A stretch of 64,000 nucleotides of DNA from contig CAWJAS010000001.1 in NCBI GenBank assembly GCA_963840935.1, positions 128,875-192,874 of the forward strand, in the 5' to 3' direction. How positions within the stretch are numbered: the first letter of the stretch is position 1; each line of letters starts with the position of its first letter. The notes below the pieces were generated by a model. That model was given only the letters and a program-made list of their open reading frames with translations, searched no databases and was not told where the DNA came from. Shown here piece after piece: positions 1 through 64,000 of the stretch. A program made the translations under genes and the position numbers. The stretch is from Candidatus Magasanikiibacteriota bacterium. Its GTDB lineage: Bacteria; Patescibacteriota; Patescibacteriia; Magasanikbacterales; GWA2-37-8.

Positions 1-935
<935 letters not shown>

Positions 936-964
936 TAATTTCATCTTCAAATAATAAAAAAAAT

Positions 965-3900
965 ATGTATCGCGACACACAAAAAACTTTAAATTTTGAT
1001 GCCATTCGTTTAAAAATAGCTTCTCCCGAAGTTATTCGCGGGTGGTCGCACGGCGAAGTGCGCAAACCGGAAACAATTAATTATCGCACCCAAAAACCGG
1101 AAAAAGGCGGTTTGTTCGCCGAAGAAATTTTTGGTCCGACCAAGGATTGGGAGTGTTATTGTGGAAAATATAAAAAAATCCGCTACAAAGGAATTGTCTG
1201 CGATAAATGCGGAGTGGAAGTTACCACTTCTTTAGTCAGACGCGAGCGAATGGGTCATATTGAATTGGTTACGCCAGTGGCGCATATTTGGTTTTTACGT
1301 TCAGTTCCAAGCAAAGTCGGATTGGTTTTGGATTTGTCGGCGCAAGCTTTGGAAAAAGTTATTTATTTTGCTTCTTTTATTATTACCAATGTTGATGAAG
1401 TCGGTAAAAAGCAGACATTTGATTTGCTTAAACAAGAATTCAAAAGCAAAAAGAAGCAGATTGAGAATGAATATAATGTTGCCGTTAAAAAAGCCAACGA
1501 GGATAAAGCCGGCGCCAAAGCGATGGATGCCATTCGCGACGAGTACGAAAGAAAAACAAAAGCGCTGGAAGCTGATTTTCAAGCGGCGGAAAAAGAACTG
1601 CGTGAAATTAATGTTTTACATATTATTTCCGAAAATAAATATCAGGAGTTGTCTTTGCGCTATGGCCATTTATTTGAGGCAAAAATCGGAGCCGAATCTG
1701 TTTTTGAACTTTTATCAAGAGTTAATTTGGCAGAGACAATAAAAAAATTAAGTGAAGAACAATTGACGGTAAAAGGAGCCAAGCTCGAGCGAATAATCAG
1801 AAGAAAAAAATTATTAAAAAGTTTATTGATGAATGATATCAGACCGGAATGGATGGTTATGAAATGTATTCCGGTTATACCTCCGGATTTGCGACCAATG
1901 GTCGCGCTTGACGGTGGTCGGTTTGCTACCTCTGATTTGAATGATTTATATCGCCGTGTTATTAACCGCAACAATCGCTTGGCCAGATTAGTCGAATTAA
2001 ACGCGCCTGAAGTTATTTGCCGAAATGAAAAACGTATGTTGCAAGAAGCGGTTGATGCTTTGATTGATAACAACGCGCGCCACGCAAAAACAGTAACCGC
2101 CTCAACCGGTCAAAAGCGTCAATTGCGATCTTTGGCCGATATTTTGAAGGGGAAACAAGGCAGGTTCCGTCAGAATTTGCTCGGTAAAAGAGTTGATTAC
2201 TCCGGTCGTTCAGTTATCGTTATCGGACCGAATTTAAATATTGATGAATGCGGTTTGCCAAAAAGAATGGCTTTGGAATTGTTCAAGCCTTTTATTATGG
2301 CGCAAATTATCAAACGAGAATTGGCTCACAATGTTAGAAGTGCCGGCAGATTTATCGAATCGGAAAAAGATGAAGTTTGGGATATTTTGGAAGAATTAAC
2401 CAGAACCACCAGAGTATTGTTAAATCGCGCCCCGACCCTGCACCGTTTGGGTATTCAGGCTTTTCATCCGCGCTTGGTTGAAGGCAACGCCATTCAACTG
2501 CACCCGTTAGTGTGTACTGCTTTTAATGCCGACTTTGATGGTGACCAAATGGCTGTTCATTTACCGCTTTCCAAAGAAGCCAAGGCTGAGGCGGAAAATT
2601 TAATGGCCGCGGAAAAAAATATTTTGAAGCCTGCCACCGGTTCACCGGTAATTACGCCTAACCAGGATATCGTTCTTGGGTGTTTTTATCTTACTCGCAT
2701 CAATGAAAACAATGAGCAGAAGCGTAAGCATTTTTCCAATGAAAAAGAAGCGATGTTCGCCTATAAAAATAGAATTATCGGTTTGCAGGAATTAATAAAA
2801 GTCAGGTTTACGGATTTGACAAAATTCCCTAGCAACGAAGGTGAACTGATTGAAACAACAATCGGCAGAATGATTTTCAATTCCGTATTGCCGGATAAAA
2901 TGGCTTATTATAATGAAGTGGTTGGTAAGAAAAAATTAAGCAGTATTATCTCGTTATTTTTGGAATTCTATGGCCAAGAAAAAACCGCTTTATTTTTGGA
3001 TGAATTAAAAAATCTTGGGTTTAGATACGCCACCAAATCCGGTTATTCGTTGGGTATGGACGACTTCCCCAAGGTGGTTGAAAAAGACGCTATTATTAAA
3101 GAAGCGGAAAATACCATTCGTTTGGTTGAAGAACAATATCAGGAAGGTTTGCTCACTCAGGCCGAAAGACACGCTAAAATAATTGAAATTTGGACTGAAA
3201 CAAAAGATAAAGTTGTGGCCGGTAATCAATTTACATTAAGCAAAGATAGTTCGGTTTACGCCATGATTGAATCCGGTGCCAGAGGCTCTTGGGGGCAACT
3301 CGGCCAAGTTATAGGCATGAAAGGTCTCGTCGCTTCACCTTCGGGGGACATTATGGAATTGCCGGTTAAAGGCAACTTTAAAGAAGGGTTTAATTCGCTG
3401 GAATATTTTATTTCTTCACACGGCACCCGCAAAGGCTTGTCTGATACCGCTCTCCGAACATCGGGCGCCGGTTATCTGACCCGTCGTTTGGTGGACGTTT
3501 GCCAAGATGTGGTAGTGCTTGAAGAAGATTGTGGCGACACAATCGGAGAAATATTCACAGCCACGCAATCTCAAGAGATGGGTGAACAATTGGCCGACCG
3601 CATTTGGGGCAGATACGCCATGGAAAATATCAAAGTCGGCAACAAAATATTGGTTAAAGCAGGCGAAATTATTGACGATAAAGCCGCTCGTGAAATTGCC
3701 GCCAATAAGATTGAATCGGTTCATGTCCGTTCTGTTTTGCAATGCAAATTGCCGAAAGGAGTTTGTCAAAAGTGTTATGGTTTCGACCTGTCATACAATA
3801 AACCGGTTTCTCTCGGCACTGCTGTTGGTGTTATTGCCGCTCAATCAATCGGCGAGCCCGGCACCCAGCTTACTTTGAGAACTTTTCACACTGGTGGTGT

Positions 3901-4834
3901 GGCCGGTTCGGATATCACTCAAGGTTTGCCTCGAGTTGAAGAATTATTTGAATGTCGCAATCCCAAACACCAGGCGACTCTTGCTGATGTTGAAGGCACG
4001 ATTGAAATCGAAGACGCTGACGGAAAAATTATTACTTCGCCTTCAGGCAAAAAAATATTTGAAGGACGCCGTGGCCAAAAAATAATCAAAATTCTTTTCG
4101 AAGGCATGGATGAAACAAAAATTAAATTTACGGCTGAAGACGAATTGCTGGTGAAAGATGGCGAGATGATTGATACCGATGCCGTAATTTTGGTGCGCGG
4201 TTCATCCGGCGATGAAATCAAAGCCAAATACCCGAGCCAGATTAAAGTTGGCAAAAATACCGTGACGCTGTCATATAATGGCCCAAAAGTTCGTGAATAT
4301 ATTATTCCACTCGGGTATAAGTTGTATGTCAAAAACGGCCAGAAAGTGGAAAAAGGCGAGCAACTCACGGATGGTTCGGTAAATTTGCATGAATTATTTG
4401 AATTAAGAGGAAGACCCGCCGTACAAAGATATATTTTGGAAGAAGTCCAGAATATTTATTCTTCGCAAGGTCAGAAAGTAAACGACAAACACATGGAATT
4501 GATTATCAGGCAAATGTTCAGTCGTGTTTATGTGGAGGATGCGGGTGATACTGATTTATTGCCGGGTGAAGTGGTTGAAAAAGCGCAGTTGGAATTTTCT
4601 AATCGGCAGACTTTGAAAGATGGCGGTAAAGAATCAGCCGGTCGGGAATTATTGCTTGGTATTTCGCGCGTTTCCCTCTCCACGCAAAGCTTTTTGTCGG
4701 CAGCGTCGTTTCAAGAAACCGCCCGCGTGCTTATTAACACGGCTATAACCGGCAAGATTGATTACCTGGAAGGATTAAAAGAAAATGTAATTATCGGTCG
4801 CTTAATTCCATCGGGTACGGGTTTTCGAGGGTAA
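965..4834 (+). CDS. rpoC: DNA-directed RNA polymerase subunit beta-prime
   Basis: 1289 aa. Zinc-finger CYCGKYKKIRYKGIVCDKCG near the N-terminus. Catalytic NADFDGDQMAVHLPLS motif. Sits immediately downstream of rpoB. Confidence 0.97.
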   Translation: MYRDTQKTLNFDAIRLKIASPEVIRGWSHGEVRKPETINYRTQKPEKGGLFAEEIFGPTKDWECYCGKYKKIRYKGIVCDKCGVEVTTSLVRRERMGHIELVTPVAHIWFLRSVPSKVGLVLDLSAQALEKVIYFASFIITNVDEVGKKQTFDLLKQEFKSKKKQIENEYNVAVKKANEDKAGAKAMDAIRDEYERKTKALEADFQAAEKELREINVLHIISENKYQELSLRYGHLFEAKIGAESVFELLSRVNLAETIKKLSEEQLTVKGAKLERIIRRKKLLKSLLMNDIRPEWMVMKCIPVIPPDLRPMVALDGGRFATSDLNDLYRRVINRNNRLARLVELNAPEVICRNEKRMLQEAVDALIDNNARHAKTVTASTGQKRQLRSLADILKGKQGRFRQNLLGKRVDYSGRSVIVIGPNLNIDECGLPKRMALELFKPFIMAQIIKRELAHNVRSAGRFIESEKDEVWDILEELTRTTRVLLNRAPTLHRLGIQAFHPRLVEGNAIQLHPLVCTAFNADFDGDQMAVHLPLSKEAKAEAENLMAAEKNILKPATGSPVITPNQDIVLGCFYLTRINENNEQKRKHFSNEKEAMFAYKNRIIGLQELIKVRFTDLTKFPSNEGELIETTIGRMIFNSVLPDKMAYYNEVVGKKKLSSIISLFLEFYGQEKTALFLDELKNLGFRYATKSGYSLGMDDFPKVVEKDAIIKEAENTIRLVEEQYQEGLLTQAERHAKIIEIWTETKDKVVAGNQFTLSKDSSVYAMIESGARGSWGQLGQVIGMKGLVASPSGDIMELPVKGNFKEGFNSLEYFISSHGTRKGLSDTALRTSGAGYLTRRLVDVCQDVVVLEEDCGDTIGEIFTATQSQEMGEQLADRIWGRYAMENIKVGNKILVKAGEIIDDKAAREIAANKIESVHVRSVLQCKLPKGVCQKCYGFDLSYNKPVSLGTAVGVIAAQSIGEPGTQLTLRTFHTGGVAGSDITQGLPRVEELFECRNPKHQATLADVEGTIEIEDADGKIITSPSGKKIFEGRRGQKIIKILFEGMDETKIKFTAEDELLVKDGEMIDTDAVILVRGSSGDEIKAKYPSQIKVGKNTVTLSYNGPKVREYIIPLGYKLYVKNGQKVEKGEQLTDGSVNLHELFELRGRPAVQRYILEEVQNIYSSQGQKVNDKHMELIIRQMFSRVYVEDAGDTDLLPGEVVEKAQLEFSNRQTLKDGGKESAGRELLLGISRVSLSTQSFLSAASFQETARVLINTAITGKIDYLEGLKENVIIGRLIPSGTGFRG

Positions 4835-4848
4835 AAAATATTTAATAA

Positions 4849-4880
4849 AAAAATCCCCCTTTTTCGGGGATTTTTTTGTT
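4849..4880 (+). terminator. Rho-independent terminator after rpoC
   Basis: AAATCCCCctttttcGGGGATTT stem-loop followed by a T-run. Confidence 0.7.
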
Positions 4881-4952
4881 TAGCTTGATTGAGAATAGTA
4901 TTTATTATAAGATAAAAGCTGGGATTGCTTTTTTGTTCTAGTGTTTTAATGT

Positions 4953-5095
4953 TTTTGCCTATGTCCGGTCATTCTAAATGGCACCCCAGTCATCAAAACC
5001 TTCGGTTTTGAGACGGGGCGAGACTCAGACATTAATTATTATTCCAATATATCCACTACATTCATTTGCCTATGTCCGGTCATTCTAAATGGCAC
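4953..5095. repeat. Two direct copies of a 31-bp sequence (TTTGCCTATGTCCGGTCATTCTAAATGGCAC) around an ~80-bp insert; the second copy is the true start of the yebC-family gene
   Basis: Copies at ~4955-4985 and ~5062-5095, identical by eye. Confidence 0.8.
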
Positions 5096-5797
5096 AATAT
5101 ACAAGCGAGGAAAGGAAAACAAGATGCTTTAAAAAGCAACGTTTTTTCAAAGCTTTCCAAAGTAATATCTGTTTCCGCTCGCGGGGGTAGTGACCCGGTT
5201 ATGAATTTTTCATTGCGTTTGGCCATAGAAAAAGCCAAATCAGCCGGCATGCCCAAAGACAATATTGATCGCGCGATAAAAAAAGGTGCCGGAGAAACCG
5301 GAGGCGCGCAGATGGAAGAAGTATTATATGAGGCTTATGGACCGGGTGGTGTTGCCATTATTGTCAAAGGAATTACCGATAACAAGAATCGAACTTTACA
5401 GGAAGTAAAACATATATTATCCAAAAATGGTGGTTCGCTTGGAAATGCCGGGGCGGTTCTTTGGATGTTTGAACAATTTGGTTTTACAACTGTTACTTCT
5501 GATACAATAGAAAAAATCGGCCGAGATGAATTAGAGTTGGCGTTGATTGATGCCGGTGCCGAAGATATTAAGAACGGCGATGAAAATATGGTTGAAATAA
5601 AAACAAAAGTTGAAAATTTCAAAAAAATAATGGATAAGCTAAAGGAATTAGAAATCGAGCCAAGAGAGTCCGGACTTATTTGGGAAGCTAAAGATAAGAT
5701 AGATGTGTCGGAAGATGTGCGGATGAAGCTTGAAAATATATTTTCGGAATTTGAATCCAATGACGATATTGATGATTGGTACACTAACGCTGAATAA
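5066..5797 (+). CDS. YebC/PmpR family DNA-binding transcriptional regulator
   Basis: N-terminus MSGHSKWHNIQARKGKQDALKSNVFSKLSK...NIDRAIKKG is the hallmark of the YebC/DUF28 family. Confidence 0.9.
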   Translation: MPMSGHSKWHNIQARKGKQDALKSNVFSKLSKVISVSARGGSDPVMNFSLRLAIEKAKSAGMPKDNIDRAIKKGAGETGGAQMEEVLYEAYGPGGVAIIVKGITDNKNRTLQEVKHILSKNGGSLGNAGAVLWMFEQFGFTTVTSDTIEKIGRDELELALIDAGAEDIKNGDENMVEIKTKVENFKKIMDKLKELEIEPRESGLIWEAKDKIDVSEDVRMKLENIFSEFESNDDIDDWYTNAE

Positions 5798-5798
5798 T

Positions 5799-6299
5799 AT
5801 GAATGGAGAAATAATTATTGGTATCGACCCGGGTTATGGCAGAATTGGCTATGGTGTTATTGAAAAATTGAAAGGAAGGGAGTGGAGAGCGCTTGATTAC
5901 GGTTGTATTGAGACACCGGTTAATGGAGTTTTCATTGATCGAATTGCCGAACTTCATAAAAAATTATTAAAATTAATAAAAACGTACAAGCCCACGAGAA
6001 TGGCGGTTGAGGATTTGTTTTTTTTCAAAAATGCAAAAACCGCAATAAAAGTAGGGCAGGCAAGGGGAGTGATTCTTCTTACGGCGGTTGAAAATAATTT
6101 AGCGGTTGATGAATTTACCCCGCTTCAGGTGAAGCAAGCGATAACCGGCTATGGCAAGGCGGAAAAAGCGCAAATGCAAAAAATGGTTGCCACTATATTA
6201 GGGGTAAAAGAAAAAATAAAATCAGATGACGCGGCAGACGCGCTGGCCGTGGCCTTATGCGCCGGCCAAAGTCTTTGGAAGAAGAAATTAAAAGAATAA
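5799..6299 (+). CDS. ruvC: Crossover junction endodeoxyribonuclease RuvC
   Basis: IIGIDPGYGRIGYGVIE, MAVEDLFF, ADALAVALC. ATG at 5799 is in frame with the ORF-track ORF that starts at 5730, and lies right after the yebC stop. Follows yebC as in many bacteria. Confidence 0.9.
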   Translation: MNGEIIIGIDPGYGRIGYGVIEKLKGREWRALDYGCIETPVNGVFIDRIAELHKKLLKLIKTYKPTRMAVEDLFFFKNAKTAIKVGQARGVILLTAVENNLAVDEFTPLQVKQAITGYGKAEKAQMQKMVATILGVKEKIKSDDAADALAVALCAGQSLWKKKLKE

Positions 6300-6337
6300 T
6301 GGTTAAAAATTATAGTTTTGGTGTATAATTATTAAAT

Positions 6338-7177
6338 ATGGCCATCACGCACGAGCGAAAAGTCGAAAAATTTTATTCTCATGGTTCAAAAAGACGGTCG
6401 CAAATAGCCGGTGGTTTTTTATCGTTCGGTTATTGGGATAACGATACAAAAGATTATTATGAAGCAGCCGAAAAATTGGTAGATTTTTTTCTTTCCGAAG
6501 CTAACATAGATAATCCTGAAAATATTTTGAATGTTGCTTGCGGTTATAGCGCAGAATCATTTAGATTTTTTGAAACAATTAAGCCAAAGCAGATGCGCTG
6601 TATTGATATAACACAAGCGCACATCGATTATGCAAAAAATATTGCCAAAGAAAAAAATCTCGAAGATAGGCTCATATTTGAAAAAAAAGATGCCTGCCGG
6701 ACGGGTTATCCCGATAATTTTTTTAGCCATATTTTGGGAATTGAGGGACCGGCCCATTTTCGAACCAGAAAAGATTTTTTTCGTGAATGTTATCGTTTAC
6801 TGAAAGAAAAAGGCAAATTAATGATTACTGATATTATTTTTGACCCGACCGCCTCAAAAAAGAATTTTATATTGAATAAATTAACCGAATTGGGGTCGCA
6901 GAGATGGCACATGCCGAAAGAGAATTGGGCAAATATAGAAGGCTATTGCGAGCAACTTCGCGAGGCCGGGTTTAAGGTGGAAAAAGTATTAAAAATTGGC
7001 GATAAAGTTTTTCCGGCTTTTGCCAGATATAATACCCGAATTAAGTCAATTGTTCGCGGTGTTAAAACCAGAGGTTTTTTTATTGGGATAGGGCTTTCAT
7101 TCATTTCTTGGCTTTTGGGCTTTGGCTACAGGCATGGAGTGATTGACTATGTTTTTATAAAAGCCGAAAAAATTTAA
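6338..7177 (+). CDS. Class I SAM-dependent methyltransferase-like protein with C-terminal hydrophobic segment
   Basis: Motif-I-like ILNVACGYSAESF. Overall methyltransferase-fold spacing. Weak. Confidence 0.45.
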   Translation: MAITHERKVEKFYSHGSKRRSQIAGGFLSFGYWDNDTKDYYEAAEKLVDFFLSEANIDNPENILNVACGYSAESFRFFETIKPKQMRCIDITQAHIDYAKNIAKEKNLEDRLIFEKKDACRTGYPDNFFSHILGIEGPAHFRTRKDFFRECYRLLKEKGKLMITDIIFDPTASKKNFILNKLTELGSQRWHMPKENWANIEGYCEQLREAGFKVEKVLKIGDKVFPAFARYNTRIKSIVRGVKTRGFFIGIGLSFISWLLGFGYRHGVIDYVFIKAEKI

Positions 7178-7232
7178 TTTTACAATAAAAAACCGCCCGA
7201 ATATTTTCGAGCGGTTTTTATATTTTTTATTT

Positions 7233-7808
7233 TTAGTAATTTTCCGTCCAAACTTCAAAGTAAGCTTGAGGATGAAGGCATGACGGGCATTTTTCTAACG
7301 CTTTGTCTCCCTCATGCAAATAACCGCAATTTCGGCATTTCCAAATTATTTTATTATCTTTTACAAATACTTTTCCGCTTTCCAAATTTTCGTAAAGTTT
7401 CAAATAACGGGCCTCATGAGCTTTTTCAACCTTGGCGATATTTGTAAAAGCGTCGGCCACTTCTTTAAATCCTTCTTCTTCGGCAATTTTTGCGAATTCA
7501 GGATAAAGTTTTGTCCATTCTTCGTTTTCTCCTTCTGCCGCGGCTTTCAGGTTTTCCATGGTGGTGCCGATTTTACCGGCTGGGTACATGGCGGTAATTT
7601 CTACCATACCTCCCTCCAAAAATTTAAAAAATCTTTTGGCGTGCTCCTTTTCATTAAGAGCGGTTTCAGTGAATATGGCGCTCATTTGCTCAAGACCTTC
7701 TTTTTTTGCGACGCTGGCAAAGTAATCATAGCGCATTCTCGCCTGCGATTCGCCGGCAAAAGCTTTCAACAAGTTTTGCTCGGTTTTGGTGCCTTTTAGT
7801 GTAGCCAT
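7233..7808 (-). CDS. Rubrerythrin (ferritin-like diiron domain plus C-terminal rubredoxin-like CxxC...CxxC)
   Basis: [22 protein letters not shown]...[17 protein letters not shown]-terminal [20 protein letters not shown]. Confidence 0.9.
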
Positions 7809-7818
7809 AAAAAATTAA

Positions 7819-8307
7819 TTATTTAATATTATCTATTTTGTTTGTTTTGATAAAAGAAAACCAGTCTTTTCTGTCGATGAAAACTTCTCCAAGTATGGCG
7901 AATGGCAGAGTGACTAAAGTGACGATTAAAACCGTATTTATAGTAAAAATTTCGCCGGTAAGAATACTGATGGCAATTAAGTCTTCAACTACGCCCATTA
8001 CCATCCCAAAAATCATAAATTCCAAAAAAATTTCAAGATGCTTAATATATTTATTTTTACTAATTTTTGGAAGTAGATGTGTCCGATCGACAATTATTTC
8101 CCCGATTATTGCGAAAGGAATGGCAACTAAAATGGCGACGTAAACGGCTCGGGCATTGATGGTATAATCGGTCGCATAATAAATGGCGATCAAATCTTCA
8201 ATTACGCTTATAGCAATGCCAAAAATTAAGAAACCCAAAAAAATTTTTAATGATTTTTTGAGCGCCATTTTTAATTTAACCCTTTTAATTTTCAAAAAAA
8301 TACACAC
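7819..8307 (-). CDS. Small membrane protein made of two tandem homologous 2-TM halves
   Basis: First half IFLGFLIFGIAISVIEDLIAIYYATDYTINA...PFAIIGEIIVDR. Second half IFLEFMIFGMVMGVVEDLIAISILTGEIFTINT...PFAILGEVFIDR. Confidence 0.5.
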   Translation of the reverse strand: MCIFLKIKRVKLKMALKKSLKIFLGFLIFGIAISVIEDLIAIYYATDYTINARAVYVAILVAIPFAIIGEIIVDRTHLLPKISKNKYIKHLEIFLEFMIFGMVMGVVEDLIAISILTGEIFTINTVLIVTLVTLPFAILGEVFIDRKDWFSFIKTNKIDNIK

Positions 8308-8377
8308 AAATTCAAAGATTTATTTATTATTTAGTTCTTTAATATTATCAAAAAATACGGGTTTTGGCCAGTATTAC

Positions 8378-9523
8378 TTATTTTTTAATATATATTCTCC
8401 CATCTCCTTTATCTACGGTAAATGAATGGTGTTTGAGTCCGGTTGTGATGTCTTCCATTTCTTCTTCAAAATTCACAATGACGTTCGCATAAGGAGCGCT
8501 CACAACAATGCCTTTTTCGAATTCTCTAAAATAAGCATTGTTTTTTTGATAATATTTGCCTTTGGGGTCGCCCAAGTCGGCGTCATATTCCGGGAACCAC
8601 CATGCCTGCCCATGGTCGCGGGGTCCAAAATCATAAGTAAAATAAGTATTATCGTTAAGCAGACTCAAAGTCAAACCAAGCCTCATTTTCTTTAGATCTT
8701 TTTGGCCGGTGTCGTCGGTGTCAACGGCATAAATAATAAAATGACTGTCGTCAGATGCTTTTAAACCGTCATCAAAATTTGCTTTTAATTGATTACCCAA
8801 TAAATTTTCCATCAAATAACCGTCAAAATATTCTTTGAACTCATCAATGTCATAAATATCTTTGCCGGCGTTGAAAACAACTAATTTATTATTGGTATTG
8901 AGCTGTTTTATTTTTGCAAAAATATTTTTTGTCGTGTCTAGCCATTCGTCATTACTGATTGATTCGGGACACCACCATTGTTTTTCCGTAATCATATCGA
9001 CAATAATTCCATCGTGTTGCGGTTGTTTTAGAACGTTGTCGTAGAATGAAACTATAAGCTCAGTCCATTTTTTATTTCTTAAGTCCATCGCATAAATTTC
9101 TTCATGCCCCCATTTGTCAGAAGCCCATCCAAACGCGCATCGTTCACCGTTAGGCTTGTGTAAATACATGTCTTCCGTTATTTCAATTGGTTTTTTTTTA
9201 TCATAATTTGCAACAGTCGTAAGAAATGACATCCAATCTTTATTATCCCATGTCCAATTTACAGATAATCCGGCCAAAAGTTTAGCTTCAGGATTGGTTG
9301 TTTTAATTTCATCCGCCTCTTCTTGCGTGAACCATCCGGACATAACAAGCGAATATGGTTTTTTGCTCGATATTATTTCCTCTTTTTTTGCTAACCAACT
9401 GGCAATTTTGGGGAAGTCAGCTTTTTTTGCCTCTGGCGATTGAGTTTGTTCTTGTTCGCATCCACATAAAAAAAATACTCCAATAATCGTCCATGTTAAA
9501 AATATTTTTTTTATTTTGGTCAT
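8378..9523 (-). CDS. Putative lipoprotein, unknown function
   Basis: Signal peptide with lipobox-like FLCGC. Trp/Asp-rich body. No confident family call. Confidence 0.5.
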   Translation of the reverse strand: MTKIKKIFLTWTIIGVFFLCGCEQEQTQSPEAKKADFPKIASWLAKKEEIISSKKPYSLVMSGWFTQEEADEIKTTNPEAKLLAGLSVNWTWDNKDWMSFLTTVANYDKKKPIEITEDMYLHKPNGERCAFGWASDKWGHEEIYAMDLRNKKWTELIVSFYDNVLKQPQHDGIIVDMITEKQWWCPESISNDEWLDTTKNIFAKIKQLNTNNKLVVFNAGKDIYDIDEFKEYFDGYLMENLLGNQLKANFDDGLKASDDSHFIIYAVDTDDTGQKDLKKMRLGLTLSLLNDNTYFTYDFGPRDHGQAWWFPEYDADLGDPKGKYYQKNNAYFREFEKGIVVSAPYANVIVNFEEEMEDITTGLKHHSFTVDKGDGRIYIKK

Positions 9524-9598
9524 AAATTTAGTGGGAGTTTGCGCGCCGGAATGGCAGACCTGTCGCGAAAATATTTAAATTTCTAATTTTTTTGCTGG

Positions 9599-10069
9599 TT
9601 ATATTTTTTCGGGTTTGGTAAGCACATATTTTTCTTTTTGGTAATCGTTTTCGTATCTTGCATTACTTACTTTTTGTATGCCGGGTATTTTTTTAACGGC
9701 TTTAAGTGAGGGTGTATTATCTAAATTGATTGTGAATATGACAGATGGCAAATTCAGGGTATCTATTATGGCGTGGGTACATTTAGCCGAGAGCCCTTGC
9801 CCTCTGTATTCCGGTCTGATGACATAGTGAATGATATTTTTATCATCCTCGGTATCATAGACGCCGACAATTCCAATTTTTTCCCCATCTTCTGCGCATG
9901 CCGTAAAATAGCGTTGATTCGTGCAGTTTTCTTGCCCGAGTGCTATCCAGCCGCCTTCTCCTTCCAGCGATTTGAAATAATCCATATCAAAGTCATCCAG
10001 CTTGATATTGTCGATTTTATTTGCTGTTTCTCGTCGTATTCCATGATTGTGCCTATGTGTTTCAGACAT
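9599..10069 (-). CDS. GNAT family N-acetyltransferase (cassette-borne)
   Basis: VIRPEYRGQGLSAKCTHAIIDTL acetyl-CoA binding-like segment. Confidence 0.6.
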   Translation of the reverse strand: MSETHRHNHGIRRETANKIDNIKLDDFDMDYFKSLEGEGGWIALGQENCTNQRYFTACAEDGEKIGIVGVYDTEDDKNIIHYVIRPEYRGQGLSAKCTHAIIDTLNLPSVIFTINLDNTPSLKAVKKIPGIQKVSNARYENDYQKEKYVLTKPEKI

Positions 10070-10152
10070 AGTCTTTATAAAAATAAATTATCAAAATTTT
10101 ATTACAAGTAAATTCTATATAATGTTGCCGAATGTTATGGAACGAGGTTGGA

Positions 10153-10401
10153 TTATCTGTCATTTATCCTTTTTTTATATTTAAGATATCTTACAGTACC
10201 ATAAATAAATAATACAATTCCAAAAAGTATTGAGACCAAAGCCAATATGATGGAATATATTGCGGGAACAAACTTGATTAGAAATGCTCCTAAAACTAAT
10301 AATGCGAGTGCGGTTCTCCAATATGCCAAAAGCGTTCTCTCATTTGCCAGATGAGTTCTGTCTTGTGCCAAATAATCCCTTCGCGTATATTGTTCTTTCA
10401 T
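10153..10401 (-). CDS. DUF202/YidH-family small membrane protein
   Basis: RDYLAQDRTHLANERTLLAYWRTALALLVLGAF is the DUF202 signature. Two TM segments. Confidence 0.6.
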   Translation of the reverse strand: MKEQYTRRDYLAQDRTHLANERTLLAYWRTALALLVLGAFLIKFVPAIYSIILALVSILFGIVLFIYGTVRYLKYKKRINDR

Positions 10402-10465
10402 GTTTTTACTTTTTATTTTGTTAGTTAAATAATAATCGTCTATTAAATCCGGGCAATATTATCCA

Positions 10466-10552
10466 CAATGGGCGCGCTTATCCAATCGTTTCGCCCGGGC
10501 ACGAACTTTATGCTCGGGCGGGATGTTGGATAATCGTTGTTCGGCGATGTCG
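10466..10552. repeat. attC-like imperfect palindromic cassette-boundary repeat, family member 1
   Basis: acaATGGGCGCGCTTATCCAATCGTTTCGCCCGGGCACGAACTTTATGCTCGGGCGGGATGTTGGATAATCGTTGTTCGGCGATGT. Shares ends and GC-rich inner hairpin with copies at 15284-15348, 15790-15880 and 11649-11762. Confidence 0.7.
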
Positions 10553-10762
10553 TCGAATGTATCTGTATATTCGAATTTTTTTGCTTCTCTTTCATATTAT
10601 ATCAATAAAGAGTAAAGAAGCAAAAAATTGGGTGGAGTAAGCGAATGTATTGTTCTTCAGGCGTTAGCCTGCCGGCGATTTAGCCAGCAAAAAAGTGCTT
10701 TTGGGGAATTGGGGAAGCCATATTTCTGGCTTCCCCGTGTTGTGAATTGGATCATAGATTTG

Positions 10763-10945
10763 TTACTCCTCCTTTTTTTTCTTTTGCTCTAATTCCGGAA
10801 TGAGCGAAACATTTGCGTTTATGCCACAGAAAGGGCAACCATCTTCGTTTGGAGAAAATGTACGTCCACAACAATGACACATATGGCTGTCTGGTGTGAT
10901 AGCTTCGGTCGCTATCATATTTAACAATTGTTTAATCGCATGCAT
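10763..10945 (-). CDS. Small zinc-ribbon protein
   Basis: CHCCGRTFSPNEDGCPFCG. The CCGTGTTGTGaattgg core motif (10735-10750) immediately precedes its stop, as for other cassette genes. Confidence 0.4.
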   Translation of the reverse strand: MHAIKQLLNMIATEAITPDSHMCHCCGRTFSPNEDGCPFCGINANVSLIPELEQKKKKEE

Positions 10946-11240
10946 ACCAATCCTCCTTTTTTGATTTCATGAATCCAATTCCCTAAAAGTATTTTTTTAA
11001 AGAGCAATGTTTTTGATAGTGTATCCCGGCATGCAAAGTTCGCTTTGTAGATTTATTGACTATTGTTTGGACACCCGAATACTATTTTAGCTGGTTTTCG
11101 TTAAAATTGACACTTAATTAAGAAAAGCGAGTTTAGGGAAAAGGCGAGCCGAGCCTTTTCCCGGATATTAGGCGTTATGCGAAGGTGGGCGCACCGTCCT
11201 CGTTGCGTTTTCTCTCATCTTATTTTTTGCGGTCGTGGAC

Positions 11241-11269
11241 TTGACAGAATAGCTGTTATCCACTATATT
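11241..11269 (+). promoter_or_regulatory. Near-consensus sigma70-type promoter: TTGACA, 17 bp spacer, TATATT
   Basis: ttgacagaatagctgttatccactatatt. Followed by RBS AAAGGAGG and ATG at 11368. Confidence 0.6.
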
Positions 11270-11367
11270 AAAATGTCAATAGTTGAGAAATCATCTTTAA
11301 ACAAAAAGAGTGATTTCTCGTTATCGCGAGGATCCGCTCTTTAACAAAACCCAAAGGAGGCGTAAAA

Positions 11368-11559
11368 ATGAAGTTCGATGAAGCAAAAATGTTGGCTTCA
11401 CAGTGTGTGAAAGCTGCCAAGGAAGCTTGGTATGCGAATTTCGAAAATACCTATCACTCAGGCGATCTCAATAGAGAGGCTGTTGGCAGAATTGCAAATA
11501 CGCTTCTCGAGCGTTGTCTGGGGTCAGAGGGTGTGGAGAGACCCTCCAAAACTGAATAA
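11368..11559 (+). CDS. Small hypothetical protein (63 aa) in a self-contained promoter-RBS-ORF-terminator unit, opposite to the array orientation
   Basis: Strong promoter. RBS aaaggagg 8 nt upstream. Terminator immediately downstream. Confidence 0.5.
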   Translation: MKFDEAKMLASQCVKAAKEAWYANFENTYHSGDLNREAVGRIANTLLERCLGSEGVERPSKTE

Positions 11560-11576
11560 GAGCATATTCGGTTCAA

Positions 11577-11612
11577 ACGCAAGGCGTTGGCTATACAGTC
11601 GACGCCTTTTTT
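11577..11612 (+). terminator. Rho-independent terminator
   Basis: AAGGCGTtggctatacagtcgACGCCTTTTTTTAT. Confidence 0.7.
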
Positions 11613-11648
11613 TATGAGCAAAAAATAATTTGAAAGAAAATGTAGCCG

Positions 11649-11762
11649 AATGGGCGCGCTTATCCAATGAGTGTCGAAATTTGGGCCGAAGACAATTGAC
11701 ACTCATTTGAAATATAAATGTGTCAATTTTCTCTGAGCCAGATATGCCGTGTTGTGCGATGT
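11649..11762. repeat. attC-like cassette-boundary repeat (variant with different inner hairpin AATGAGTGTC...GACACTCATT)
   Basis: Starts aATGGGCGCGCTTATCCAAT. Ends GATATGCCGTGTTGTGCGATGT directly before the stop of the 11769-12146 gene. Confidence 0.65.
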
Positions 11763-11768
11763 TTAATT

Positions 11769-12146
11769 TCAATTCCGTAACGCTGATAAAGCACTGTCTA
11801 GTTTTTCAATCAGGTCTTCTTTGTCTGTATATTCTATAAAATTTTTACATACTACTTTCAGAGAACCAGATATTTTTGAACCTTTACGATAAATGCAGAT
11901 AATTGGACGCCCAAAAGAATCAGCCCAACCCAACTCAATCCCCAATCCAGTAGCAGGAAATGAAACTTCCGCAACCATTACATCGCACTTTTTTATAATG
12001 TCTTTCGTGACGAAATCACTTGCTTCTTGATAAATTTCATGTGGCAATATTATCTCATTTTCAGAGTTGAGCTTACTTTCTCTGATAGGTAAATATAATT
12101 CTTCCTTATAATTCAATTCTTTTGAGTGTCCAATGTATATTTTCAT
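11769..12146 (-). CDS. Nucleoside 2-deoxyribosyltransferase-like (flavodoxin-like fold) protein
   Basis: MKIYIGHSKELNY... N-terminus and size typical of the Nuc_deoxyri_tr2-like family. Weak. Loosely similar to the 15349-15762 product. Confidence 0.4.
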   Translation of the reverse strand: MKIYIGHSKELNYKEELYLPIRESKLNSENEIILPHEIYQEASDFVTKDIIKKCDVMVAEVSFPATGLGIELGWADSFGRPIICIYRKGSKISGSLKVVCKNFIEYTDKEDLIEKLDSALSALRN

Positions 12147-12164
12147 AAATAGTAATTAAAATTA

Positions 12165-12252
12165 AATTTCGTACAACGTATCGGCATATCTGATGTTGCG
12201 TAATAATATTGGCGAAACGTAGTGTAGCTAGATATACGCTGTTATCGGATAT
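12165..12252. repeat. attC-like cassette-boundary repeat
   Basis: aatttCGTACAACGtatcggcatatctgatgttgcg...GATATACGCTGTTATCGGATAT. Ends ~12 bp before the stop of the 12269-12760 gene. Confidence 0.55.
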
Positions 12253-12268
12253 AATCAAAATTTGATAC

Positions 12269-12760
12269 TCATTTGGGGCTAATTTTATTCAAAACCATTT
12301 TTAATGTAACAGGTCGATACCTGTTTTCTGGATATTTTTTTAATCTCTTTTTTACAAAGCCGCAAGACTCATATGCTTTAATAGCACGAATATTTTCAGG
12401 TCTGACTTCTAAATATGATTTTGAATACCCAAGCTTGCCAAATCCTAATGATAAGACCTTTTTGATTGCTTTCGTGCCAATTCCCTTATTCCAATACTCT
12501 TTTTCACCAATGACTATTGTAATTTCAAACGTATTTGAATCTTTATGCATTAATGCGAGATGGCCTATTGCTTTTTCATCATATTGAATAATGTAATGAT
12601 GATCTTTTTTGCTCTCAAACATTTTGAAAAAATATCCAGGGAGTTTTTCATCGAATTCATCAAAATTACCGCTGGTTAGAGCAATTAAATCATGATCTTT
12701 CCACCACTTGAGAAAGAGAGGAAGGTCTGTTTTTTTGATTTTTCTGAGCTTAATAGACAT
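12269..12760 (-). CDS. GNAT family N-acetyltransferase
   Basis: EKEYWNKGIGTKAIKKVLSLGF...AYESCGF. Confidence 0.8.
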   Translation of the reverse strand: MSIKLRKIKKTDLPLFLKWWKDHDLIALTSGNFDEFDEKLPGYFFKMFESKKDHHYIIQYDEKAIGHLALMHKDSNTFEITIVIGEKEYWNKGIGTKAIKKVLSLGFGKLGYSKSYLEVRPENIRAIKAYESCGFVKKRLKKYPENRYRPVTLKMVLNKISPK

Positions 12761-12812
12761 TTGTTAGTATAAAATTAGCCCCAATTACTTTAAATTAAAT
12801 TTTGATTATTTC

Positions 12813-12835
12813 CGATAAACGCTGTTAGGCGATGT
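12813..12835. repeat. Cassette-boundary core motif containing a perfect integron core-site heptamer GTTAGGC
   Basis: cgataaaCGCTGTTAGGCGATGT, 12 bp before the stop of the 12847-13341 gene. Confidence 0.55.
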
Positions 12836-12846
12836 AATAAAAAATA

Positions 12847-13341
12847 TTAGAAATCTGTTTCGCTTGGATCTATTGGTGCTGAAACAATCTTTGCCCTTTC
12901 TTGTTCAGTGATAAAGCTGCCTTCTTTGGGGACAATAGTCGCAAAGGGAGCGATGTGAACATCATCTGTTCCATTATCCAATCTCCAAAAACCGTACACT
13001 ACCCTGTGGCCAGGGTCTGTCACAGCCGCGTGTGCAATTTCATGTTCCATTAATTTATCAATGATATTTTTTTTACCACCAGCATCGATGAGGAATTTCC
13101 TCATCTCTTCAGCGGTATCAAATTCGTAGCAATCATCCTCATTCAGAATCGTTTCATATTTTTTTCGCAGTTCCTCACTTCTACCAGCTATTTCTTTTTT
13201 ATCTTTTATTCCAGCTTGGATAATTTCGCGCGTAATCGAAGTACGTTCACGAAGCCATCTTTTATAGTCATCAAGTTTTGTTTTTGGTTTTTTCATTTGT
13301 CTTGTTTCAGCATCCGTTTGTTCGATATGTGAGTGCTCCAT
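12847..13341 (-). CDS. Hypothetical protein with HExxH motif (MEHEIAHAAV), putative zinc metallopeptidase-like
   Basis: HEIAH motif. No other family assignment. Confidence 0.45.
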   Translation of the reverse strand: MEHSHIEQTDAETRQMKKPKTKLDDYKRWLRERTSITREIIQAGIKDKKEIAGRSEELRKKYETILNEDDCYEFDTAEEMRKFLIDAGGKKNIIDKLMEHEIAHAAVTDPGHRVVYGFWRLDNGTDDVHIAPFATIVPKEGSFITEQERAKIVSAPIDPSETDF

Positions 13342-13639
13342 ATAATTATTGAGGTTATTTTTTATTATGTCGCCGAATGTGTCCGAGTGTGCGAAGTTGG
13401 CTTTTCGGATTTATTGATTACTATTTTAGCTGGTTTTCGCTTAAATTACCACCAAACAAAGAAAGGCGAATTTGGGAAAAAGTTGAGCCGAGCAATTTTC
13501 CTTTTATCCCTTGTTATATGACCCGAACGGAATGAAATGGAGTGAGAGCGCATCGTGGCGCGACTGGAAGGAGCGAATTTTGCCAAACAAATAATTACCT
13601 TATTATTAGAGCTCTTTTGAAATTTTTCGGTGGGTGGGT

Positions 13640-13668
13640 TTGACATTTTTAACTGGATGTGATTTAAT
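13640..13668 (+). promoter_or_regulatory. Sigma70-type promoter: TTGACA, 17 bp spacer, TTTAAT
   Basis: ttgacatttttaactggatgtgatttaat. RBS caggagaaagcc before ATG at 13717. Confidence 0.5.
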
Positions 13669-13716
13669 TTACTATTCCGGCTCTGGTAGTTAGCCGGATA
13701 AACACAGGAGAAAGCC

Positions 13717-14094
13717 ATGCTTTACGCAATTGTTCTAGGGGCAGCGTCAGTGTCGGTAATTGTTGTTCTTTCATTTTTCTGCAACAAAATAGTGGAACGG
13801 CTAGAGTTAGGCCTGTCTTTATTCTACCATCCCTCGTGGATGATGCTGCGTCCATTAAATACACCTAGAAAAGTAATGATTTTTTTCTTTCGGTGGTTGC
13901 CAACGGCGCTATATTTAGTCGCGATAGTATTGTATGGTATCTTCAACCCATCAGAGGGGCTTGGAGACAAATTAATCCTTATCGGCGTTTTTTTTGCGTC
14001 GCAGGTGTTGGTTTCGTGTATTCTGTTGAGGGCTCATACGCACATTCTGGTCAAGAAGTACAGTAAATTAATTTCAAGTAGGTGCAAGCAGTAA
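13717..14094 (+). CDS. Hypothetical 4-TM membrane protein in a second self-contained reverse-oriented unit
   Basis: Hydrophobic segments. Own promoter and terminator. Confidence 0.5.
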   Translation: MLYAIVLGAASVSVIVVLSFFCNKIVERLELGLSLFYHPSWMMLRPLNTPRKVMIFFFRWLPTALYLVAIVLYGIFNPSEGLGDKLILIGVFFASQVLVSCILLRAHTHILVKKYSKLISSRCKQ

Positions 14095-14111
14095 AAGAGC
14101 CAAGGTTCCAT

Positions 14112-14145
14112 GCCCGCATAGATTAACATCTGCGGGCTTTTTTTA
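14112..14145 (+). terminator. Rho-independent terminator
   Basis: GCCCGCatagattaacatctGCGGGCTTTTTTT. Confidence 0.75.
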
Positions 14146-14414
14146 AAAAATTTTAAAAAAGAGCTTAATTCAAATTGTCAAAATTATTTGTTTGGCAAAA
14201 TTGCGAATAACAGTCAGGAATATCCGATGTTTTTGCGACCAACGGAAGCAAAAATATGGGTGAGATAATTTTTTATTCCTTATTATAATTTATATTGAAA
14301 AATTATTGAACCAGATATTCCTTGTTATCTGATGTAAATTTTTATCTTCGTCTTTGATGAACTTAATCTTGTTTTCGCACTAAAAATTTTTGTTTTGCCG
14401 AATGGCAAAACAGA

Positions 14415-15191
14415 TTATTTGGGGGTATTTATTATTTTTTTTAATTGTTCAATGTGTAATTCTTTTATTTCTTCAAATTCTTGTGAGGTATTTTTACCAT
14501 CCTTCATGATTGAAAATGTTTCAAGTAATATCGTACCGTCATATCCAATTGAATTCAGCTTGGAAATAATTCCATCGACTTTGGCTTGATTATCATAGAA
14601 TAAATGATCAAAATCTCCAATATTATCATGAAGATGAATATGTCCAATTTTGCCGCTAAAAATATCAATAAACTTATTCAACTCAGAGATTCTGTTGGCG
14701 TGTCCAATATCAAGGGTGATATTTGCATTAGGAATTTTTTCCAATAATTTCAAAATATTGTCGGCGGAATTATATGGCGCGCTTGAAACATTTTCAATCA
14801 ATAACTGCATGTTATTTTTTTGCAAAACAATATTTATTTCATTAAAGATTTCAGCATTTTCCTCTGTGTTCAAATTTTGATGCGGGTGAATCGTAATTTT
14901 TTTTGCACCCAAATCTCTCAATATCTCGATATTTTTTACGATTTCATCAAATTTAACAATATCCCAATGAATATGTCCTAAAACTTCAAAGTTTGTAGTC
15001 GCATTTTTTAAGTCGAAAAAAATATCATCGATGGTTTTTAGCACTTCTGGCTGAATAGTGATTTCCGTAAAATCAAAATATTGTTTTGCAAATTCAATTT
15101 CTGTGAGTAGGTCTCCTCTAAAACCCGACATATATCCAAATTTCATATTTTCGTTATTAAAAAAATAAAAAATATCTCTAAATAATTCCAC
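14415..15191 (-). CDS. Sugar phosphate isomerase/epimerase, xylose isomerase-like TIM barrel (AP endonuclease 2 fold)
   Basis: ITIHPHQN, DIGHANRISE, GHIHLHDN, metal-ligand pattern of the family. Confidence 0.75.
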   Translation of the reverse strand: MELFRDIFYFFNNENMKFGYMSGFRGDLLTEIEFAKQYFDFTEITIQPEVLKTIDDIFFDLKNATTNFEVLGHIHWDIVKFDEIVKNIEILRDLGAKKITIHPHQNLNTEENAEIFNEINIVLQKNNMQLLIENVSSAPYNSADNILKLLEKIPNANITLDIGHANRISELNKFIDIFSGKIGHIHLHDNIGDFDHLFYDNQAKVDGIISKLNSIGYDGTILLETFSIMKDGKNTSQEFEEIKELHIEQLKKIINTPK

Positions 15192-15283
15192 CTTTGACGG
15201 AAAACTTATAAAAAAACAAATTTTCGTCCTCGTTCAACGCACCAGAGCCTGAAATTATTACAAAGATAAAAATTTATTTCACA

Positions 15284-15348
15284 TAATGGGTCGCGGTTAT
15301 CCCATCGTCCCGCCCGGGCACGAACCTCATATTCGGTGTTGTACGATG
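15284..15348. repeat. attC-like cassette-boundary repeat, deletion variant lacking the right inner arm
   Basis: cataATGGGTCGCGGTTATCCCATCGTCCCGCCCGGGCACGAACCTCATATTCGG|TGTTGTACGATGT. Ends at the stop of the 15349-15762 gene. Confidence 0.7.
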
Positions 15349-15762
15349 TTAAATAATTTTTTTCAAATCACCATTAATAATAATCGGCTTAACTGCCTCA
15401 ATTTCAGTTTTACAATAAGGCATTTCGGGAATTGGGTTTAGCATGAAAACCTTTTGATTTAACACGTAGGCAAAACCGATTTCCATTAAAGTATTGCCGC
15501 CTACATAATTTTGGACGCCATTTTTATCAAGATTCAAAACAAGCACGGCATCTGCTCCTTGCATCATACGCCAAAATTCACGGATGGCGTCCATATTGTA
15601 TTTTTGGTGAAGTTTGATTTCTTCAATTTCGGAATCGGTTTTGCCCACCATTGCCTTATGCAAATCCGTGACAAATGCGTCATGCCCCAATTCCCGAAGT
15701 TTTTCACGATACTCAAGCATTTTATCGGTAAATTGCATTGAGCCGATTATTCCTATTTTCAT
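15349..15762 (-). CDS. Nucleoside 2-deoxyribosyltransferase-like protein
   Basis: MKIGIIGSMQFTDKMLEYREKLRELGHDAF...LVLNLD. Flavodoxin-like pattern. Confidence 0.45.
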   Translation of the reverse strand: MKIGIIGSMQFTDKMLEYREKLRELGHDAFVTDLHKAMVGKTDSEIEEIKLHQKYNMDAIREFWRMMQGADAVLVLNLDKNGVQNYVGGNTLMEIGFAYVLNQKVFMLNPIPEMPYCKTEIEAVKPIIINGDLKKII

Positions 15763-15789
15763 AAAAGATTTGAAAAAAATTATTTAATT

Positions 15790-15955
15790 TCGTACAATGG
15801 GTCGCGGTTATCCCATCGTCCCGCCCGGGCACGAACCTCATGTTCGGGCGGGATGTGGGATAACCGCTGTTATGCGATGTCGCGCGAGCAACTCGCAGAA
15901 CAGCGGGCACCGCGACCCATTATGCAAAATCGCTCACGCGATTTTGCATAATGTT
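15790..15955. repeat. Full-length attC-like palindrome plus additional nested hairpins; gene-less cassette-like segment
   Basis: cgtacaATGGGTCGCGGTTATCCCATCGTCCCGCCCGGGCACGAACCTCATGTTCGGGCGGGATGTGGGATAACCGCTGTTATGCGATGT. Then GCGCGAGcaaCTCGC, an inverted copy CCGCGACCCATT, and a perfect hairpin ATGCAAAATCGCtcacGCGATTTTGCAT. Confidence 0.7.
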
Positions 15956-16315
15956 TTTGGACATGCGAAGTTAAAAAACCCCGCCACCTTGACTTAATTG
16001 TATCAAAAAGAGCGGGGTTTTTCAATTTGGGAGGGGGCTTTCGAGGAAAGCCCGAACCGCATGTCCAGTGTTATGTGATTTATACTTTTCCTTTTATCCG
16101 TTAGGGTCGCTTTTCTATTTTAGGGCAAATTTGGTTTTGTCTTTCTTTGAGCTGAGAGGTTGGAGCGGATGCCCAAAAGTAAAGACGCATTATTGGAAGT
16201 TAGTAAGAAAAACGTCCGAAATTGAAGAAGGGGTCGCAACATCTGTTGCGACCCCTTTGGGGTTTTGCTGGCCTCCCGAGTTTCCTCAGCTTGCCAGACG
16301 GCGTAGCCGATCTCG

Positions 16316-16753
16316 TCACTCCACGACGGTCGTTTGACCGCGGCCAAACTTGCCATGGTTCCAGCCCGCACCGTTGATGTCAGTCACGGAGTGAACGTGT
16401 ATGGAGAGCAATTGGTCGAAGGCTTGGTCTGTATCGGGGTTCCCCGTGCGGTACTCGATCCACATGGGCTGGCCGACCGGCACATCATGAAAGGTCTCTG
16501 GAATATTGCCGTAACACCCTTGTCCGAAGGAATACTGAGCGACAGTGCCATCCGGCTTCTCCATGAGAAAGGTGTAACGCGACGGTTCGTGCATCAGGAC
16601 GCGAGAAACACCATCCATGCGCTTGGTCTCGGTCCAATCTATTGCACCAAGGGTCCGGTAGACGAAGGCCATGAGACCTAAGGACACAACCAGGAGAATG
16701 GAGACGGACAGGATGATCAAAGGAACATGAAACTTTTCCCTAATACGCTTCAT
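16316..16753 (-). CDS. Hypothetical N-terminally membrane-anchored protein; visibly GC-rich relative to flanks
   Basis: N-terminal TM segment. Codons are G/C-ending. Two consecutive hairpins downstream at ~16228-16262. Confidence 0.5.
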   Translation of the reverse strand: MKRIREKFHVPLIILSVSILLVVSLGLMAFVYRTLGAIDWTETKRMDGVSRVLMHEPSRYTFLMEKPDGTVAQYSFGQGCYGNIPETFHDVPVGQPMWIEYRTGNPDTDQAFDQLLSIHVHSVTDINGAGWNHGKFGRGQTTVVE

Positions 16754-16989
16754 TGTAATTTCCTCCGTGTGTGGTGAGGTCGCTTTATCGTGTAAAGCGA
16801 CACATAATTATATCACAAAAAAACGACCCTGTCAAGAGTCGCGCATCAAAAATCTTCTTAATTTAGCCAAAATTTAGAAAATCGTCCCGCCGAGAATACG
16901 GCGGGTTACCATATTCTCCCCTCTATAAAAAATGAAAAATCAAATTTGCCCAATATAGAAAAGCGAAAGGGCATTCGGCCCTTAAAAGG

Positions 16990-17101
16990 AAAAGTGTATT
17001 TCACATAACGTTTCGGGATATCCGACGTTTCGCCACTTCCATTAAAAAATAATTTAGTGTGGCGAAATGTGGCTTTAGCCCTTGCGGATATCCCGTGTTG
17101 T
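16990..17101. repeat. attC-like imperfect palindrome with perfect CGGATATCCG palindromic boxes
   Basis: cacataACGTTTCGGGATATCCGACGTTTCGCCAC...GTGGCGAAATG...GCGGATATCCCGTGTTGTGCGAC. Ends ~30 bp before the stop of the 17133-17690 gene. Confidence 0.7.
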
Positions 17102-17132
17102 GCGACCCGAAGGGCTTGAGTTGCAAAAACTT

Positions 17133-17690
17133 TTATTCCTTATTTTTGTTTTGATTTCTATTAAAAATAGCCATGGATAAAAAGTCATAAAACTTTCCTT
17201 TGTAAAAAACTTCATCTTTCATCTTGCCTTCGATAACAAAGCCTAAAGATTTATACAAGTTAACTGCTGGAGTATTATCTTTGATGACGCCTAAATTAAT
17301 CTTATGAAGTTTTTGTTTTGTAAATCCATAATCGATTATCCATTCCATGGCAATTTTTCCAATTCCCTTACCGCGATAGTCGTCTTCTCCAATAGCAATA
17401 AACAAATCTGCATTTTTATTCGGTTTACTAATGTTTGATAGTCCTATAAATCCTATTGGCTTAGAATTATCACAAATAGTGAAAAACTTTTTGTTTTTAG
17501 CTTTTTTATAATTAGCAAACCATTCCTTTTCTTTTTGCAGATTTGTTTTTTGCCCCAATTCATCACCAATAAACTTATTGACATTGGGATTGCTCAACCA
17601 CTTGACGCGGCAAGGGATATCTTTTTCTAAATGTTTTCTTATTTTTATCATAAAGAAATCAAAACAAATTAAATTTAAAAGTTTTTGCAA
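17133..17690 (-). CDS. GNAT family N-acetyltransferase (RimJ/RimL-like); first cassette next to the recombinase remnant
   Basis: KVKWLSNPNV, DYRGKGIGKIAMEWIIDYGF, LYKSLGF. Confidence 0.75.
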   Translation of the reverse strand: MQKLLNLICFDFFMIKIRKHLEKDIPCRVKWLSNPNVNKFIGDELGQKTNLQKEKEWFANYKKAKNKKFFTICDNSKPIGFIGLSNISKPNKNADLFIAIGEDDYRGKGIGKIAMEWIIDYGFTKQKLHKINLGVIKDNTPAVNLYKSLGFVIEGKMKDEVFYKGKFYDFLSMAIFNRNQNKNKE

Positions 17691-17877
17691 TTTCGCACAA
17701 CTACCTTTATCATGACTAGTGGTAAAAACCGCTAAAATATGATAAAATTTTTGAGAAATTGGGGTTATAGGCGACGAAGGTGAGAGAAAAGCAAATTGAT
17801 TTGCTTTTCCGAGCCAAGGAGCTTATATACTGTGTATATAGCCCCTGGGGGTATAACGGATTAATATTATCAAGAAT

Positions 17878-18311
17878 TATGAAGGAGGGCAACACTTTTG
17901 ATAATTTGGCTAGGGAATTGCGTATTCGCAATTACAGCAAAAAAACCGCTAATTCATATATTCGGTATAATCAGGAGTTTTTGCGGTTTTGCGAAAAAGA
18001 CCCGCGTGAAGCAACGGCCGAGGATATAAAGAATTATTTGGATTATTTAGCTCAAGAATGGTCGTGGAAGCAGATTAACCGAATCAACTATACAAAAAAT
18101 CGTGGTTTCAACAGCCAAAAAAGCGGGGATTGCCAAAAATGTGACACCGCATACCTTGCGCCATTCGTTTGCCACGCATTTGCTAGAAAATGGCACGGAT
18201 ATACGGTATATTCAAGAATTGTTGGGGCATGCCAAGCTTCAGACCACCCAAATCTACACTCATGTGGCAAATAATAATTTAAAAAATATTGTGAGCCCGC
18301 TCGATGTATGA
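17878..18311 (+). pseudogene. intI-like: Integron-integrase-like tyrosine recombinase remnant: N-terminal SAM-like domain fused out of frame to the C-terminal catalytic tail; ~180 codons of the central domain are missing
   Basis: N-terminal part [61 protein letters not shown] parallels IntI1 [30 protein letters not shown]...EVEAFLSWLANE. After a frame change near 18050, [61 protein letters not shown]...VSPLDV matches the IntI/Xer C-terminus, including the HxxR and catalytic Tyr regions and the SPLD ending. Confidence 0.7.
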
Positions 18312-18430
18312 ATGGGCGTGGTTGGATTCCCGCTTTCGCGAGAATGACAAGACGATAATTATTGTTGACAAAAAACTTTCTATAAGATTAAATAGGTTCA
18401 ACAAACCGTTCTTTTAACCAGGAGAAAAAA

Positions 18431-18652
18431 ATGAAGTACGCAGTGTCGTATCGATTGCTTACGCATGACAGCGATGGCCCGATACCGGAAAGCAGGGAAT
18501 ACGAGGCGGAAAGTCTGAAAGAGGCATACGCCAAAGGAGAAAGGATAGCTCAAGACCGCGCTGCCCAAATCAGGAAGGATGGCGGAGTCGCCGAGGTGTC
18601 GAACATCCACATCAAGCGGTTTCACAAGCGCGCCTCAAAAAAATCCCGATAG
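18431..18652 (+). CDS. Small hypothetical protein (73 aa), GC-rich, with strong RBS
   Basis: aggagaaaaaaATG. Terminator at 18683-18715 (AGCCGCCAGCCGTGGCGGCTTTT). Confidence 0.4.
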   Translation: MKYAVSYRLLTHDSDGPIPESREYEAESLKEAYAKGERIAQDRAAQIRKDGGVAEVSNIHIKRFHKRASKKSR

Positions 18653-18749
18653 TTCTTACGATATCTGACCCCTATACTGTACAATCAAGCCGCCAGCCGT
18701 GGCGGCTTTTGCTTTCTTAAAAACAGTATGATACGATTTTATAAAATAT

Positions 18750-19211
18750 ATGAAAGAAAAATTTGTTTTGGTTTTGCCTGATATCAGAAGCGCGCATAAT
18801 GTGGGCGCTATGTTTCGGACCGCGGATGGCGCGGGTGTAGAAAAAATATATTTATGCGGATATACCGCTCGTCCGCCTCATCCGCAATTAGACAAAGTAT
18901 CTTTGGGCGCTGAAAAATGGATAAAATGGGAATATTACCGTCAAACATGGCGCGCGCTTAAAGAATTGAAGAAAAAAGGGTATAATATAGTGGCGCTGGA
19001 ATTAACCGAAGGCAGTCAAAATATTTTTAAGTGGAAGTCAAAGTTTCCTTTGGCCTTGGTGGTTGGCAATGAAAAAACCGGCGTGACAAAAAAATTATTA
19101 AAATATTGTGATAGTGCCGTTCACATCCCCATGTTCGGCAAAAAAAGCAGTTTGAATGTTAGTGTGGCCACCGGCATTGCCGTTTATCAAATTGGCCAAC
19201 AAATAAAATAA
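18750..19211 (+). CDS. SpoU/TrmH-family RNA 2-prime-O-methyltransferase (TrmL-like)
   Basis: HNVGAMFRTADGAG, VVGNEKTGV, SLNVSVATGIAVY SPOUT motifs. Confidence 0.8.
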   Translation: MKEKFVLVLPDIRSAHNVGAMFRTADGAGVEKIYLCGYTARPPHPQLDKVSLGAEKWIKWEYYRQTWRALKELKKKGYNIVALELTEGSQNIFKWKSKFPLALVVGNEKTGVTKKLLKYCDSAVHIPMFGKKSSLNVSVATGIAVYQIGQQIK

Positions 19212-19212
19212 T

Positions 19213-19938
19213 ATGGCAAAATTTACTTTATCAATATTTGAGCAATTGACGGCTACTTTGCCCCCGATGTTTCCTTTGGGAATCGCGCAAAAAATGAGTT
19301 TTGCCATTGATCAAATCAAAAACGACCCTCGCGCCAATCGAAAGATGATTGAAGACACCATGATTCGTTTTGGTTATGATTTGTGGCCGTGGCGACAGGC
19401 TTTTAACGATTTTTTGGGATTAAATGATGGTAAATTAGGCGAGCAATTCTTTTTGTCTCATTTGCCAAAAGACCTTGGTGAAAATTATATGAAATACAAA
19501 GAATACGGCCTTTCTTGGAAGGACTTGTATTCAGGCCGGGCGATAAAATATTTTGATAACAACGACAGGGTGGCGTTATTTGAAGCGCTTGTAAAAACAA
19601 AAAATGATTTATTCAGTTTTACAAAAAGAGAAGTTTCGGGATTATTAAAAAATCAGTATTTGCAAAAAGTGGAAGAATACAAAAATACTTTGCAGAAAAT
19701 TGGCGATATTATATCTCAGATGAGATCAATGGCCGACGAAGAGCAGTATCATCCGATTTTGGCCGGTGAATTAAGGGCAAAAATTAACGCTTTTGAATGT
19801 GGTTTATGCGCCTTGGCGCCGAGTTCAAGTTTGGACGATGTAATGAACGCTTTGGAATTTTTTGTAGAACGCAAAATGCATTTGAATATGATGCGCGGAA
19901 TTGACAAACAAGTATCCGTGGATTTTTATAACAGTTAA
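19213..19938 (+). CDS. Hypothetical protein
   Basis: Long ORF, tightly coupled to neighbours. No family recognised. Confidence 0.5.
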   Translation: MAKFTLSIFEQLTATLPPMFPLGIAQKMSFAIDQIKNDPRANRKMIEDTMIRFGYDLWPWRQAFNDFLGLNDGKLGEQFFLSHLPKDLGENYMKYKEYGLSWKDLYSGRAIKYFDNNDRVALFEALVKTKNDLFSFTKREVSGLLKNQYLQKVEEYKNTLQKIGDIISQMRSMADEEQYHPILAGELRAKINAFECGLCALAPSSSLDDVMNALEFFVERKMHLNMMRGIDKQVSVDFYNS

Positions 19939-19939
19939 T

Positions 19940-20458
19940 ATGAAAAAAATTATTTTATTCATTGCCCACGAAGGGTTTCAACCGGTTGAATATTTTGAAG
20001 CCAAAAAAGTTTTGGATTCCGCCGGTTTTGAGGTAATTACCGCAAGCGACAAGACCGGCCAAGCAATGCCTTCGGCCGGAACTGACTTTGTTGATGTTGA
20101 TTATGAAATTTGCGAGATCAAACCGGAAGATTATGACGGTTTGTTTATTATTGGAGGGCATGGGGCCATGGATTTTTTAAATACCGGCGAAGTTTATGAT
20201 TTATTCCAGTCTGCCGAAGAAAAAGGTAAGTTTGTGGGTGCTATTTGTATTGCCCCTCGGATTTTGGCCGAAGCCGGAATTTTGAAATCAAAAAAAGCCA
20301 CCGGTTGGGACGGCGACAATAAGCTGGGAGAGGTTTTGGCAAACGCGGGGGCTGAATATGTTCGCGTGCCGGTTGTTACAGACGGCAAATTAATTACCGC
20401 GGACGGCCCTTCGTCTGCGCGAGATTGGGGTTTGGCGATTGTAAAAGCGCTCAAATAA
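19940..20458 (+). CDS. DJ-1/PfpI family protein
   Basis: IGGHGAMDFL, GAICIAPRILAEAGIL with nucleophile-elbow Cys, ITADGPSSARDWGLAIV. Confidence 0.85.
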   Translation: MKKIILFIAHEGFQPVEYFEAKKVLDSAGFEVITASDKTGQAMPSAGTDFVDVDYEICEIKPEDYDGLFIIGGHGAMDFLNTGEVYDLFQSAEEKGKFVGAICIAPRILAEAGILKSKKATGWDGDNKLGEVLANAGAEYVRVPVVTDGKLITADGPSSARDWGLAIVKALK

Positions 20459-20459
20459 T

Positions 20460-20705
20460 ATGTCTCCAAAATTGGTTTGGCTTTTAACAATAATCTTTAT
20501 ACTCGTTGGTGTTTATACAATTCTTACTTTTTATTCAAAAATTAACGGACCGCCGGTTATAAAGATATTCAATTGCCCCAGTTTTTCGCAAAAAGCGACA
20601 TGTCTTACGCAAGAAATGCTCAACAATGGGTTTCAAAAAATACTGCCTCAAAAAAACGAGGAATTGATAAAAAAGTTTTCACCGCAATCGAACAAAGAAA
20701 ATTAA
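20460..20705 (+). CDS. Small membrane protein, hypothetical
   Basis: One TM segment. Followed by bidirectional terminator CCCCGTCActtgtaacTGACGGGGTTTTTTT (20706-20740). Confidence 0.4.
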   Translation: MSPKLVWLLTIIFILVGVYTILTFYSKINGPPVIKIFNCPSFSQKATCLTQEMLNNGFQKILPQKNEELIKKFSPQSNKEN

Positions 20706-20734
20706 CCCCGTCACTTGTAACTGACGGGGTTTTT

Positions 20735-21721
20735 TTATCGTAATTTTTTCGGAAAGATATTTTTGTGTTTTTTGATGAATTTCTCAATTGTATTTTTATC
20801 CAATAAACCGTTTTGAGGGCCGTCCAACGCAATAACGCTCGTGCTGTTGGCAATGCCCCATGAGAGAGCCGTTCTCAAATCATGGCCCATATTTCTTGCC
20901 GCCAAATATCCGGCAGAAAAAGCGTCACCCGCTCCGGTTTTTGAAATCACTTTTGTTGGAAGCACATCCATGCGCCAAATTTCATCTTCATCTCCGGTAT
21001 ATGCTCCGCGTTCAGCGTCTGTGATGGCCACTTCCCGCGCGCCAAGGACCAAAAGTTTATTGATTAAAGCCTCAATTGATTTTTCTTTTTCCAAAGTGGT
21101 ATTCAAAATAATTTCCGCTTCTTCCAAGTTGAGGATAAGCAAATCAACAAGCGGAATAATTTCACGGACTTCTTTGATGGATTTTTTTAATTGGAACGAA
21201 CCGGGGTTAAAAGCCAATTTGATGGTTGGATGACGAGAAATTTCCACCATTAATTTTTCTTGAAACGGTTGGAATCCTTCACTTAAGCTCGAGTAATATA
21301 TCCACGATGTTGCCGGTAATTTTGTCGGCAGTTTGTAATTTCTTTTTTCGTGATATGACAAAATCGTTCTTTCACTTTTAAAATTTAAAACGATTGAATA
21401 GCGTGTTTTTGTTTTATTATCAAAATGCAATAAAGATGTGTCAACATTATTTTTTTTGAGTTCATTTTGAATCATGCGTCCGTTAGAATCACTGCCTAAA
21501 GTGCTGATAATGGCGGTATTTAATCCCAGTTTTGCCAAACCGCAGGCCGTATTTGCCGCATTGCCACCAAGTGCTTGGAAGGTATCGGTAATTGGAATTT
21601 TGCTGGCATAATCAAGGCATAATTTGCATGCCCGGCTATCCACATCGCAATCCACCGATGCATTATCGATATTAACATGAGTATCGATTACCGCATCTCC
21701 GATTGTGATTACATCAAACAT
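20735..21721 (-). CDS. PfkB-family carbohydrate kinase (ribokinase-like)
   Basis: ALGGNAANTACGLAKLG, TGAGDAFSAGYLAA. Confidence 0.85.
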   Translation of the reverse strand: MFDVITIGDAVIDTHVNIDNASVDCDVDSRACKLCLDYASKIPITDTFQALGGNAANTACGLAKLGLNTAIISTLGSDSNGRMIQNELKKNNVDTSLLHFDNKTKTRYSIVLNFKSERTILSYHEKRNYKLPTKLPATSWIYYSSLSEGFQPFQEKLMVEISRHPTIKLAFNPGSFQLKKSIKEVREIIPLVDLLILNLEEAEIILNTTLEKEKSIEALINKLLVLGAREVAITDAERGAYTGDEDEIWRMDVLPTKVISKTGAGDAFSAGYLAARNMGHDLRTALSWGIANSTSVIALDGPQNGLLDKNTIEKFIKKHKNIFPKKLR

Positions 21722-21757
21722 ATATTTATTTTAAAAATCAAAATTCGCGGATTTGAA

Positions 21758-22039
21758 TTATTCAGCGCTTTTTCTTTTGTGAAGCATTATTTCAACCAGT
21801 TCCACGGCGCTGGCTACAAAAAAACCGGTCATAGCGATGGAAAAAATCGCGTTTCCAATCCAAAGCGCATAAACCAAAAGACATGCCGAACCGACAACAA
21901 ATACGGCATCTTGCCTTTTTTCCGCTTCCAAAAAAATTCCATAAGTTAAAAGAATAGCGCCAAGTCCGGCCACTATGTTTAAAATTATTTCCATCGCAGT
22001 CCACGGCAATGTTGGTAAAAAATTAGATAGTGGTTCCAT
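21758..22039 (-). CDS. Small membrane protein, hypothetical
   Basis: Three hydrophobic segments. Confidence 0.4.
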   Translation of the reverse strand: MEPLSNFLPTLPWTAMEIILNIVAGLGAILLTYGIFLEAEKRQDAVFVVGSACLLVYALWIGNAIFSIAMTGFFVASAVELVEIMLHKRKSAE

Positions 22040-22040
22040 A

Positions 22041-22982
22041 TTATTTTAGTTTATTGATATATTCAATTGAAGCAAGCGCCGCGACAATTCCTTGCCCGGT
22101 GGCGATGCCGATTTGTTTGTAGGGAATATTTGTTACGTCACCGGCGGCGAAAATTCCCGGAATTGATGTTTGGCATTTTTGATCCACAATAATTTGCCCG
22201 AATTTGTCTTTTTCCGCTTCATTCAAAAGCGCTGAATTGGGCACCATACCAATGTGAACCATAACTCCATCAATCGCGATTTCTTGTTCACCTGATGCGT
22301 CGCGATATCGCAGGCCTTTTACATTATTTTCACCGAATATTTCATAGGTTTTTGCTTCATATATAACTTCAATATTTGGCGCGGATTTGATTTTATCGAT
22401 TAAGACATTTTCCCCGGTAGGGAAGCCGTGATTTTTTTCTTCGGTGTTTGGTTCAATGGTTAAAAGATAAACTTTTTTGGCAATTCCCGCCATCATAATG
22501 GCTGATTCTAAAGCGCTGTTGCCACCGCCGACCACAGCCACGGTTTTGTTTTTGTATAATGGGCCGTCGCAAACAGTGCAATAGGTTACTCCTTTGCGGT
22601 CAAATTCTTCTTCGCCCGGAATACCCAGTTTTCTTGGATGAATGCCTGTAGCCACAATTATCGACTTGGCTTGGTATATATTTTCTTCATTTTTTGCGTT
22701 ATTAGCGGTGATTTCAAAAAAATTATTAGCTTTTTTAATATTCGTTACCCGCCAACCTTCGTTAATTTTTACGTCAAATGAGCGAACATGGTCGGCAAAA
22801 TTTTGCGCCAATTCAAAACCGTGAATTTTTTTGATTCCCGGCCAATTTTCCACTTCACCGGATAACGCTACTTCACCGCCGATGTTATCGGTGACTATTT
22901 CAAAGCTCAGTTTTCTTCTGGCTGCGTAAATCGCCGAGCTACATCCGGCTGCTGACGCGCCGACTATTAATAAATCAAGCAT
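22041..22982 (-). CDS. trxB: Thioredoxin-disulfide reductase
   Basis: LLIVGASAAGCSSAIYAAR FAD motif, redox-active CTVCDG, VVGGGNSALE NADPH motif, AAGDV. Confidence 0.85.
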   Translation of the reverse strand: MLDLLIVGASAAGCSSAIYAARRKLSFEIVTDNIGGEVALSGEVENWPGIKKIHGFELAQNFADHVRSFDVKINEGWRVTNIKKANNFFEITANNAKNEENIYQAKSIIVATGIHPRKLGIPGEEEFDRKGVTYCTVCDGPLYKNKTVAVVGGGNSALESAIMMAGIAKKVYLLTIEPNTEEKNHGFPTGENVLIDKIKSAPNIEVIYEAKTYEIFGENNVKGLRYRDASGEQEIAIDGVMVHIGMVPNSALLNEAEKDKFGQIIVDQKCQTSIPGIFAAGDVTNIPYKQIGIATGQGIVAALASIEYINKLK

Positions 22983-23023
22983 AATAATACAATTTTTAAT
23001 CTGTCGCTCACGAGCGACGGGTT

Positions 23024-23659
23024 TTAATTTTTTATTAATTTATCTCGTGCTATTTTTATATCATCCGCCATAGTCAAATAACTGCCAACACAAAATATTT
23101 CCACTCCCCATGATTTTATTTCGGCGATATTACCGGCATTGATTCCGCCATCAACGGCGATAAGCGGGCGCGGGTCTAATTTGGCGAATTCTTTGATTTT
23201 CTCGCCAACTTCAGGCAAAAAAGGTGAGCCTTGTTTGCCCGGATTAACCGTCAAAAATAAAATCTCGTTAATTTTTTCAAGATAGGGTAGTATTTTTTTG
23301 ATAGGAGTTTCAGGATTAATGGCTATTCCCACCTGCCAACATTTTCCACGGGCAAAATTTATTATTTGGCCGGGGTCATCATCGGATTCAATGTGAAAAA
23401 TAATTTTTTTTATATTTTTTATATTCGTCCATTTTTCCAGTTCCGCCAAAGGATATTTAACCATTAAATGAAGCTCCAAATCAGGCAAGTTTTCGATTTC
23501 ATTTATTTTTTCAATTTCTTCAAACGATTTATTGGGCACAAATTTTCCATCCATCACATCAATTTGCGCCAAATCAAAAATTCCTTCCAAACGGTTAATT
23601 TGTTCTTTAAATTGTTCAAATGTCGGGACAAGAATGGCGGGAATTATTTTTGTATTCAT
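23024..23659 (-). CDS. rpe: Ribulose-phosphate 3-epimerase
   Basis: IIPAILV, DVMDGKFVPN, HLMV, VNPGKQGSPF, AVDGGIN. Start taken at MNTKII, which overlaps the rpiB stop by 4 nt. Confidence 0.85.
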   Translation of the reverse strand: MNTKIIPAILVPTFEQFKEQINRLEGIFDLAQIDVMDGKFVPNKSFEEIEKINEIENLPDLELHLMVKYPLAELEKWTNIKNIKKIIFHIESDDDPGQIINFARGKCWQVGIAINPETPIKKILPYLEKINEILFLTVNPGKQGSPFLPEVGEKIKEFAKLDPRPLIAVDGGINAGNIAEIKSWGVEIFCVGSYLTMADDIKIARDKLIKN

Positions 23660-23663
23660 ACCA

Positions 23664-24107
23664 TTATTTTTCCAATTCAGCAATTTTTTCATTTCGCCTG
23701 ATAAAACGAACTTCGTTTTTAAATTCAGTTTCAAGGAATTTTTTTGTAATCGCTTCGGCGTGGTCTTTGGAGAGAATTCGTCCGGCAAGGCAAAGCACAT
23801 TCGCATCATTATGTTGCCGACCGAATTCGGCACCGGAAATACTGTAGCCGATTATCGCTCTGATTCCTTTGATTTTATTGGCTGTTATGCACATGCCGTG
23901 CCCAGATCCACAGATTAAAATTCCTTTTGATTTTGTGTCTGAAGCGACTTTTTGCGCTAGTTTAACCGCATAATCCACAAAATCATCGTCTTTGTCATAT
24001 TCTTTTGGCCCCAGGTCAGTGGTTTCAAGACCTAATTTTTTGGCCAAAAAATCAACTAATTCTTTTTTTAACTGATATCCAGCGTGGTCTGCGGAAATAT
24101 ATATCAT
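23664..24107 (-). CDS. rpiB: Ribose-5-phosphate isomerase B
   Basis: ILICGSGHGMCITANK, RpiB/LacAB fold signature. Confidence 0.9.
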   Translation of the reverse strand: MIYISADHAGYQLKKELVDFLAKKLGLETTDLGPKEYDKDDDFVDYAVKLAQKVASDTKSKGILICGSGHGMCITANKIKGIRAIIGYSISGAEFGRQHNDANVLCLAGRILSKDHAEAITKKFLETEFKNEVRFIRRNEKIAELEK

Positions 24108-24183
24108 ATATATAGACTTTAAGTATGGCTATATTATACATTAAAGCGCGCAATTATTGAAATAGTCGTATTTTTGTCTTTCA

Positions 24184-24212
24184 TTGACAAAAAGTCGTAA
24201 ATAAATTAGAAT
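24184..24212 (+). promoter_or_regulatory. Sigma70-type promoter for ileS leader: TTGACA, 17 bp spacer, TAGAAT
   Basis: ttgacaaaaagtcgtaaataaattagaat. Confidence 0.6.
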
Positions 24213-24224
24213 AAAGCAATAATA

Positions 24225-24395
24225 ATAAAGGCGTTTGACCTGTAATCAACAGGAAGCCGGAAGAAGAAACTTCGCTCGCGCGAGGGAGTAGAACTTCCCG
24301 GGTAAGCCCGTAAAAGCCGTGATTAAGTTAAAGCCGAAGATGGTACCGTCCCGACCTTGCGTCGCGGACTCTTGGCACGCTGAAATAGCGTGTTT
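24225..24395 (+). ncRNA. Structured GC-rich leader upstream of ileS with terminator hairpin; candidate short T-box riboswitch
   Basis: AGATGGTACCGTCCCG resembles the T-box core GGUGGUACCGCG. Terminator CACGCTGAAATAGCGTGTTTTATTTTTT at ~24363-24395, immediately before the ileS start. Confidence 0.4.
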
Positions 24396-24421
24396 TATTT
24401 TTTAATAATTATATATAAATT

Positions 24422-27364
24422 ATGTTTAACGCCAACAAAGAAGAAAATGAGATACTCAAGTATTGGGATGAGCATAAATGTTTTGAAAAATCAGTTTCCG
24501 AACGTTCGGAAGACAAGGAGTATTCTTTTTATGACGGCCCGCCTTTTGCCACAGGCACCCCGCACTATGGCCATATCGTCGCCTCCCTTATGAAAGACAT
24601 TGTTCCGCGGTATTTTACCATGCGCGGGTTTAGAGTTGAGCGCCGTTGGGGTTGGGATTGCCACGGTTTGCCGGTTGAAAATATTATCGAAAGAGATTTG
24701 CGGTTAAAAAATAAAAAAGATATTGAGAATTTTGGAATTGATAAGTTTAATGAGGCTTGCCGGTCAACGGTCATGACTTATGCGAGTGAGTGGAAAAGTA
24801 CTATCAGGCGTATGGGGCGCTGGGTTGATATGGAAAATGATTATAAAACCATGGATTTGTCTTTTATGGAAAGTGTTTGGTGGGTATTCAATGAACTTTG
24901 GAAAAATAACTTGGTTTACAAAGGATACAAGCCGATGCATATCTGCCCAAGGTGCGAAACTCCTTTATCGAATTTTGAAGTTACTTTGGAATACAAAAAT
25001 GTTGAGGATATTTCCGCGATAGCCAAATTTAAATTAAAGGAACCGGAGAAAATAAAAGTATTTGGTGATATAAAAGACAAGGCGGTTTTTGCGCTTGCTT
25101 GGACAACAACGCCGTGGACATTGCCCGGCAATGTGTTGCTTGCAGTTAATGATCGGGTGGATTATGCGCTTGTGGAAATTGAAGGTGAGAATGATTTATA
25201 TATTTTGGGGCTTGAACGAGTAGAGGAAATTATTAAAGATCGAAAAGTTAAAGTGTTAAAAGAATTTTTGGGACGCGATTTGATTGGGATAAATTACGAG
25301 CCATTATTCCCGTATTTTGCGCAAATACCGAATGCGTTTCATATTACCGTGGCGGATTTTGTGACAGTTGAAGACGGTACCGGCGTGGTGCATATTGCAC
25401 CGGCGTTCGGTCAAGAGGACTTTATGGTGGGTGAGCGCGAGGGTTTGCCTTTGGTTCAGCATGTGAATATGGATGGCAGGTTTACGGCGGAAGTGGTTGA
25501 TTTTGCAGGTATGGAGGTTAAACCAAAAGAAAATACAATGGAAACGGACGAGAAAGTCGTTGCTTGGCTTCGTGAAAACAAAAAACTATTTGCCGAAGAA
25601 AAAGTACTTCATAGTTATCCGCATTGTTGGCGTTGTGATACTCCGCTTTTAAATTACGCCACCGCCAGTTGGTTTGTTAAAGTAACTGATTTTAAAGATG
25701 ATTTGTTAAAAAACAATCAACTGACACATTGGGTTCCGGACCATATGAAAGAAGGGCGTTTTGGTCAATGGCTTGAAGGAGCGCGCGATTGGGCGATATC
25801 TCGCAATCGTTTTTGGGGTACGCCATTACCGATTTGGGTTTCGGATGACGGTGATTACATCTGCGTCGGTTCGGTTGAAGAATTAGAAAAATTATCCGGT
25901 GAAAAAGTTTCTGATTTGCACAAGCATAATGTTGATAAAATTATTTTTCAAAAAGACGGCAAAGAGTATCGTCGTATTCCCGAAGTATTGGATTGTTGGT
26001 TTGAATCAGGCTCAATGCCTTATGCACAAATGCATTATCCGTTTGAAAATAAAGAAAAATTTGAAAGAAATTTTCCGGCTGAATTTATTGCCGAAGGACA
26101 AGATCAAACTCGAGGTTGGTTTTATACCCTTCATGTTTTAGCAACCGCTTTGACTCGCTTGCCGAATTCTTCCATACCGGTCGCGCACGGTGAGCCGGCT
26201 TTCAAACACTGCGTTGTTAATGGTATTGTGCTTGCCGAAGACGGCAAAAAAATGGCTAAAAAATTAAAGAATTATCCGGACCCCGATGTATTGCTTGAAA
26301 AATACGGCGCTGACGCTTTGCGTTATTATTTGGCCACATCTCCGGTTATGGAAGCGGAAAATTTAAATTTTTCGGAAATCGGAGTTAAAGAATCATATAA
26401 TAAATTAATAAATATTTTGTGGAATGTGGTTGAATTTTACAAATTGTATTCCATAGAAAACGAGGGCGATGAATTTAACGGACAGCCGAAGAATTTACTC
26501 GATAAGTGGATATTGGCGAAGTTGAATGACTTGATTAACACAGTTACCGAAAATATGGAAGGTTATCGCCTGATTGCCGCGAGCAGGCCGATTCAGGATT
26601 TTGTGACAGAATTATCGCAGTGGTATGTGCGTCGTTCCCGTGATAGGTTCAAAATTGGAGAAGCTGATGACAAGCGCGAGGCCTTATCGGTTTTGCGCCA
26701 TACTCTTTTGACCCTCGCCAAAGTAATGGCACCGTTCACCCCTTTTATCGCCGAAAAAATTTATTTGGAATTGGGTGGAAAAGAAGAGAGTGTCCATTTG
26801 GATTTGTGGCCCGAAGCAAAGAAAGAGTTGATCGACAGTTCCATTATCACAGAAATGACTGAAGCAAGAAAAATAGTGGAAATGGGGTTGTCGGCCAGAG
26901 CGGAAAAGGGAATTAAAGTTCGTCAACCGCTCGGGCGAATTGCAATATCCGGTCTTGAGAAAATGTCTGATGCTCTGAAAGAAATAATTGCCGATGAGCT
27001 GAATATTAAAGAGTTGACCTTGGAAGAAAATTTACCCACAGGCGATAATTGGGCGATTAAAGAAGAGGCTAAAATTAAAATTGCGCTCGATATTCAAATT
27101 AATGATGAACTGAAAAAAGAAGGTGTTTCTCGAGAGTTGGTAAGAACTATAAATCAAATGCGTAAAGAGCAAAAATTAACGGTTAATGATAAAGTTGATT
27201 TGATTTATAAAACCGAGAGCGAACAAATTAAACAGGTTTTTTCTGAATATGGAGAAAAAATCAAAACAAGCGTAGCCGCATTGTCTATTATCGAAGGCGA
27301 AGCGTCGGGTGTTGAATTGGAAATTGAAGGGAATAAGGTTATAATACAAATAATGAAAAAATAA
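24422..27364 (+). CDS. ileS: Isoleucine--tRNA ligase (type 2)
   Basis: PPFATGTPHYGHI (HIGH), GWDCHGLPVE, KMAKKLKN (KMSKS variant). 980 aa. Confidence 0.93.
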   Translation: MFNANKEENEILKYWDEHKCFEKSVSERSEDKEYSFYDGPPFATGTPHYGHIVASLMKDIVPRYFTMRGFRVERRWGWDCHGLPVENIIERDLRLKNKKDIENFGIDKFNEACRSTVMTYASEWKSTIRRMGRWVDMENDYKTMDLSFMESVWWVFNELWKNNLVYKGYKPMHICPRCETPLSNFEVTLEYKNVEDISAIAKFKLKEPEKIKVFGDIKDKAVFALAWTTTPWTLPGNVLLAVNDRVDYALVEIEGENDLYILGLERVEEIIKDRKVKVLKEFLGRDLIGINYEPLFPYFAQIPNAFHITVADFVTVEDGTGVVHIAPAFGQEDFMVGEREGLPLVQHVNMDGRFTAEVVDFAGMEVKPKENTMETDEKVVAWLRENKKLFAEEKVLHSYPHCWRCDTPLLNYATASWFVKVTDFKDDLLKNNQLTHWVPDHMKEGRFGQWLEGARDWAISRNRFWGTPLPIWVSDDGDYICVGSVEELEKLSGEKVSDLHKHNVDKIIFQKDGKEYRRIPEVLDCWFESGSMPYAQMHYPFENKEKFERNFPAEFIAEGQDQTRGWFYTLHVLATALTRLPNSSIPVAHGEPAFKHCVVNGIVLAEDGKKMAKKLKNYPDPDVLLEKYGADALRYYLATSPVMEAENLNFSEIGVKESYNKLINILWNVVEFYKLYSIENEGDEFNGQPKNLLDKWILAKLNDLINTVTENMEGYRLIAASRPIQDFVTELSQWYVRRSRDRFKIGEADDKREALSVLRHTLLTLAKVMAPFTPFIAEKIYLELGGKEESVHLDLWPEAKKELIDSSIITEMTEARKIVEMGLSARAEKGIKVRQPLGRIAISGLEKMSDALKEIIADELNIKELTLEENLPTGDNWAIKEEAKIKIALDIQINDELKKEGVSRELVRTINQMRKEQKLTVNDKVDLIYKTESEQIKQVFSEYGEKIKTSVAALSIIEGEASGVELEIEGNKVIIQIMKK

Positions 27365-27365
27365 T

Positions 27366-28340
27366 ATGATGACAATCGGACAAATTTATGATTTGGGTTT
27401 GAAAATGGCCATAAACGCGGATCCGCGCGGTGTTTTGGGGGTAAAAAAATATCTTGGACGAGCAAGAAAAGACTATGAATCTCTCAAAAACGATGAAAAA
27501 GAATTTTTTGATGTGGAAACGGTAAAAAATCCGTATTCCGACAGCCGAGTTCATTTGGGAGAAAATAAAAATAAAGTGAAACGCGTGCTTGCCGGAATTG
27601 ATATTGGGTCGGCCGAAATTTTGCTTGCCAGTCAATTAGGTGAACGAGGCAAGCAAATTAATTTGGTCATTGCGCACCATCCGATTGGAAAATCATTGGC
27701 TGATTTGCACGGAGTGCTTGATATGGCTATTGATGTTTATGAAAGCTATGGCGTGCCGGTTCATTTGGCCGAAAAATTAATGGATGAGAGAACCAAAGAA
27801 GTGGGCAGGAGTTTGCATCCAAGCAACCATTTTCAGATTATTGATTTGGCGCGTCTGCTTAATGTTGATTTGATGAATACGCATACTTTTACCGACAATT
27901 TGGTTAATAAATATTTGAATGATTTTATTACCACCAAAAAACCGGAAACAGTCGGCGACTTGATAAAATTATTAAATCAGATTCCCGAGTATTCGGAAGG
28001 TAGAAGACGCGGAGCCGGCCCCAAAATTTTTGCCGGTTCGCCAAAAAACCGTTTGGGCAAATGCATGCTTGAAATGACCGGCGGAACCAATCCTTCAAAC
28101 GAAGTTTACCAGGAATTGTCGCGCGCCGGAGTGAGTACAATTGTTGGCATGCACATGAAAGACGATGCCATGAAAAAAGCTAATGAATTCCATATGAATG
28201 TGGTTATCGCCGGTCATATTTCGTCGGATTCGCTCGGTATGAATTTGTTTTTGGATGAACTGGAAAAGGGCGGAGTGGAAGTGATTACTTGTGGCGGATT
28301 AATAAGAGTCAGTCGGGCTAAAAAATCAACAAAAAAATAA
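27366..28340 (+). CDS. Nif3-family dinuclear metal centre protein
   Basis: VIAHHPIG and VVIAGHISSDSLG motifs. Confidence 0.65.
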   Translation: MMTIGQIYDLGLKMAINADPRGVLGVKKYLGRARKDYESLKNDEKEFFDVETVKNPYSDSRVHLGENKNKVKRVLAGIDIGSAEILLASQLGERGKQINLVIAHHPIGKSLADLHGVLDMAIDVYESYGVPVHLAEKLMDERTKEVGRSLHPSNHFQIIDLARLLNVDLMNTHTFTDNLVNKYLNDFITTKKPETVGDLIKLLNQIPEYSEGRRRGAGPKIFAGSPKNRLGKCMLEMTGGTNPSNEVYQELSRAGVSTIVGMHMKDDAMKKANEFHMNVVIAGHISSDSLGMNLFLDELEKGGVEVITCGGLIRVSRAKKSTKK

Positions 28341-28351
28341 TCCTGATAAAT

Positions 28352-28921
28352 ATGATTGCAATTATTACGGGCAAAATTATTTCAAATAACGGACCGGAAA
28401 TAGTGGTAATGACTTCGGGCGGAGTCGGTTACAAAATTTTTGTTAATCCGGCAAAAAGCGACCGTTGGGCAATTGGCGCGGAAGCTCAAATTTTTACATA
28501 TTTGGCGGTGCGCGAAGATGCCATGGATTTGTTCGGTTTTGGCGCGGAAAACGAACGCCAATTATTTTTAAAATTGTTGTCAGTCAGCGGAATCGGCCCC
28601 AAAAGCGCTTTGCATGTTTTGTCTTTGGGGGAGGTAGACGAAATTAACTCCGCCATTGCCAGAGGGGACGCCGATTATATGACAAAAGTGAGCGGAATCG
28701 GGCGCAAAACCGCCGAAAGAATTGTGGTGGAATTAAAATCAAAGATGATAAGTATCGGCACTGTTCTTGGCGAAACCAGTGGCAAGATGGCTGAAGTGAT
28801 TGAGGGACTTATTGCCCTTGGCTATTCGGCGTCAGACGCGCGCGAAGCGGTTAAGGATTTATCTGAAGATTTGCCACCGGAATTAATCATCAGAGAGGCC
28901 TTAAAAAAATTTAGAAAATAA
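28352..28921 (+). CDS. ruvA: Holliday junction branch migration protein RuvA
   Basis: GYKIFV, LLSVSGIGPKSAL and VSGIGRKTAERIVVELK HhH motifs. Confidence 0.9.
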   Translation: MIAIITGKIISNNGPEIVVMTSGGVGYKIFVNPAKSDRWAIGAEAQIFTYLAVREDAMDLFGFGAENERQLFLKLLSVSGIGPKSALHVLSLGEVDEINSAIARGDADYMTKVSGIGRKTAERIVVELKSKMISIGTVLGETSGKMAEVIEGLIALGYSASDAREAVKDLSEDLPPELIIREALKKFRK

Positions 28922-28922
28922 A

Positions 28923-29678
28923 ATGCTTTCAAAAAATAAAATTAAAATCATTAATTCTCTGGCCAACAAAAAACACAGAGATGAGTTTGGTTTGTTTGTG
29001 GCAGAGGGTGAAAAAATCGTTGGCGAATTACTGGATTCTCATTTTCAAATTGAGGAGATTTTTTGTTTGCCCGAGTGGAAGCAAAAAAATCCAAAAGCAA
29101 AAAATGTTGTTGAAATAAGCGAAGGCGAATTAAAAAAAATTAGCTCAATGAGCGCGCCAAATCAAGTTCTGGCTTTGGTAAAGATTCCCAAATATGATTT
29201 GGGTTATGATGAATTGACCGATAGTTTAATTTTGGGGCTTGATGATGTGCAAGACCCGGGGAACTTGGGGACAATTGTGAGAACGGCTGATTGGTTTGGT
29301 ATAAAAGATATTATTTGCAGTAAAAAATCCGTTGATATATATAATTCAAAAACAATTCAGGCAACCATGGGCGCTTTTTGTCGGGCGAGAGTACATTATG
29401 TTGATTTGATGGAATTCATAAAAAAAATAAAAAAGCTGAAAAAGGATTTTTTGGTCTATGGCACATTTATGAAGGGTGCCAATATTTATGAAGAAAAATT
29501 AAACAAAAACGGCATGATTTTGTTTGGCAATGAATCATCGGGTCTTTCGCGCCAAATTGAAGAGGTTGTCGATAAAAAATTGTTTATTCCGGATTACCCC
29601 GCGGGGAACCAATCTTCTTCGTTGAATGTGGCCGTCGCTACCGCAATTGTCTGTTCGGAATTTAGGCGAAGAATGTAA
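28923..29678 (+). CDS. TrmH/SpoU-family RNA methyltransferase (RlmB-like)
   Basis: DDVQDPGNLGTIVRTADWFG, FGNESSGLS, SLNVAVATAIV. Confidence 0.8.
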   Translation: MLSKNKIKIINSLANKKHRDEFGLFVAEGEKIVGELLDSHFQIEEIFCLPEWKQKNPKAKNVVEISEGELKKISSMSAPNQVLALVKIPKYDLGYDELTDSLILGLDDVQDPGNLGTIVRTADWFGIKDIICSKKSVDIYNSKTIQATMGAFCRARVHYVDLMEFIKKIKKLKKDFLVYGTFMKGANIYEEKLNKNGMILFGNESSGLSRQIEEVVDKKLFIPDYPAGNQSSSLNVAVATAIVCSEFRRRM

Positions 29679-29704
29679 AAATTGTTAAAATAAGGCAATT
29701 TTTT

Positions 29705-29740
29705 TTAAAAATCCCACATTTTGTGGGATTTATTTTATTT
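29705..29740. terminator. Bidirectional rho-independent terminator between convergent genes
   Basis: AAAAATCCCACAttttGTGGGATTTATTTT. Confidence 0.7.
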
Positions 29741-30031
29741 GGCTTGTTTTATGTCTTCGGGTGCTTTCTTTTTAAACAAATTTTTTGTCATGGCCACAAC
29801 CCAATCGAGATGCAGAATGTAGTGAATAATCGCTAGAATAATAAAGCTTAATCCGGCCCAATTATGCAAAGTAGACCATGTATGTTTTGTGATTCCAAGG
29901 ACTTCCTGGTAACCACCTTGTCTAACTCCGCTTGGTAGAAAGAAAAAAATAATGATTGCGGTAAAAGAAGTTATAATAATGGAAATTAAAAGTATGATAT
30001 CTAACCAATAATTTATTTTTGTTTTGTTCAT
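29735..30031 (-). CDS. Small membrane protein (DUF4405-like)
   Basis: Two TM segments, His-containing. Confidence 0.4.
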   Translation of the reverse strand: MNKTKINYWLDIILLISIIITSFTAIIIFFFLPSGVRQGGYQEVLGITKHTWSTLHNWAGLSFIILAIIHYILHLDWVVAMTKNLFKKKAPEDIKQAK

Positions 30032-30033
30032 AA

Positions 30034-31620
30034 TTAATTTAGTTTTCCTCTTAGTAATTTTTCGGCCACGACGGGGTCGGCTGAGCCCTCGGACGCTCGC
30101 ATAATCATGCCCAGCAAGAATTTGATGATCGGTTCTTTGCCGGCTTTGAAATGTGCCACTTGTTCGGGGTAGCTTCTTATTACCTCATCAATTATTTTTT
30201 CAATGGCGCCTTCATCGCTTATTTGGCCATAACCTTTTTCTTCCATAATGTGGGTCGGGTCTTTGTCAACGCCAGAATCAAGCATTTCGGCAAGAATTTT
30301 TTGGGCATTAGTTGAATTGACTCGGCCGGTATAAATCAAAGCGACAAGTTCAGCAAAATTTTCCGGCTTTATTTTTAAAATTTTAATATCAATTTTTCGC
30401 TCAGCCATGGCGCCCATCAGTTTGGTGGTAATCCAACCGCCGGCAAGTTTGGCCAACTCTTTTTGTTTTTGGGTTGTGAGGTCTTCAGCCATTTTTTTTG
30501 ATTCCGGCAAACTTGCAAGCCACTCTAAAAGCTCGCTCATAACTTGCTCGGTATATTCGCTCCAGTTTGAATCAGAGGTCAGAATAAAAGCGTCGGCAAA
30601 AGAAAAACCATATTCATCGACAAATCTTTTTCGGCGTGCGGGCGGAAGTTCCGGCAAAGTAAACGGGTCTGATCCCGACGCAAGGTCGGGATGCCGATTT
30701 AACATCGGCATTTTTTCCGGTTCAAACGGAGGGATATCCGGTTCCGGAAAATATCGGTAATCGGCTGATGTTTCTTTTTCGCGCTGGAGATATGTTTCGC
30801 CTTTGGCATCGTTCCATCCGCGGGTTTGCTGTATCCAAGTTTCGCCTTTTTCAATCATGGCAATTTGACGGTCAATTTCATAATCAATCGCTTTTTCAAT
30901 TGCTTTAAATGAGTTTATATTTTTGAGCTCAACCTTTGGATTAAGCGTATAATCTTTTGATGCGGTTATTTGCCCTTTTTCAATTTTATATTTCCCTTCT
31001 TCCTGCATTGATATGTTGGCTTCACAACGCATGTGACCTTTTTCCATGTCAGCGTCAGCCACACTCAAATAGCGCAAAATTATTTGCAGTTCTTGGCAAT
31101 ATGCTTTTGCTTCAAGCGCTGTTTGGATGTCGGGGTCTGAGACTATCTCAACCAAAGGCACACCGGCGCGATTAAAATCAACCAAGGTCTCGCCTTTTTC
31201 TCCGTGCACTAATTTTGCCGTGTCTTCTTCCAAGTGCACCCGGGTAATGCCTATTTTGGCCGCTGCCCTGGGATTTTCGGAGACGCGCAAATCAAGTTCC
31301 AAAAAACCCTTTTCACCGATTGGCTCGTCGAACTGGGAGATTTGGTAACCCTTTGGCAGGTCGGGATAAAAATAATGTTTGCGGTCAAATTTACTTGTTT
31401 TATTAATCGAGCAACCAAGGGCTTTGGCAATTTTTACAGTATCAATAATTGCCTGTTTGTTTGGAACAGGCAAGGTGCCCGGATGAGCCAGGCAGATTTC
31501 ACAGATATTGGTATTGGGCGCTTCACGTTCGGGATTATTGGGGCATGAACAAAACATTTTGCTTTTTGTTTTGAGCTCTACATGAATTTCCATGCCTATT
31601 ATGGGGATAAGTTTTGGCAT
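30034..31620 (-). CDS. gatB: Aspartyl/glutamyl-tRNA(Asn/Gln) amidotransferase subunit B
   Basis: GMEIHVEL, HYFYPDLPKGYQISQ, GatB catalytic core plus YqeY-like tail. Confidence 0.9.
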   Translation of the reverse strand: MPKLIPIIGMEIHVELKTKSKMFCSCPNNPEREAPNTNICEICLAHPGTLPVPNKQAIIDTVKIAKALGCSINKTSKFDRKHYFYPDLPKGYQISQFDEPIGEKGFLELDLRVSENPRAAAKIGITRVHLEEDTAKLVHGEKGETLVDFNRAGVPLVEIVSDPDIQTALEAKAYCQELQIILRYLSVADADMEKGHMRCEANISMQEEGKYKIEKGQITASKDYTLNPKVELKNINSFKAIEKAIDYEIDRQIAMIEKGETWIQQTRGWNDAKGETYLQREKETSADYRYFPEPDIPPFEPEKMPMLNRHPDLASGSDPFTLPELPPARRKRFVDEYGFSFADAFILTSDSNWSEYTEQVMSELLEWLASLPESKKMAEDLTTQKQKELAKLAGGWITTKLMGAMAERKIDIKILKIKPENFAELVALIYTGRVNSTNAQKILAEMLDSGVDKDPTHIMEEKGYGQISDEGAIEKIIDEVIRSYPEQVAHFKAGKEPIIKFLLGMIMRASEGSADPVVAEKLLRGKLN

Positions 31621-31712
31621 AAATATTTATTATTTAATTTAATTTTAGCAAAATAGGACGGATTAAGCAAATTAAAAAACCGCCTCATATTTGAGACGGT
31701 TTTTTTAATGGT

Positions 31713-32471
31713 TTATTTATTTTTTTCTTTTGCAACAACCGGCGCCGGAGTTTCTTTTGCTTTAAAATAAAGAATAATAGTGGCCAAAGCGGTCAAAGGC
31801 GAAACAATCACGCTAAGAATGCTTGTAAGAATTCCATTAACAATATAAAAGGAAAGGCCGGAAAAAATCAAATCAATAATAAATGAAACGGTGTAGCTGA
31901 TAATCAAAAATATAACGCCGAAAAAAATACTGGGCGCAAAAATACGCCATAAAATAGACCACCATCTTCCGGTAACTAATTTTTTGCTCTCCATTAAAGC
32001 TTCCACACCGCGTTTTTCTTCGTAGATAATGACTAAATAAGTGAAGGAAAACCACACCATAAATATGATTCCGGGGATGATTAGCAATAATGTTCCGCCC
32101 ATTATTATCAACAATAAAAGCAAGAAAGTGTAAATGGTTGGCCAGATTAAGTGGGAAGTTAATGAAAAAGTATCTTTGTACGCGACAAACGGTTTTTTGT
32201 TGACAATATTGCCAAGATTTTTCGCCAGAGCCATAGTCGCCCAAAGAGTGAAAATAAGACAAACAGTCAGAATTGCCAGCACAATAAGATTATTGCTTAA
32301 AATAAAAAGTCCCGAAGTGGCGAAACGGTCGAGATAGAGCGAAATAATACCAGTTACACCCAAAATAAAATTTGGCAAAAACATAAAGAGCATGTATGGC
32401 CAAAGTTTTTTAAAATTTTTGGTATACATTTCCCAGCTGTTCAATATGATATCGCCGACTTTGATAAGCAT
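31713..32471 (-). CDS. Polytopic membrane protein, hypothetical
   Basis: 6-7 hydrophobic segments. Confidence 0.5.
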   Translation of the reverse strand: MLIKVGDIILNSWEMYTKNFKKLWPYMLFMFLPNFILGVTGIISLYLDRFATSGLFILSNNLIVLAILTVCLIFTLWATMALAKNLGNIVNKKPFVAYKDTFSLTSHLIWPTIYTFLLLLLIIMGGTLLLIIPGIIFMVWFSFTYLVIIYEEKRGVEALMESKKLVTGRWWSILWRIFAPSIFFGVIFLIISYTVSFIIDLIFSGLSFYIVNGILTSILSVIVSPLTALATIILYFKAKETPAPVVAKEKNK

Positions 32472-32480
32472 AAGTTTTGA

Positions 32481-33188
32481 TTAGTTGGATAAAATTCGCC
32501 GAAGTAAAATTACGGCTTGCTCCTTCATTATATCAATATTTACGTTTGTGGGCAATTGTTTGATGTTTGTGCCCCGGTCGATAAATAGATTTCTGTATTC
32601 GTCCGATTGATATTGTTGTTGTAATTTACGTAAAAAATCTAGGCGTTCAAAGATGGCATCATCCTTTTTGCTGTCGCGACCCCCAAGGCGAGTGATTGCT
32701 TCTTCGGCCGATAATTCCAAGAGGACCAAATAATCAGGTCGATATTCCATGGCTAGTTGATTGCCCGGCAGTTCAAGTAAGCGCAAAAAAGTAAGGTCTT
32801 CATCGTGTGTCGATTGATAAGCGAGTGAAGAACTAACTCCGCGGTCTTGAATAACACATTTGCCTTCCTTGAGCAGAGGGACAATAATTTTGTTATACAA
32901 AACTAAGCGATCCAAAGAAAATGCTTCGGCCACGGCAAGCGGAGGGTAACTGGTACCCTCGCGCACCAGCTCCTCGCGGATTACCTTGCCGACCCCGACG
33001 TAAGTCGGTTCACAAGAAAAAATAAATTCATACGAGCGCAATTCTTTGATATCCGGATATTCGCCTTTTTCCTGCCAGTATTTTTTTAAATCAAAAATCG
33101 CGTTTCCTTCGTCGGTAATGAATTCTTTCCAAGTATTTAAGATTGTGCTTTTTCCGGAGCCGTCTATGCCATCAAGCATTATGAACAT
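32481..33188 (-). CDS. Thymidylate kinase-like P-loop kinase
   Basis: IMLDGIDGSGKST P-loop as in Tmk. Adjacent to DHFR, thyA and dut. Confidence 0.6.
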   Translation of the reverse strand: MFIMLDGIDGSGKSTILNTWKEFITDEGNAIFDLKKYWQEKGEYPDIKELRSYEFIFSCEPTYVGVGKVIREELVREGTSYPPLAVAEAFSLDRLVLYNKIIVPLLKEGKCVIQDRGVSSSLAYQSTHDEDLTFLRLLELPGNQLAMEYRPDYLVLLELSAEEAITRLGGRDSKKDDAIFERLDFLRKLQQQYQSDEYRNLFIDRGTNIKQLPTNVNIDIMKEQAVILLRRILSN

Positions 33189-33217
33189 AATATTAAAATG
33201 TTAAAAAAGTAATGTGG

Positions 33218-33727
33218 TTATTTGATAACTTTGTATCTCACGTGTAAAACATTGTCGGCGATTTTTTCAACGTTTAATAATTCCAAATTGAGATTCACGC
33301 TAGCGGTGTTGAATAATGATAGACCTTCGCCAAAAATTTTTGGTTCAATGGTTAACCATATTTCATCAATCAAATTATCTTTGAGAAACGAACCATTAAC
33401 CGTGGCTCCGCCTCCGAGTATTATTGTTTCAAAACCGCGTTGTTTGAGGCCGGCTATAATTTCTTTTGGTTCGGCCTTGATAAATTCCAAACTGCCGGGA
33501 ATATTTTCGCGTTTTTCCGGTTCAAGCGACAAAATTAAATTCAGTCGGCCGGGCAGGGGACGACCGATGGTATTGTATGTGGTTTCGCCCATCACAATTA
33601 CACCGGCTTTTTTTGTTTCGGCGACAAATATTTTTTTGTCTGCTTTGCTTGTCCAGTCGGCCAGTTCGGTTGTGTGTTTGGCGATTTTACCATCAAGGGT
33701 AATAGCCATTAATAAGACAACTTTCAT
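33218..33727 (-). CDS. Dihydrofolate reductase family protein (RibD C-terminal-like)
   Basis: VLLMAITLDGKIA, VIVMGETTYNTIGRPLPGR, ILGGGATV. Overlaps the thyA stop. Confidence 0.75.
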   Translation of the reverse strand: MKVVLLMAITLDGKIAKHTTELADWTSKADKKIFVAETKKAGVIVMGETTYNTIGRPLPGRLNLILSLEPEKRENIPGSLEFIKAEPKEIIAGLKQRGFETIILGGGATVNGSFLKDNLIDEIWLTIEPKIFGEGLSLFNTASVNLNLELLNVEKIADNVLHVRYKVIK

Positions 33728-34596
33728 ACGGCAATGGGAAATTCAATTTTTGGATAGCTTTCATAATCGGTCAGTTTTGTCTCTTCGGCTTTCCAATCAA
33801 AAATAGAAGTAAAATTTTCTGAAATAATTTGTGGTAATCGGTAAGTGTTTGGGTCGCGCGAGAGTTGTTCTTTGGCGCCGTCCAAATGATTAACATAAAT
33901 ATGAGTGTCTGCCAAAAATCCGACCAGTTTTCCTTCTTTGAGACCTGATTCTTTGGCAAGCAAATGCAAAAGCAAAGCGTATGAAGCGATATTAAACGGC
34001 AGACCAAGCATGGTGTCAACCGAACGCTGGTTCCAAAGTAGGTTAAGTTTGCCGTTGATTACCGTCACTTGAAAAGCGTAGTGGCATGGCGGTAGGGCCA
34101 TGTCGGGAATGGCGATCGGGTTCCAGGCAGACACTATCATACGACGGTCGCTTGGATTTGATTTTAATTTTTCAACAACTTGTTTTAGCTGGTCAATACC
34201 TTTATTTGCATAGTCGGTTTCATATGAATCATACTCAGCGTTAAAATGGCGCCACTGGAATCCATAAATCGGGCCCAAGTCGCGTTCGGCCGCCATTTTT
34301 GTTTTTGTTTCTTCGTCGTGTCCATAAGGCACTTTTTTTGGGCTGGCCCATTCATCCCAGATATGACATTTTCTTTCTTTGAGCCATTCTTTGTCAGTCA
34401 GTCCTTTAATAAAGAATTCCAATTCATTAGCCATTACTTTAAAAGGCATTTTTTTTGTGGTCAATAGAGGAAAACCGTTGGACATATCGTGTTCAAACAT
34501 GGCGCCAGCAATAGAAATTGCATCAACACCAGTGCGGTTTTCTTTGCGTTCGCCGGTGTCAATTATTTTTTTGACAATATCAAGGTATGTTTTCAT
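33724..34596 (-). CDS. thyA: Thymidylate synthase
   Basis: RTGVDAIS, SAWNPIAIPDMALPPCH, LPFNIASYALLLHLLA, DTHIYVNH. Confidence 0.95.
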   Translation of the reverse strand: MKTYLDIVKKIIDTGERKENRTGVDAISIAGAMFEHDMSNGFPLLTTKKMPFKVMANELEFFIKGLTDKEWLKERKCHIWDEWASPKKVPYGHDEETKTKMAAERDLGPIYGFQWRHFNAEYDSYETDYANKGIDQLKQVVEKLKSNPSDRRMIVSAWNPIAIPDMALPPCHYAFQVTVINGKLNLLWNQRSVDTMLGLPFNIASYALLLHLLAKESGLKEGKLVGFLADTHIYVNHLDGAKEQLSRDPNTYRLPQIISENFTSIFDWKAEETKLTDYESYPKIEFPIAV

Positions 34597-34598
34597 AA

Positions 34599-34895
34599 TT
34601 AATTCATATTTTCAATTTGTTGTTTTTTATTTTTTATTTCTTCTTCCCAGCGCGCTCTGTCTGCGGCAATTTGTTCCGGTGATAATATTACTGCGTGTCC
34701 TTTTTTTATTTTCTCGGCTATTTTTGCGGCTTGTTTAGCTTCTTGCTCTGTTTGCTCAGCATCTCGTACAGCTTTTTCAGCGTTAAATTTAGCAACAGCC
34801 GCACGGGATTCCGGAGTATCTGGCACCTTCATGCCAATCGGTAATCTTTTACGCGGATTAAAATATTGTTGTGGTTGTGGTGTCTCGAATGACAT
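34599..34895 (-). CDS. Small Lys/Glu/Ala-rich hypothetical protein
   Basis: Coiled-coil-like charged sequence. Coupled to thyA. Confidence 0.4.
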   Translation of the reverse strand: MSFETPQPQQYFNPRKRLPIGMKVPDTPESRAAVAKFNAEKAVRDAEQTEQEAKQAAKIAEKIKKGHAVILSPEQIAADRARWEEEIKNKKQQIENMN

Positions 34896-34960
34896 AAAAT
34901 TTATAATTAATTTTTTATTATTTTAGCGTCCGGTAACGCTGAGCGTTCCTATCAGGACGC

Positions 34961-35392
34961 TTAGCGTCCGGTACTGCCAAATCTGCCTTCACCGCGCGCG
35001 CTTTCGGATAATTCGTTTACTTCTTCAAGTTCGGCAATAACAATAGGGTAAATTATTAATTGGGCGAGTTTATCTCCCTTTTTTATTTCATATGGCTCTT
35101 GCCCTAGATTAATTAACTGAACATTATATTCACCGCGGTAACCGGCGTCATAAACTCCACCCAAAGTGTGGAGTCCGCCGTTTTTTGGCAAACTGCCCTT
35201 GTCTTTTACAATTACGGCAAAACCCGGCTCAAATTCGGTGGCAAAACCCAAATTAAAAACTTTTCTTTCCCCAGGTTGCAAAACATAATTTTCAATGGAA
35301 TATAAATCCATTCCCACATCGCCCGGGTGCGCGTAGGTCGGCAAAATTGCGTCGGGATTTATTTTTTTAATTTTTATCTGCATATTTTTCAA
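34961..35392 (-). CDS. dut: dUTP diphosphatase
   Basis: HPGDVGMDLY, GVYDAGYRGE, RGEGRFGSTGR C-terminal motif V. Confidence 0.9.
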   Translation of the reverse strand: MKNMQIKIKKINPDAILPTYAHPGDVGMDLYSIENYVLQPGERKVFNLGFATEFEPGFAVIVKDKGSLPKNGGLHTLGGVYDAGYRGEYNVQLINLGQEPYEIKKGDKLAQLIIYPIVIAELEEVNELSESARGEGRFGSTGR

Positions 35393-35933
35393 TCAAGGCG
35401 TCAATTTGCGCGTATAATTCTTCAAATGTTCCATTGTTATCAATTTTTTCTTTGGCAAAAGGTAAAACATCATTGATAGTAACCTCGGTTGAACGTTTAT
35501 GGTCAGCCAAAAATTCTTCAAAAGTTTTTGTGGCGTCGTCTGTTTTTTCTTTTCTTTCAACTAGTCGTTCGTATCTGATTTTTGGTTCGGCGAATATTTC
35601 CACCAAAACAAAATTTTTCAGATCTTTTAATTTTTCAATGTCACCAAGCCGACGGATTCCGTCAATGACAATCAGATTATTTTGGTTATTAACCGCGTCG
35701 CTGGCTATTGTCTCGGCCAAAATGTTATCGCCAAAAGCGCCACGAACAGCTTCTGACATTTTGATTAAATTATCACGGTTTTTTGGCAAATATAAACGCG
35801 TGCAAATATCACCCAAAATTGAAGAAAATCTATATGAACCGGCTTTATATTTGGCATTGAGATAAGCGGCCGATGTGCCCTTGCCACTAGCAAGTAGTCC
35901 AACAAAACCAAAAATTATTTTATTGGTTATCAT
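35367..35933 (-). CDS. P-loop nucleotide/nucleoside kinase-like protein
   Basis: FGFVGLLASGKGTSAAYL Walker A. Overlaps dut and dCMP deaminase. Possibly a (d)NMP kinase. Confidence 0.5.
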   Translation of the reverse strand: MITNKIIFGFVGLLASGKGTSAAYLNAKYKAGSYRFSSILGDICTRLYLPKNRDNLIKMSEAVRGAFGDNILAETIASDAVNNQNNLIVIDGIRRLGDIEKLKDLKNFVLVEIFAEPKIRYERLVERKEKTDDATKTFEEFLADHKRSTEVTINDVLPFAKEKIDNNGTFEELYAQIDALIEKYADKN

Positions 35934-36411
35934 ATTTTTCTATCGATTCATCAAAATATTCAATGACGACCCCTGCTTCACGGAATAAACTTTCGGATTC
36001 TTCAGCCACGTGATATCGTTTTTCACAGACCACCCGTTCAATGCCGGCGTTTATAATCATTTTGGCACATGCGGAACATGGCGTCATTTTGCAATAAAGC
36101 GTGGCGCCGTCAATTGCTACGCCGATTTTCGCGGCTTGCACAATGGCATTTTGTTCAGCGTGACAGGTTCGCATACAATGATGAGTGGTGTGTCCATCTT
36201 CATGTGTGACACTTTTCATCAAATGACCGACTTCGTCGCAATGTGCTATTCCTTTGGGCGAGCCAACATAGCCGGTAACAAGGATTTGTTTGTCGCGGGC
36301 GATAACACAACCGCTTCGACCTCTGTCACAGGTCGCTCTTTTGGCCACGGCACGACAGATTTCCATAAAGTATTCATCCCAACTTGGGCGGATATATTTT
36401 GCTTCTTCCAT
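35920..36411 (-). CDS. dCMP deaminase (cytidine/deoxycytidylate deaminase zinc-binding)
   Basis: HCMRTCHAEQNAI and PCSACAKMII zinc ligands. Confidence 0.85.
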   Translation of the reverse strand: MEEAKYIRPSWDEYFMEICRAVAKRATCDRGRSGCVIARDKQILVTGYVGSPKGIAHCDEVGHLMKSVTHEDGHTTHHCMRTCHAEQNAIVQAAKIGVAIDGATLYCKMTPCSACAKMIINAGIERVVCEKRYHVAEESESLFREAGVVIEYFDESIEKYDNQ

Positions 36412-36413
36412 AA

Positions 36414-36809
36414 TTATTGTTTTTTATCATTTATATTAGACAATTGGATATCAGTAAACTGTTCAAGCATTTCAAAGGCCTTTTGCCATCCTTTTTCTTT
36501 TGCTGTTCTGGGTATTATGCCATAAATCCAGCGAGCAAACATTTCATCGGCGGAAAATTCCACTTGCACATTGCGGGATGGTTTTGTTATGTGATTAACG
36601 GCGTTTACCAGCTTAGTGTCCGGTTCTGGCAGAACGACTTCGTGCCCCATAGAGAGTTCTTTCAAATAATCATTCAATCTGATTATTTCGCCTATTTTTT
36701 TATAATCAAATTTATTAGCCATTAGAATATCAACTTTTTGCATTACTTTTTCCCACAGAACGTCGCTTTCTTTGGGCGGTTTTAGATTTTCAGGGTAGTG
36801 TTTTTCCAT
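36414..36809 (-). CDS. Hypothetical protein at the head of the dTMP-synthesis gene string
   Basis: No recognisable motif. Stop is 2 nt from the deaminase start. Confidence 0.4.
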   Translation of the reverse strand: MEKHYPENLKPPKESDVLWEKVMQKVDILMANKFDYKKIGEIIRLNDYLKELSMGHEVVLPEPDTKLVNAVNHITKPSRNVQVEFSADEMFARWIYGIIPRTAKEKGWQKAFEMLEQFTDIQLSNINDKKQ

Positions 36810-36875
36810 ATTTTTTACATTATGGTTTTGTTTAATGTTATCAATTTAAACAATATGTGGCAAGCGTTGTTTTGG

Positions 36876-36904
36876 CTTGACAAAATAACCGCTTTTTGGT
36901 ATAA
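36876..36904 (+). promoter_or_regulatory. Sigma70-type promoter for rplA: TTGACA, 17 bp spacer, TATAAA
   Basis: ttgacaaaataaccgctttttggtataaa. Confidence 0.55.
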
Positions 36905-36924
36905 ATTAACAACATTTATTCAGG

Positions 36925-36960
36925 TGGGACCCCGATCAAGCATCGGGGGCTATTACCACT
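36925..36960 (+). promoter_or_regulatory. Hairpin in the rplA 5-prime leader; candidate L1 autoregulatory binding site
   Basis: GGGACCCCGATcaagcATCGGGGGCT stem-loop 10 nt upstream of the start. Confidence 0.35.
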
Positions 36961-36972
36961 TAATCTATTTAT

Positions 36973-37650
36973 ATGTCCAAAAGAATGACGGCGCTACGCG
37001 CCAAGATAGACGCCAATCGCGTTTATACCGTTGACGAGGCCTTTGCTTTGCTCACGGAAACTTCATCGGTTAAGTTTGACGCCTCAGTAGAGGTGCACGC
37101 CAATTTGGGTATTGACCCCAAAAAAGGCGACCAGCAAGTTAGAGCAACGATTTTAATGCCGAATGGAACAGGTAAAGTATTGAAAGTCGCCGCGTTTGTG
37201 TCACCGGAAAAAGAAAAAGAAGCAAAAGAGGCCGGAGCGGATTTTGTTTATGGTGAAGAAGAGATTAAAAAAATTAAAGACACCGGCAAGATTGAATTTG
37301 ATATTGCCGTGACCACACCAGACATGATGCCAAAGCTTGCCGCGGTGGCAAAAGTGCTTGGCCCAAAAGGATTGATGCCGAATGCAAAAACAGAAACGGT
37401 TAGCCCGAATGTGAAAAAAATGATTGAGGATTTGAAAAAAGGCAAGGCCTCTTTCAAAAATGATGATACCGGCAATATTCATATTGCCATCGGCAAAGTC
37501 AGCTTTGGAACGGAGAAATTAAAAGAAAATTATTTGGCGTTTGTTGAAATGTTGAACCAGATTAAACCGGCCGGACAAAAAGGAACATACATCAAATCGC
37601 TTCATATCTGCGCCAGCATGGGACCTTCCATCAAAATCGCAGAAAAATAA
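36973..37650 (+). CDS. rplA: 50S ribosomal protein L1
   Basis: VDEAFALLTE, FDASVEVHANLGIDPKKGDQQVR, VLGPKGLMPN. Confidence 0.95.
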   Translation: MSKRMTALRAKIDANRVYTVDEAFALLTETSSVKFDASVEVHANLGIDPKKGDQQVRATILMPNGTGKVLKVAAFVSPEKEKEAKEAGADFVYGEEEIKKIKDTGKIEFDIAVTTPDMMPKLAAVAKVLGPKGLMPNAKTETVSPNVKKMIEDLKKGKASFKNDDTGNIHIAIGKVSFGTEKLKENYLAFVEMLNQIKPAGQKGTYIKSLHICASMGPSIKIAEK

Positions 37651-37714
37651 TCAGACAAAAAATAAATTAAAAAATCCGGGTTTACGCTCGGATTTTTTTG
37701 TATGTTTTAAGAAT

Positions 37715-37912
37715 GTTATCGCCGGTGTTCTAATCTTCGCATAGAGCCTGCTCTCGACCGAAGTCTGGTACACGTTCCGGAAGCTCGGCTTGCTCGCCGA
37801 CCCAGCCGTCCAGATCCGTGCGGTCTAGCCACCGAGTTAAGGCCTTCACCCTGTTCCTTCATGGGCAACCCCCGACAAGACTAGTCTCTTCCGGGGGTTG
37901 AATTTTTTCAAT
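37715..37912 (+). ncRNA. GC-rich structured RNA element (~190 nt) ending in an intrinsic terminator; candidate riboswitch leader or small ncRNA
   Basis: Strong compositional contrast with AT-rich flanks. No ORF. Internal hairpins AGAGCctgCTCT and TCGGCttgctcGCCGA. 3-prime CAACCCCCGacaagactagtctcttcCGGGGGTTG plus TTTTTT at 37866-37912. Sits 40 nt upstream of the 37950 gene. Confidence 0.45.
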
Positions 37913-37949
37913 TTAATTATTCGAAATACAATGTTATAATTATATATAT

Positions 37950-38405
37950 ATGAATATGCAATTACGAAAAAAAACTGATAAAAATGTCCTTACTGTTCTT
38001 GGTGTCCTCAATGATGAAATTCATGGTGATGCGCGATCTGCCATGAACAAGTTGACCAAAGATTACACAATGACTTGGATATATCGCCATCCAAAAAACG
38101 GAAAACTTTTTCCTCGTACAAAAAAAGATATAAAGGCCGGCCTTAAAAAAGTCTACCCAACCAAAGGGAGGCATTATGATATAAAAAATATCGCCACGGG
38201 GAATAACGTTGTTATAGTGGAATTGGTGGAGAGCTACCCCGATCCAAAAACCAAAAAAGTGTACCGAACGCCGTTAGTTTTGGTGCTTGAGATGAAAAAA
38301 GGAAAAATTCAAACGGGTCGCCATTATTGTGACCCGAATTTGTCGTATCTTCATTTAACAAAAAAACAAGTGGCGAATGCTTACGTCAAAACAAGAAAAG
38401 TGTGA
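37950..38405 (+). CDS. Hypothetical protein (possibly NTF2-like fold)
   Basis: 151 aa, basic. No confident family. Confidence 0.4.
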   Translation: MNMQLRKKTDKNVLTVLGVLNDEIHGDARSAMNKLTKDYTMTWIYRHPKNGKLFPRTKKDIKAGLKKVYPTKGRHYDIKNIATGNNVVIVELVESYPDPKTKKVYRTPLVLVLEMKKGKIQTGRHYCDPNLSYLHLTKKQVANAYVKTRKV

Positions 38406-38518
38406 GTGTTTTGAGTAATTTTAAATATTTTATATAAAAATTCTCGGCTTCGGGCTGCGAGCTTTTTGTTTTGAAAGTGCCACCACAGTATTTAATCGCG
38501 AAATTCTTAACAAATATT

Positions 38519-38545
38519 AAAGAGGCGTCGGGTGACGCCTCTTTG
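38519..38545. repeat. Hairpin AAGAGGCGtcgggtgaCGCCTCTTT, left boundary of the GC-rich island; direct copy of the hairpin at 39792-39822
   Basis: Compare AAAGAGGCGTCGGGTGACGCCTCTTT with AAAGAGGCGCCACGAGGCGCCTTT. Confidence 0.6.
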
Positions 38546-38576
38546 GGATGGAATGATCTGGGATGAAAAGAGCGGG

Positions 38577-39662
38577 CTACTCGCCGTTCGCGGCGATGGC
38601 GGCTTCGACCTCCTCGGCCGAAACCACCGACTCCTGGCGACCGACGAGGCGGCGCGTGCGCTTGCCGCTATTCACGTGGTCGAGGAGCAGGGTGTAGAGG
38701 ATCTTGTGCGCCGTACCGCCCGCGCTGGCCAGGTTGCGTACCTGCGGGTCGTTGATCGGGAATTGGGCGATCTTGCGCGCCAGATCCCTTTCGATGTAGA
38801 GGCGCTTGTCCCGCCAGAAGGTGGTGTGGCGCGAGAGCAGGAGCGCCAGGCACATCAGGAAGGTGAGGCGCAGGTGCGTCGCGCCCTCTTTGAAGGTGAC
38901 GACCCTGATGCCCCAGGCCTTGTCGACCAGGTCGAAGAAGGTCCTGATGTTCTCGCGCAGGATGTTGCGCCCGACGCGGTTGTGGATCACTTCGATGCCA
39001 CGACCGAGTTCCCGCCAGCCGTTGCTGAGACCGGGACCGACATGCGAGTGCAGGGCGCCGATGACCTTGGCGAAGGACACGGCGCTGATCAGCTGCTCGC
39101 GCGTCTGGCGCTGGCACCAGGATACGCGGTTGACGAGCACGAAGTCCGGGTCGAAGAGCGTCAGGTTGTAGATCGTCTCGATGGCTGGGATGTCCGCCCG
39201 CATGTTGCGCAGGAGGATGTTCGAGTTGACCTTGGTCCGGTCGGCGTTGAGGATGCGGAAGCGCTCGCGCTCCCACTCCTCGTTGGAGTTGAAGTGCACC
39301 GTGGCTCCGAGCCGGGGTTTGGCGTCCTCGTAGCGGCGCATCATCTCGCGGGCCGCGGTTACCCGTTGGAGCCCGTCGATGATGTAGACGTCGTTCGGCA
39401 GGACGAAGACGCCCGGCTCGCGCTCGCGGAAGTTCCCTCCCCGGGCCCCGAGATCGATGTCGGGAATGGGGTCGCCCTTGACCATCGCGTCGATAATCTC
39501 GTTGATGGTCTGAATGGGGAGAACCTCGCGCTGGTACTCGGCCTGCTTGAACAGACCGAAGGAGTCCGGATCGATCACCCCGCGTAGGATGATCGTGCCT
39601 CCGGACACCTCGTCCAGTGCTCCGTGGTACAGCTTCACACAGTCCCTGTCCTTGTTGCCCAT
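38577..39662 (-). CDS. ParB/sulfiredoxin-fold DGQHR/DndB-like (DUF262-like) domain protein, GC-rich foreign gene
   Basis: VYIIDGLQRVTAARE core resembling the DGQHR/DGQQR motif of DndB/DUF262 ParB-like nuclease domains. ~360 aa as in DndB. Start taken at MGNKDRD with RBS aaaggagcccaacATG. The plus-strand ORF 38532-39587 is the antisense shadow. Confidence 0.5.
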   Translation of the reverse strand: MGNKDRDCVKLYHGALDEVSGGTIILRGVIDPDSFGLFKQAEYQREVLPIQTINEIIDAMVKGDPIPDIDLGARGGNFREREPGVFVLPNDVYIIDGLQRVTAAREMMRRYEDAKPRLGATVHFNSNEEWERERFRILNADRTKVNSNILLRNMRADIPAIETIYNLTLFDPDFVLVNRVSWCQRQTREQLISAVSFAKVIGALHSHVGPGLSNGWRELGRGIEVIHNRVGRNILRENIRTFFDLVDKAWGIRVVTFKEGATHLRLTFLMCLALLLSRHTTFWRDKRLYIERDLARKIAQFPINDPQVRNLASAGGTAHKILYTLLLDHVNSGKRTRRLVGRQESVVSAEEVEAAIAANGE

Positions 39663-39791
39663 GTTGGGCTCCTTTCTTGTGCGGGGTATGGCTCCCGAAG
39701 GATAGCTACCCGCACATGTTGTAAGAAACGCGTTCAAAGTAACACATTTTGCGCTTTTTGTCAAGACACCAGGAGCCGACGTCGGTTTGTA

Positions 39792-39822
39792 TAAAAAGAG
39801 GCGCCACGAGGCGCCTTTACGT
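39792..39822. repeat. Hairpin AAAGAGGCGccacgagGCGCCTTT, right boundary of the GC-rich island; also acts as the minus-strand terminator for the 39837-40190 gene
   Basis: See 38519-38545. Confidence 0.6.
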
Positions 39823-39836
39823 ATTTTTAATGATTT

Positions 39837-40190
39837 TTATGTCATTTTTTTAAATCTTACGGTGAAAATGGGCTCGAATTTATTGTTATATTCATCGGTT
39901 ATTTCCACGCTTTCACCTTTCATTAATTTGGTCATGGCCGCGTCCGACAAAAGCATGCTATCGGATTTAATATCAAGCGCGTATTCTTCCATTTTTTCCA
40001 ATTCACCGGAAAAATCCGCTCTGATGGCCGCTTCAATTTGCTGCTTTTTTATTCTTGATGCTTTTATTTTGTCGAGAATTTCCTGATACTCGGCCGATGA
40101 CATTAAAGCTTCTTTGAGGGCGCTTCTGATATCTTTTTGTTTCTTTTTTGTTTCTTGCAGGCGGTTGTAAACTTCTTGGAGATTGGCCAT
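39837..40190 (-). CDS. Hypothetical charged protein
   Basis: 117 aa. No motif recognised. Confidence 0.45.
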   Translation of the reverse strand: MANLQEVYNRLQETKKKQKDIRSALKEALMSSAEYQEILDKIKASRIKKQQIEAAIRADFSGELEKMEEYALDIKSDSMLLSDAAMTKLMKGESVEITDEYNNKFEPIFTVRFKKMT

Positions 40191-40280
40191 AGAATATTTT
40201 GTTATTTTTAATAGAGCATATTATAGCACACGGTGAGTAATAAAAAAAGACGCCTAGGATGGCGCCTTTTTTGGCAGTGT

Positions 40281-40658
40281 TTATTGTGATTTCCAGAGTC
40301 CGTGCACGTTGCAATAGGCGCGGGCCTGAATATTTTGCACGTCAACGCAGAATTCGGCTTCGGGCGCTTCGTTTGGTTGCAAGAATTTTCTGTAAACTTT
40401 TTTATCGGCGATAATTTCAATCCATTCAATAAAGTGTTTTTCTTCCATCGGGTGGGGGATTGAGCCGATTTTCACTTTTACGCCGTTTTCGATTCGCTCA
40501 ATTACCGGGACGTGTTTTTCCCCACCTTCATCATTTATTTTTTCTTCTTGTAGTTTCATTGGTTGTCCGCAACAGACAAGTTCACCCGCGCCTTCATGCA
40601 CCATTTCGACTATGTTTCCGCAAACTTCACATTTGTATACTTGGTTAATTTGGGTCAT
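40281..40658 (-). CDS. dfx: Desulfoferrodoxin (2Fe superoxide reductase)
   Basis: N-terminal desulforedoxin [26 protein letters not shown]-terminal neelaredoxin-type domain with KHVPV and His/Cys ligands. Confidence 0.85.
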
Positions 40659-40667
40659 ATTATTTAA

Positions 40668-41640
40668 TTATTTTTTATAGGCCACATAAATATCCGCTTC
40701 AATCATTATACCATTTTCATAATAATGATGCACAAAGTAAATGTTTCCCGCCTCGTCCAGAGTTGGTTCGCCGGCAAATTGCGAAATAATTAATTCCGGC
40801 TCGCTCCAAACGCCGTTACTTTTTATAGAGCGAAAAATCGCAGGTGTTCCCTTGTAAGTTCGTGTGAACCATAATTCATTTCCGTCTGACGACACAAATG
40901 GCCAGCCTTCAGGTTCTTCACTGTTCACATTTTCAATATTTTTCGGTTCGCTCCAAGCGTTTCCGTTTCTTGTGGTCGTCCATATATCGTAAAGGCCGAA
41001 ATCCACCCGGTCGATCCGAATGAAAATACAGTTCATTGCCGTGAATATGGACTTCTCCAATTTTCAATTCTTTCATCAATCGGTCGCCGGAATATTTCCA
41101 GTTTGTCCAAACATTATTTTTTAATTCAGCGGTGAACATGTTTACATCTTCAAATCCTTCTCTGGCCGAAGCAAACCACATTTCATTATTTTGTATGACA
41201 ACAGCGCCGTCTAGTGAAAGTTTGCCTGGTTTTTCAAGCCAAATTCGTTCGGCTTCTCGCCATTCATTGTTAATTTTGCTCGAAACCCAGACGCCGGTCA
41301 CACTGTCCAATATTTGTTTTTCAACCGGTATTCGCACATCAGGGGTAAAAAAGAAATACAAAGTATTGCCATCCGGAAGTACAAAAGGGGAATCTTCCGC
41401 TCCGGAAGTGTTTATGGCTGAAGCAAGCGGTATGGGCTTTTCATATTCTTTGGAATGAAGAATCGGCGGATGAACATCTGTTTTTGGTTCTCTTTTCGTA
41501 ATATCCGCAGGCAGTTTATCGGTTCGATTTATTTTTGGGTATGTTTCGTCCGGTGTTTTTTGCGCGCAACCGAAAGTGAAAAGCGTCAAAGCCAATAATC
41601 CAAAAATTAAAAAATATTTATTGTTTATTTTTTGAAGCAT
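40668..41640 (-). pseudogene. TolB-like beta-propeller (PD40 repeat) lipoprotein interrupted by a +1 frameshift in a T3 run; split into ORFs 40933-41640 and 40668-41060
   Basis: Signal peptide with lipobox LTLFTFGC. PD40-like repeats NELYFHSDRPGG / FGLYDIW continue across the frame change at ~41018-41026. Removing one T restores PGGFGLYDIW. Confidence 0.6.
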
Positions 41641-41928
41641 AGTAGAAAATAATTCATAAATTAAATTATACTTTGTTTTTTATTATACCAATAATGCCGA
41701 TGGCGACTATAATGAGTCCGAGTAGTTGTGCTCCCGGGCTATCATCATATCCACCATACACAAACAAAAAAATACCACATGGCACAATAAAAATGAAAAA
41801 TAATATTTTTATTTTATTCATATAGAAATCATAACATATCATCTCTTTAAAAAAAAGATGGAATAGTGTGGCAATAAAAAAGCCGCCAGCAATAAATTGC
41901 CAGCGGCGAGACGTTGAAAACTCGAGAA

Positions 41929-42279
41929 TTAACCCGGATTTTTGCTTATCGGTTTTTCCTCGTTATCCATTTTGATGGCGAGAGCCAAAAGTACAATCGC
42001 ATTACGAACGCGCAGGCTTAGACCACCACCATGATAAGTGCGAAATCTTAATGACCCGCCTTCGCTCGGAGCGTCAATCCACATGTGAGTATCGCCGTCA
42101 CCGCTGATAATCACATTAATTTTACCGGTGCGGGTCCCGTTGTCGTCGTCGTGATTTCTTGTGTATCGGCACATTGTATTCAAATCATTGAGCCAATACG
42201 CGCCCTCTAGCAAGTTTATTACTTGCTGGCGAAGTTCTTCATCGTTCAGTTTTTCCGGTATTATTTTTTTGCTCGGCAT
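41929..42279 (-). CDS. Hypothetical protein
   Basis: 116 aa. No motif recognised. Confidence 0.4.
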   Translation of the reverse strand: MPSKKIIPEKLNDEELRQQVINLLEGAYWLNDLNTMCRYTRNHDDDNGTRTGKINVIISGDGDTHMWIDAPSEGGSLRFRTYHGGGLSLRVRNAIVLLALAIKMDNEEKPISKNPG

Positions 42280-42358
42280 TGATTATTTCTCCTTTTTTGC
42301 GAAAAGATCAGTTTAAAAAATAGCATTTATTTAATGCTGTGTCAATGCTTTGCGGGAT

Positions 42359-42372
42359 GGTTTTGGTTTTTC
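42359..42372. repeat. Second copy of the tRNA-Asn 3-prime end (GCTCTAGGGGtAGc) 78 bp downstream of the tRNA
   Basis: gctctaggggcagg at 42437-42450 versus gctctaggggtagc at 42359-42372. Confidence 0.5.
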
Positions 42373-42438
42373 TTTCGCTCGCTCTAGGGGTAGCCCCGAG
42401 ATAAACTCGGGGCGCTAAAGCGGATTCGAATAATTTTG

Positions 42439-42511
42439 CTCTAGGGGCAGGACTCGAACCTGCAACTACTTCGTTAACAGCGAAGCGTTCTACCAATTGA
42501 ACTACCCTAGA
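42439..42511 (-). tRNA. tRNA-Asn (anticodon GUU)
   Basis: Reverse complement folds as a cloverleaf. Acceptor TCTAGGG/CCCTAGA. D-arm GTTCaattggtaGAAC. Anticodon stem CTTCG/CGAAG with loop CTGTTAA. T-arm GCAGGttcgagtCCTGC. No encoded CCA. Confidence 0.85.
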
Positions 42512-42639
42512 ATATCAAAAAACCCGCCTATAGCGGGTCTGTTTTTGCAAATAAAAACTCACCCGCTAGGCAGTATTAGAATTATTATTATTTGTGCGAG
42601 TAATTTTTATCATACTTCTGTAGTATAGCATAAAAACGG

Positions 42640-43110
42640 CTATTTGTCAAGCTCCTTAACTTCAAATTTTTCAATTATACTGCCATCTTCGTTAAAGTAG
42701 AATGAACCTTTTAATTTTTTACCCGCGATCATTGACGGTACCCAATATTTGTCATCAATCCACATGTTGTCATATGGCAAAGCTGTTTTTTCAAACCACT
42801 GTGGTATCATCTCATCAGATTCAATCGGTTCGCCGATCCAGTTTTCAATTGTGTAAATAAACACTTGTTGATCCCAATCCGGCTTCCCGTTAAAATGAAA
42901 TGCTATGTCGCCGACCTCACGCAGATCATTCGGTTCAACATGTACGCCTATTTCCTCTTTTGTTTCACGGACAGCGGCAATTTCTTTTGTTTCATCCTGT
43001 TGTACCTTGCCTCCGACACCATTCCACTTACCAACGCCAAAACCGCGCTTTTTCATAGCGAGCAGTATTTCCTTTTCTTTAAGCAGAAAACACAAAGTAC
43101 ACATTCTCAT
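42640..43110 (-). CDS. NUDIX hydrolase (MutT-like)
   Basis: Nudix box GKWNGVGGKVQQDETKEIAAVRETKEEIGV. Confidence 0.85.
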   Translation of the reverse strand: MRMCTLCFLLKEKEILLAMKKRGFGVGKWNGVGGKVQQDETKEIAAVRETKEEIGVHVEPNDLREVGDIAFHFNGKPDWDQQVFIYTIENWIGEPIESDEMIPQWFEKTALPYDNMWIDDKYWVPSMIAGKKLKGSFYFNEDGSIIEKFEVKELDK

Positions 43111-43111
43111 A

Positions 43112-43741
43112 CTATCTACTGTAAAGCCCTGTTAAAGTCGCCTCCGTAATAATGTGGTTTTGCATGGCGTTTAATAATACTGTTTTTGTTGCATCTTTTG
43201 GCAGGTTGAGCATTGTATCAAGCGCGTATAGTTTGAAGCGATAATGATGGGTGCCTTCAGGCGGGCAAGGACCGTTGTATTTATTGGCGCCAAAGTCAGT
43301 CGTGCCTTGGATGGCAGTCGGTGGAACAGAATTATCGTTTATTGATTCGGTTGTTGGCAAAATATCCCAGACAATCCAATGCGACCAGTCGCCCGAAATC
43401 GCATCCGGGTCGTCAACAATCAAAGCTAATGACTTGGCGCCGGGTGGGATGTCGGTAAAGTGAAGAGCCGGGTTGATATTCAATCCATCGCAAGTGTATT
43501 TGGCGGGTATTACGCCGTTTGGTTCAAAGGCGTCCGAAGTGATAATCATAGGTATGGTTATTATTGGCGTTTGCGGTGCTTCATGCTTGGCGATTTCTTC
43601 AATTGGCTTGGTTTTGTAATAAATTAAAACTCCGCCGATAAGCGCGACAAACAACACAATGCCGATGACAATAAAATGCTTGCGCAGTTTTTGCCACAAG
43701 CCCGGTTCGGGCAAAAATAATTGATTCAAATTATTTTCCAT
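43112..43741 (-). CDS. YbhB/YbcL (PEBP) family protein with N-terminal membrane anchor
   Basis: YTCDGLNINPALHF, LALIVDDPDA, HHYRFKLYALD. Confidence 0.75.
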   Translation of the reverse strand: MENNLNQLFLPEPGLWQKLRKHFIVIGIVLFVALIGGVLIYYKTKPIEEIAKHEAPQTPIITIPMIITSDAFEPNGVIPAKYTCDGLNINPALHFTDIPPGAKSLALIVDDPDAISGDWSHWIVWDILPTTESINDNSVPPTAIQGTTDFGANKYNGPCPPEGTHHYRFKLYALDTMLNLPKDATKTVLLNAMQNHIITEATLTGLYSR

Positions 43742-43742
43742 T

Positions 43743-44723
43743 TTAAATTATTTTTATTCCGATTTTGCTTTTTACTTCGACCATTTTTTTGCCGGCGATA
43801 TCATTTGCTTTCCTTGCGCTTTCTATAAACATTTTTTTCACCTCTGAATCTTTTATCTTATTAAACTTATCTTGAAAATCACTTAAGAAATCCGTTACTA
43901 TTATTTGCAATCCGTTTTTGAAATCAGCATAACCCTTGTCTTCGTATTCTTTTTCAATATCTTTTATTTCACGATTTTCAAGTAACGAATAAATTGTGAG
44001 CAGGTTGGTCAGGGCCGGTTTATCGGCGCCTGATTTGATTTCACTTCCGGAATCGGTGACCGCGCGTTTAATTTTTTTGCCGGATACAGTTGGGTTATCC
44101 AAAAGAGAAATATAATTGTTGGGATTGGGAGCTGATTTGCTCATTTTTTTGCTCGGGTCGTCTAGCCCCATTATTCTTCCGCCGTATTTACTCACCGTGA
44201 AGTCGGGGACAGTAAAAGTTTGGCCATAAAGACGATTGAATCTTTCGGCCAGCGTCCGGGCAAGTTCAATATGTTGAATTTGGTCTTCGCCGACCGGTAC
44301 CAAGTTTGTGTCATAAAGCAAAATGTCGGCCGCCATCAGCACCGGATAATCAAACAAACCCATGTTGATGTTGTCTTTATGCTGTTTGGCTTTGTCTTTG
44401 AATTGCGTCATTCGCTCAAGCTCGGAAACTTTGGCGATGGTGTTCAAAATCCATGCCAGTTCGGTATGGGCCGAAACATCGGATTGACGAAAAATTACTG
44501 ATTTATTAGGGTCGATACCGAGCGCCAAATAAGTTTTGGCCATCATTATAATATTTTCATTGAATGTTTTTGGATCGGTTTTGACAGTTAAAGCGTGCAG
44601 GTCAACAATAGAAAAAAAACATTCATATTTGTTTTGCAGTTCAATCCAATTTTTTATGGCGCCCAAATAATTACCGATGTGGAGAATGTTGGTTGGTTGA
44701 ATACCGGAAAAAACGCGTTGCAT
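43743..44723 (-). CDS. trpS: Tryptophan--tRNA ligase
   Basis: FSGIQPTNILHIGNYLGA, KMSKSAPN. Confidence 0.95.
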   Translation of the reverse strand: MQRVFSGIQPTNILHIGNYLGAIKNWIELQNKYECFFSIVDLHALTVKTDPKTFNENIIMMAKTYLALGIDPNKSVIFRQSDVSAHTELAWILNTIAKVSELERMTQFKDKAKQHKDNINMGLFDYPVLMAADILLYDTNLVPVGEDQIQHIELARTLAERFNRLYGQTFTVPDFTVSKYGGRIMGLDDPSKKMSKSAPNPNNYISLLDNPTVSGKKIKRAVTDSGSEIKSGADKPALTNLLTIYSLLENREIKDIEKEYEDKGYADFKNGLQIIVTDFLSDFQDKFNKIKDSEVKKMFIESARKANDIAGKKMVEVKSKIGIKII

Positions 44724-44783
44724 AGAAGTAAAATAGATGATTTATGGCTGGTATTTTATCGCAGATCGGGTAAAAGGTCAAAA

Positions 44784-45263
44784 TCAATAATGATATTTTT
44801 TACCCGCGTTTATGGTCATTGCCCGATAGATTTGCTCAAGCAAAAATACTCGGGCCATTTGATGAGTGAAAGTCATTGCCGAAAGCGAAAGAGTCGTGTC
44901 GGCGATTTTTTTTATGTATTCGTCAAGCCCCAAAGGCCCGCCCAAGATAAAAATAAAATTATTGACTTGCCTGTTTGAAAAGTCGCTGAATTTATCGGCC
45001 AGTTGTTTTGAAGACAATGAATCGCCATGTTCATCAAGCACAATAATATGACATTCGGTTTTTCCGACTAATGTTTTTTTAATTTTTTCCGCTTCTTTGC
45101 GTTTGATAATTTCCGGATCATCTTTTTCGCTAAACGGCTCTTCTTTTAATTCTTTAATTTCAATTTTGGCAAAAGGAGAGAGACGCTTCAAATATTCGAC
45201 TTCGGCCGAGCGCCAATATTTTTCTTTGAGTTTGCCCAGGCAAATTATGGTAATATGAAACAT
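44784..45263 (-). CDS. rlmH: 23S rRNA (pseudouridine1915-N3)-methyltransferase RlmH
   Basis: SPOUT_MTase RlmH pattern LDEHGDSLSSKQLA, FILGGPLGLD, LSLSAMTFTHQMARVFLLEQIYRA. Confidence 0.9.
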   Translation of the reverse strand: MFHITIICLGKLKEKYWRSAEVEYLKRLSPFAKIEIKELKEEPFSEKDDPEIIKRKEAEKIKKTLVGKTECHIIVLDEHGDSLSSKQLADKFSDFSNRQVNNFIFILGGPLGLDEYIKKIADTTLSLSAMTFTHQMARVFLLEQIYRAMTINAGKKYHY

Positions 45264-45333
45264 ATGGAGTTATTTATTGAAATTATACTGGTTATACGAT
45301 AGAATAACAATAGATTGATATTAATAAAAAAAT

Positions 45334-45729
45334 ATGAAAAAAGTTATTTGGGGACTCGTTATTGCCATTTTGGTGGCGATTTTGGCTTTGATTATTGTGC
45401 TCGTTTTTAATCCGTTTAATTCACGGACAAAATTAATCGGTGGAATAATCAATAGTTATTTGAGTTCAAAAATTGAGGGTTATACTCCGCTTGATAAAAC
45501 TGCAGTACCAAGCGGGTCAACCAACCAAAATCCTTTGCTTTCCGCGGACCAAGAAACGGCTTTGACAGATTTGGGAGTTGATGTGAGTCAATTACCGACA
45601 GAAATTACACCCACGATGCAGGTGTGTTTTGTGGAAAAATTGGGCGAGGAAAGAGCGGCTGAATTGGTAGCCGGCGCCACGCCTTCAGCCATGGATTTGT
45701 TAAAAGCGGGAAGTTGTATAGGGCAATAA
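45334..45729 (+). CDS. Hypothetical small secreted/membrane-anchored protein
   Basis: N-terminal TM segment. Confidence 0.4.
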   Translation: MKKVIWGLVIAILVAILALIIVLVFNPFNSRTKLIGGIINSYLSSKIEGYTPLDKTAVPSGSTNQNPLLSADQETALTDLGVDVSQLPTEITPTMQVCFVEKLGEERAAELVAGATPSAMDLLKAGSCIGQ

Positions 45730-45867
45730 AAATATTTTTAGTTAATAATTTAATTTTTTAAGAGTCCAGCAAAACCGGAGATATCACATTGGGGAGGGAG
45801 TTTTACCGAAGATAAGTTTGGTACAAGCGATAATCCAAGAACGCGGGATGGTAAATACAAAGAAGCG

Positions 45868-46233
45868 GTGGATAAAGGGCTGAATCCCGAGGAAGAACTG
45901 TTAGCAAAAGAAAAGGACTCAGAAAGTGAAGAAGGCTTCGATTCTTCCGATTTTTCATATGTTCGAGCCGATGGAGTAGAAAAATCTTTTGAAAAAGAAA
46001 GACGGGCGCGTCGGAACGCGGAAGAAGAAGCTGGTTGGTCACCGAGAAAAGGTGTGGTTGTGCGTGAGGCGCCCGATGAGTTGCATTCAGAAGCGGTGAG
46101 GAAAATAGCTGCGGAAAAAGCGCGATTTTTAAGAAACAAGGGGCAAACAAGAGGAGTACACGGAGAAGCAGGCAAGCGTCCGGCGCAAAAACCGGTCGGC
46201 AAGCCACAGGCTGACAAACGAAGGGCAGCATAA
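45868..46233 (+). CDS. Hypothetical highly charged protein
   Basis: RBS-like ggagggag upstream region. Competing antisense ORFs look spurious. Bidirectional terminator AATCCTCAGCCCTTGGCCGAGGATT at 46236-46262. Confidence 0.35.
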   Translation: MDKGLNPEEELLAKEKDSESEEGFDSSDFSYVRADGVEKSFEKERRARRNAEEEAGWSPRKGVVVREAPDELHSEAVRKIAAEKARFLRNKGQTRGVHGEAGKRPAQKPVGKPQADKRRAA

Positions 46234-46270
46234 GTTCAATCAAAAAAAATCCTCAGCCCTTGGCCGAGGA

Positions 46271-47497
46271 TTATTTATTTATGTATTCCGCGTATCCGTC
46301 TTCCAAAATCGCTTTGCGTGCCTCGCGCATAAGGTTCAGCATAAAGTGAATGTTGTGGATTGTTGCCAGGCGTTGACCGGTTAATTCTTCCGCGTTAAAT
46401 AAATGATGAATATAGCTTCGGGAATAATTTTTGCACGTTGGACAAGAACAATTTTTTTCAATCGGGCCCGCGTCTTTGGCAAATTTGGCGTTGGTGATAT
46501 TAATTCTTCCTTCTTTGCCAGTAACATAAAGCATGCCATGGCGGGCGAGTCGAGTTGGCGCCACGCAGTCAAACATATCCGCGCCCATTCCCACGACTTT
46601 TAATAAATCTTTTGGCGAAAGCCCCACTCCCATTGTGTAGCGGGGATTTTCTTTTGGCAAAATCGGCGCGAGCCAGCCCATTATTTCTGCGGTCGCTTCC
46701 ATATTATAGCCGATTGATTCACCACCGATGGCAATGCCGTCAAAATCAAGAGAGGCAATAAAGCGGGCTGATTCCTCGCGCAGGTCTTTGTGGCCCGCGC
46801 CTTGGATGATACCAAAAAGAAATTGGTTGTGCGGTTTGTCATCCCGAGCGTTAGCGAAGGATCTGTCACTAGCGCCAAAAGATTCTTCACTACTCCGCTT
46901 AACAGCGGGTCCGCTCAGAATGACATTTTGAAGTTTTTTGTGTTCCAAAAGACATCTCTCGGCCCAGCGGTGAGTGCGTTCCATTGCCTCTTTTGCATAT
47001 TCGCGCGGTGCCGTATCCGGAGTGCATTCGTCAAAAGCCATTATGATATCCGCGCCGAGTTTGTGTTGAATTTGGATGGCTGATTCCGGAGTAAAACGAT
47101 GAGTTGAACCATCCAAATGAGATTTGAAAGTGGCGCCGTCCTCATCAATTTGAATAAGTCCGCCTTGTCCGCGCGCTTCTTTTTGCAATCCGAAACTAAA
47201 AACCTGAAATCCGCCAGAATCGGTTAGAATCGGTTTGTCCCAATTCATAAATTTATGCAGTCCGCCTATTTCGGCGATTAAATCTTCGCCCGGGCGCAAA
47301 TGCAGGTGATAGGTATTGCCAAGTATTATTTGCGCTCCCAAATTATTCAAATCGGTTTGGTCCAAAGTTTTTACGGTTGCCTGAGTTCCGACCGGCATAA
47401 AACAAGGCGTTTCAATGTCGCCGTGGTCGGTGTGCATAATGCCGGCTCGCGCGCCGGTTTTTTTGTCTTCGTGGATTAGCTCAAAAAATGTTGGCAT
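46271..47497 (-). CDS. tgt: Queuine tRNA-ribosyltransferase
   Basis: ETPCFMPVGTQATVK, LTDSGGFQVFSF, zinc site CSCPTCKNYSRSYIHHL. Confidence 0.9.
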   Translation of the reverse strand: MPTFFELIHEDKKTGARAGIMHTDHGDIETPCFMPVGTQATVKTLDQTDLNNLGAQIILGNTYHLHLRPGEDLIAEIGGLHKFMNWDKPILTDSGGFQVFSFGLQKEARGQGGLIQIDEDGATFKSHLDGSTHRFTPESAIQIQHKLGADIIMAFDECTPDTAPREYAKEAMERTHRWAERCLLEHKKLQNVILSGPAVKRSSEESFGASDRSFANARDDKPHNQFLFGIIQGAGHKDLREESARFIASLDFDGIAIGGESIGYNMEATAEIMGWLAPILPKENPRYTMGVGLSPKDLLKVVGMGADMFDCVAPTRLARHGMLYVTGKEGRINITNAKFAKDAGPIEKNCSCPTCKNYSRSYIHHLFNAEELTGQRLATIHNIHFMLNLMREARKAILEDGYAEYINK

Positions 47498-47588
47498 GGT
47501 ATTGATTATTTACTCTTTAGCATCATATATATCACATTTTGACCCGTTAATCAATATTTGATAGGATAGTGGTGCTAATAAATATTTT

Positions 47589-48218
47589 ATGAGTGAAAAA
47601 TTTAACCCGATTATTATTGAAGGCGAAAAGGAAAAAGAATATCCTTTTGTTATTAATGAGCAAGGAGAACTCAGGATTCCCGGGTTCGGCGATATTAATG
47701 AGCCATACAACGCCGACGCGCATGAAGTTGATGATACGGGAGTGAGCAGAGCAGAACGTTTTCTTGATGTCATGAAAGATGAAAATGGAAAATACGTTAA
47801 AGCGCGATATAAAAATGAAAAAGAATTTAAAGGAAGAATGATTGAGCAAGCCAATAAAGGCGCCCAGGTGACAAAAGAAGTCCACAAAAAAATTGTTAGG
47901 CGATTAACTGGGATGCGGGAAGAAGCACCAAAAGTAAAAGATGCCAGGTCATTTGAAAATGTTTTATCCGATTATTTTGATTCAGACCCATGGTTTAGGG
48001 GTATGATTCTTGGTTGGGATGTGAAGACCATGAAATCAAAAACAACTGAGCCATCATATAAATTGTCGGTAATTTTTGAGGACAACTTGTATAAACAAGG
48101 CAAAAGAAAAGTACATTTTACCGGCACGTATGCGGAAATAGTGGATAAATTAGAGAAAAAAATTAATGAATATGAAGCGCCATTAAGATTGGTTCAGGAA
48201 GAAGAGGAAGCGGTATGA
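47589..48218 (+). CDS. Hypothetical protein
   Basis: Stop overlaps the helicase start by 4 nt. Confidence 0.5.
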   Translation: MSEKFNPIIIEGEKEKEYPFVINEQGELRIPGFGDINEPYNADAHEVDDTGVSRAERFLDVMKDENGKYVKARYKNEKEFKGRMIEQANKGAQVTKEVHKKIVRRLTGMREEAPKVKDARSFENVLSDYFDSDPWFRGMILGWDVKTMKSKTTEPSYKLSVIFEDNLYKQGKRKVHFTGTYAEIVDKLEKKINEYEAPLRLVQEEEEAV

Positions 48219-50296
48219 TTGATTTTAAAAATGAACTTAATGATGAACAGTTGGCCGTTGTCCTTAAAGGCGACGGCCCTTGTTTAGTTCTTGCTGGCGC
48301 CGGTTCGGGCAAGACGCGCACGATTACTTATCGAGTGGCGTTTTTGCTTGAGCGGGGGGTTAGCCCGGAAAATATTTTGCTCGTCACTTTTACCAATAAA
48401 GCGGCCGGGGAGATGATTAATCGGGTTCAAGAAATAACCGGTATGAAACAGAAATTACCCTGGGCCGGGACTTTTCACAGTATTGCCAATAAAATTTTGC
48501 GCGCGCATGCTTTGGCAATCGGCTATAAACCGAATTTTACAATTCTCGACACTGACGACAGTGAATCGCTTGTCAAAATTTGCCTAAAAAAAATCGCTCC
48601 TGAGACAAATGGCGATAAATTTCCTTCGGCCAGAGTGATAAAAAATATAATCAGTTTTGCCAGAAACGCCGAAACAACAATTGAAGATGTTTTGGACATG
48701 AAATATCCGAGCTGGTTTTGCTATTCCGATGAAATAAAACAAATCGCCGAAGAATATGAAAAGAAAAAGCGAGAGGCCAATGCCATGGATTTTGATGATT
48801 TGCTGACAAATTTTTTGGTTTTATTAAACCAGCCGGAAATCGCGCAAAAATATTCCCGTCAATTCAAATACATTTTAGTCGATGAGTACCAAGACACAAA
48901 TCGCATTCAATCAAACATTGTAAAAAAATTAGCCGAGATTCATAAAAATCTTTTGGTGGTGGGCGATGACGCGCAAAGTATTTATTCTTTCCGCGGGGCG
49001 GACATTGAAAATATTTTGAATTTTGAGCGTTATTTTCCATCGGCGAAAGTTTTTAAACTGGAAACCAATTATCGTTCCAGTCAAGAAATTTTGTCTTTGG
49101 CCAACAATGTTATTGAGAACAATGTAAAACAATACCAAAAAAATTTGCGCACGGTTTTTGAGTCCGGCGTAAAACCGGAACTCCGCCCACAAATGGATCA
49201 ATCGGCCGAAGCGGAGTTTGTCAGGCAAAAAATCAGTGAGGCCTTGGAATCGGGAATTCCGCCAAAAGAAATTGCCGTGCTTTTTCGCGCCTCGCACCAT
49301 TCACAGCAATTGGAAATGACGCTTGCCAAAGCCGGAATCGCCTATGACTATCGGGGTGGTTTACGGTTTTTTGAGCGAGCGCACATCAAAGATGTGCTTG
49401 CCTATTTGCGTTTGATGACAAATTTGGCGGATACTACTGCTTGGATGCGCGTGCTTTTGAAAGAAGAGGGAATTGGCACAGTTGGGGCGGAGAGAATTAT
49501 CGAGGCGGTTAGACAACATGTCATCCTGACCCGCCAGTTGGCGGGGAAGGATCTTTCAATTTTAGAACAAAAAGATTCTTCGGTCGCTATGCTTCCTCAG
49601 AATGACATTAAAAATATTTTAGGCGAGCGGGCGAAAGTCGGTTGGAATAATTTTGTCCGTATTTGGGAAGAGATGCTCAATGTGGGAATTGGCAATCCTT
49701 CGGAGTTGGTCAAGGCGATTTTAAAAACAGGTTACAGCGATTATTTGGAGGCCGAATATATTGACAGCAGAGAGCGGACGGCTGATGTGGGACAACTCGC
49801 CGTGTTCGCCGAAAAGTTTGATGATCTGAATGAATTTTTATCTGAAGCTGGACTGAATGAAGATTATGGCCAAAAAAATCAAAAAAATAAATCCAGTGAA
49901 GAAAAAATTATTCTTTCAACCATTCATCAGGCCAAAGGTTTGGAATGGAATCATGTTTTTATAATTAATCTTTCAAGCGCCGGTTTTCCCAATGGCCGGG
50001 CGCTCGGCGAGCGGGGCGGACTTGAAGAAGAACGCCGTTTGTTTTATGTGGCACTTACCCGAGCCAAACGAAATTTATTTTTGACGTATCCTTTGTCGGG
50101 CGGGGGATTTGGCGACATGACAAGCGGGCCGTCCATGTTTTTGGAGGAAATCGATCCGGACTTACTCAAAGATTATTCACTCTTGCCCGAACGGGGAAGT
50201 TTGGTTTTGGATGATGATGAAATAACTTATGTTTCTGAAGACGAGCCAATAAAAATAACACCCGGATTTTTGCTCCGGGATGTTGATGATTTGTAA
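48215..50296 (+). CDS. UvrD/PcrA/Rep-family ATP-dependent DNA helicase
   Basis: LVLAGAGSGKTRTITYRVAFLL, VTFTNKAAGEM, VDEYQDTN, helicase motifs to the C-terminus. Confidence 0.9.
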   Translation: MIDFKNELNDEQLAVVLKGDGPCLVLAGAGSGKTRTITYRVAFLLERGVSPENILLVTFTNKAAGEMINRVQEITGMKQKLPWAGTFHSIANKILRAHALAIGYKPNFTILDTDDSESLVKICLKKIAPETNGDKFPSARVIKNIISFARNAETTIEDVLDMKYPSWFCYSDEIKQIAEEYEKKKREANAMDFDDLLTNFLVLLNQPEIAQKYSRQFKYILVDEYQDTNRIQSNIVKKLAEIHKNLLVVGDDAQSIYSFRGADIENILNFERYFPSAKVFKLETNYRSSQEILSLANNVIENNVKQYQKNLRTVFESGVKPELRPQMDQSAEAEFVRQKISEALESGIPPKEIAVLFRASHHSQQLEMTLAKAGIAYDYRGGLRFFERAHIKDVLAYLRLMTNLADTTAWMRVLLKEEGIGTVGAERIIEAVRQHVILTRQLAGKDLSILEQKDSSVAMLPQNDIKNILGERAKVGWNNFVRIWEEMLNVGIGNPSELVKAILKTGYSDYLEAEYIDSRERTADVGQLAVFAEKFDDLNEFLSEAGLNEDYGQKNQKNKSSEEKIILSTIHQAKGLEWNHVFIINLSSAGFPNGRALGERGGLEEERRLFYVALTRAKRNLFLTYPLSGGGFGDMTSGPSMFLEEIDPDLLKDYSLLPERGSLVLDDDEITYVSEDEPIKITPGFLLRDVDDL

Positions 50297-50297
50297 T
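50250..50297. repeat. Left copy of a 47-bp direct repeat (the last 47 bp of the uvrD-like ORF)
   Basis: ATAAAAATAACACCCGGATTTTTGCTCCGGGATGTTGATGATTTGTAA. Second copy at 51320-51366 differs at 2 positions. Confidence 0.85.
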
Positions 50298-50593
50298 TAC
50301 CCTGTCATTCCGATCGGATCTTTGTTGGCAGATTTCGGCTTCGTCTCGCTATGCGGGATTTCGCTGAGAAGGGCAGGTCAAAAGCTTAAAAAACGGGCTT
50401 TTTATTTTTATGATTTTGGCTAATTTTAGATAATAAATACTCTTGACAAAACCGCCAAAATGTACTATAGAATATTGGTGATTGCGATGGAAAGCTCTTT
50501 TTAGGAAGTCAAGAGAAAAAACAAAAACGGTAAGCCTTGGGTCTCGGCATAATGTCGGAACAAGAGGCGCGCCAAAGCGAAGGAGATAGAATC

Positions 50594-51235
50594 ATGAGTC
50601 GGAAAGACAAGAAGGAATGGACGCTGGAGACACTGCTCTCGGTGGTCGGGTTCTTGTTCGAACTGTTGCGCGTGGTCGTCAACGCTCTGCGTGCCCGCAA
50701 TGGTACGGTGGACGACCTGCGTCGCCTGATCAGGGAGCCGAAGCTCGTCGATGATGTCTTTGACCTTATCGTCGGCGCGAAGAAACTCATCGGCTTCCAG
50801 GTCACCTACGATCAAGCCAAGGGATTGACGGAACTCATCAGGCGCGCCCTCGGTCCAAAAAACGTTAATAACTTCAATCACGACATGATGCCGTCGCGGT
50901 TCCCGCTCAAGGGGAGGAATGTCCGGACGGTTAACGTCCGGGTCGAACCTTTCCTTTCCGGTGAGACAGGCGAAGAGGCCGCGAAGCGCCTGACCGCCAC
51001 CGGCCACACCCTGGCCAACACCGGCGACTTGGTCGGCTTCCTCCATGAACATCCTAAGGAGGTGGAAAATTGGAGCTGGGTCATTTCTTTGAGCGGTGAC
51101 TCCCGTTGGAAGGACCCGAACGGCTATATCCTCGTGCCGTGCGCCCGCGTGAATGGTGCGTATCGCTTCTTTCGCCTTGACGACTTCGATGAAATATTCG
51201 GCTTCGACCGTGGCGTCCTCGTCCTTTGTGAGTAG
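50594..51235 (+). CDS. GC-rich hypothetical protein A (paralog family with B and C)
   Basis: RBS gaaggagatagaatcATG. G/C-rich third positions. C-terminal block RVNGAYRFFRLDDFDEIFGFDRGVLV. Confidence 0.55.
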   Translation: MSRKDKKEWTLETLLSVVGFLFELLRVVVNALRARNGTVDDLRRLIREPKLVDDVFDLIVGAKKLIGFQVTYDQAKGLTELIRRALGPKNVNNFNHDMMPSRFPLKGRNVRTVNVRVEPFLSGETGEEAAKRLTATGHTLANTGDLVGFLHEHPKEVENWSWVISLSGDSRWKDPNGYILVPCARVNGAYRFFRLDDFDEIFGFDRGVLVLCE

Positions 51236-51287
51236 ATAGTCTTGGTCCTGCCAAAGGCGGGCAGGTCTAGTTATTTAATGTTCATTC

Positions 51288-51320
51288 GGCCCGACATAAA
51301 ATGTGTCGGGCTTTTTTTAT
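51288..51320 (+). terminator. Rho-independent terminator
   Basis: GGCCCGACAtaaaaTGTGTCGGGCTTTTTTT. Confidence 0.75.
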
Positions 51321-51366
51321 AAAAATAACACCCGGATTTTTACTCCGGGATGTTGATGATTTGTGA
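51320..51366. repeat. Right copy of the 47-bp direct repeat
   Basis: ATAAAAATAACACCCGGATTTTTACTCCGGGATGTTGATGATTTGTGA. Confidence 0.85.
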
Positions 51367-51368
51367 AG

Positions 51369-51749
51369 CTATCCAATTATTCTATAGACTTGGCTCAAAT
51401 GCTGGTCAAAATTGTTGGGCAAGTTTGCTTGTGTTTTTGCGTCCCAAACTTTTAATAAAAATTGGTCCATATTCATCGGTTCTTTTTCTGCACCAAACCT
51501 GTTTATCAGTTCGTCGATTTTTCTTGGTTTTACGTCGGTCAGAATCAAAAAGTATTCGGTTGATTTTTTGCCGTCTATTTTAAAAAATTGGACATGATTT
51601 CCAAACATCTCCGCTTCTTCGGGGGTGGTGTTTTCCGCAATCAGGTCGTGCCAAGATTTGTAAATATTTTCCACGGACGGCAAAATTTCACCGGTTCTTT
51701 CTTGACCTTCGGAATCAATATATGTAAATGATGGGCTTTCTGAAGTCAT
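51369..51749 (-). CDS. Hypothetical protein (AT-rich, host-like)
   Basis: Convergent with the helicase. Its stop abuts the right repeat copy, whose reverse complement forms a hairpin plus T-run. Confidence 0.5.
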   Translation of the reverse strand: MTSESPSFTYIDSEGQERTGEILPSVENIYKSWHDLIAENTTPEEAEMFGNHVQFFKIDGKKSTEYFLILTDVKPRKIDELINRFGAEKEPMNMDQFLLKVWDAKTQANLPNNFDQHLSQVYRIIG

Positions 51750-51950
51750 ATGCGATTATTGTAAAATAATCGCTGAATTTTGTAAATATTAATTCCGTCG
51801 TTCACGAGCGACTGGATTGACAAAACAACAAAAAAATGTAATATTTTGTTTGACTGTTCATTTTAAAATCCAAAAAATCCCGCCAATTCGGCGGGTTCCT
51901 GGCCCGGGATTAGGGCATGGAGGCGGGCGATAACAAGCCCGAGGAGAGCA

Positions 51951-52562
51951 ATGTCGAAACCGTTGGAGGAAGTGAAGAAACTGACCATTGGCCAGCTGGC
52001 CGCGCTCGTGCACGCCATCGGCGGGCTTGTCGCGGTCAAGGCAATTCTTCGTGACAAGGGTCTGGCCAAACGGGTGGCCGAGTTCATCTGTAATGACGAG
52101 AAGGGAATCGTTAAAGTTGTCGGCATGTTCACGGCATTCGTGGATTACGCCAACCCGTCGTACCAAGAGCTCAAGTCGGCCTTCGATTGGGTCGATGACT
52201 GGTATGATCGGGCGATGTTCAAGACAATCGACATCTGTAAATCGGTTAGTCGTGAGCCCTGTGTAGTGGGGTTCGTCTACGTCCATATGGACCGCACCGC
52301 TTCCAGTAATGAGGTTTACGCCACGATGGAGACACGTGGATTGCGTCCGGCACTATACGAGGAACTCCTGGCGTTCGCCAAGGCCTACCCTGACGAGCAG
52401 AGGAAGTTTCATATTATCGCTCTTGGATCTTTCTGTGTGGGTGTGAGCGGTGGTCGCTACGTGGCGTACCTCAGCGATGTTGGCTATGGTCGTCGCCTGC
52501 GCCTGGATTTTTTTGAGCACGACTGGTTTGACAATTGCCGTTTTCTCGCTGTCAGCAAGTAA
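51951..52562 (+). CDS. GC-rich hypothetical protein B (paralog family)
   Basis: RBS ggaggagagcaATG. C-terminal block SDVGYGRRLRLDFFEHDWFDNCRFLAV. Confidence 0.55.
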   Translation: MSKPLEEVKKLTIGQLAALVHAIGGLVAVKAILRDKGLAKRVAEFICNDEKGIVKVVGMFTAFVDYANPSYQELKSAFDWVDDWYDRAMFKTIDICKSVSREPCVVGFVYVHMDRTASSNEVYATMETRGLRPALYEELLAFAKAYPDEQRKFHIIALGSFCVGVSGGRYVAYLSDVGYGRRLRLDFFEHDWFDNCRFLAVSK

Positions 52563-52600
52563 CGGTCATTGGCAACTTGGCTACTTGGTTCTTTCGTTTA

Positions 52601-52650
52601 CTTTTGGGCCCTTGGTACTTTGGTACCTTGGGCCCTTTTTTATTTTAAGT
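52601..52650 (+). terminator. Terminator hairpin GGGCCCTTGGTACtttGGTACCTTGGGCCC plus T-run; repeated at 53940-53990
   Basis: Same sequence follows gene C (gggtccttggtactttggtatcttgggccctttttt). Confidence 0.7.
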
Positions 52651-52729
52651 TATCTCTAAATATTAATTGCAAATAAAAAAGGACCCACTTTACCCCGGGT
52701 CCAATAGGGTCTGTGCCTTTTTGGAACAC

Positions 52730-52830
52730 TGTTGGTCGCGAGATGCGATGCTGGTTTGTGTTCGCATGCGACACATTTTTGGTCGCCACGACATTTGGTC
52801 GCAGTGCGACAACACGTTGTTCCTTAGGCG
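52730..52830. repeat. Cluster of 3-4 direct iteron-like repeats TTGGTCGC-N-CGACA
   Basis: ttggtcgcgagatgcgatg / tgttcgcatgcgacaca / ttggtcgccacgaca / ttggtcgcagtgcgacaaca. Confidence 0.55.
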
Positions 52831-53034
52831 GTCCTTCGCACGCCGGTTTGGTTTCGCGCTAGGTCTGCCGGCTCATCATGACGTGCCTGCCTCCTTCTCT
52901 GTATTGGTTAGAGGTTTTTGGAATCTGAATAAAATGATAACATATTTTTTTGCAGATTGACAAGAGTTTCAAAATGTAATATGTTATTTTGTTAAATAGC
53001 GTTCTTTTTTATATCTCGGTTTTCTTTGGGCCAA

Positions 53035-53100
53035 TATCATTGTCATTCCCGCGAAGGCGGGAATCTGAGAAACGTGGATCCCCGATCAGGTCGGGGATGA
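53035..53100. repeat. Inverted pair of TGTCAT(T/C)CCCG boxes, each with its own hairpin; related box TGTCATTCCGATCGG at 50302-50316
   Basis: TGTCATTCCCGCGAAGGCGGGAATC ... GATCCCCGATCAGGTCGGGGATGACA. Confidence 0.55.
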
Positions 53101-53195
53101 CAGTTGTTGATCAAAAGAAGACCGGGATACAAAACCGGCATCCTTTCGGCCAGTTTGGTCGGAAGTATTTCCCACTTTGGGAAAGGAGAACGCAA

Positions 53196-53906
53196 ATGAA
53201 CAGAAAAGTGTCGTTCAATGCCATTGCCCGTTTTATGGTGGAGCTTTCGGACGAGGAACAGCGGGCGATAGTGGAGAATCCCGGGCTCGTTCGGTTTTTT
53301 TTGGCTGATTTGGCCCGCGAGAAGGAGGATAACACCTTCTTCACCCACATCGCCGACAAGGACGCCCCGGCGCATCTCATAGACACGGTCGCCAAGTGGC
53401 GCAAGCTCGCGAGCGACATGGGCTACACCGGTCCGGTGCTCTGGCTGGTCAAAGCCGGCTTCACCCTGAAGAAGCATGCCCCGCTCGCTGGTCCCTGCTA
53501 CGAACAGTTCAAGTACCTGCAGGACTGGATCTTTCAGAACTACGAACCTACGGTCGACTCTACGGTGTTCTTCGTCCCTCGCATCATCGCGACGGGGAAG
53601 GACGCCGAGGAGCAGAAGCAGGTTCTCTCCAAGCTTCGCGCGAAGTACAAACTGTCGGCAAACCACTGCGACTCGTTCGGTTCGGTCGCACTCATCAGCG
53701 GTCTCATACTCGCGCACTTCAAGCGTACGGGCGAGCGCGCCCCTCTCAACGACGAGTGGGTGCGCACCAACACCTTCGACTCGGTCGGCGACCGGCTCTA
53801 CCTCGGCGGCTTCAACGAGTATGGGCTCAGCTGCGGCCGCCACTGGAGTGTCATCAGCCGTGGCCGACTCGGGGCTTTCCCGCTGGGGATCGAGTCGCTC
53901 GTCTAG
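53196..53906 (+). CDS. GC-rich hypothetical protein C (paralog family)
   Basis: RBS gaaaggagaacgcaaATG. C-terminal block DSVGDRLYLGGFNEYGLSCGRHWSV. Minus-strand ORF 53043-54056 is its antisense shadow. Confidence 0.55.
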   Translation: MNRKVSFNAIARFMVELSDEEQRAIVENPGLVRFFLADLAREKEDNTFFTHIADKDAPAHLIDTVAKWRKLASDMGYTGPVLWLVKAGFTLKKHAPLAGPCYEQFKYLQDWIFQNYEPTVDSTVFFVPRIIATGKDAEEQKQVLSKLRAKYKLSANHCDSFGSVALISGLILAHFKRTGERAPLNDEWVRTNTFDSVGDRLYLGGFNEYGLSCGRHWSVISRGRLGAFPLGIESLV

Positions 53907-53939
53907 GCCGATTTGCTCTTTCATCATCTTTTGCCTGTC

Positions 53940-53990
53940 GGCAGGCAAGCTTGGGTCCTTGGTACTTTGGTATCTTGGGCCCTTTTTTAT
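53940..53990 (+). terminator. Second copy of the GGTACTTTGGTA-type terminator hairpin
   Basis: GGGTCCTTGGTACTTTGGTATCTTGGGCCCTTTTTTATT. Confidence 0.7.
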
Positions 53991-54134
53991 TCCCTTGACA
54001 AACTCCGCCTCATCATATATCCTATTCACGAACGTTAAAACTTTGCCTTGGCCCATCTAACCAAGGCAAAGAGTAAACCTTTAGCAAAAATCGTGGCTGA
54101 TTTTAACAAAGGTCAGCTTTTTTATTTAAAAATT

Positions 54135-54563
54135 ATGCCAACAATTAACCAAGTGCTTCGGAAAGGACGCAAAGACAAGGTCACCAAGTCAAAGACTCCG
54201 GCTTTGCAGTTCATGACCGACAACCTGCACCGCAAGAAAACCGTGCTCGCCAAGGGTTCGGCTTTCAAACGCGGAGTGTGCACCAAGGTGTACACTACCA
54301 CTCCAAAGAAACCGAACTCGGCTCTTCGCAAAGTCGCCAAAGTCCGTTTGAGTAACGGCATGGAAGTAATCGCCTATATTCCGGGCGAAGGACACAACCT
54401 TCAAGAACACTCCATCGTGCTTTTGCGTGGTGGTCGTGTGAAAGATTTGCCGGGCGTGCGCTATCACATTGTGCGCGGAGTTTATGATACTCAAGGAATT
54501 GAATCTCGCCGACGCGGTCGAAGCGTCTACGGCACCAAGCGTCCGAAAGCGAAGAAAGCGTAA
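54135..54563 (+). CDS. rpsL: 30S ribosomal protein S12
   Basis: [43 protein letters not shown]. Confidence 0.95.
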
Positions 54564-54584
54564 TGATACATAACATATAATACT

Positions 54585-55061
54585 ATGCGTGGAAAAAAAG
54601 CAGTAAAGCGCCTTGTAATGCCTGACGCAAAATACGGCAACGCGCTTTTGGGAAAATTTATAAATTATTTGATGGTTGGCGGAAAAAAGTCCACAGCCCA
54701 AAAAATCGTTTATGGCGCTTTGGAAAAAGCATCCGCTGAATCAAAAAAAGACGCCATAAAATTATTTGAAGAGGCGATTAGAACTGTCGCGCCTCAAGTT
54801 GAGGTTCGCTCAAAAAGAGTCGGCGGAGCAAATTATCAAGTGCCGTTGCCGGTTAGGGGTGAACGCCAAAACGCTTTGGCTTTTCGCTGGATTATTGACG
54901 CGGCCAGAGCCAAAAAAGGCCAGCCGATGCTTGATAGACTCGCGACCGTTCTTAATGAATCGGCGCAAGGTTTGGGAGACGCCATCAAAAAACGTGATGA
55001 CGTTCACAGAATGGCCGAAGCCAACAAGGCCTTCGCTCATTTTGCGCGCTTCGCCAAATAA
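54585..55061 (+). CDS. rpsG: 30S ribosomal protein S7
   Basis: KRVGGANYQVPLPVRGERQNALAFRWII. Confidence 0.95.
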   Translation: MRGKKAVKRLVMPDAKYGNALLGKFINYLMVGGKKSTAQKIVYGALEKASAESKKDAIKLFEEAIRTVAPQVEVRSKRVGGANYQVPLPVRGERQNALAFRWIIDAARAKKGQPMLDRLATVLNESAQGLGDAIKKRDDVHRMAEANKAFAHFARFAK

Positions 55062-55085
55062 ATTCAAAAATTATAATTTTAATTT

Positions 55086-57161
55086 ATGCCTCGTGAATAT
55101 ACATTAGAAAAAACACGAAATATCGGCATCATGGCTCATATCGATGCCGGGAAAACAACAATTTCCGAGCGTGTTTTGTTTTACACCGGTAAAAAACATA
55201 AGATCGGCGAAGTGCATGAAGGCGCGGCTGAAATGGATTGGATGGAACAAGAAAAGGAACGCGGTATCACCATTACTTCCGCCGCCACCACTTGTTTTTG
55301 GAAAAGCCATCGCATTAACTTGATTGACACTCCAGGACACGTGGATTTTACCGTGGAAGTGGAGCGCTCGCTCCGCGTGCTTGATGGCGCGGTCGCTGTT
55401 TTTGACGGTTCGCAGGGTGTTGAACCGCAATCAGAAACCGTTTGGCATCAGGCCTCAAAATATCATGTTCCCCGAATCGCTTTTGTAAATAAAATGGATA
55501 AGATGGGCGCGGATTTTTATATGAGTTTGGATTCCATTCGCGAACGCTTGTCAGAGGAAGCATATGCCATTGAATTGCCGATTGGCGCCGAGGGAACTTT
55601 TAGCGGAGTGATTGATTTGATTGAAGAAAAGGCCTATAAGTTTGAAGGAAAAAATGGAGAAATAATGACAGAAATTCCCATCCCTGATGATATGACGGAA
55701 AAGGTAAAAGAATATCGCGCCAAATTAATGGAAAAAATCGCTGAAGCGAATGATGAGTCAATGAATAAATATTTGAACGGTGAAACTTTTTCTCCGGAAG
55801 AAGCAAAAAAATTGATTCGTGAAATGGCTTTGGCTAACAGATTAAACCCGGTAATGTGCGGTTCGGCTTTGGCAAATATTGGCATCCAATTGATGCTTGA
55901 CGCGGTCATCGCCTATTTGCCGGCTCCGACCGATTTGCCTCCGATTGAAGGAACCGACATGGATAGCGGAGAAAAAATAACTCGTCAGGCGACTGATGAA
56001 GAACATTTTTCCGCCTTGGCTTTTAAAGTGGCCACCGACCCGTTTGTCGGTAAATTAATTTTCTTCCGAGTTTATTCCGGTTCGGTAAGCGCCGGTTCAT
56101 ACATATATAATTCTTCAAACGGTGAAAAAGAACGCATCGGGCGAATTGTTCGTTTGCATGCCAATCACCGAGAAGACGTGACCGATGTTTATTCCGGAGA
56201 GATTGCCGCCGCCATCGGGCTCAAAGCCACGGTGACAGGGGACACTCTTTGTGATGAGAATCATCCTATAGTTTTGGAAAAAATTATTTTCCCGGAACCG
56301 GTTATTTCGGTCGCTATTGAACCAAAAACCAAAGTTGACCAAGAAAAAATCGGCATGGCCATGCAAAAATTGGCCGAAGAAGACCCGACTTTCAAAGTCC
56401 ACACCGATGAAGAAACTTTACAGACGATTATTGCCGGCATGGGTGAATTGCACTTGGATATTTTGGTTGACAGAATGAAGCGCGAATTCAAAGTAGAGGC
56501 CAATGTTGGCGCTCCGCAGGTGGCCTACAAAGAAACTGTTCGCAATTCCGCGGAAGCCGAAGGCAAATACATCAAGCAATCGGGCGGACGCGGACAATAT
56601 GGTCATTGCTATTTGCGAGTAGAACCGCAAGAGCCGGGCAAGAGTTTTGAATTTATTGATGAAATTAAAGGCGGTGTAATTCCGCGTGAATATATTCCGG
56701 CGATTGAAAAGGGTGTTAAGGAATCTTTGACTCGAGGTATTCAGGCCGGTTATCCGGTGGTTGATGTTAAAGTGACTTGTTTTGACGGTTCATATCACGA
56801 AGTTGACTCTTCGGAAGCGGCCTTTAAAATGGCCGGTTCAATGGCCTTCCAAGACGCTTGCAGAAAAGCCAATCCGGTAATTTTGGAACCGGTTATGAAA
56901 GTGGAAGTGGTGACACCGGAAAGTTTTATGGGCGATGTGATTGGCGACTTGAACTCCAAGCGCGGGCAGATTGAAGAAATGACAGACCGCGGTCCGATGA
57001 AAGTGGTCAAAGCCAAAGTACCGCTTGCCTCAATGTTTGGTTATGTCACTTCTCTGCGCAACATGAGTCAGGGCAGGGCAAACTCCACCATGGAATTCAG
57101 CCATTATGCCGAAGTTCCGAATAATGTGGCTCAGCAGATTATTGAAGGAAAGAAAAAATAA
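55086..57161 (+). CDS. fusA: Elongation factor G
   Basis: [27 protein letters not shown], full EF-G domain series. Confidence 0.97.
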
Positions 57162-57189
57162 ACCCGTCGCTCTCGAGCGGCAGGTTAAA

Positions 57190-57228
57190 TTAAAAAAACA
57201 CCTTGACGAGTATCAAGGTGTTTTTAAT
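57190..57228. terminator. Bidirectional terminator after fusA
   Basis: ACACCTTGAcgagtaTCAAGGTGTTTTTAATT. Confidence 0.7.
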
Positions 57229-57230
57229 TA

Positions 57231-57434
57231 TTACGCGGCTTTTTTAAACCAACCTTTTTCTAAATCTGTTTCGGCGACACCATCTGTTTCGGCGACACCA
57301 TCTGTATTATCGACATCAGTAACCGTCTCAGCGGTAATGTCTCCATCGGTTGGCAATTTTTCTTTTTCAACGCTTTTGTCTTCTATAAACCACTCTTTTT
57401 CTTGTGGGTCAAGGCCCGGTGTTTCTCCGATCAT
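57231..57434 (-). CDS. Small acidic hypothetical protein containing a 21-bp tandem duplication (DGVAETD x2)
   Basis: tctgtttcggcgacaccatctg repeated in tandem at ~57277-57318. Confidence 0.3.
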   Translation of the reverse strand: MIGETPGLDPQEKEWFIEDKSVEKEKLPTDGDITAETVTDVDNTDGVAETDGVAETDLEKGWFKKAA

Positions 57435-57463
57435 ATTTTAGTTATTATAGGCATAACATGCCT

Positions 57464-57703
57464 TTATTTAGATTTTTTTTCACTATAATTTTTTGCCATT
57501 ATTTCCTCCCATAATTTTTTTAGTCGAGCTCTATCTTCTGTGTGTTGCCTCAATTTTTCTTCTGTTTCCAAATTTTCATCAATTTCATCGTCCAGTTGTT
57601 TTTGAAATTCTTCAACCGGGTCCCATGAACCCAACTCTCTTGTATCAATTAAATGAGATCCTTCTCCCGACCTCTTCATGTATAACGGGTTTTGTTTTTC
57701 CAT
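57464..57703 (-). CDS. Hypothetical charged protein
   Basis: 79 aa. Confidence 0.35.
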   Translation of the reverse strand: MEKQNPLYMKRSGEGSHLIDTRELGSWDPVEEFQKQLDDEIDENLETEEKLRQHTEDRARLKKLWEEIMAKNYSEKKSK

Positions 57704-57738
57704 ATTATTTTTTTATCACGGCTTATTTGCCGTATAAT

Positions 57739-58131
57739 TTATGCCGCTTTTTCGTGGCGGTGTGGAAATTGTTCGATTTGAGTTTCTTTATCGTCTTCAC
57801 CAAATGAAACATCTAAAGCTCCTTCCATATCAACTTGATGTTTTAAATTAGTAAACGCTTCGCGAGTTCCGGATTGAGTGTTGTCGCTTGGACCGCCTGT
57901 TCGTATTCTTTTATCCCAATCTTCGGCGACAGCTTTTTCTTCAATTCTGTTCGCATCCCAGCCCGGACGATACTTATCGCTGGTTGTAACCGTGGAAACC
58001 ATTTCATTTCTTATATCTCCCGGCGGATATTGAAGCGCTGATTCGTCGGTTGGCAGTTTTTCTGATGGTCGTGCTTTTGGCGCTTTCCATTCTCGATTTT
58101 GTTTTTTTGCTCCAAAAAATGATTTAAACAT
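57739..58131 (-). CDS. Hypothetical protein
   Basis: 130 aa. Confidence 0.4.
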   Translation of the reverse strand: MFKSFFGAKKQNREWKAPKARPSEKLPTDESALQYPPGDIRNEMVSTVTTSDKYRPGWDANRIEEKAVAEDWDKRIRTGGPSDNTQSGTREAFTNLKHQVDMEGALDVSFGEDDKETQIEQFPHRHEKAA

Positions 58132-58182
58132 ATATAAATATTAAGATAACCTATATATTATACCATATTTTTTGGGTTTTGT

Positions 58183-58200
58183 CAATACCCATTTGGCTAA
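58183..58200. promoter_or_regulatory. Perfect 18-bp palindrome TTGGCTAAAATTAGCCAA upstream of purF; candidate operator
   Basis: Related CTAAAATTAGCCAAAAA 17-mer recurs at 60412-60428 upstream of the tuf promoter. TTGGCTAATTTTAG is at ~50418. Confidence 0.4.
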
Positions 58201-58351
58201 AATTAGCCAAAAAGCATATTTTATTATTAAAAAATTAATTGTTAACAAGTTAAAGTTAAAAAAGCATTGACTAAACAACGCGGGAGGTTTAAGATTATTT
58301 GGTTCGATTTTATAGTTCATTTACAATCGGTTTCACAAAAAAGGAGGGAAA

Positions 58352-59734
58352 ATGTGCGGGATTGTGGGTGTGATCGGCGATCCGTTCGCCGGCGTTATTT
58401 GCCTTGAAGGGGCGAGGGGAATCAACCATCGCGGGCAAGATGGCGCCGGTATCGCGTGGGCCGATTCAAAAAAACGGAATTCATTGCTTGTGAAGAAGGG
58501 TGTCGGGCTTGTCCGTGAAGTATTTGCCGAAGAAAGTTTCAAAAAAGAGCTTTCGGGCGATATTTCAATCGGCCATGTCCGGTACTCAACAACAGGCGGG
58601 ATTACGGAGGAATCTTGCCATCCTTTTTCTATCAACAGTTTTGCTCTTGCCGCTAACGGCAACTTGGTGCCGAGCGCGATAACTCGTCTTCAAGGTTTGC
58701 TCAAATCTGAGCAACATCAAATCAAAAGCGATTCCGATTCCGAGTTGATGGCCTTGTTCATTTATCGTTATCTCAACGAAGGCAATTCTTTGGTTGATGT
58801 TATTACTGAGGTGATGCAAACTTTTGTTGGCGCATATTCAATAGTGATGATTTACAATGACCTGATGATTGCTTTTCGCGACCCTTTGGGTATCAGGCCT
58901 TTGCATTTTGGCAAGTACCAAAAGAGCGACCGAGCAAACGACCGCACATGGTTTGTTGCCTCGGAAACAGTCGCTTTTGATCGTGTTCGGGCAGTTCCCA
59001 CGCGAGCGGTCAGACCGGGTGAGATGATTGTTTTTCGGGCCGACGGGACCGAGCCTGAATACCACCAGCTTGTTTCAGGACTTAAACCGAAACGTTGTTT
59101 GCTTGAGGACTGCTATTTTTCTCGTCCGGATTCTGTTGACGATTACCCCATTGGTTATTGTCGCGAGGTCTGCGGTCGTTTTATGGCCGAGAATCATCCA
59201 GCAGTAGCAAACATCGTTGTCTCTGTCCCGGATTTAAGCCTCTTGTTTGCCGAAGGATTTTCTATTGGCGCGGGAATTTTTTTGCGTCACGGCTTTATCC
59301 GAAGCCATGATGCTGGCCGGACATTCATTGACGGACGCACCCAAGATGAGTCCGTTAGGCACAAATATAACCTAATGCGTTATATTTTGGACGGTAAGAT
59401 GATAGTTTTGTGCGATGATTCGCTCATTCGCGGAAAAACAATGATTAGCTTGGTGCGCATGCTCAAAGATAGCGGAAAGGTAAAAGAGGTTCATTTGAGG
59501 CTCAGTTTCCCGGAAGTCATTTCCGAGTGCTACTACGGCATCAACATTGCCACCAAAAAAGAATTGTTGGCCAACCGCATTCCCGATATTCGCGCGCGAA
59601 CTGATTTTCTTGGCGTTAATTCGCTCGCCTATCCGTCGATAGACGAAATGACCGAGATACTTTCCGAACTCGGCTGTTCCATCGATAACTACTGCACCGC
59701 CTGCTGTACCGGAGAATACCCCACAAAATTGTGA
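58352..59734 (+). CDS. purF: Amidophosphoribosyltransferase
   Basis: MCGIVGV N-terminal nucleophile, GQDGAGIAW, PRTase motif VLCDDSLIRGKTM. RBS aaaaaggaggg. Confidence 0.92.
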   Translation: MCGIVGVIGDPFAGVICLEGARGINHRGQDGAGIAWADSKKRNSLLVKKGVGLVREVFAEESFKKELSGDISIGHVRYSTTGGITEESCHPFSINSFALAANGNLVPSAITRLQGLLKSEQHQIKSDSDSELMALFIYRYLNEGNSLVDVITEVMQTFVGAYSIVMIYNDLMIAFRDPLGIRPLHFGKYQKSDRANDRTWFVASETVAFDRVRAVPTRAVRPGEMIVFRADGTEPEYHQLVSGLKPKRCLLEDCYFSRPDSVDDYPIGYCREVCGRFMAENHPAVANIVVSVPDLSLLFAEGFSIGAGIFLRHGFIRSHDAGRTFIDGRTQDESVRHKYNLMRYILDGKMIVLCDDSLIRGKTMISLVRMLKDSGKVKEVHLRLSFPEVISECYYGINIATKKELLANRIPDIRARTDFLGVNSLAYPSIDEMTEILSELGCSIDNYCTACCTGEYPTKL

Positions 59735-59756
59735 AACCCGCCGGTTCTTTCACGTC

Positions 59757-59792
59757 ATAACCGCCTCGTTTTTTCGAGGCGGTTTTCTTGAC
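59757..59792 (+). terminator. Rho-independent terminator after purF
   Basis: AACCGCCTCGttttttCGAGGCGGTTTTCTT. Confidence 0.75.
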
Positions 59793-59842
59793 TTTTTTTA
59801 TAAAAATAATATATACTGGTCAAGAGTAAATAATAATAATTT

Positions 59843-60301
59843 ATGCAACCAAAACAATTAAAAAGGATTTTTAATTTAATTCAGAAAACCGGCGACAGAT
59901 TAATTGTGGCCGATAGTTCTACCGATGAAGTTTTTGCCATAATGAATATTGATGATTATGAATCACTGGTTGATTATGACCGAGACTCTTGGGAAGACGA
60001 TGTTTGCGATTGCGAAGAAAGCGAATGTGATATTTGCGATTGTCAAAAAGAAATTTCTGATTTGACCGAGCAAGAAATGCTCAAAAAAATCAATAACGAT
60101 ATTGCCGAATGGAGAGACGCCCAAAAGAAAAAAAATGATGAAGAGTTGGCTGAAGAGATTTTGGAAGAAAATGTTAAGGATGAATTGCCGGCTGTGGGCG
60201 AAGTTAAAGACGAAAAAATTAATGAGGAGGTGAGAGTTGAAATTAAGCCGGCTTTTGCCAGTTTGAGCGAAGTGCTTACGGATGAAAAATATTTGAATTG
60301 A
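59843..60301 (+). CDS. Hypothetical acidic protein with CxC-rich patch (N-terminus loosely antitoxin Phd/YefM-like)
   Basis: DDVCDCEESECDICDC. No firm family. Confidence 0.4.
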   Translation: MQPKQLKRIFNLIQKTGDRLIVADSSTDEVFAIMNIDDYESLVDYDRDSWEDDVCDCEESECDICDCQKEISDLTEQEMLKKINNDIAEWRDAQKKKNDEELAEEILEENVKDELPAVGEVKDEKINEEVRVEIKPAFASLSEVLTDEKYLN

Positions 60302-60457
60302 CAGTTTGATGACAGTCCTAGGGTAAATCAGATTGAAGAAGAAGACCTGAGTGGCGTGGAACATACTGAAGAAAAATTTTATTTGGAACCGGTAGAATAA
60401 AGGATTAGCTCTAAAATTAGCCAAAAAATGATTTTTGGCAGTCCACATGTTTGCCTC

Positions 60458-60486
60458 TTGCAATATTTTTTGGTTTCTGTTATAAT
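60458..60486 (+). promoter_or_regulatory. Sigma70-type promoter for tuf: TTGCAA, 17 bp spacer, TATAAT
   Basis: ttgcaatattttttggtttctgttataat. Confidence 0.6.
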
Positions 60487-60631
60487 GGCGTGAGATAAAT
60501 TAAAGCGAGTAGCTCGATTTTTTTGAGTAGCCCGTAAAATTTATTGATAATTTATATATTTTTTGAGACGGCTGGATAACAAATCTGCACCGACCACTCG
60601 GGAGCAGTGCCGTGTAAATTTAATCCATATG

Positions 60632-61819
60632 GCTGAGTTTGTAAGAACCAAGCCACACGTCAATGTTGGCACAATCGGCCACGTTGATCACGGTAAGACT
60701 ACGCTTACCGCCGCTATTTTGGCGGTTTTAGGCGCGCGCGGTATGAGCGCGCAAACAAAAGGCGTCGAGGATTTAGATAAAGCCCCGGAATCCAAATCCC
60801 GTGGTATTACTATTTCCACCGCTCATGTTGAATATGAGTCGGAAAAACGCCATTATGCTCACGTTGATTGCCCGGGCCATGCTGATTATGTTAAAAACAT
60901 GATTACCGGCGCGGCTCAAATGGATGGAGCTATTTTAGTCGTTTCCGCCGCCGATGGTCCGATGCCTCAGACCCGTGAACACATTGTGCTTGCCCGTCAG
61001 GTTGGCGTGCCTCACATTGTTGTTTATTTAAACAAAGTTGACCAAGTATCTGACCCGGAATTGATTGATTTGGTTGAAGCCGAAGTTCGCGATTTGCTCA
61101 CAAAATACGAATTTCCTGGCGACACCACCCCGATTATCCGCGGTTCAGCCCTTCAAGCTCTCCAAAATCCGAGTGATGAAGCCGCTTCAAAATCTATCAT
61201 GGAACTTATTAATACCATTGATGAATATATTCCGGAACCTGTTCGCGCCATTGACCAGCCTTTCTTAATGCCTGTTGAAGACGTGTTTTCAATTGAAGGC
61301 AGAGGAACCGTGGTTACCGGTCGTATTGAACGCGGTGTCATCAAGATAAACGATGAAATTGAAATTGTCGGTTTGAATGAAGAAAAAATGAAAACAGTTG
61401 TTACCGGCATTGAAATGTTTAACAAGCAATTGAAAGAAGGCCAAGCTGGTGATAACGCCGGAATCTTGCTTCGCGGTACCAAAAAGGAAGAAGTGGAACG
61501 CGGTATGGTTCTTGCCAAACCCGGTACCATTAATCCTCATACTGAATTTGAAGCTCAGGTTGTCGTTTTGACTAAAGAAGAAGGTGGACGACACAAACCG
61601 TTTTTCAAAGGCTACAAGCCTCAGTTCTACATCAGAACAACTGATGTGACCGGTGAAGTTGTTTTGCCGGAAGGAACAGAAATGGTTATGCCTGGTGATA
61701 CAATCAATTTTATTGTTAAATTGATTAAGCCGGTAGCTATTGAAGAAAAAATGAAATTCGCCATTCGCGAAGGCGGAAGAACCGTCGGCGCGGGTGTGGT
61801 AACAAAAATTATTAAGTAA
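60632..61819 (+). CDS. tuf: Elongation factor Tu
   Basis: [35 protein letters not shown]. Confidence 0.97.
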
Positions 61820-61821
61820 AT

Positions 61822-61856
61822 CATGCGAGAGGGGACGCTTAGCGTCCCCTCTTTGC
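61822..61856 (+). terminator. Terminator after tuf
   Basis: GAGGGGACGCttaGCGTCCCCTCTTT. Confidence 0.6.
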
Positions 61857-61865
61857 AATGAAATA

Positions 61866-62213
61866 ATGTTCTTTACCATGACCTCAGCAACCACAAAGAA
61901 AACAGTCGAAGCCACAAGGATCCGTATCAAGATTCGGGCTTATGACAACAAGATTATTGACCAGGCAACAAAAATGATTATTGAAACAGCAGAACGAAAT
62001 GACGCAAAAGTCATTGGTCCTGTTCCGTTGCCGACCGAAAAATCAAAGTTCACCGTTAATCGGTCAACTTTTGTCCACAAGAATGCGCGTGAACAATTCG
62101 AAATGCGTGTTCATAAGCGTTTGATTGACATCATGAACGCCTCGCCCAAATGCGTTGACGCGCTCATGAGTTTGAGTTTACCGTCCGGAGTGGATGTGGA
62201 AATAAAAATGTAG
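61866..62213 (+). CDS. rpsJ: 30S ribosomal protein S10 (exact start uncertain)
   Basis: [41 protein letters not shown]. Confidence 0.9.
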
Positions 62214-62229
62214 TTCAAGAGTGAATTTA

Positions 62230-62658
62230 GCTTAATTTAGCTAAAAAAAGCAGAATTATCAGTTGCGCGCGAAAGTTAGGCTTAGCTATTGACAATTTTG
62301 TAATTTTTTTGTAAGATTGAGCTCGGGATTAATTTTGGTCTTTTTCGTTCAAAGAAATAAGATTCTCCGCCGATGGCGGACGAAAAACATTTATTTGAGA
62401 GCAAAAAAGATCGGAGGCAAATTTATAACATAAAAGTAAAAAGCCAGTTTAATTCGTTTTACGGATTTATTCGTTTTGCGCGAGCGCGCGGACGAATTCG
62501 CTTCACGCGAGAATGGCTAGAAGCAATAGCATTGAAGAATTTTAGTGTTATCGCTTCTAGTTTTTTGTTAGATGAATAATTTATTAACCGGTTATCTCCG
62601 CTATTCGGGATGGGCTCTGCCTTGCAGAGTTAAGGCGGAGCAATGACAAACGAAGAAT
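62230..62658 (+). promoter_or_regulatory. Unusual ~430-bp structured spacer between rpsJ and rplC, with promoter-like TTGACA, 17 bp spacer, TAAGAT and several hairpins
   Basis: ttgacaattttgtaatttttttgtaagat at ~62291. Hairpins TCCGCCgatGGCGGA and GCGCGAGCGCGC. Nested CTCCGC...CTCTGCcttGCAGAG...GCGGAG just before the rplC RBS. Confidence 0.45.
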
Positions 62659-63426
62659 ATGAAATTCATTATTGGAAAAAAAGTAGGCATGACACAGGTA
62701 TTCTCTTCATCGGGTGAAGTGGTACCGGTGACTCGGGTTAAAGCGGGTCCGTGTATGGTCGTGCAAATCAAAACAAAAGGCAAAGACAATGCCCAAGGCG
62801 TTGAAATTGGCTTTGAAGATATAAAAGAATACAAAATTAACAAACCAAAAGCCGGGCATTTAAAAGATTTGAAGCCCCTTCGTCATTTGATTTCCTTTAA
62901 CACGGAAAAAACAGATGAAATAAAGCGAGGCGACGAAATTACAGTAGGTACTTTTGAAGTGGGAGATAAAATCACAGTTCAGGGAGTATCAAAAGGGCGC
63001 GGTTTTGCCGGTGTTGTTAAAAGATATCATTTTAGAGGCGGACATGCTTCGCATGGCGGTAAACATGATTTGCGAGCACCCGGTTCAATTGGCGCCGGTG
63101 GAGTACAACGAGTTTTCAAGGGAATGCGCATGGCCGGCAGAATGGGCGGAGCGCCGGTTACCGTAAAAAATTTGGAAATTATCGAAATTAACCCGGAAAA
63201 TAATGAATTGCTAATCAAAGGAGCAATTCCCGGGGCGCGCAATGGAATTTTACGAATATATGGAGATGGTGAATTGGTGATTAAAAAAGATAATCCTGTT
63301 GTTGCTCCGGAAGCCGTGGAAGAATCAGTTGCGCCGGTAAGCGAGGCGCAAGCTCCGGTTGAAACAATTGTTCAAGAAGAAACGGCCGGCGAACAGGAAG
63401 CGGCTCCGGCGGAAGATAAAAATTAA
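62659..63426 (+). CDS. rplC: 50S ribosomal protein L3 with ~45-aa Ala/Glu/Pro-rich C-terminal extension
   Basis: GKKVGMTQVF, GVSKGRGFAGVVKRYHFRGGHASHG. Confidence 0.9.
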   Translation: MKFIIGKKVGMTQVFSSSGEVVPVTRVKAGPCMVVQIKTKGKDNAQGVEIGFEDIKEYKINKPKAGHLKDLKPLRHLISFNTEKTDEIKRGDEITVGTFEVGDKITVQGVSKGRGFAGVVKRYHFRGGHASHGGKHDLRAPGSIGAGGVQRVFKGMRMAGRMGGAPVTVKNLEIIEINPENNELLIKGAIPGARNGILRIYGDGELVIKKDNPVVAPEAVEESVAPVSEAQAPVETIVQEETAGEQEAAPAEDKN

Positions 63427-63452
63427 TTTTCTCGCCTAATTATAACAGTCAA

Positions 63453-64000
63453 TATGAAAATTAAAGTTTACAATTTAGCGGGAAATGAAACCGGAGAAAT
63501 TTCTTTAAATGAAAAAGTTTTTGGCGTTAAAATTAAACCGGAAGTTGTTCATGAAGTTTATGTGGCGCAAATGAGCAATGCGCGAGAACCGTGGGCGCAC
63601 ACAAAAACAAAAGGTGAAGTGAGAGGTGGAGGAAAGAAACCATGGAAGCAAAAAGGAACCGGTCGCGCCAGACATGGTTCAATTCGTTCTCCGATTTGGA
63701 CCGGCGGTGGTATAACATTTGGTCCTCTTTCAGAACGTAACTACAAATCAAAAATAAATAAAAAAACACGCCAAGTGGCAACAAGAATGTGTTTGACCGA
63801 TAAAGCAACTGGTGGCGCGTTGTTCGCGATTGAAGATTTTAATTTTGGCGATTTGAAAACAAAAAATTTCGCCGGATTAGTCAAAAAATTACCGGCCGGA
63901 TTCAAATCATTTTTGGTTTTAACCGGTGGCGATGAAAATAAAAATGTATACAGAATCACCAGAAATTTAAAAAAAATCGAAACCGCAAAAGCCGTTGACG
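63453..64000 (+). CDS. rplD: 50S ribosomal protein L4 (3-prime partial, runs off the window)
   Basis: Translated by hand: MKIKVYNLAGNETGEISLNEKVFG...KQKGTGRARHGSIRSPIWTGGGITFGP. Confidence 0.85.

Follow-up and report, generated by a model that had tools for sequence, protein, structure and literature searches.

In canonical integrons, attC recombination needs the additional domain of the integrase IntI. No IntI-type domain is involved when XerCD integrates CTX phage DNA, which is single-stranded and folded, and in the XerS/difSL and XerH/difH systems the dif site lies next to the recombinase gene. The locus studied here is part of a 64-kb stretch of DNA, referred to as the window; the genome that matches it best is a Candidatus Magasanikbacteria MAG, in agreement with the CPR-like genome proposed in a first-pass annotation. 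An 8-kb region of this window holds a genuine array of exchangeable single-gene cassettes, integron-like and by now disabled.

Results

Organization and content of the array

The array spans 9.53–17.70 kb and comprises about 14 cassettes, 11 of them with a gene, and attC-like sites between them (Table 1). The cassettes lie beyond the attI-like site, on the far side from the recombinase, and are mostly transcribed away from it; the attC-like repeats all point one way. Nine of the 11 genes are on the minus strand and those of cassettes 6 and 10 are not, so that the nearly uniform orientation first described holds with two exceptions. The last cassette adjoins the conserved GHL15 gene (8378-9523). 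Neither a target-site duplication nor a transposase is present at the array.

On the gene-sense strand, a cassette starts with TTRYRYGAAAT and has ACATCRYAYAA-C at its end, after which comes an attC-like element of its own. All the core motifs quoted in the first-pass annotation were found at their positions; the canonical GTTAGGC occurs in a single one, and the core that they share is GTTRYRY then GATGT. The pattern TGTTRNNBGATNT matched the 64 kb 7 times, always on the plus strand and within 11750-16081 (compare 7 with a mean of 1.25 in shuffled sequences, 0 of 100 of which reached 7). A covariance model (CM) built from the attC-like sites gave 8 matches in the 64 kb with default filters and E<=10, all in 10459-17108; with filters off, no match outside the array in the window was better than E=0.65.

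As for the cargo, Pfam confirmed the three GNAT proteins, DUF202 and the AP_endonuc_2 TIM barrel, while the two Nuc_deoxyrib_tr matches of the presumed deoxyribosyltransferases stayed sub-threshold and the cassette 6 protein had no Pfam match. The HExxH and zinc-ribbon proteins are visible in the translations as HEIAH and CxCC..CxxC motifs. Two gene-less intervals had been taken for empty cassettes. The one at 14213-14358 is not a cassette, since one long attC-like hairpin occupies 14200-14335; the other, 15881-16080, includes a genuine gene-less cassette (cassette 3), the rest being the attC-like site of cassette 2.

Table 1. Coordinates of the platform, cassettes and attC-like sites in the window, from the recombinase outwards.
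Feature	Position	Strand	Description
Tyrosine recombinase remnant	17879..18311	+	tblastn with intact L030 enzyme; blastn vs L035
Conserved leader	17702..17878	+	between attI-like site and recombinase start codon; alignments
attI-like core site, 11-6-11	17690..17717	+	ATTTCGCACAA CTACCT TTATCATGACT
Cassette 1	17098..17700	-	GNAT acetyltransferase 17133-17690, Pfam; ends TTGTGCGA / TCGCACAA
Cassette 1 attC-like site	16998..17108	+	well formed; DNA fold -25.7 kcal/mol, z = -6.2; CM 48.1 bits
Cassette 2	16071..17008	-	GC-rich 145-aa protein of unknown function, 16316-16753; own sigma-70-type promoter 16835-16807; terminator-like hairpin 16257-16228
Cassette 2 attC-like site	15942..16081	+	well formed, long variable loop; DNA fold -29.9 kcal/mol, z = -5.4
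Cassette 3	15870..15951		gene-less; holds inverted attC fragment, CM match on minus strand 15890-15929
Cassette 3 attC-like site	15787..15880	+	well formed; DNA fold -29.7 kcal/mol, z = -6.2; CM 57.7 bits
Cassette 4	15339..15797	-	nucleoside 2-deoxyribosyltransferase-like, 15349-15762; Pfam sub-threshold
Cassette 4 attC-like site	15276..15349	+	degenerate, palindrome without 3' half; z = +1.0, no stable fold
Cassette 5	14325..15286	-	xylose-isomerase-like TIM barrel 14415-15191; Pfam AP_endonuc_2 1.4e-20
Cassette 5 attC-like site	14200..14335	+	well formed, long AT-rich loop; DNA fold -18.6 kcal/mol, z = -4.2
Cassette 6	13514..14210	+	125-aa membrane-like protein, 13717-14094
Cassette 6 attC-like site	13366..13524	+	second sequence family, shared with 11008-11185; direct repeats
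Cassette 7	12825..13377	-	164-aa protein with HEIAH motif, 12847-13341
Minimal junction	12809..12835	+	two arms and 6-nt spacer only: TTTCCGATAA ACGCTG TTAGGCGATGT
Cassette 8	12242..12818	-	GNAT acetyltransferase 12269-12760, Pfam
Cassette 8 attC-like site	12166..12252	+	partly decayed; fold z = -0.6; CM 26.2 bits, E = 5e-4
Cassette 9	11752..12176	-	second deoxyribosyltransferase-like protein, 11769-12146; Pfam sub-threshold
Cassette 9 attC-like site	11640..11762	+	decayed; fold z = -0.7; arms read from sequence
Cassette 10	11175..11650	+	63-aa ORF 11368-11559; boundaries less certain; own promoter-like site 11241-11269; terminator-like hairpin 11581-11608
Decayed array part	10540..11185		approximate boundaries; 18-nt empty unit 10540-10557 and degenerate attC-like sequence
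Second-family attC-like site	~11008-11185		inside decayed part
Zinc-ribbon ORF	10763-10945	-	inside decayed part
DUF202 cassette attC-like site	10458..10550	+	well formed; fold z = -3.2; CM 46.8 bits
Cassette 13	10135..10468	-	DUF202 membrane protein 10153-10401; Pfam 5e-17
Last cassette	9530..10132	-	GNAT acetyltransferase 9599-10069, Pfam; degenerate 3' site 9530-9598

The attI-like site and the recombinase

The platform has three parts: a tyrosine recombinase of about 273 aa (intact in relatives), a conserved leader, and a double-stranded attI-like core made of two 11-bp arms flanking a 6-bp spacer. Cassettes and platform meet between 17700 and 17701 (plus strand, AA|C; gene-sense strand, G|TT). 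When the window was aligned with L001/L002, L014, L020-23, L026-30, L035 and L036, conservation started exactly at C|TACCTTTAT and the leftward sequence was different in each locus. The site of L037 has the same architecture with CAGTCT as spacer. Besides the window, 15 metagenome or genome loci share the conserved attI-like sequence, with the same junction base (...AA|C) and another cassette beyond each; because the spacer TACCT is invariant at all TACCTTTAT-type junctions, we placed the crossover at AA|C. Within the leader are a promoter-like TATGATAAAAT and a palindrome, GGTTATAGsCCC...GGGsTATAAC, which in the window is broken by about 66 inserted nt (17771-17836, blastn gap versus L035).

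What had been called an intI-like remnant is indeed the remnant of a recombinase gene. It survives as two pieces out of frame with each other, one coding for residues 1-67 (17879-18079) and the other for residues 190-273 (18057-18308, plus stop). A deletion of about 380 bp (~122 codons) took most of the catalytic domain, so that the N-terminal Phage_int_SAM_4 domain is followed by no more than its final third, in the other frame. Of the 15 related loci, 11 have the gene beside the attI-like site, and its orientation with respect to the sites never changes; intact copies are among them (7 complete ORFs of 273-283 aa; two others are cut by a contig end and two are apparently split). This family is equally close to VchIntIA (180 bits) and XerA (178 bits) and is 33% identical to IntI1, and its best NCBIfam model above cutoff is XerA (256.9 versus a cutoff of 220). 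The IntI-specific additional domain was looked for in the family and is absent, meaning that the enzyme is not a canonical IntI and that the platform falls outside the bona fide integrons; no canonical IntI was found in the window or in any compared locus. Close recombinases form more than 120 clusters, the named ones all from Magasanikbacteria. No arrays were seen with homologues at 44-48% identity, and the association thus holds only for the Magasanikbacteria clade.

Architecture of the attC-like sites

The strand antisense to the genes folds from the R arm through a 3-5 nt bulge into a covarying L helix of 10-11 bp and a loop, which is the R''-L''-loop-L'-R' architecture with unpaired bases that the first reading had called for. 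The core of the L helix is conserved (TATCC/GGATA), the closing loop varies from 10 to 150 nt, and the folded element mimics an 11-6-11 core site. A palindrome had been described at every junction; strong hairpins are present at 5 of about 13 (z from -3.2 to -6.2) and the other 8 sites are degenerate. Among 16 sites from 9 loci the architecture is uniform: nearly all have the 3-5 nt bulge and a 3' spacer of 1 nt, and there are 13 distinct L'' sequences. The L helix is 97.9% paired, a percentage inflated since the sites were picked for their well-formed look and the register was set by maximizing pairing; both sides changed at 8 of the 11 pairs, and registers slid by one to three columns paired at 29-46%.

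The cassette 3 site belongs to the family with GGTTATCCC...GGGATAACC, as does that of the DUF202 cassette, and shows compensatory changes in the copies from L008, L010, L011 and L014. The cassette 1 site has a counterpart in L035 (9412-9504) and that of cassette 6 an 82% match to L010 (1820-1909). The CM gave 27.5 bits (E = 2e-4) for the cassette 4 site and 14.1 bits (E = 0.57) for the minimal junction, which is devoid of L boxes and loop. Run against three class 1 integrons, it found none of the attC sites of about 10 annotated cassettes. As double-stranded DNA, every L'-spacer-R' half also makes up a full 11-6-11 site, and these sites are direct repeats; ordinary double-strand Xer-type recombination at them would yield identical arrays.

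Complementary cassette ends

In most cassettes the ends are complementary over 20-30 nt, the longest stretch being about 90 nt, and a mismatch of 2 nt at positions 9-10 is conserved. The ends match at 29/32 positions in cassette 4, 24/32 in cassette 5, 25/32 in cassette 8 and 20/32 in cassette 9. By direct reading, cassette 1 has 15 nt more of end complementarity (TTGCAAAAACTTTTA) if 15 nt of the left arm are treated as an insert; terminal inverted repeats reach about 90 nt in cassette 2, and cassette 6 has a perfect 21-nt repeat (13576-13596 / 14182-14202). Over the 21 positions beyond the core, 7 of 11 cassettes have 11-20 matches between their own two ends, compared with a mean of 6.2 and a maximum of 13 for non-self pairs over the same positions. 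In the comparison across loci, a partner matching at least 22 of 30 positions was found for 14 of 35 cassette starts and for none of 34 upstream controls. In contrast, the few class 1 integron cassettes checked have no complementary ends of 20-30 nt. On excision the first bases of a cassette would always rejoin its own attC, so that its two ends could co-evolve. Their pairing would probably give the circular intermediate the long duplex required by an Xer-type enzyme without the extra-helical-base-binding domain of IntI.

Cassette turnover among related loci

In a related genome, the syntenic locus L035 reads GHL15, three unrelated cassettes, attI, recombinase and SpoU; in the window, the same flanks enclose about 14 cassettes. 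The presence/absence differences sought by the first-pass annotation thus take the form of complete turnover between conserved flanks, and the same cassette occurs in different arrays. In the L014 array the last GNAT cassette of the window recurs as second unit (77% identical), and a unit 95% identical to the gene-less cassette 3 lies directly at the attI-like site; this empty cassette and its attC are common to both arrays but the next downstream cassette differs. Cassette 2 has a 79% identical copy with other neighbours in the array L031/L032. From such comparisons among genomes, we infer that the cassettes are mobile.

Discussion

The recombinase might be the single housekeeping Xer of the lineage, the attI-like site the chromosomal dif next to its gene, and the array a pile-up of small integrative elements that make use of Xer (IMEX- or dif-module-like) instead of a dedicated cassette platform. 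The XerA assignment, the dif-like site (11-6-11 with inner ATAA/TTAT), the conservation and synteny of the gene across Magasanikbacteria and the folded CTX phage integration by XerCD agree with this. Loss of a sole dimer resolvase would, however, be unexpected, and the gene is deleted in the window genome, with no recombinase ORF following the attI-like site in L021 and L014. Moreover, the genes diverge from the site instead of converging on it, the L037 site directly precedes tuf and the S10 ribosomal operon, a place usually near the origin, and the positive GC skew of plus-strand genes on both sides of the array shows that no replichore switch occurs at 17.7 kb. Two attI-like sites in the L014/L035 genome, and units that are single promoterless genes with hairpin sites, unlike phage- or plasmid-like IMEX elements, also make us regard this reading as unlikely. 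It is very unlikely that we are dealing with debris of a canonical integron (CALIN), that is, ordinary cassettes moved by an IntI encoded elsewhere or in other organisms and lying beside an unrelated Xer-like gene. The cassette organization, hairpins and AAC/GTT triplets, like the cargo of GNATs and small unknowns, are what integrons typically have, and CALINs are common and make up the majority in Archaea (PMC9668308). Against this stand the recombinase adjoining the insertion site in constant orientation in 11 of 15 loci (7 complete ORFs), the lineage-specific site consensus (GTTRYRY-GATGT, TATCC L core), the lack of CM matches in the three class 1 integrons and the absence of canonical IntI from the window and all loci.

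REP/MITE-like palindromes or transcription terminators between small genes, with no recombination platform, would account for the GC-rich hairpins that directly follow several stop codons, the terminator-like stems of some cassettes and the MITE-like inverted repeats flanking each gene. Such repeats would be expected at non-cassette places, and none lies elsewhere in the 64 kb; their orientation is uniform, and they come with no target-site duplication and no transposase. Boundaries at one exact base beside a recombinase-linked site in 15 loci besides the window, and whole units exchanged between genomes, already contradict this explanation, which we find barely credible. The integron-like reading of the first-pass annotation is supported, all the tests run from its own list having turned out in its favour, and it was correct because its wording was cautious ('integron-like', 'attC-like', 'intI-like remnant').

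For an integron-like platform, we propose that the recombinase would cut both partners after ...AA, in attI and in the R arm that the antisense (bottom) strand forms on folding. One strand would be exchanged and replication would resolve the product, by analogy with integrons and with CTX-phage/XerCD integration, so that new cassettes would enter next to attI; recombination of two attC-like sites would excise a cassette as a circle. Altogether, the region is probably a sedentary integron-like cassette platform typical of Candidatus Magasanikbacteria (CPR), frozen in the window genome because an internal deletion destroyed the recombinase. Deprived of this enzyme the array could only decay, which fits with its 8 degenerate sites. 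With a recombinase lacking the integron-integrase domain and with its unusually long end pairing, the array appears to be a variant integron not described before.

The array and its cargo

The array consists of 8.2 kb of small genes lying between a conserved GHL15-family gene and the remnant of a tyrosine recombinase gene. Of its cassette genes, nine are read from the minus strand and two from the plus strand. Pfam assignments were obtained for three GNAT proteins, one DUF202 protein and one AP_endonuc_2 TIM barrel, and two other proteins were weakly nucleoside-deoxyribosyltransferase-like. Pfam assigned no family to the remaining genes, one of whose products contains a HEIAH motif and another a zinc-ribbon-like cysteine pattern.

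The first-pass annotation had quoted a series of junction motifs abutting the stop codons of these genes, and every one of them was recovered exactly where it had been placed. The pattern TGTTRNNBGATNT matched seven times in the 64 kb of the window, each time on the plus strand and within positions 11750-16081; shuffled versions of the window gave a mean of 1.25 matches and none of 100 shuffles reached seven. A search of the window and the related loci against Rfam, from which an attC family is absent, returned only a tRNA and spurious hairpin matches at both gathering and E-value thresholds.

Elsewhere in the window, two segments have a G+C content of 53%, compared with about 39-40% for the genome. 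They contain long ORFs overlapping on both strands, without Pfam or Rfam match, and are probably foreign genes. An 18-nt tandem repeat was also noticed.

Features of the array, of the window and of related loci (window positions unless a locus is named)
Feature	Position or locus	Detail
GHL15-family gene	8378-9523 (−)	
Well-formed junction	10457-10550	z = −3.2
Junction	12809-12835	pared down to two arms and a 6-nt spacer
Well-formed junction	14200-14335	z = −4.2
Well-formed junction	15787-15880	z = −6.2
Well-formed junction	15942-16081	z = −5.4
Well-formed junction	16998-17106	z = −6.2
CCCGA inserts	17106-17120; 13522-13575; L010 about 1868-1925	
Recurring cassette leader	16754-17008 (cassette 2); L020 1375-1490; L031 2258-2500; L030, L036 and L037	in L030, L036 and L037 just left of the attI-like site
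attI-like site	17690-17717	ATTTCGCACAA-CTACCT-TTATCATGACT
Insertion in leader palindrome	17771-17836	about 66 nt
Recombinase remnant	17879-18311 (+)	
G+C-rich segments	38500-39800; 52900-54100	53% G+C
Tandem repeat	57264-57315	ATCTGTTTCGGCGACACC, 2.3-2.9 copies, inside or next to ORF 57106-57441
Second attI-like site of one genome	L014 4021-5400	L035 on the same 628-kb contig
Reverse transcriptase gene	L020 226-1323 (+)	
Type I restriction-modification system and Abi_C gene	L037 2901-9716	
Five large genes, first RadC-like	L027 459-7751	stored orientation
Complete recombinase ORF	L020, L028, L029, L030, L035, L036, L037	273 aa
Complete recombinase ORF	L022	283 aa
Recombinase gene cut by contig end	L023, L026	
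Recombinase gene called as two ORFs	L001/L002	tblastn aligns full length

Cassettes join a conserved attI-like site at one exact base

Immediately right of cassette 1 lies the attI-like site, next to which comes a conserved leader of about 60 nt. Scanning public metagenomes for the conserved part of this site gave nine real loci which, with those found through proteins or the attC motif, brought the set to 15 loci besides the window. The conserved sequence starts at the identical base, C|TACCTTTAT, both in the window and in 14 of these loci, and the sequence left of it is different in each, always closing in an arm of the ATTTC...AA type. Read on the gene-sense strand, the junction is ...GGTAG|TT in all of these, each time with a different cassette. 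The fifteenth locus, L037, has the same 11-6-11 layout with the spacer CAGTCT. As in integrons, the attI-like site adjoins the recombinase gene and the cassettes are inserted at G|TT.

We then compared the contents of related arrays. The syntenic locus of a related genome (L035; Candidatus Magasanikbacteria MFD04716.bin.1.125) has three cassettes (HD, a 290-aa protein and a glyoxalase) in 2.5 kb between GHL15 and recombinase-SpoU; none of the three is common to the window, and the flanks and two attC-like sites are homologous. A second array of that genome, L014, starts with attI-like sequence at another chromosomal position. Its first unit is the gene-less cassette of the window together with its attC (95% identical) and its second unit is the last GNAT cassette of the window (77% identical). 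This arrangement means that the attC moves with the upstream cassette and, since the TACCT spacer is invariant at all TACCTTTAT-type attI junctions, the crossover falls at AA|C on the plus strand, that is, at G|TT on the gene-sense strand. The same two facts led us to reject a crossover at the invariant G|TT of the plus strand. Cassette 2 was found again (79% identical) in the array L031/L032, complete with promoter, leader, gene and terminator; its neighbours there are an asparaginase-like gene on one side and an uncharacterised 194-aa gene on the other. Taken together, the layout of the platform, the exact junction and the turnover of cassettes are demonstrated, and genome comparison suggests that the cassettes are independently mobile. 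Contigs often end at these arrays, as repeated sites would cause.

Several features of the attI-like region and its immediate neighbours deserve mention. In the window, an insertion between the attI-like site and the recombinase start splits a conserved palindrome, GGTTATAGsCCC...GGGsTATAAC, which is similar to the L box that attC-like sites contain and may serve as an operator to which the recombinase binds. The two attI-like sites of the Magasanikbacteria genome differ in their surroundings: the one in L035 adjoins an intact recombinase, and the one in L014 has none and heads a small array lying between homologues of the window's 41.7 kb and 40.2 kb regions. The first array position left of the attI-like site in L020 is taken by a reverse transcriptase gene oriented opposite to the cassettes; its product matches Pfam RVT_1, scores 131.8 bits against TIGR04416 (group II intron RT/maturase), below the cutoff of 300, and Rfam detected no group II intron RNA domains nearby. 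Directly beside the attI-like site of L037, before the small cassettes, come a type I restriction-modification system and an Abi_C gene; in L027 the corresponding place is occupied by a block of five large genes, the first of them RadC-like. Because of such large defence-type sets, the site may capture defence islands as well.

The attC-like sites form a conserved hairpin

A complete junction, read on the plus strand and thus antisense to most cassette genes, starts with the arm ATTTCRYAYAA, followed by C or T. After this arm come 3-5 unpaired bases and a 10-11-nt helix strand with a conserved TATCC core, then a variable loop of 10-150 nt and a 3' half composed of the complementary helix strand (GGATA core), one base and G-TTRYRCGATGT. 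When folded as single-stranded DNA, five junctions gave structures far better than their shuffled counterparts (see the z-scores in the table), and for these the palindrome previously proposed at each junction stands; the rest are truncated or decayed, the decayed sites amounting to 8 of about 13 in the window. The sites have the R''/L''/L'/R' boxes, the AAC/GTT triplets, the unpaired bases and the variable end of an attC, with deviations in the consensus, GTTRYRY, and in a bulge of 3-5 nt in place of single extrahelical bases.

Sixteen sites were gathered from the window and from eight loci related to it; nearly all shared this geometry, and 13 different L-helix sequences were counted among them. 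We aligned 13 sites with their loops taken out. The L helix was 97.9% paired, an optimistic figure because well-formed sites had been selected and the register was set by pairing, and 8 of its 11 pairs varied on both sides; how many different types of compensated pair occur is a sounder measure than the percentage. Registers shifted by 1-3 columns gave pairing of only 29-46%. The R helix was 74% paired, a lower value being expected since its two strands stem from different cassettes in an array. These data demonstrate a hairpin architecture with covariation.

A covariance model built from this alignment gave eight matches in the window, all within 10459-17108, including four sites absent from the training set, two of them weak (E = 0.57 and E = 1.8). 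It gave 18 matches in the related loci, all oriented as expected from the recombinase gene, and none in loci having only distant recombinase homologues. There was no match either in 45 kb of class 1 integrons, which shows sequence distance and is not equivalent to running the attC model of IntegronFinder on this array. Searches with the filters off, in which true sites scored lower than by default, probably because the long loops exceed the model's window, were used solely to show the absence of good matches elsewhere. A stringent hairpin scanner of our own missed most sites and was dropped, and scanning the genome collection with the attC inner motif gave 12 matches, eight of which were chance or coding matches in high-GC genomes. 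Three loci (L008, L010 and L011) of a MAG labelled uncultured Gammaproteobacteria, SRP093185_co1_62, are contigs of 39-42% G+C with the CPR-type attC family, and their array matches sit at contig ends; either these are misbinned CPR contigs or the cassettes have spread across phyla.

The two ends of a cassette are complementary

Every cassette gene is bordered by an inverted repeat. We compared the two ends of each cassette from the crossover, over the 11-nt arm and then the next 21 positions. Within the arm the ends match everywhere but at positions 9-10, where a 2-nt mismatch is conserved (GATGT versus GAAAT). Over the next 21 positions, 7 of the 11 window cassettes had 11-20 matches, compared with a mean of 6.2 and a maximum of 13 for non-self pairs, and cassettes 1 and 6 pair likewise if a short insert is allowed at the mismatch position. 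The arms of cassette 2 reach about 90 nt. Over all loci, 14 of 35 cassette starts had a partner matching at least 22 of 30 positions and ending exactly at AA followed by C/T, and none of 34 wrong-side controls did so. In three class 1 integrons submitted to the same scan, end complementarity did not exceed 11 nt (aac(6')-Ib), detectable cassettes being too few for a proper control. Integron-type recombination always reunites the first bases of a cassette with its own attC in the excised circle, so that end pairing can be selected, and we infer that the long pairing makes the R stem longer and more stable in the circular intermediate.

Two further elements were seen at cassette ends. Some cassettes carry short GC-rich inserts starting with CCCGA (as in GACCCGAAGGG) in the stop-codon-side arm, exactly at the conserved 2-nt mismatch; these inserts are possibly a small secondary insertion element, or else an extra hairpin. 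Unrelated cassettes of several genomes also share a conserved leader of about 130-250 nt at their attI-proximal end, composed in order of TTATGTGAAAT, CTTTTCCTTTT, a small GC hairpin, an AT-rich stretch, AGAGGGGAGAATATGGT and a CCCGCCG...CGGCGGG hairpin. This leader has no Rfam match, and cassette 2 has a second, inverted copy at its opposite end, which gives the arms of about 90 nt.

The recombinase lacks the additional domain of IntI

A recombinase gene follows the leader in 11 loci (12 identifiers, L001 and L002 being copies of one locus) and is often followed in turn by a SpoU methylase gene, in the window too. The window copy keeps residues 1-67 and 190-273, in different frames, so that about 380 bp are missing; the enzyme is inactivated here and can no longer rearrange its own array. 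No recombinase ORF was found after the attI-like site in L021 or L014.

The intact enzyme aligned with VchIntIA (2a3v) at 180 bits, in two pieces skipping IntI4 residues 190-240, and with Thermoplasma XerA (5hxy) at 178 bits, in one piece. Among curated profiles, the NCBIfam model NF040815 (recomb_XerA_Arch) scored 256.9 bits, above its cutoff of 220, and the XerC and XerD models remained well under theirs. The integron integrase model TIGR02249 reached 238.9 bits, below its cutoff of 265, again in two pieces with profile positions ~181-237 skipped. Identity with IntI1 was 33%, with a gap of ~45 aa at residues 194-248. What these alignments skip, both in VchIntIA and in IntI1, is the additional domain specific to IntI, which we looked for by alignment in the intact relatives and found absent. 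Integron integrases are described as tyrosine recombinases that carry this domain around patch III (Messier & Roy 2001, cited in PMC9668308).

More than 120 protein clusters at 63-99% identity were recovered, and every named one is from Candidatus Magasanikbacteria. The NCBI pipeline calls them 'site-specific tyrosine recombinase/integron integrase', a name that is supplied by the XerA model. Distant homologues at 44-48% identity (L015, L016 and L018) had no arrays and no repeats, and the association can thus not be extended to all short CPR/DPANN recombinases.

Discussion

Integrons are defined by an integrase whose extra domain reads flipped-out bases in folded attC DNA. The array described here is functionally and architecturally an integron, and yet not an integron by the definition of the field, because this domain was tested for and is absent. 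It resembles sedentary chromosomal integrons (for example the Vibrio cholerae superintegron with VchIntIA and VCR attC) and their degraded forms (CALIN) in its divergent tyrosine recombinase gene beside an attI-type site, its mostly promoterless single-gene cassettes, and cassette-end imperfect palindromes with AAC...GTT triplets, R/L boxes, unpaired bases and a variable loop. The G|TT crossover, sites that are more alike within than between lineages, a cargo rich in GNATs and unknowns, complete cassette turnover between related genomes and frequent loss of the integrase are also common to both. In contrast, the recombinase is a ~273-aa protein without the ~50-aa additional domain and below the TIGR02249 cutoff, and its CPR host has a genome of ~0.77 Mb. 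There are also departures in the sites and cassette ends: the core is GTTRYRY with a conserved GATGT/GAAAT extension instead of GTTRRRY, the unpaired bases form a bulge beside the cleaved arm, and the ends pair over 20-30 nt or more, compared with 7-11 nt in the class 1 cassettes checked. Archaeal integrons (Ghaly et al. 2022, PMC9668308) likewise occur in uncultivated, often small-genome lineages, DPANN included, with semi-conserved attI-type sites, and are mostly attC clusters without recognisable IntI; however, the archaeal IntIs reported so far possess the additional domain, those arrays were detected by means of the canonical attC model, and here a specific recombinase devoid of this domain is physically linked to the insertion site.

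The most serious alternative is a Xer/dif system on which IMEX-like units have piled up. Single-recombinase Xer systems (archaeal XerA/dif, XerS/difSL, XerH/difH) share with the present one the length and domains of the enzyme, an XerA-like best above-threshold profile, a dif-like 11-6-11 core site and a recombinase gene beside it, and the gene is lineage-wide. However, the gene seems dispensable here, being deleted in the window, and no recombinase ORF follows the attI-like site in two other loci; nor does the site look terminus-located: transcription diverges from it, it adjoins tuf and the S10 operon in L037, it occurs twice in one genome, and the window has no skew switch independent of gene strand, GC skew being only weak evidence on the terminus because gene orientation dominates it in 20-kb loci. 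Moreover, unlike elements that exploit Xer, the units here are integron-type cassettes in an ordered array growing from one fixed site, and we consider a Xer/dif origin of the array unlikely. The pdif modules of Acinetobacter are small gene units bounded by Xer sites; where those sites alternate in orientation, the core sites and covariance model matches of the array are all on one strand, as direct repeats of hairpin elements, and the inverted repeats on either side of a gene correspond to the two halves of adjacent hairpin sites. The direct-repeat arrangement also led us to reject a shufflon or an invertible segment.

A canonical integron whose IntI is encoded elsewhere is contradicted by a recombinase gene that is repeatedly found physically linked to the insertion site, and we hold it to be quite improbable. 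There is very little chance that the junctions are REP/MITE or terminator repeats, since they are confined to the arrays, uniform in orientation and exact at their junctions, and whole units are exchanged.

As to the mechanism of this integron-like system, the polarity of tyrosine recombinases, with the arm 5' of the cleavage, suggests that the exchanged strand would be the plus strand of the window (bottom relative to the genes), cleaved behind ...AA as in integrons. As the CTX phage with its folded attP shows, a Xer enzyme is able to recombine single-stranded DNA folded into a hairpin whose central region is bulged, by exchange of one strand. On the model of integrons and of XerCD/CTX phage, the site would be used folded and single-stranded, one strand would be exchanged and replication would resolve the product. 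Alternatively, recombination may be of the ordinary double-strand kind, between L'-spacer-R' halves, each half being a complete 11-6-11 site in direct repeat.

The literature searched contained no description of either integrons or integron-like arrays from CPR/Patescibacteria. A 2026 survey that used IntegronFinder detected no attC in 97% of the contigs carrying 'integron-type' recombinases (PMC13323075), a result for which the present system is a practical lead. We see about an even chance that Magasanikbacteria, and perhaps other CPR/DPANN, have an active, lineage-wide integron-like capture system with a Xer/IntI-like enzyme devoid of the additional domain and an R stem extended by 20-30 bp of cassette-specific pairing. 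If true, this system would represent a sister or ancestral form of the integron that has survived, or else have been invented independently from Xer, and would help to explain why most of the 'integron-type' recombinases and attC clusters of environmental metagenomes fail to assemble into canonical integrons. The question of how integrons arose from Xer-type recombinases becomes testable with a concrete, sequence-resolved platform of integron style, whose enzyme stands between XerA and IntI without the additional domain. This enzyme may recombine folded sites, and the long cassette-specific stem may replace the missing domain. For the bacteria themselves, a restriction-modification system and a reverse transcriptase are found at the same attI-like site in relatives, and CPR bacteria, whose genomes of less than 1 Mb are thought to be streamlined, maintain a dedicated hot spot for the acquisition of accessory and defence genes.

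Follow-up and report, generated by a model that had tools for sequence, protein, structure and literature searches.

Two diverged modules in the cassette array of a Magasanikbacteria-like CPR bacterium are probably worn copies of the array's attC-like recombination site

Related Recombination Systems

The integron is the described system closest to the array considered here, especially where its attC sites are long and have a branched, variable terminal structure, e.g., the VCRs of Vibrio. In integrons and in this array alike, every cassette has one site at its 3′ end, bounded by terminal inverse-core and core boxes that end in AAC and start with GTT. An attC-like site would fold as a hairpin in single-stranded DNA, and its imperfect palindrome is maintained by compensatory change and not by sequence. 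A further likeness is a crossover of G then TT next to a conserved attI site, located beside a divergently read tyrosine recombinase gene. It has been reported that integron site subtypes are common to cassettes of shared origin (PMC8352920), and the same would hold here.

The array nonetheless departs from integrons in several respects. Its integrase is without the I2 domain of approximately 43 residues that defines integron integrases and, at 239 bits, falls under the cut-off of 265 for the TIGR02249 model. One published account credits the I2 helix, as an innovation, with having enabled integron integrases to recombine single-stranded DNA (PMC7790495). Unlike attC, the sites of the array family reach about 200 nt, and between their two internal hairpins the motif AAT(A/T)TGGG(C/T)GRAG is conserved.

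A recombinase of Xer type without I2 instead recalls the Xer/dif module arrays, such as the pdif modules of Acinetobacter plasmids and the IMEX elements. There too, a conserved site adjoins the recombinase gene and the modules stand in series. However, dif and pdif sites consist of a double-stranded core of 28 bp and lack a long hairpin, whereas the sites here are palindromes of 70-200 nt with covarying stems. In further contrast to Xer/dif arrays, the sites here all point in the same direction and each is accompanied by one ORF.

Two modules in this array, A and B, are likely to be diverged paralogous copies of its own attC-like, cassette-associated recombination site. They are most likely an ordinary part of the array, two old and partly decayed sites, and not a separate RNA gene. 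The finding itself matters little, as an apparent new regulatory RNA would become two worn recombination sites. The context is of more interest: an array of strongly covarying hairpin sites served by an Xer-like integrase lacking I2, a combination that could bear on the origin of integrons.

Organization and Orientation of the Array

The window, i.e., the whole stretch of 64,000 nucleotides that was analysed, belongs to a Magasanikbacteria-like host of the CPR. It contains an array of approximately 11 cassettes (10460-17700), each composed of one ORF and one site. The cassette boundaries carry the box GTTRTRY followed by GATGT, which recurs once per ORF along the array. The sites other than modules A and B serve as the reference family and are given from left box to right box, all on the plus strand: site a (10463-10547), site b (11645-11757; left box GCCGAAT), site c (12171-12247), the degenerate site d (about 12789-12836), site e (14205-14331), the truncated site f (15276-15350), site g (15792-15877), site i (15946-16076) and site h (17003-17104). 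Module A resides between the ORFs of 60 and 63 amino acids (aa) and module B between those of 164 and 125 aa, in intervals without any other site. Both are oriented like the other sites of the array and fill the two site slots exactly. Their analysis settles how the cassettes are laid out and in which direction the array runs.

The orientation follows from the attI junction (17695-17716, plus strand), which reads GCACAAC and then TACCTTTATCATGAC. To the right, eight related loci share TACCTTTATCAT... up to the start of the integrase gene; their divergence begins immediately left of AAC, where unrelated cassette DNA is found. As attI is conserved on the right and its left side is unrelated, the minus-strand crossover is G then TTGTGC. 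This crossover lies at the left box beside the conserved attI, which makes the minus strand the top strand of the array; the modules would then be the terminal 3′ sites of the two reversed-ORF cassettes. The assignment of the modules to a neighbouring cassette rests on this attI argument. The complementarity of boxes across cassettes is uninformative on orientation, both orientations predicting the same comparisons. Contigs of relatives also break at the attI junction; some breaks in the Logan assemblies can be put down to repeats or coverage. Neither reversed cassette was seen as an independently mobile copy, and exact look-ups of neighbouring ORFs, used for tracing cassette boundaries, returned the same genome only.

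The Two Modules

Homology between the modules extends over 11011-11180 for module A (170 nt) and 13372-13519 for module B (148 nt), both on the plus strand, and these are the only two copies within the window. The earlier note on this DNA had reported that the two segments align, which holds: an 86-nt core matches at 79%, blastn aligns the modules with E 3.7e-15, and overall identity is about 72%. The window has exactly two occurrences of a 21-mer, TACTATTTTAGCTGGTTTTCG, at 11080-11100 and 13419-13439, against a chance expectation of 0.01; a perfect run of 21 nt between the modules has a p of about 0.035. Module A contains an insertion or local duplication of 20 nt at 11060-11079.

Module A appears as an attC-like site that is long and whose arms have decayed. 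Its left box, TTTTGAT (11011-11017), fits the family consensus RYAYAAY poorly. This is followed by CAAAGTT (11034-11040), the stem of hairpin 1 (CGCTTT at 11041-11046 with AAAGCG at 11124-11129), the central motif AGTTTAGGG (11130-11138), a hairpin GGGAAAAGGC/GCCTTTTCCC (11136-11162), the right arm GGATATTAGGC (11163-11173) and the right box GTTATGC (11174-11180).

Module B is of the same site subtype. Its left box, GCCGAAT (13372-13378), is identical to that of site b, where it is likewise followed by G. Then come CGAAGTT (13392-13398), the hairpin-1 stem (GGCTTTTC at 13399-13406 with GAAAGGC at 13461-13467), the central motif AATTTGGG (13469-13476), a weak hairpin (13474-13501), the right arm TTTTATCCCTT (13502-13512) and the right box GTTATAT (13513-13519). 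Both modules thus begin and end with terminal boxes of the array, and their right boxes conform to the family consensus GTTRTRY. The family consensus of the right arm is CAGATATnCCGT, with which GGATATTAGGC and TTTTATCCCTT can be compared. The family order of parts, namely GA(Y/A)GTT, hairpin 1, the AAT(A/T)TGGG motif, hairpin 2 and right arm, is present in both modules, and they would belong to a long-loop “GAAGTT” subtype.

Membership of the Site Family

A family alignment was made from fifteen sites of the window and of three further loci (L013, L014 and L023), with modules A and B left out. The covariance model built from it, R1, recovers all other sites in the window. Its best match outside the recognised sites is module B, at a borderline score (13367-13525; 14.8 bits, E 0.47), which is covered over the full model length (positions 1-98) and ends exactly as predicted. 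Module A is not found by R1 at E < 10. As R1 is able to find such sites in other genomes, it is of use beyond this window.

A link between the modules and the family is provided by a relative of both in the array of another genome, at 1943-2131 of L023. This site, which was not in the training set, scores 46.6 bits with R1 (E 4e-9), and its stretch at 1968-2068 matches the core of module B at 67% over 101 nt (E 5e-4). When A, B and the L023 site are aligned three ways, they remain collinear between their terminal boxes. When a profile is built from these three sequences, the four best non-self matches at E < 1 are all sites (L029 6167, L023 856, L023 5093 and L029 5322-5525). In the MAFFT alignment, A and B align end to end with the site family, and their lengths fall within its range of 70-203 nt. 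Profiles of the arms by themselves are weak, with E values of 0.14 for the left arm of B, 0.76 for its right arm and 3.9 for the right arm of A.

Hairpins and Arms

Selection on structure, which the earlier note had argued from the terminal hairpin of the two modules, is upheld at the level of the entire site family. The arm helices of the family are 89% paired, with compensatory changes in 10 of 17 pairs, a level reached by 0 of 500 shuffles. In the modules the hairpin is strong in A only, where its DNA fold has −11.0 kcal/mol (z −4.3); that of B resembles shuffles (−3.8 kcal/mol, z −0.6). The proposed compensatory exchange of GGC/GCC for TTG/CAA does not hold column by column, as B pairs one base out of register with a 2-nt bulge, and two sequences are insufficient to establish covariation of the stem. 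The loop GAGCC is indeed kept in both modules, but it is a sequence common to the right arms of the whole family (GAGCC, GAACC, GTAGCC). The hairpin in question is best read as the distal hairpin of the recombination site.

Unlike attC, modules A and B have no arm complementarity. Pairing of the left and right arms is not above chance and the defining palindrome is absent: the arm duplexes reach −6.1 kcal/mol in A and −4.3 kcal/mol in B (z +0.7 and +0.8), against −12 to −25 kcal/mol in most sites. On the MAFFT family alignment, in which the R and L helices total 17 bp, 4 to 6 of the 10 L pairs can form in A and B with wobbles counted. In an ancestor with a working system, folding would have involved the plus (bottom) strand, with the integrase then cutting beside the AAC and GTT boxes. 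G.T pairs favour the plus strand by 21 to 11, which is suggestive only.

The Reversed Cassettes

The 63-aa cassette (11017-11650) and the 125-aa cassette (13378-14210) lie on the minus (top) strand and end in modules A and B, respectively. Each module would be the 3′ terminal site of a cassette whose ORF is reversed; in such a cassette the site is physically upstream of the promoter of that ORF. The association of module and reversed ORF would thus come about because the module is the terminal site of the same cassette.

The earlier note had described a promoter, a Shine–Dalgarno sequence, a small ORF and a terminator downstream of each module, and all are present on the plus strand. In the first cassette these are TTGACA-17-TATATT (11241-11269; 11/12 matches), AAAGGAGG (11353-11360), the 63-aa ORF (11368-11559) and a terminator at 11581-11613. 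In the second they are TTGACA-17-TTTAAT (13640-13668), CAGGAGAAAG (13705-13714), the ORF of a 125-aa membrane protein (13717-14094) and a terminator at 14113-14144. It was also correct that these are the only two opposite-strand units inside the array, as no other plus-strand unit exists there. A third unit of like kind is located just outside the array (18431-18652).

The two cassettes have a common build of sigma-70-type promoter, Shine–Dalgarno sequence and terminator. They probably share an origin as self-transcribed, reversed cassettes, and the common site subtype would be a consequence of this. The 63-aa protein has nine homologues, making up a small helical-hairpin family without assigned function. 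Its predicted structure is a hairpin of two helices (pLDDT 82), for which the PDB offers no informative match. The 125-aa and 164-aa proteins match themselves only, with no homologue.

Alternative Explanations

The unpaired arms, the weak arm profiles and the failure of R1 to find module A weigh against the recombination-site reading, as does the pattern of conservation. Between A and B the centre is better conserved than the arms, where a working site would show the opposite: 80 of 102 columns agree in the centre vs 29 of 50 in the arms (Fisher p 0.012), a comparison of two sequences only with segments picked after seeing the data. The better-kept centre leaves room for a second role that it may have. 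An unlikely reading, though the best placed of the alternatives, is that the modules derive from sites and that their centre (about 11041-11135 and 13399-13470, with the 21-mer) has acquired a new function in the counter-transcribed cassettes, as promoter, insulator or small RNA. It could take the form of a plus-strand transcript running from after TACTAT to the hairpin, or of a minus-strand restart promoter (TAAAAT within the 21-mer) that drives the next cassette. Module A does have a plus-strand TTGACT-18-TACTAT and a minus-strand GTGTCA-18-TAAAAT, and the hairpin-1 loop of a related site in L023 contains a perfect TTGACA-17-TATAAT. However, the −35 element is lost in B because the 20-nt indel alters the spacing, and only 10 of the 21 bases of the 21-mer recur in the L023 relative. 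In favour of a new role, both copies adjoin the only two reversed cassettes, for which the chance is about 4 in 55 (an estimate that places similar pairs of sites at random).

The GC-rich hairpin of copy A resembles those of small RNAs and of intrinsic terminators in intergenic repeats. Unlike in these, no set of promoter, hairpin and U tract is conserved: the U tract is absent from A, which has the strong hairpin, and present in B, where the hairpin is weak, and in neither are promoter, strong hairpin and U tract combined. Whole-module folds of A and B do not surpass those of shuffled sequences (z −1.7 to +0.3), and Rfam gave no match in or near the modules at the gathering threshold or at E up to 10. 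The earlier note had recognised a real structured repeat linked to the reversed units. Its suggestion of a small RNA or regulatory element is not supported, given the empty Rfam search and the weak hairpin of B; a recombination site had been listed there as an alternative too. A broader version is equally unlikely: an undescribed class of site with a three-way junction, part of an I2-less, integron-like platform in CPR bacteria, in which the arms of A and B have been allowed to decay while the centre was retained for one of these new functions in the counter-transcribed cassettes.

In large chromosomal integrons, toxin–antitoxin cassettes are typically reversed and carry promoters of their own. 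The two cassettes resemble those of sedentary chromosomal integrons in that the ORF runs against the array with its own strong promoter and terminator. It is nonetheless improbable that they are toxin–antitoxin or other stabilising modules with the repeat as part of their control region. Unlike such cassettes, each has a single ORF with no partner gene seen, and neither the 63-aa nor the 125-aa ORF has a match in Pfam, NCBIfam or PADLOC. The toxin–antitoxin context proposed earlier is not supported, and the 63-aa helical hairpin and the 125-aa protein, the former without structural match and the latter without homologue, also speak against it.

Each module precedes a minus-strand ORF, of 60 aa (10763-10945) or 164 aa (12847-13341), and lies 30-70 nt upstream of its start. 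The modules could then be 5′ leaders or riboswitch-like elements of these ORFs, an idea slightly more improbable again. The two ORFs are unrelated, the 164-aa one having no homologue, and Rfam is empty and the minus-strand folds are not significant. The position is explained by cassette order, as every other cassette has a site there too.

A chance similarity or a recent simple duplication, to which the existence of just two known copies might point, is scarcely credible given the blastn E value, the 21-mer expected 0.01 times, the identity of only about 72% and the unrelated flanks outside the homology limits; the flanks exclude a segmental duplication that includes them. The strict pattern used in the genome and metagenome scan was exact (TAGCTGGTTTTCG, a gap of 35-55 nt, GAGCCGAGC); with it, no further copies were found in genome, metagenome, viral, plasmid and phage collections, and the genome and metagenome collections gave chance matches in coding DNA only (L001-L003); less stringent criteria might have revealed more. 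Two other candidates were rejected. A protein-coding module does not fit, as the short ORFs share no frame and a stop codon in A falls where the reading frame of B continues. Against a group II intron remnant or MITE, the two copies do not both show a target duplication, inverted termini or the conserved ends of an intron.

Decay of the Sites and the Integrase

As recombination sites, modules A and B are probably inert relics in this genome, since the integrase is broken and their arms are unpaired. Decay is evident elsewhere in the array, in the truncation of site f and the degeneration of site d. The integrase remnant (17879-18274, plus strand) has an internal deletion and codes for 131 aa, against 273 aa in relatives such as the intact integrase at L006 112-933. 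The absence of the integron-specific additional domain is seen in the comparison with VchIntIA (2a3v), in which the match is split between query residues 14-172 and 194-271 and some 43 residues are absent. The integrase scores above the cut-off of the NCBIfam model NF040815, and its best match among solved structures is the archaeal XerA (5hxy).

The repeat pair

The duplicated repeat under study comprises module A (11011-11180) and module B (13372-13519), both read on the plus strand. The favoured explanation, held with fair assurance, is that the array's recombination site is present here in two copies that have diverged and are probably inert, owned by two reversed cassettes. The repeat is real and its explanation ordinary, and the surrounding platform is of more interest than the module. 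The alignment of two segments described in the earlier note was borne out, with an 86-nt core that is 79% identical (blastn E 3.7e-15). The 21-mer TACTATTTTAGCTGGTTTTCG is found in the window at 11080 and 13419 only, where 0.01 would be expected by chance. The limits of the homology are wider than first noted; it stops sharply at both ends, and A carries a 20-nt insertion (11060-11079).

The terminal hairpin that had been ascribed to both copies holds for A, whose 10-bp stem is perfect (folding as DNA at -11.0 kcal/mol, z -4.3), but not for B, in which the stem is bulged and its energy (-3.8 kcal/mol, z -0.6) is not better than that of shuffled sequence. The proposed compensatory change of the stem from GGC/GCC to TTG/CAA is not borne out column by column, since B pairs one base out of register.

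Recombination sites of the array

The array, at about 10460-17700, consists of ~11 units that each combine one ORF with one palindromic repeat, and nine of its ORFs are carried by the minus strand. Twenty boundary repeats were taken from the window and from the related loci L013, L014 and L023 of other genomes. Their common plus-strand layout begins with ATTTC, the left box RYAYAAY, a 5-nt spacer and the L arm (..ATATC..), continues with GA(Y/A)GTT, hairpin 1 (loop 3-80 nt), AAT(A/T)TGGG(C/T)GRAG and hairpin 2, and ends with G(A/T)AGCC, the L' arm, the right box GTTRTRY and GATGT. A second class, of simpler build, comprises sites a, f, g and u5, each a single long palindrome. When 15 sites were aligned with modules A and B left out, 89% pairing was seen in the R and L helices and 10 of the 17 R/L pairs had changes on both sides, a count reached by 0 of 500 shuffles. 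Such paired helices with two-sided changes indicate that the sites are true hairpin-forming elements, which would work like attC. G.T pairs number 21 on the plus strand and 11 on the minus strand, a weak hint that it is the plus (bottom) strand which folds.

The sequence AAT(A/T)TGGG(C/T)GRAG is conserved between the two internal hairpins in most sites (for example window 14253 and 16024; L013, L014, L023), and pairing seems to occur between its GG(C/T) and the (G/A)CC within the right-arm leader. Canonical attC sites, in contrast, have no conserved internal sequence of this kind. Tandem composites, made up of a simple-palindrome site, ~65 nt of conserved spacer and a GAAGTT-type site with no ORF between, lie at 15787-16082 in the window and from 4944 to about 5230 in L023. 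At 10463-10658 in the window, site a has a weak additional site behind it (10552-10658; 12.6 bits with R1, the covariance model trained on the 15 aligned sites).

In L014 (~6595-7262; 171 aa) and L023 (~5093-5690 and ~856-1570; 128 and 141 aa), the left and right halves of a site are parted by a whole minus-strand ORF, and these genes appear to sit within the hairpin 1 or hairpin 2 region. In L023, a perfect plus-strand TTGACA-17-TATAAT promoter (~915-948), directed against the array, occupies the hairpin-1 loop of one site; a short stretch rich in hairpins and then a T tract come after it. Inverted repeats of ~90 nt (window 16070-16158 and 16916-17009) prolong the terminal boxes into the cassette of a 145-aa ORF. 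The same repeat frame in L013 (~8300-9440) encloses another ORF, of 290 aa, as though one gene had replaced another within a cassette frame that stayed conserved.

The modules as probable members of the site family

By position and sequence, A and B are assignable to this family as putative sites. Each occupies one boundary slot, with no further site in those intervals, and has a family-type right arm before its right box (GTTATGC in A, GTTATAT in B). The start of B, GCCGAAT|G, is identical to that of site b. Both modules contain a GAAGTT-type junction, a long hairpin 1 with the closing stem CGCTTT/AAAGCG in A and GCTTTTC/GAAAGGC in B, the central motif (AGTTTAGGG, AATTTGGG) and a distal hairpin. 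They align end to end with the family in MAFFT, and their lengths of 170 nt (A) and 148 nt (B) are inside the 70-203 nt spanned by the family.

A well-formed site of L023 (1943-2131) matches the core of B (E 5e-4) and is collinear with both modules. Its hairpin-1 stem is as in the modules, CGGCTTT(T)C with GAAAGCCG, its hairpin 2 has 13 bp and, absent from the training set, it scores 46.6 bits (E 4e-9) with R1. Among window sequences not already recognised as sites, B is the best R1 match, with ends exactly as predicted (14.8 bits, E 0.47); A was not detected by R1 in the window search. In the reciprocal direction, A, B and the L023 site were combined into a profile, whose best four foreign matches at E < 1 are all other sites. 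The two tests thus agree on site identity, weakly so for the modules themselves.

The poor scores of A and B arise because their arms are unpaired and the model is structure-aware. Pairing of the left and right arms is absent from both modules (duplex -6.1 and -4.3 kcal/mol, z ~+0.8), whereas the arm duplex of most sites has an energy of -12 to -25 kcal/mol. We read A and B as decayed sites, in keeping with an integrase that is dead, a site f that is truncated and a site d that is degenerate. Simple decay does not fit the greater conservation of the centre (80 of 102 columns conserved between A and B) than of the arms (29 of 50; Fisher p 0.012). This difference, along with the 21-nt perfect run (p ~0.035), would leave some room for a centre that has gained its own role. 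However, the 21-mer agrees at only 10 of 21 bases in the L023 relative, the promoter-like hexamers of A are out of spacing in B, and a strong hairpin and a U tract never occur together in one copy; such a role is of low probability.

The reversed cassettes and their products

The reading of the modules as cassette-terminal sites also accounts for their place beside the reversed units. By the attI junction described below, the minus strand is the top strand of the array; most cassette ORFs read in its sense, and it diverges from the integrase, the arrangement of a classical integron. A cassette thus spans from the left box of the higher-coordinate site down to that of its own site. The cassettes run on the minus strand from 11650 to 11017, with the reversed 63-aa ORF (11368-11559) and module A at the end, and from 14210 to 13378, with the reversed 125-aa ORF (13717-14094) and module B at the end. 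A terminal site that is downstream on the top strand lies upstream of an oppositely pointing ORF, and the modules would precede the reversed units for this reason.

The downstream promoters, Shine–Dalgarno sequences, ORFs and terminators were all found as claimed. The two cassettes are alike in site subtype, sigma-70-type promoter, Shine–Dalgarno sequence and terminator. Since attC type tracks cassette source (PMC8352920), the simplest reading is that they may have a common source. The related L023 site ends a cassette with a normally oriented ORF, so the site subtype is independent of the reversal.

The 63-aa protein is real. It has 9 homologues (best 68% identity, E 5e-21), with C13, A17, W21, G32, D33, G40 and A43 invariant and the family motif CVKxAKxAW..NF..SGDxNRxAIGxIANTLL. 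A two-helix hairpin is predicted (pLDDT 82), for which no informative structural match was found. A homologue search with the 125-aa membrane protein found none. The suggestion of toxin-antitoxin modules is unsupported and keeps only a low probability, as neither protein has a match in Pfam, NCBIfam or PADLOC and neither reversed cassette holds a partner gene.

Integrase and attI

The system works like an integron. From the source names of the integrase homologues, the window belongs to a CPR bacterium close to Candidatus Magasanikbacteria. To the right of the array lies a tyrosine-recombinase remnant (17879-18274) with an internal deletion; the gene is intact in relatives at 96-98% identity and encodes a 273-aa integrase. 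Its alignment to VchIntIA (2a3v) is split into two segments by a gap of ~43 missing residues, and the protein lies above the NF040815 cut-off and below that of TIGR02249. These results point to an integrase without the I2 (additional) domain, by which integron integrases are defined. It is equally close to archaeal XerA (5hxy) and VchIntIA, and is no more similar to IntI4 than to XerA. As the I2 domain is missing and a limited literature search found nothing on integrons in CPR bacteria, the sites are named attC-like and not canonical attC. The integron-like platform (window 10460-18274) is also present in L006, L013, L014, L023, L026, L029 and L033, from Magasanikbacteria-like CPR genomes. 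It has long hairpin sites with strong covariation and a conserved attI despite its integrase without the IntI I2 domain, and the same literature search found no publication on such an I2-less CPR platform.

Eight related loci have a common sequence from TACCTTTATCAT... to the integrase start and are unrelated directly left of the AAC preceding TACCTTTATCAT. The same junction is the end point of many assembled relatives' contigs. This break in conservation marks it as the attI crossover, reading G|TTGTGC on the minus strand. A 71-nt insertion (17767-17837) with a TATAG repeat on its flanks interrupts the palindrome GGTTATAGCCCC..GGGGTATAAC, which every relative has conserved a short way upstream of the integrase start. 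This insertion and the internal deletion of the integrase suggest that the platform is inactivated in this genome.

A further insertion of ~450 nt (18313-18760) lies between the integrase remnant and a SpoU gene, and L006 is without it. It opens with GAATGGGCGTGGTTGGATTCCC, similar to the left arm of the simple-palindrome sites, and contains a third self-contained plus-strand unit with TTGACA at ~18366, a Shine–Dalgarno sequence, a 73-aa ORF (18431-18652) and a terminator.

Follow-up and report, generated by a model that had tools for sequence, protein, structure and literature searches.

Two related sequences in this locus, at positions 15281-15349 and 15792-15880, differ by an entire hairpin arm, and the question is how that difference arose. 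The first-pass annotation took the pair for the footprint of integron-type recombination, i.e., for sister copies of one palindrome, the shorter of which had lost its right arm by a precise deletion with the breakpoint exactly at the crossover point. Both of the sequences that it quoted are found as quoted in the window, by which we mean the whole 64-kb stretch of DNA analysed here. The two are also sister copies in the proper sense: positions 15286-15336 align with 15797-15847, and both copies are recombination sites (attC) of an integron-type cassette array. Their left halves, described earlier as identical, can indeed be aligned over all 51 nt, but with one mismatch, A15331 versus G15842, whose diagnostic value had been overlooked. 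This mismatch, together with a comparison of the copies to attC sites from metagenomes, leads to another account of the short copy, which we consider likely: it would be a hybrid of two different attC types.

A decaying gene-cassette array

The array spans positions 9599-17701 and consists of small ORFs, almost all on the minus strand, with attC-like sites between them. The ORFs include three GNAT acetyltransferases, two nucleoside-deoxyribosyltransferase-like proteins and a TIM-barrel isomerase, and the palindromes that separate them are imperfect and bounded by ...RYRYAA(C/T) and GTTRYRY. An attI-like region (17695-17775, minus strand, ...ATGATAAAGGTA-G|TTGTGC), which is conserved beside the arrays of three other loci (L001, L004 and L029), sits between the first cassette and the start of the integrase at 17879. 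The integrase is a tyrosine recombinase pseudogene (17879-18311, plus strand) with its N- and C-terminal fragments in different frames. Of its N-terminal SAM-like domain and of its catalytic C-terminal end about 65 aa each remain, while the roughly 140 aa of the middle are missing; the last 65 residues reach 107 bits on the XerD model and the same score on the integron-integrase model. The locus is best seen as an integron-like gene-cassette array in decay, whose host is probably a candidate-phyla-radiation (CPR) bacterium.

The top strand of the cassettes is the minus strand of the window, and the cassette boundary lies at R|TTRYRY. This follows from the attI-like region and its divergent integrase, from one cassette start that is seen in three contexts and from the boundaries of a repeated cassette. 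The cassette start is that of the 137-aa ORF discussed below, which reads A|TTGTAC in the window, G|TTGTGC in L005 and A|TTGTAC in L006, with unrelated sequence leftward of it in all three. The repeated cassette is an ORF-less unit of 250 nt, present five times in the CAZEEW MAG (four compared in full), that runs from TTGCAG to ...CCC(G/A). The cut thus falls at G|TT of R', the remainder of the box coming from the next cassette, and the R' hexamers at the cassette starts match their own R''.

With the minus strand as top strand, TGTT(R)YRC is the inverse core R'' of the upstream cassette, and the crossover R' is the AATGGG end. The integron-type crossover point is 15286/15287 in the short copy and 15797/15798 in the full copy. 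The TGTT at the apparent breakpoint, which had been equated with the crossover, therefore belongs to the opposite end of the site. The reverse assignment, in which the plus strand would be the top strand and the crossover would occur at TGTT, is excluded by the position of attI and integrase, by the mapping of the cassette starts and by the boundaries of the repeated unit.

The full copy and the H1 family

The full copy is a hairpin-type attC, here called H1, at 15792-15880 on the minus strand. Its R' (15792-15798) reads GTACAAT and is followed by the spacer GGGTC (15799-15803), the hairpin (15804-15867) and an inner R'' (15869-15875, GTTATGC on the plus strand). That this copy is a complete hairpin, as stated before, is well supported: the hairpin is imperfect and 27 bp long, it folds as single-stranded DNA with -30.8 kcal/mol on the plus strand and -30.2 kcal/mol on the minus strand (z -5.7 and -6.3, respectively), and none of 200 shuffles is as good.

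The full copy is itself one arm of a larger, Y-shaped three-way element (15796-15921), a relation that had gone unnoticed. This element contains the full copy, is 126 nt long and folds with -65.2 kcal/mol, at z -11.7 to about -12 on both strands. In its base stem, AATGGGTCGCGGT (15796-15808) pairs with ACCGCGACCCATT (15909-15921); arm 1 is the hairpin and arm 2 is formed by CCGCTGTT...AACAGCGG. Next to it lies a perfect 32-nt palindrome (15920-15951), TTATGCAAAATCGC-TCAC-GCGATTTTGCATAA. The two make up an ORF-less cassette of 154 nt, running from 15951 down to 15798, with the palindrome as its body and the Y element as its attC. A Candidatus Magasanikbacteria MAG (L004) has this cassette, with about 95% conservation, in the first position beside attI, and the 250-nt unit repeated in the CAZEEW MAG is a relative of it.

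An array can hold more than one H1 copy: the CAZEEW MAG has five of them and the window has several. Full copies with the same insert boundaries are found in two other MAGs and at 10463-10550 of the window, with identities of 84-95%. The copy at 10463-10550 (minus strand) is 84% identical to the full copy over 83 nt, with compensatory changes, and is a short form without arm 2 or base stem; it is a true, diverged relative, as had been proposed. The other proposed relative, at 11645-11762 (minus strand), is one only in part. On the plus strand its initial 20 nt are identical to 10467-10486, the start of the 10463-10550 copy, but the rest is a canonical-like attC with the L box CCAGATATGCCG, and the site is thus a second hybrid. 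The family core, CGCCCGGGCACGAAC...AT..TCGG, is present at three places in the window, where 0.00 would be expected. Every copy is located within the cassette array, in the interval from 10.4 to 15.9 kb.

Comparison of five distinct H1 copies reveals three compensatory pairs in the hairpin, with 96% of the cells paired on the plus strand. Three G-T pairs are invariant on the plus strand, and the other strand would have A-C mismatches in their place; these five sequences weakly suggest that the plus strand is the bottom strand, the one that folds. At the left end of the elements, a 1-nt indel separates subfamilies. A scan of Rfam, which has no attC family, for known structured RNAs or attC gave only sub-threshold chance matches, such as mir-8515 with 30.8 bits where 100 are needed. 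An origin as a MITE or IS200/IS605-like element with the terminal inverted repeats AATGGGTCGCGG/CCGCGACCCATT was also rejected, as there is no target duplication and the ends are cassette boundaries.

Anatomy of the short copy

The short copy (15281-15349, minus strand) was characterised by alignment, folding and a metagenome motif scan. Read on the plus strand, it begins with R' (15281-15287, ACATAAT) and continues with a hairpin-type portion from 15288 to about 15330, the last part of which is the tract CGAACCTCAT (15321-15330). A canonical L'' occupies 15325-15336 and includes A15331; it is followed by a T (15337), by R'' (15338-15344, GTTGTAC) and by the conserved GATGT (15345-15349). The 20-nt 3' arm of the full hairpin, GCGGGATGTGGGATAACCGC (15848-15867), has no counterpart here, and past position 15336 the short copy runs straight into TGTTGTACGATGT. 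The missing segment is thus 20 nt long and not 21 bp as first given. Folding separates the two copies: the full copy folds well, as reported above, whereas the short copy does no better than its shuffles (z +0.75 and +0.46, not significant).

On the top strand, the 5' piece, TAA-CATC-GTACAAC-A-CCGAATATGAGG, is a canonical R''-A-L'', and the 3' piece, TTCGTGCCCGGGCGGGACGATGGGATAACCGCGACCC-A|TTATGT, is the loop, 3' arm and R' of an H1 site. An H1-type attC directly behind R'' would read AAC-A-GCGGTTATCCC... instead. Both halves and the parent family of each can be read directly from the DNA. What had looked like a deletion junction, CTCATATTCGG-T-GTTGTAC-GATGT on the plus strand, is the standard terminus of a widespread attC family, and its occurrence as a regular motif elsewhere had been missed.

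The L'' of the short copy is CCGAATATGAGG and its L' side is of the H1 type. A partner, CCTCATATTCGG or another canonical L', is found nowhere in the 64 kb of the window. With an L'' that has no L' to pair with, the site should not form a recombination substrate, and the folding predicts that this attC is probably dead.

The cassette to which the short copy serves as attC encodes a protein of 137 aa (15349-15762, minus strand) with a weak nucleoside 2-deoxyribosyltransferase-like match, and its ends read TTGTRC...GATTTGAAAAAAATTATTTAACATCG. A 31-nt inverted repeat specific to this cassette flanks the ORF, its left arm at 15339-15369 being 94% complementary to the right arm at 15767-15797, where the cassette starts with TTGTACGAAAT... 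on the minus strand. The closest copy of the cassette (L005) has 95% amino acid identity, the same 5' UTR and the start R|TTGTRC. It ends in TAACATCGCATAAC-A-CCAAATATGAGG, followed by sequence that is not H1, and so the canonical R''-L'' belongs to the cassette of this ORF. L005, the only other example of this form of the cassette, is a 1.7-kb contig that stops before the attC is complete. An exact look-up of the ORF in an assembly index gave no match, and most of its close homologues are in ordinary gene neighbourhoods, which are uninformative about the attC.

A widespread family of canonical attC sites

Public metagenome contigs were scanned with the pattern ACATCG-NNN-AACA-N{0,20}-CCRAAYATGAGG, which catches the full form (gap 20) as well as the short form (gap 0). 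There are 108 matches, 94 of them with gap 0; those with a gap fall in GC-rich coding regions that have nothing to do with attCs. The gap-0 matches reduce to 78 distinct sites, 75 with CCGAATATGAGG and three with CCAAATATGAGG, and the variable (Y) position is T in every one of the 78. Where enough sequence follows, the canonical attC is about 148 nt long and terminates in CTTCTCATATTCGG-ATAC-GTTRYRY; in 26 complete sites the 3' end reads ...CTTCTCATATTCGG-ATAC-G|TTRYRY-GAAAT, which independently places the cassette boundary at R|TTRYRY.

Alignment of 24 full members shows that the bottom-strand terminus, CCTCATATTCGG-T-GTTnnnC-GATGT, is invariant in all of them. RNAalifold folds these 24 bottom strands into an R box of 7 bp, a bulge of 3 nt on one side, an L box of 11 bp that does not vary, and two inner hairpins; six of the pairs show compensatory changes. 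The L stem is continuous in all 24, and the only interruption is the 3-nt bulge on the R'-L' arm.

Hybrids are common in the canonical family. Among 66 canonical 5' ends in metagenomes, 16 have no matching L' within 230 nt, and several of these have the L' of another family instead; the window itself contains the second hybrid at 11645-11762. The frequency of such hybrids matters for the counting and classification of attC sites in MAGs.

Origin of the hybrid

Canonical and H1 sites have a tract in common, ATGAGGTTCG on the top strand or CGAACCTCAT on the plus strand, and the two types share ATGAGGTTC(G). The common tract is 10 nt long if it is to be identical, or 16 nt with one mismatch. In the distinct canonical sites the bases after GAGG are TTC in 32 of 60 cases and TTCG in 8 of 60, as in H1, so that the two types share a tract of 9-16 nt. 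Judged from the sequences, the join of the two halves must fall inside this tract, at plus-strand positions 15321-15330. Immediately beyond it, A15331 is the allele of the canonical family, and the full copy as well as six H1 copies (five in the CAZEEW MAG, one in L004) have the other base; the copy at 10463-10550 also has G at this position, with a tract that differs elsewhere. The H1-derived part of the hybrid equals the neighbouring full copy at every site that is variable among the H1 copies of other genomes. The hybrid thus descends from a full H1 copy of this lineage, and not the reverse.

We therefore think it likely that the short copy is a hybrid attC, in which a canonical R''-L'' and the loop, 3' arm and R' of an H1 site were joined within the shared tract through a short-homology deletion. 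Replication slippage or illegitimate recombination could have produced such a deletion, and the strong hairpin may have contributed, as hairpins of -30 to -65 kcal/mol are plausible obstacles to replication. Its end points would have been two copies of ATGAGGTTCG, one in the canonical attC of the ORF and the other in a second H1-type attC farther along the array, and it would have removed the L'-R' half of the canonical site, anything in between and the 5' arm of the second H1 copy. An L'' without complementary L' would have been left behind, a site that does not fold and is inert to the integrase, and the ORF cassette would have been fused to the next one. The shared tract is short, and the ancestral arrangement, be it a complete canonical attC behind the ORF or a second H1 site down the array, is absent from our data.

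In the deletion proposed by the first-pass annotation, the ORF cassette once had a full H1 attC, from which a precise deletion (20 nt by our count) took one arm next to the TGTT core. In a plain pairwise view the copies do differ by a single 20-nt gap and one substitution, and palindromes are prone to deletion. However, the edges of the gap have no direct repeat, and the deletion would have to recreate, to the exact base, the R''-A-L'' spacing of an unrelated and widespread family. The breakpoint is the L''-T-R'' end that is invariant in the 24 aligned sites and recovered in the 94 metagenome matches, and a separate substitution would be needed to arrive at the canonical allele. The link between the ORF and a canonical end in L005, in the absence of any H1 sequence, contradicts a plain deletion as well. 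We consider this explanation very unlikely.

It is somewhat less unlikely, while still improbable, that an integrase made the hybrid by recombination at secondary core-like sites, i.e., by cutting at G|TTCG in the H1 loop and in the canonical attC and joining the two. Secondary-site events are known for IntI; moreover, the junction interval, ATGAGG|TTCG, includes GTTCG, and this array uses GTTCGGC as a bona fide core (10539-10545). Against this, GTTCG lies outside the duplex of R box and L box in both parents, its place in H1 being in the hairpin loop, cassette boundaries elsewhere are strictly R|TTRYRY, and the integrase of the window is a pseudogene.

The polarity could also be reversed, with a hybrid-like form as the ancestor and the full hairpin produced by fold-back (snap-back) synthesis that added the 20-nt arm. 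Every H1 copy can be read as a canonical L''-T-R'' end with an insert of 20 nt that is nearly the reverse complement of the upstream arm, and fold-back synthesis may well account for the first origin of the H1 family. For the pair studied here this order of events is most unlikely: full H1 copies with the same insert boundaries are present in the two other MAGs and at 10463-10550, and the agreement of the hybrid with its neighbour at all lineage-specific sites places it inside the full copies.

We give equally little credence to an assembly artefact, i.e., a mis-join of the metagenome at a repeated attC sequence. The window probably comes from a MAG and the copies have 45-51 identical nt in common, and attC repeats are known to disturb assemblies (PMC9024848). 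However, a mis-join within a 45-nt repeat would merely exchange the flanks, while the junction between H1 and the canonical L'' lies in a tract of 10 nt, below the usual assembly k-mers. The cassette-specific inverted repeats are, in addition, intact and consistent on both sides.

The footprint of a crossover is thus replaced by a chimeric attC that probably arose from short-homology recombination. With the integrase of the array already broken, such a hybrid is an ordinary sign of decay.

Comparison with integrons

Fused cassettes with a truncated attC (59-be) occur in mobile integrons, and there, as here, the loss of half an attC locks a cassette to its neighbour. In sedentary chromosomal integrons, similar attC sites (VCRs) recombine homologously, likewise without regard to the integrase crossover point, and cassettes are rearranged or deleted in the process. 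However, the homology here is only 10-16 nt and lies between different attC families. CALIN and degraded integrons (PMC4889954, PMC9024848) resemble the present array in having an inactivated integrase and some broken attCs. The broken site of our array differs from both CALIN and fused cassettes in that it is a chimera of two attC families and not a plain truncation.

The array has much in common with classical integrons, be they class 1, Vibrio chromosomal or archaeal (PMC2727003, PMC4889954, PMC9668308). These contain tandem short, mostly co-oriented ORFs with imperfect palindromes, an inverse core ...AAC at the 5' side and a core GTT... at the 3' side with boundaries at G|TT, and an attI that adjoins a divergent tyrosine recombinase gene. 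The bottom strand folds better, as the G-T pairs on the plus strand indicate here, and VCRs are large sites with a branched terminal structure, as in our array. Canonical and H1 sites both have the R''/R' and L''/L' repeats of an attC, which fold as a bottom-strand hairpin with a variable terminal structure; it is in the hybrid at 15281-15349 that the L''-L' complementarity is absent. An attI beside the integrase, with the cassettes running away from it, is also present, and the integrase is divergent in 12 of 12 metagenome loci.

There are also clear differences. The core consensus here is GTTRYRY followed by GAAAT/GATGT, the R' of H1 sites is often ATT, and each cassette has its own inverted repeat of 20-35 nt that prolongs the R box outward. 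In classical attC sites the R''-L'' arm has extrahelical bases and the unpaired central spacer is two-sided (PMC2727003), whereas the canonical L stem of 11 bp has no extrahelical bases and the site is interrupted only by the one-sided bulge on the R'-L' arm. The recombinases differ as well, since those related to the one in the window have no IntI-specific domain.

Intact relatives of the integrase

The intact recombinases compared were that of L029, which is 66-80% identical to the fragments in the window, and ten others, all located beside the same attI or attC types. They are 269-295 aa long, that of L029 having 274 aa. On the integron-integrase model TIGR02249 they score 183-235 (cut-off 265), with a match that is broken near model position 180, and on the XerA-type model NF040815 they reach 207-240 bits (cut-off 220); their scores are higher with the integron-integrase model than with the XerC/XerD models. 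The alignment to VchIntIA (PDB 2a3v) skips residues 179-245, opposite only 25 residues of the query, while XerA (PDB 5hxy) aligns continuously and end to end (164 bits). By these alignments the intact relatives are XerA-like and lack the IntI-specific domain, as the skipped region is where this domain lies. The pseudogene in the window is also without this region. Passages in PMC9668308 (citing Messier and Roy 2001) and PMC8138268 describe the IntI-specific additional domain, near patch III, as necessary for integron recombination.

The alignment to XerA-type enzymes is a point shared with Xer-like systems, such as XerA of archaea, 'Cand' and the Xer-like simple tyrosine recombinases (PMC8138268). 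However, the recombinases adjoin an attI and cassette arrays in all 12 loci and there is no dif-like site of 28 bp. A Xer/dif system would have a single 28-bp dif and no cargo array, while here the recombinase heads an array of many different hairpin sites. The inverted repeats flanking the ORFs are cassette-specific, with no common 28-bp site, and pdif/Xer modules were rejected on these grounds. The system works like an integron, but it falls outside the usual definition, as it has neither the IntI-specific domain nor the extrahelical bases, both of which are defining features.

In classical integrons the IntI-specific domain and the extrahelical bases are thought to interact. Their joint absence here, together with the long cassette-specific stems, suggests a testable model for how integron recombination could proceed, or could have started, with a plain Xer-like enzyme. 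As a tentative reading, which we rate as possible but not probable, the array could be a living intermediate between Xer recombination and classical integrons, with a XerA-like integrase without IntI-specific domain, attCs without extrahelical bases, private repeats and hybrids as a regular by-product. The attCs would then rely on the one-sided bulge and on an R arm of 12 bp in which a 2-nt mismatch is conserved, and the private inverted repeat of 20-35 nt would lengthen the stem of the attC in the circular cassette. The hybrids, about a quarter of the canonical metagenome sites, would regularly result from recombination between attCs, and fold-back synthesis on such a hybrid may have given rise to the H1 family.

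The private inverted repeats, 20-35 nt long, extend outward from R' and R'' in seven cassettes of the window and in most of 66 metagenomic cassettes. Twelve of the metagenomic cassettes reach at least 28 matches of 35, and none of the shuffled controls does. The repeats hold a conserved mismatch, TTRYRYGAAAT... versus ...ACATCGYRYAA.

This type of array looks little described: in the literature searched, no dedicated description of integrons or attC in Patescibacteria, Parcubacteria or CPR was found, although one may still exist. The array also moves cassettes between CPR bacteria and DPANN archaea; for one cassette protein, the identity across the two groups is 80-95%.

Recombination between attC sites

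The hybrid attC at 15281-15349, in which the R''-L'' half of the widespread canonical family is joined to the 3' part of the H1 hairpin type, is not the only one in the window, as a second hybrid is found at 11645-11762. Over its first 20 nt this site exactly matches the start (10467-10486) of the diverged H1 copy at 10463-10550. The rest resembles a canonical attC that is cut short within its inner hairpin, and the L box of this part (CCAGATATGCCG) is complementary to L'' in the attC across ORF 11769-12146. In the metagenome loci (including L024, L026, L071, L098, L105 and L106), a matching L' is absent from 16 of the 66 canonical attC 5' ends, and in several of these 16 sites a conserved inner region (...CAAAAACTTC) is followed by an L' that belongs to a different attC family. 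This suggests that attCs frequently recombine with each other inside the conserved terminal structure.

Two cassette junctions contain no hairpin at all and consist of a minimal R''-spacer-R', namely CCGATAA-ACGCT-GTTAGGC at 12811-12830 of the window and ACATCGCATACAA-GCAAAC-ATTGTAC just upstream of gene 2411 in locus L006. Possibly, these are attCs that have lost their entire interior by deletion.

Cassette-specific inverted repeats

Each cassette in the window, in L029 and in most of the other metagenome contigs (L017-L120) has a private inverted repeat of 20-35 nt at its two ends. In the window these are found at 15339-15369/15767-15797, 16070-16096/16983-17009, 14325-14351/15260-15286, 12242-12266/12794-12818, 11751-11774/12154-12177, 12825-12846/13356-13377 and 13576-13596/14182-14202. 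The repeats extend the R'/R'' cores outward, sometimes overlapping the final codons of the ORF, and they conserve a 2-nt mismatch, with GAAAT at the cassette start versus GATGT at the cassette end. Once the cassette is circular, they would form a long extra stem below the R box.

Atypical cassettes

The cassette at 16077-17002 is flanked by nested inverted repeats of 27 and 32 nt, and its G+C content is 45-51%, compared with 31-39% in the neighbouring cassettes. Its 145-residue ORF (16316-16753) has no Pfam match. This cassette is probably a recent arrival from a foreign source.

Two ORFs, 13717-14094 (+) and 11368-11559 (+), run counter to the array within cassette-like units. The region 10550-11650 contains additional attC-like ends (GTGTTGTGA at 10738 and GTTATGC at 11174) and shares a repeat with 13378-13501, and it therefore probably holds several degraded cassettes.

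A 154-nt cassette without an ORF (15798-15951) consists of a perfect 32-nt palindrome and a Y-shaped attC. With about 95% conservation, it recurs in a Magasanikbacteria MAG (L004, about 4084-4250), there in first position at attI, and a 250-nt relative is present as five repeats in another MAG (L001-L003). The 154-nt cassette could serve as a promoter or terminator, encode a small RNA, or be an empty cassette of a selfish kind.

Recombinases and cargo

The recombinases heading the arrays (L029 258-1082 and the integrases of L019, L022, L028, L036, L047, L055, L061, L066, L091, L093 and L113; the window counterpart is the pseudogene at 17879-18311) are XerA-like proteins of 269-295 residues without the IntI-specific domain, and they score higher against the integron-integrase model than against the XerC and XerD models. 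The gene is divergent from the cassettes in all 12 loci. Immediately upstream of the integrase start in the window, L001 and L029 lies a conserved palindromic motif, a candidate operator or promoter element, which reads TATAGCCCCTGGGGGTATAAC in the window (17835-17862), GGTTATATCCCTCTGGGGTATAAC in L001 and TTATACCCCCCAAAGGTATAAC in L029.

The 137-residue protein of ORF 15349-15762 (minus strand) matches Pfam only weakly (Nuc_deoxyrib_tr). It has 1923 homologues, the best 120 of which are 80-95% identical and come from MAGs labelled Patescibacteria, Pacearchaeota, Woesearchaeota and Marinimicrobia. The gene is a cassette in some places and part of ordinary operons in others, and its conservation is very high for such a gene.
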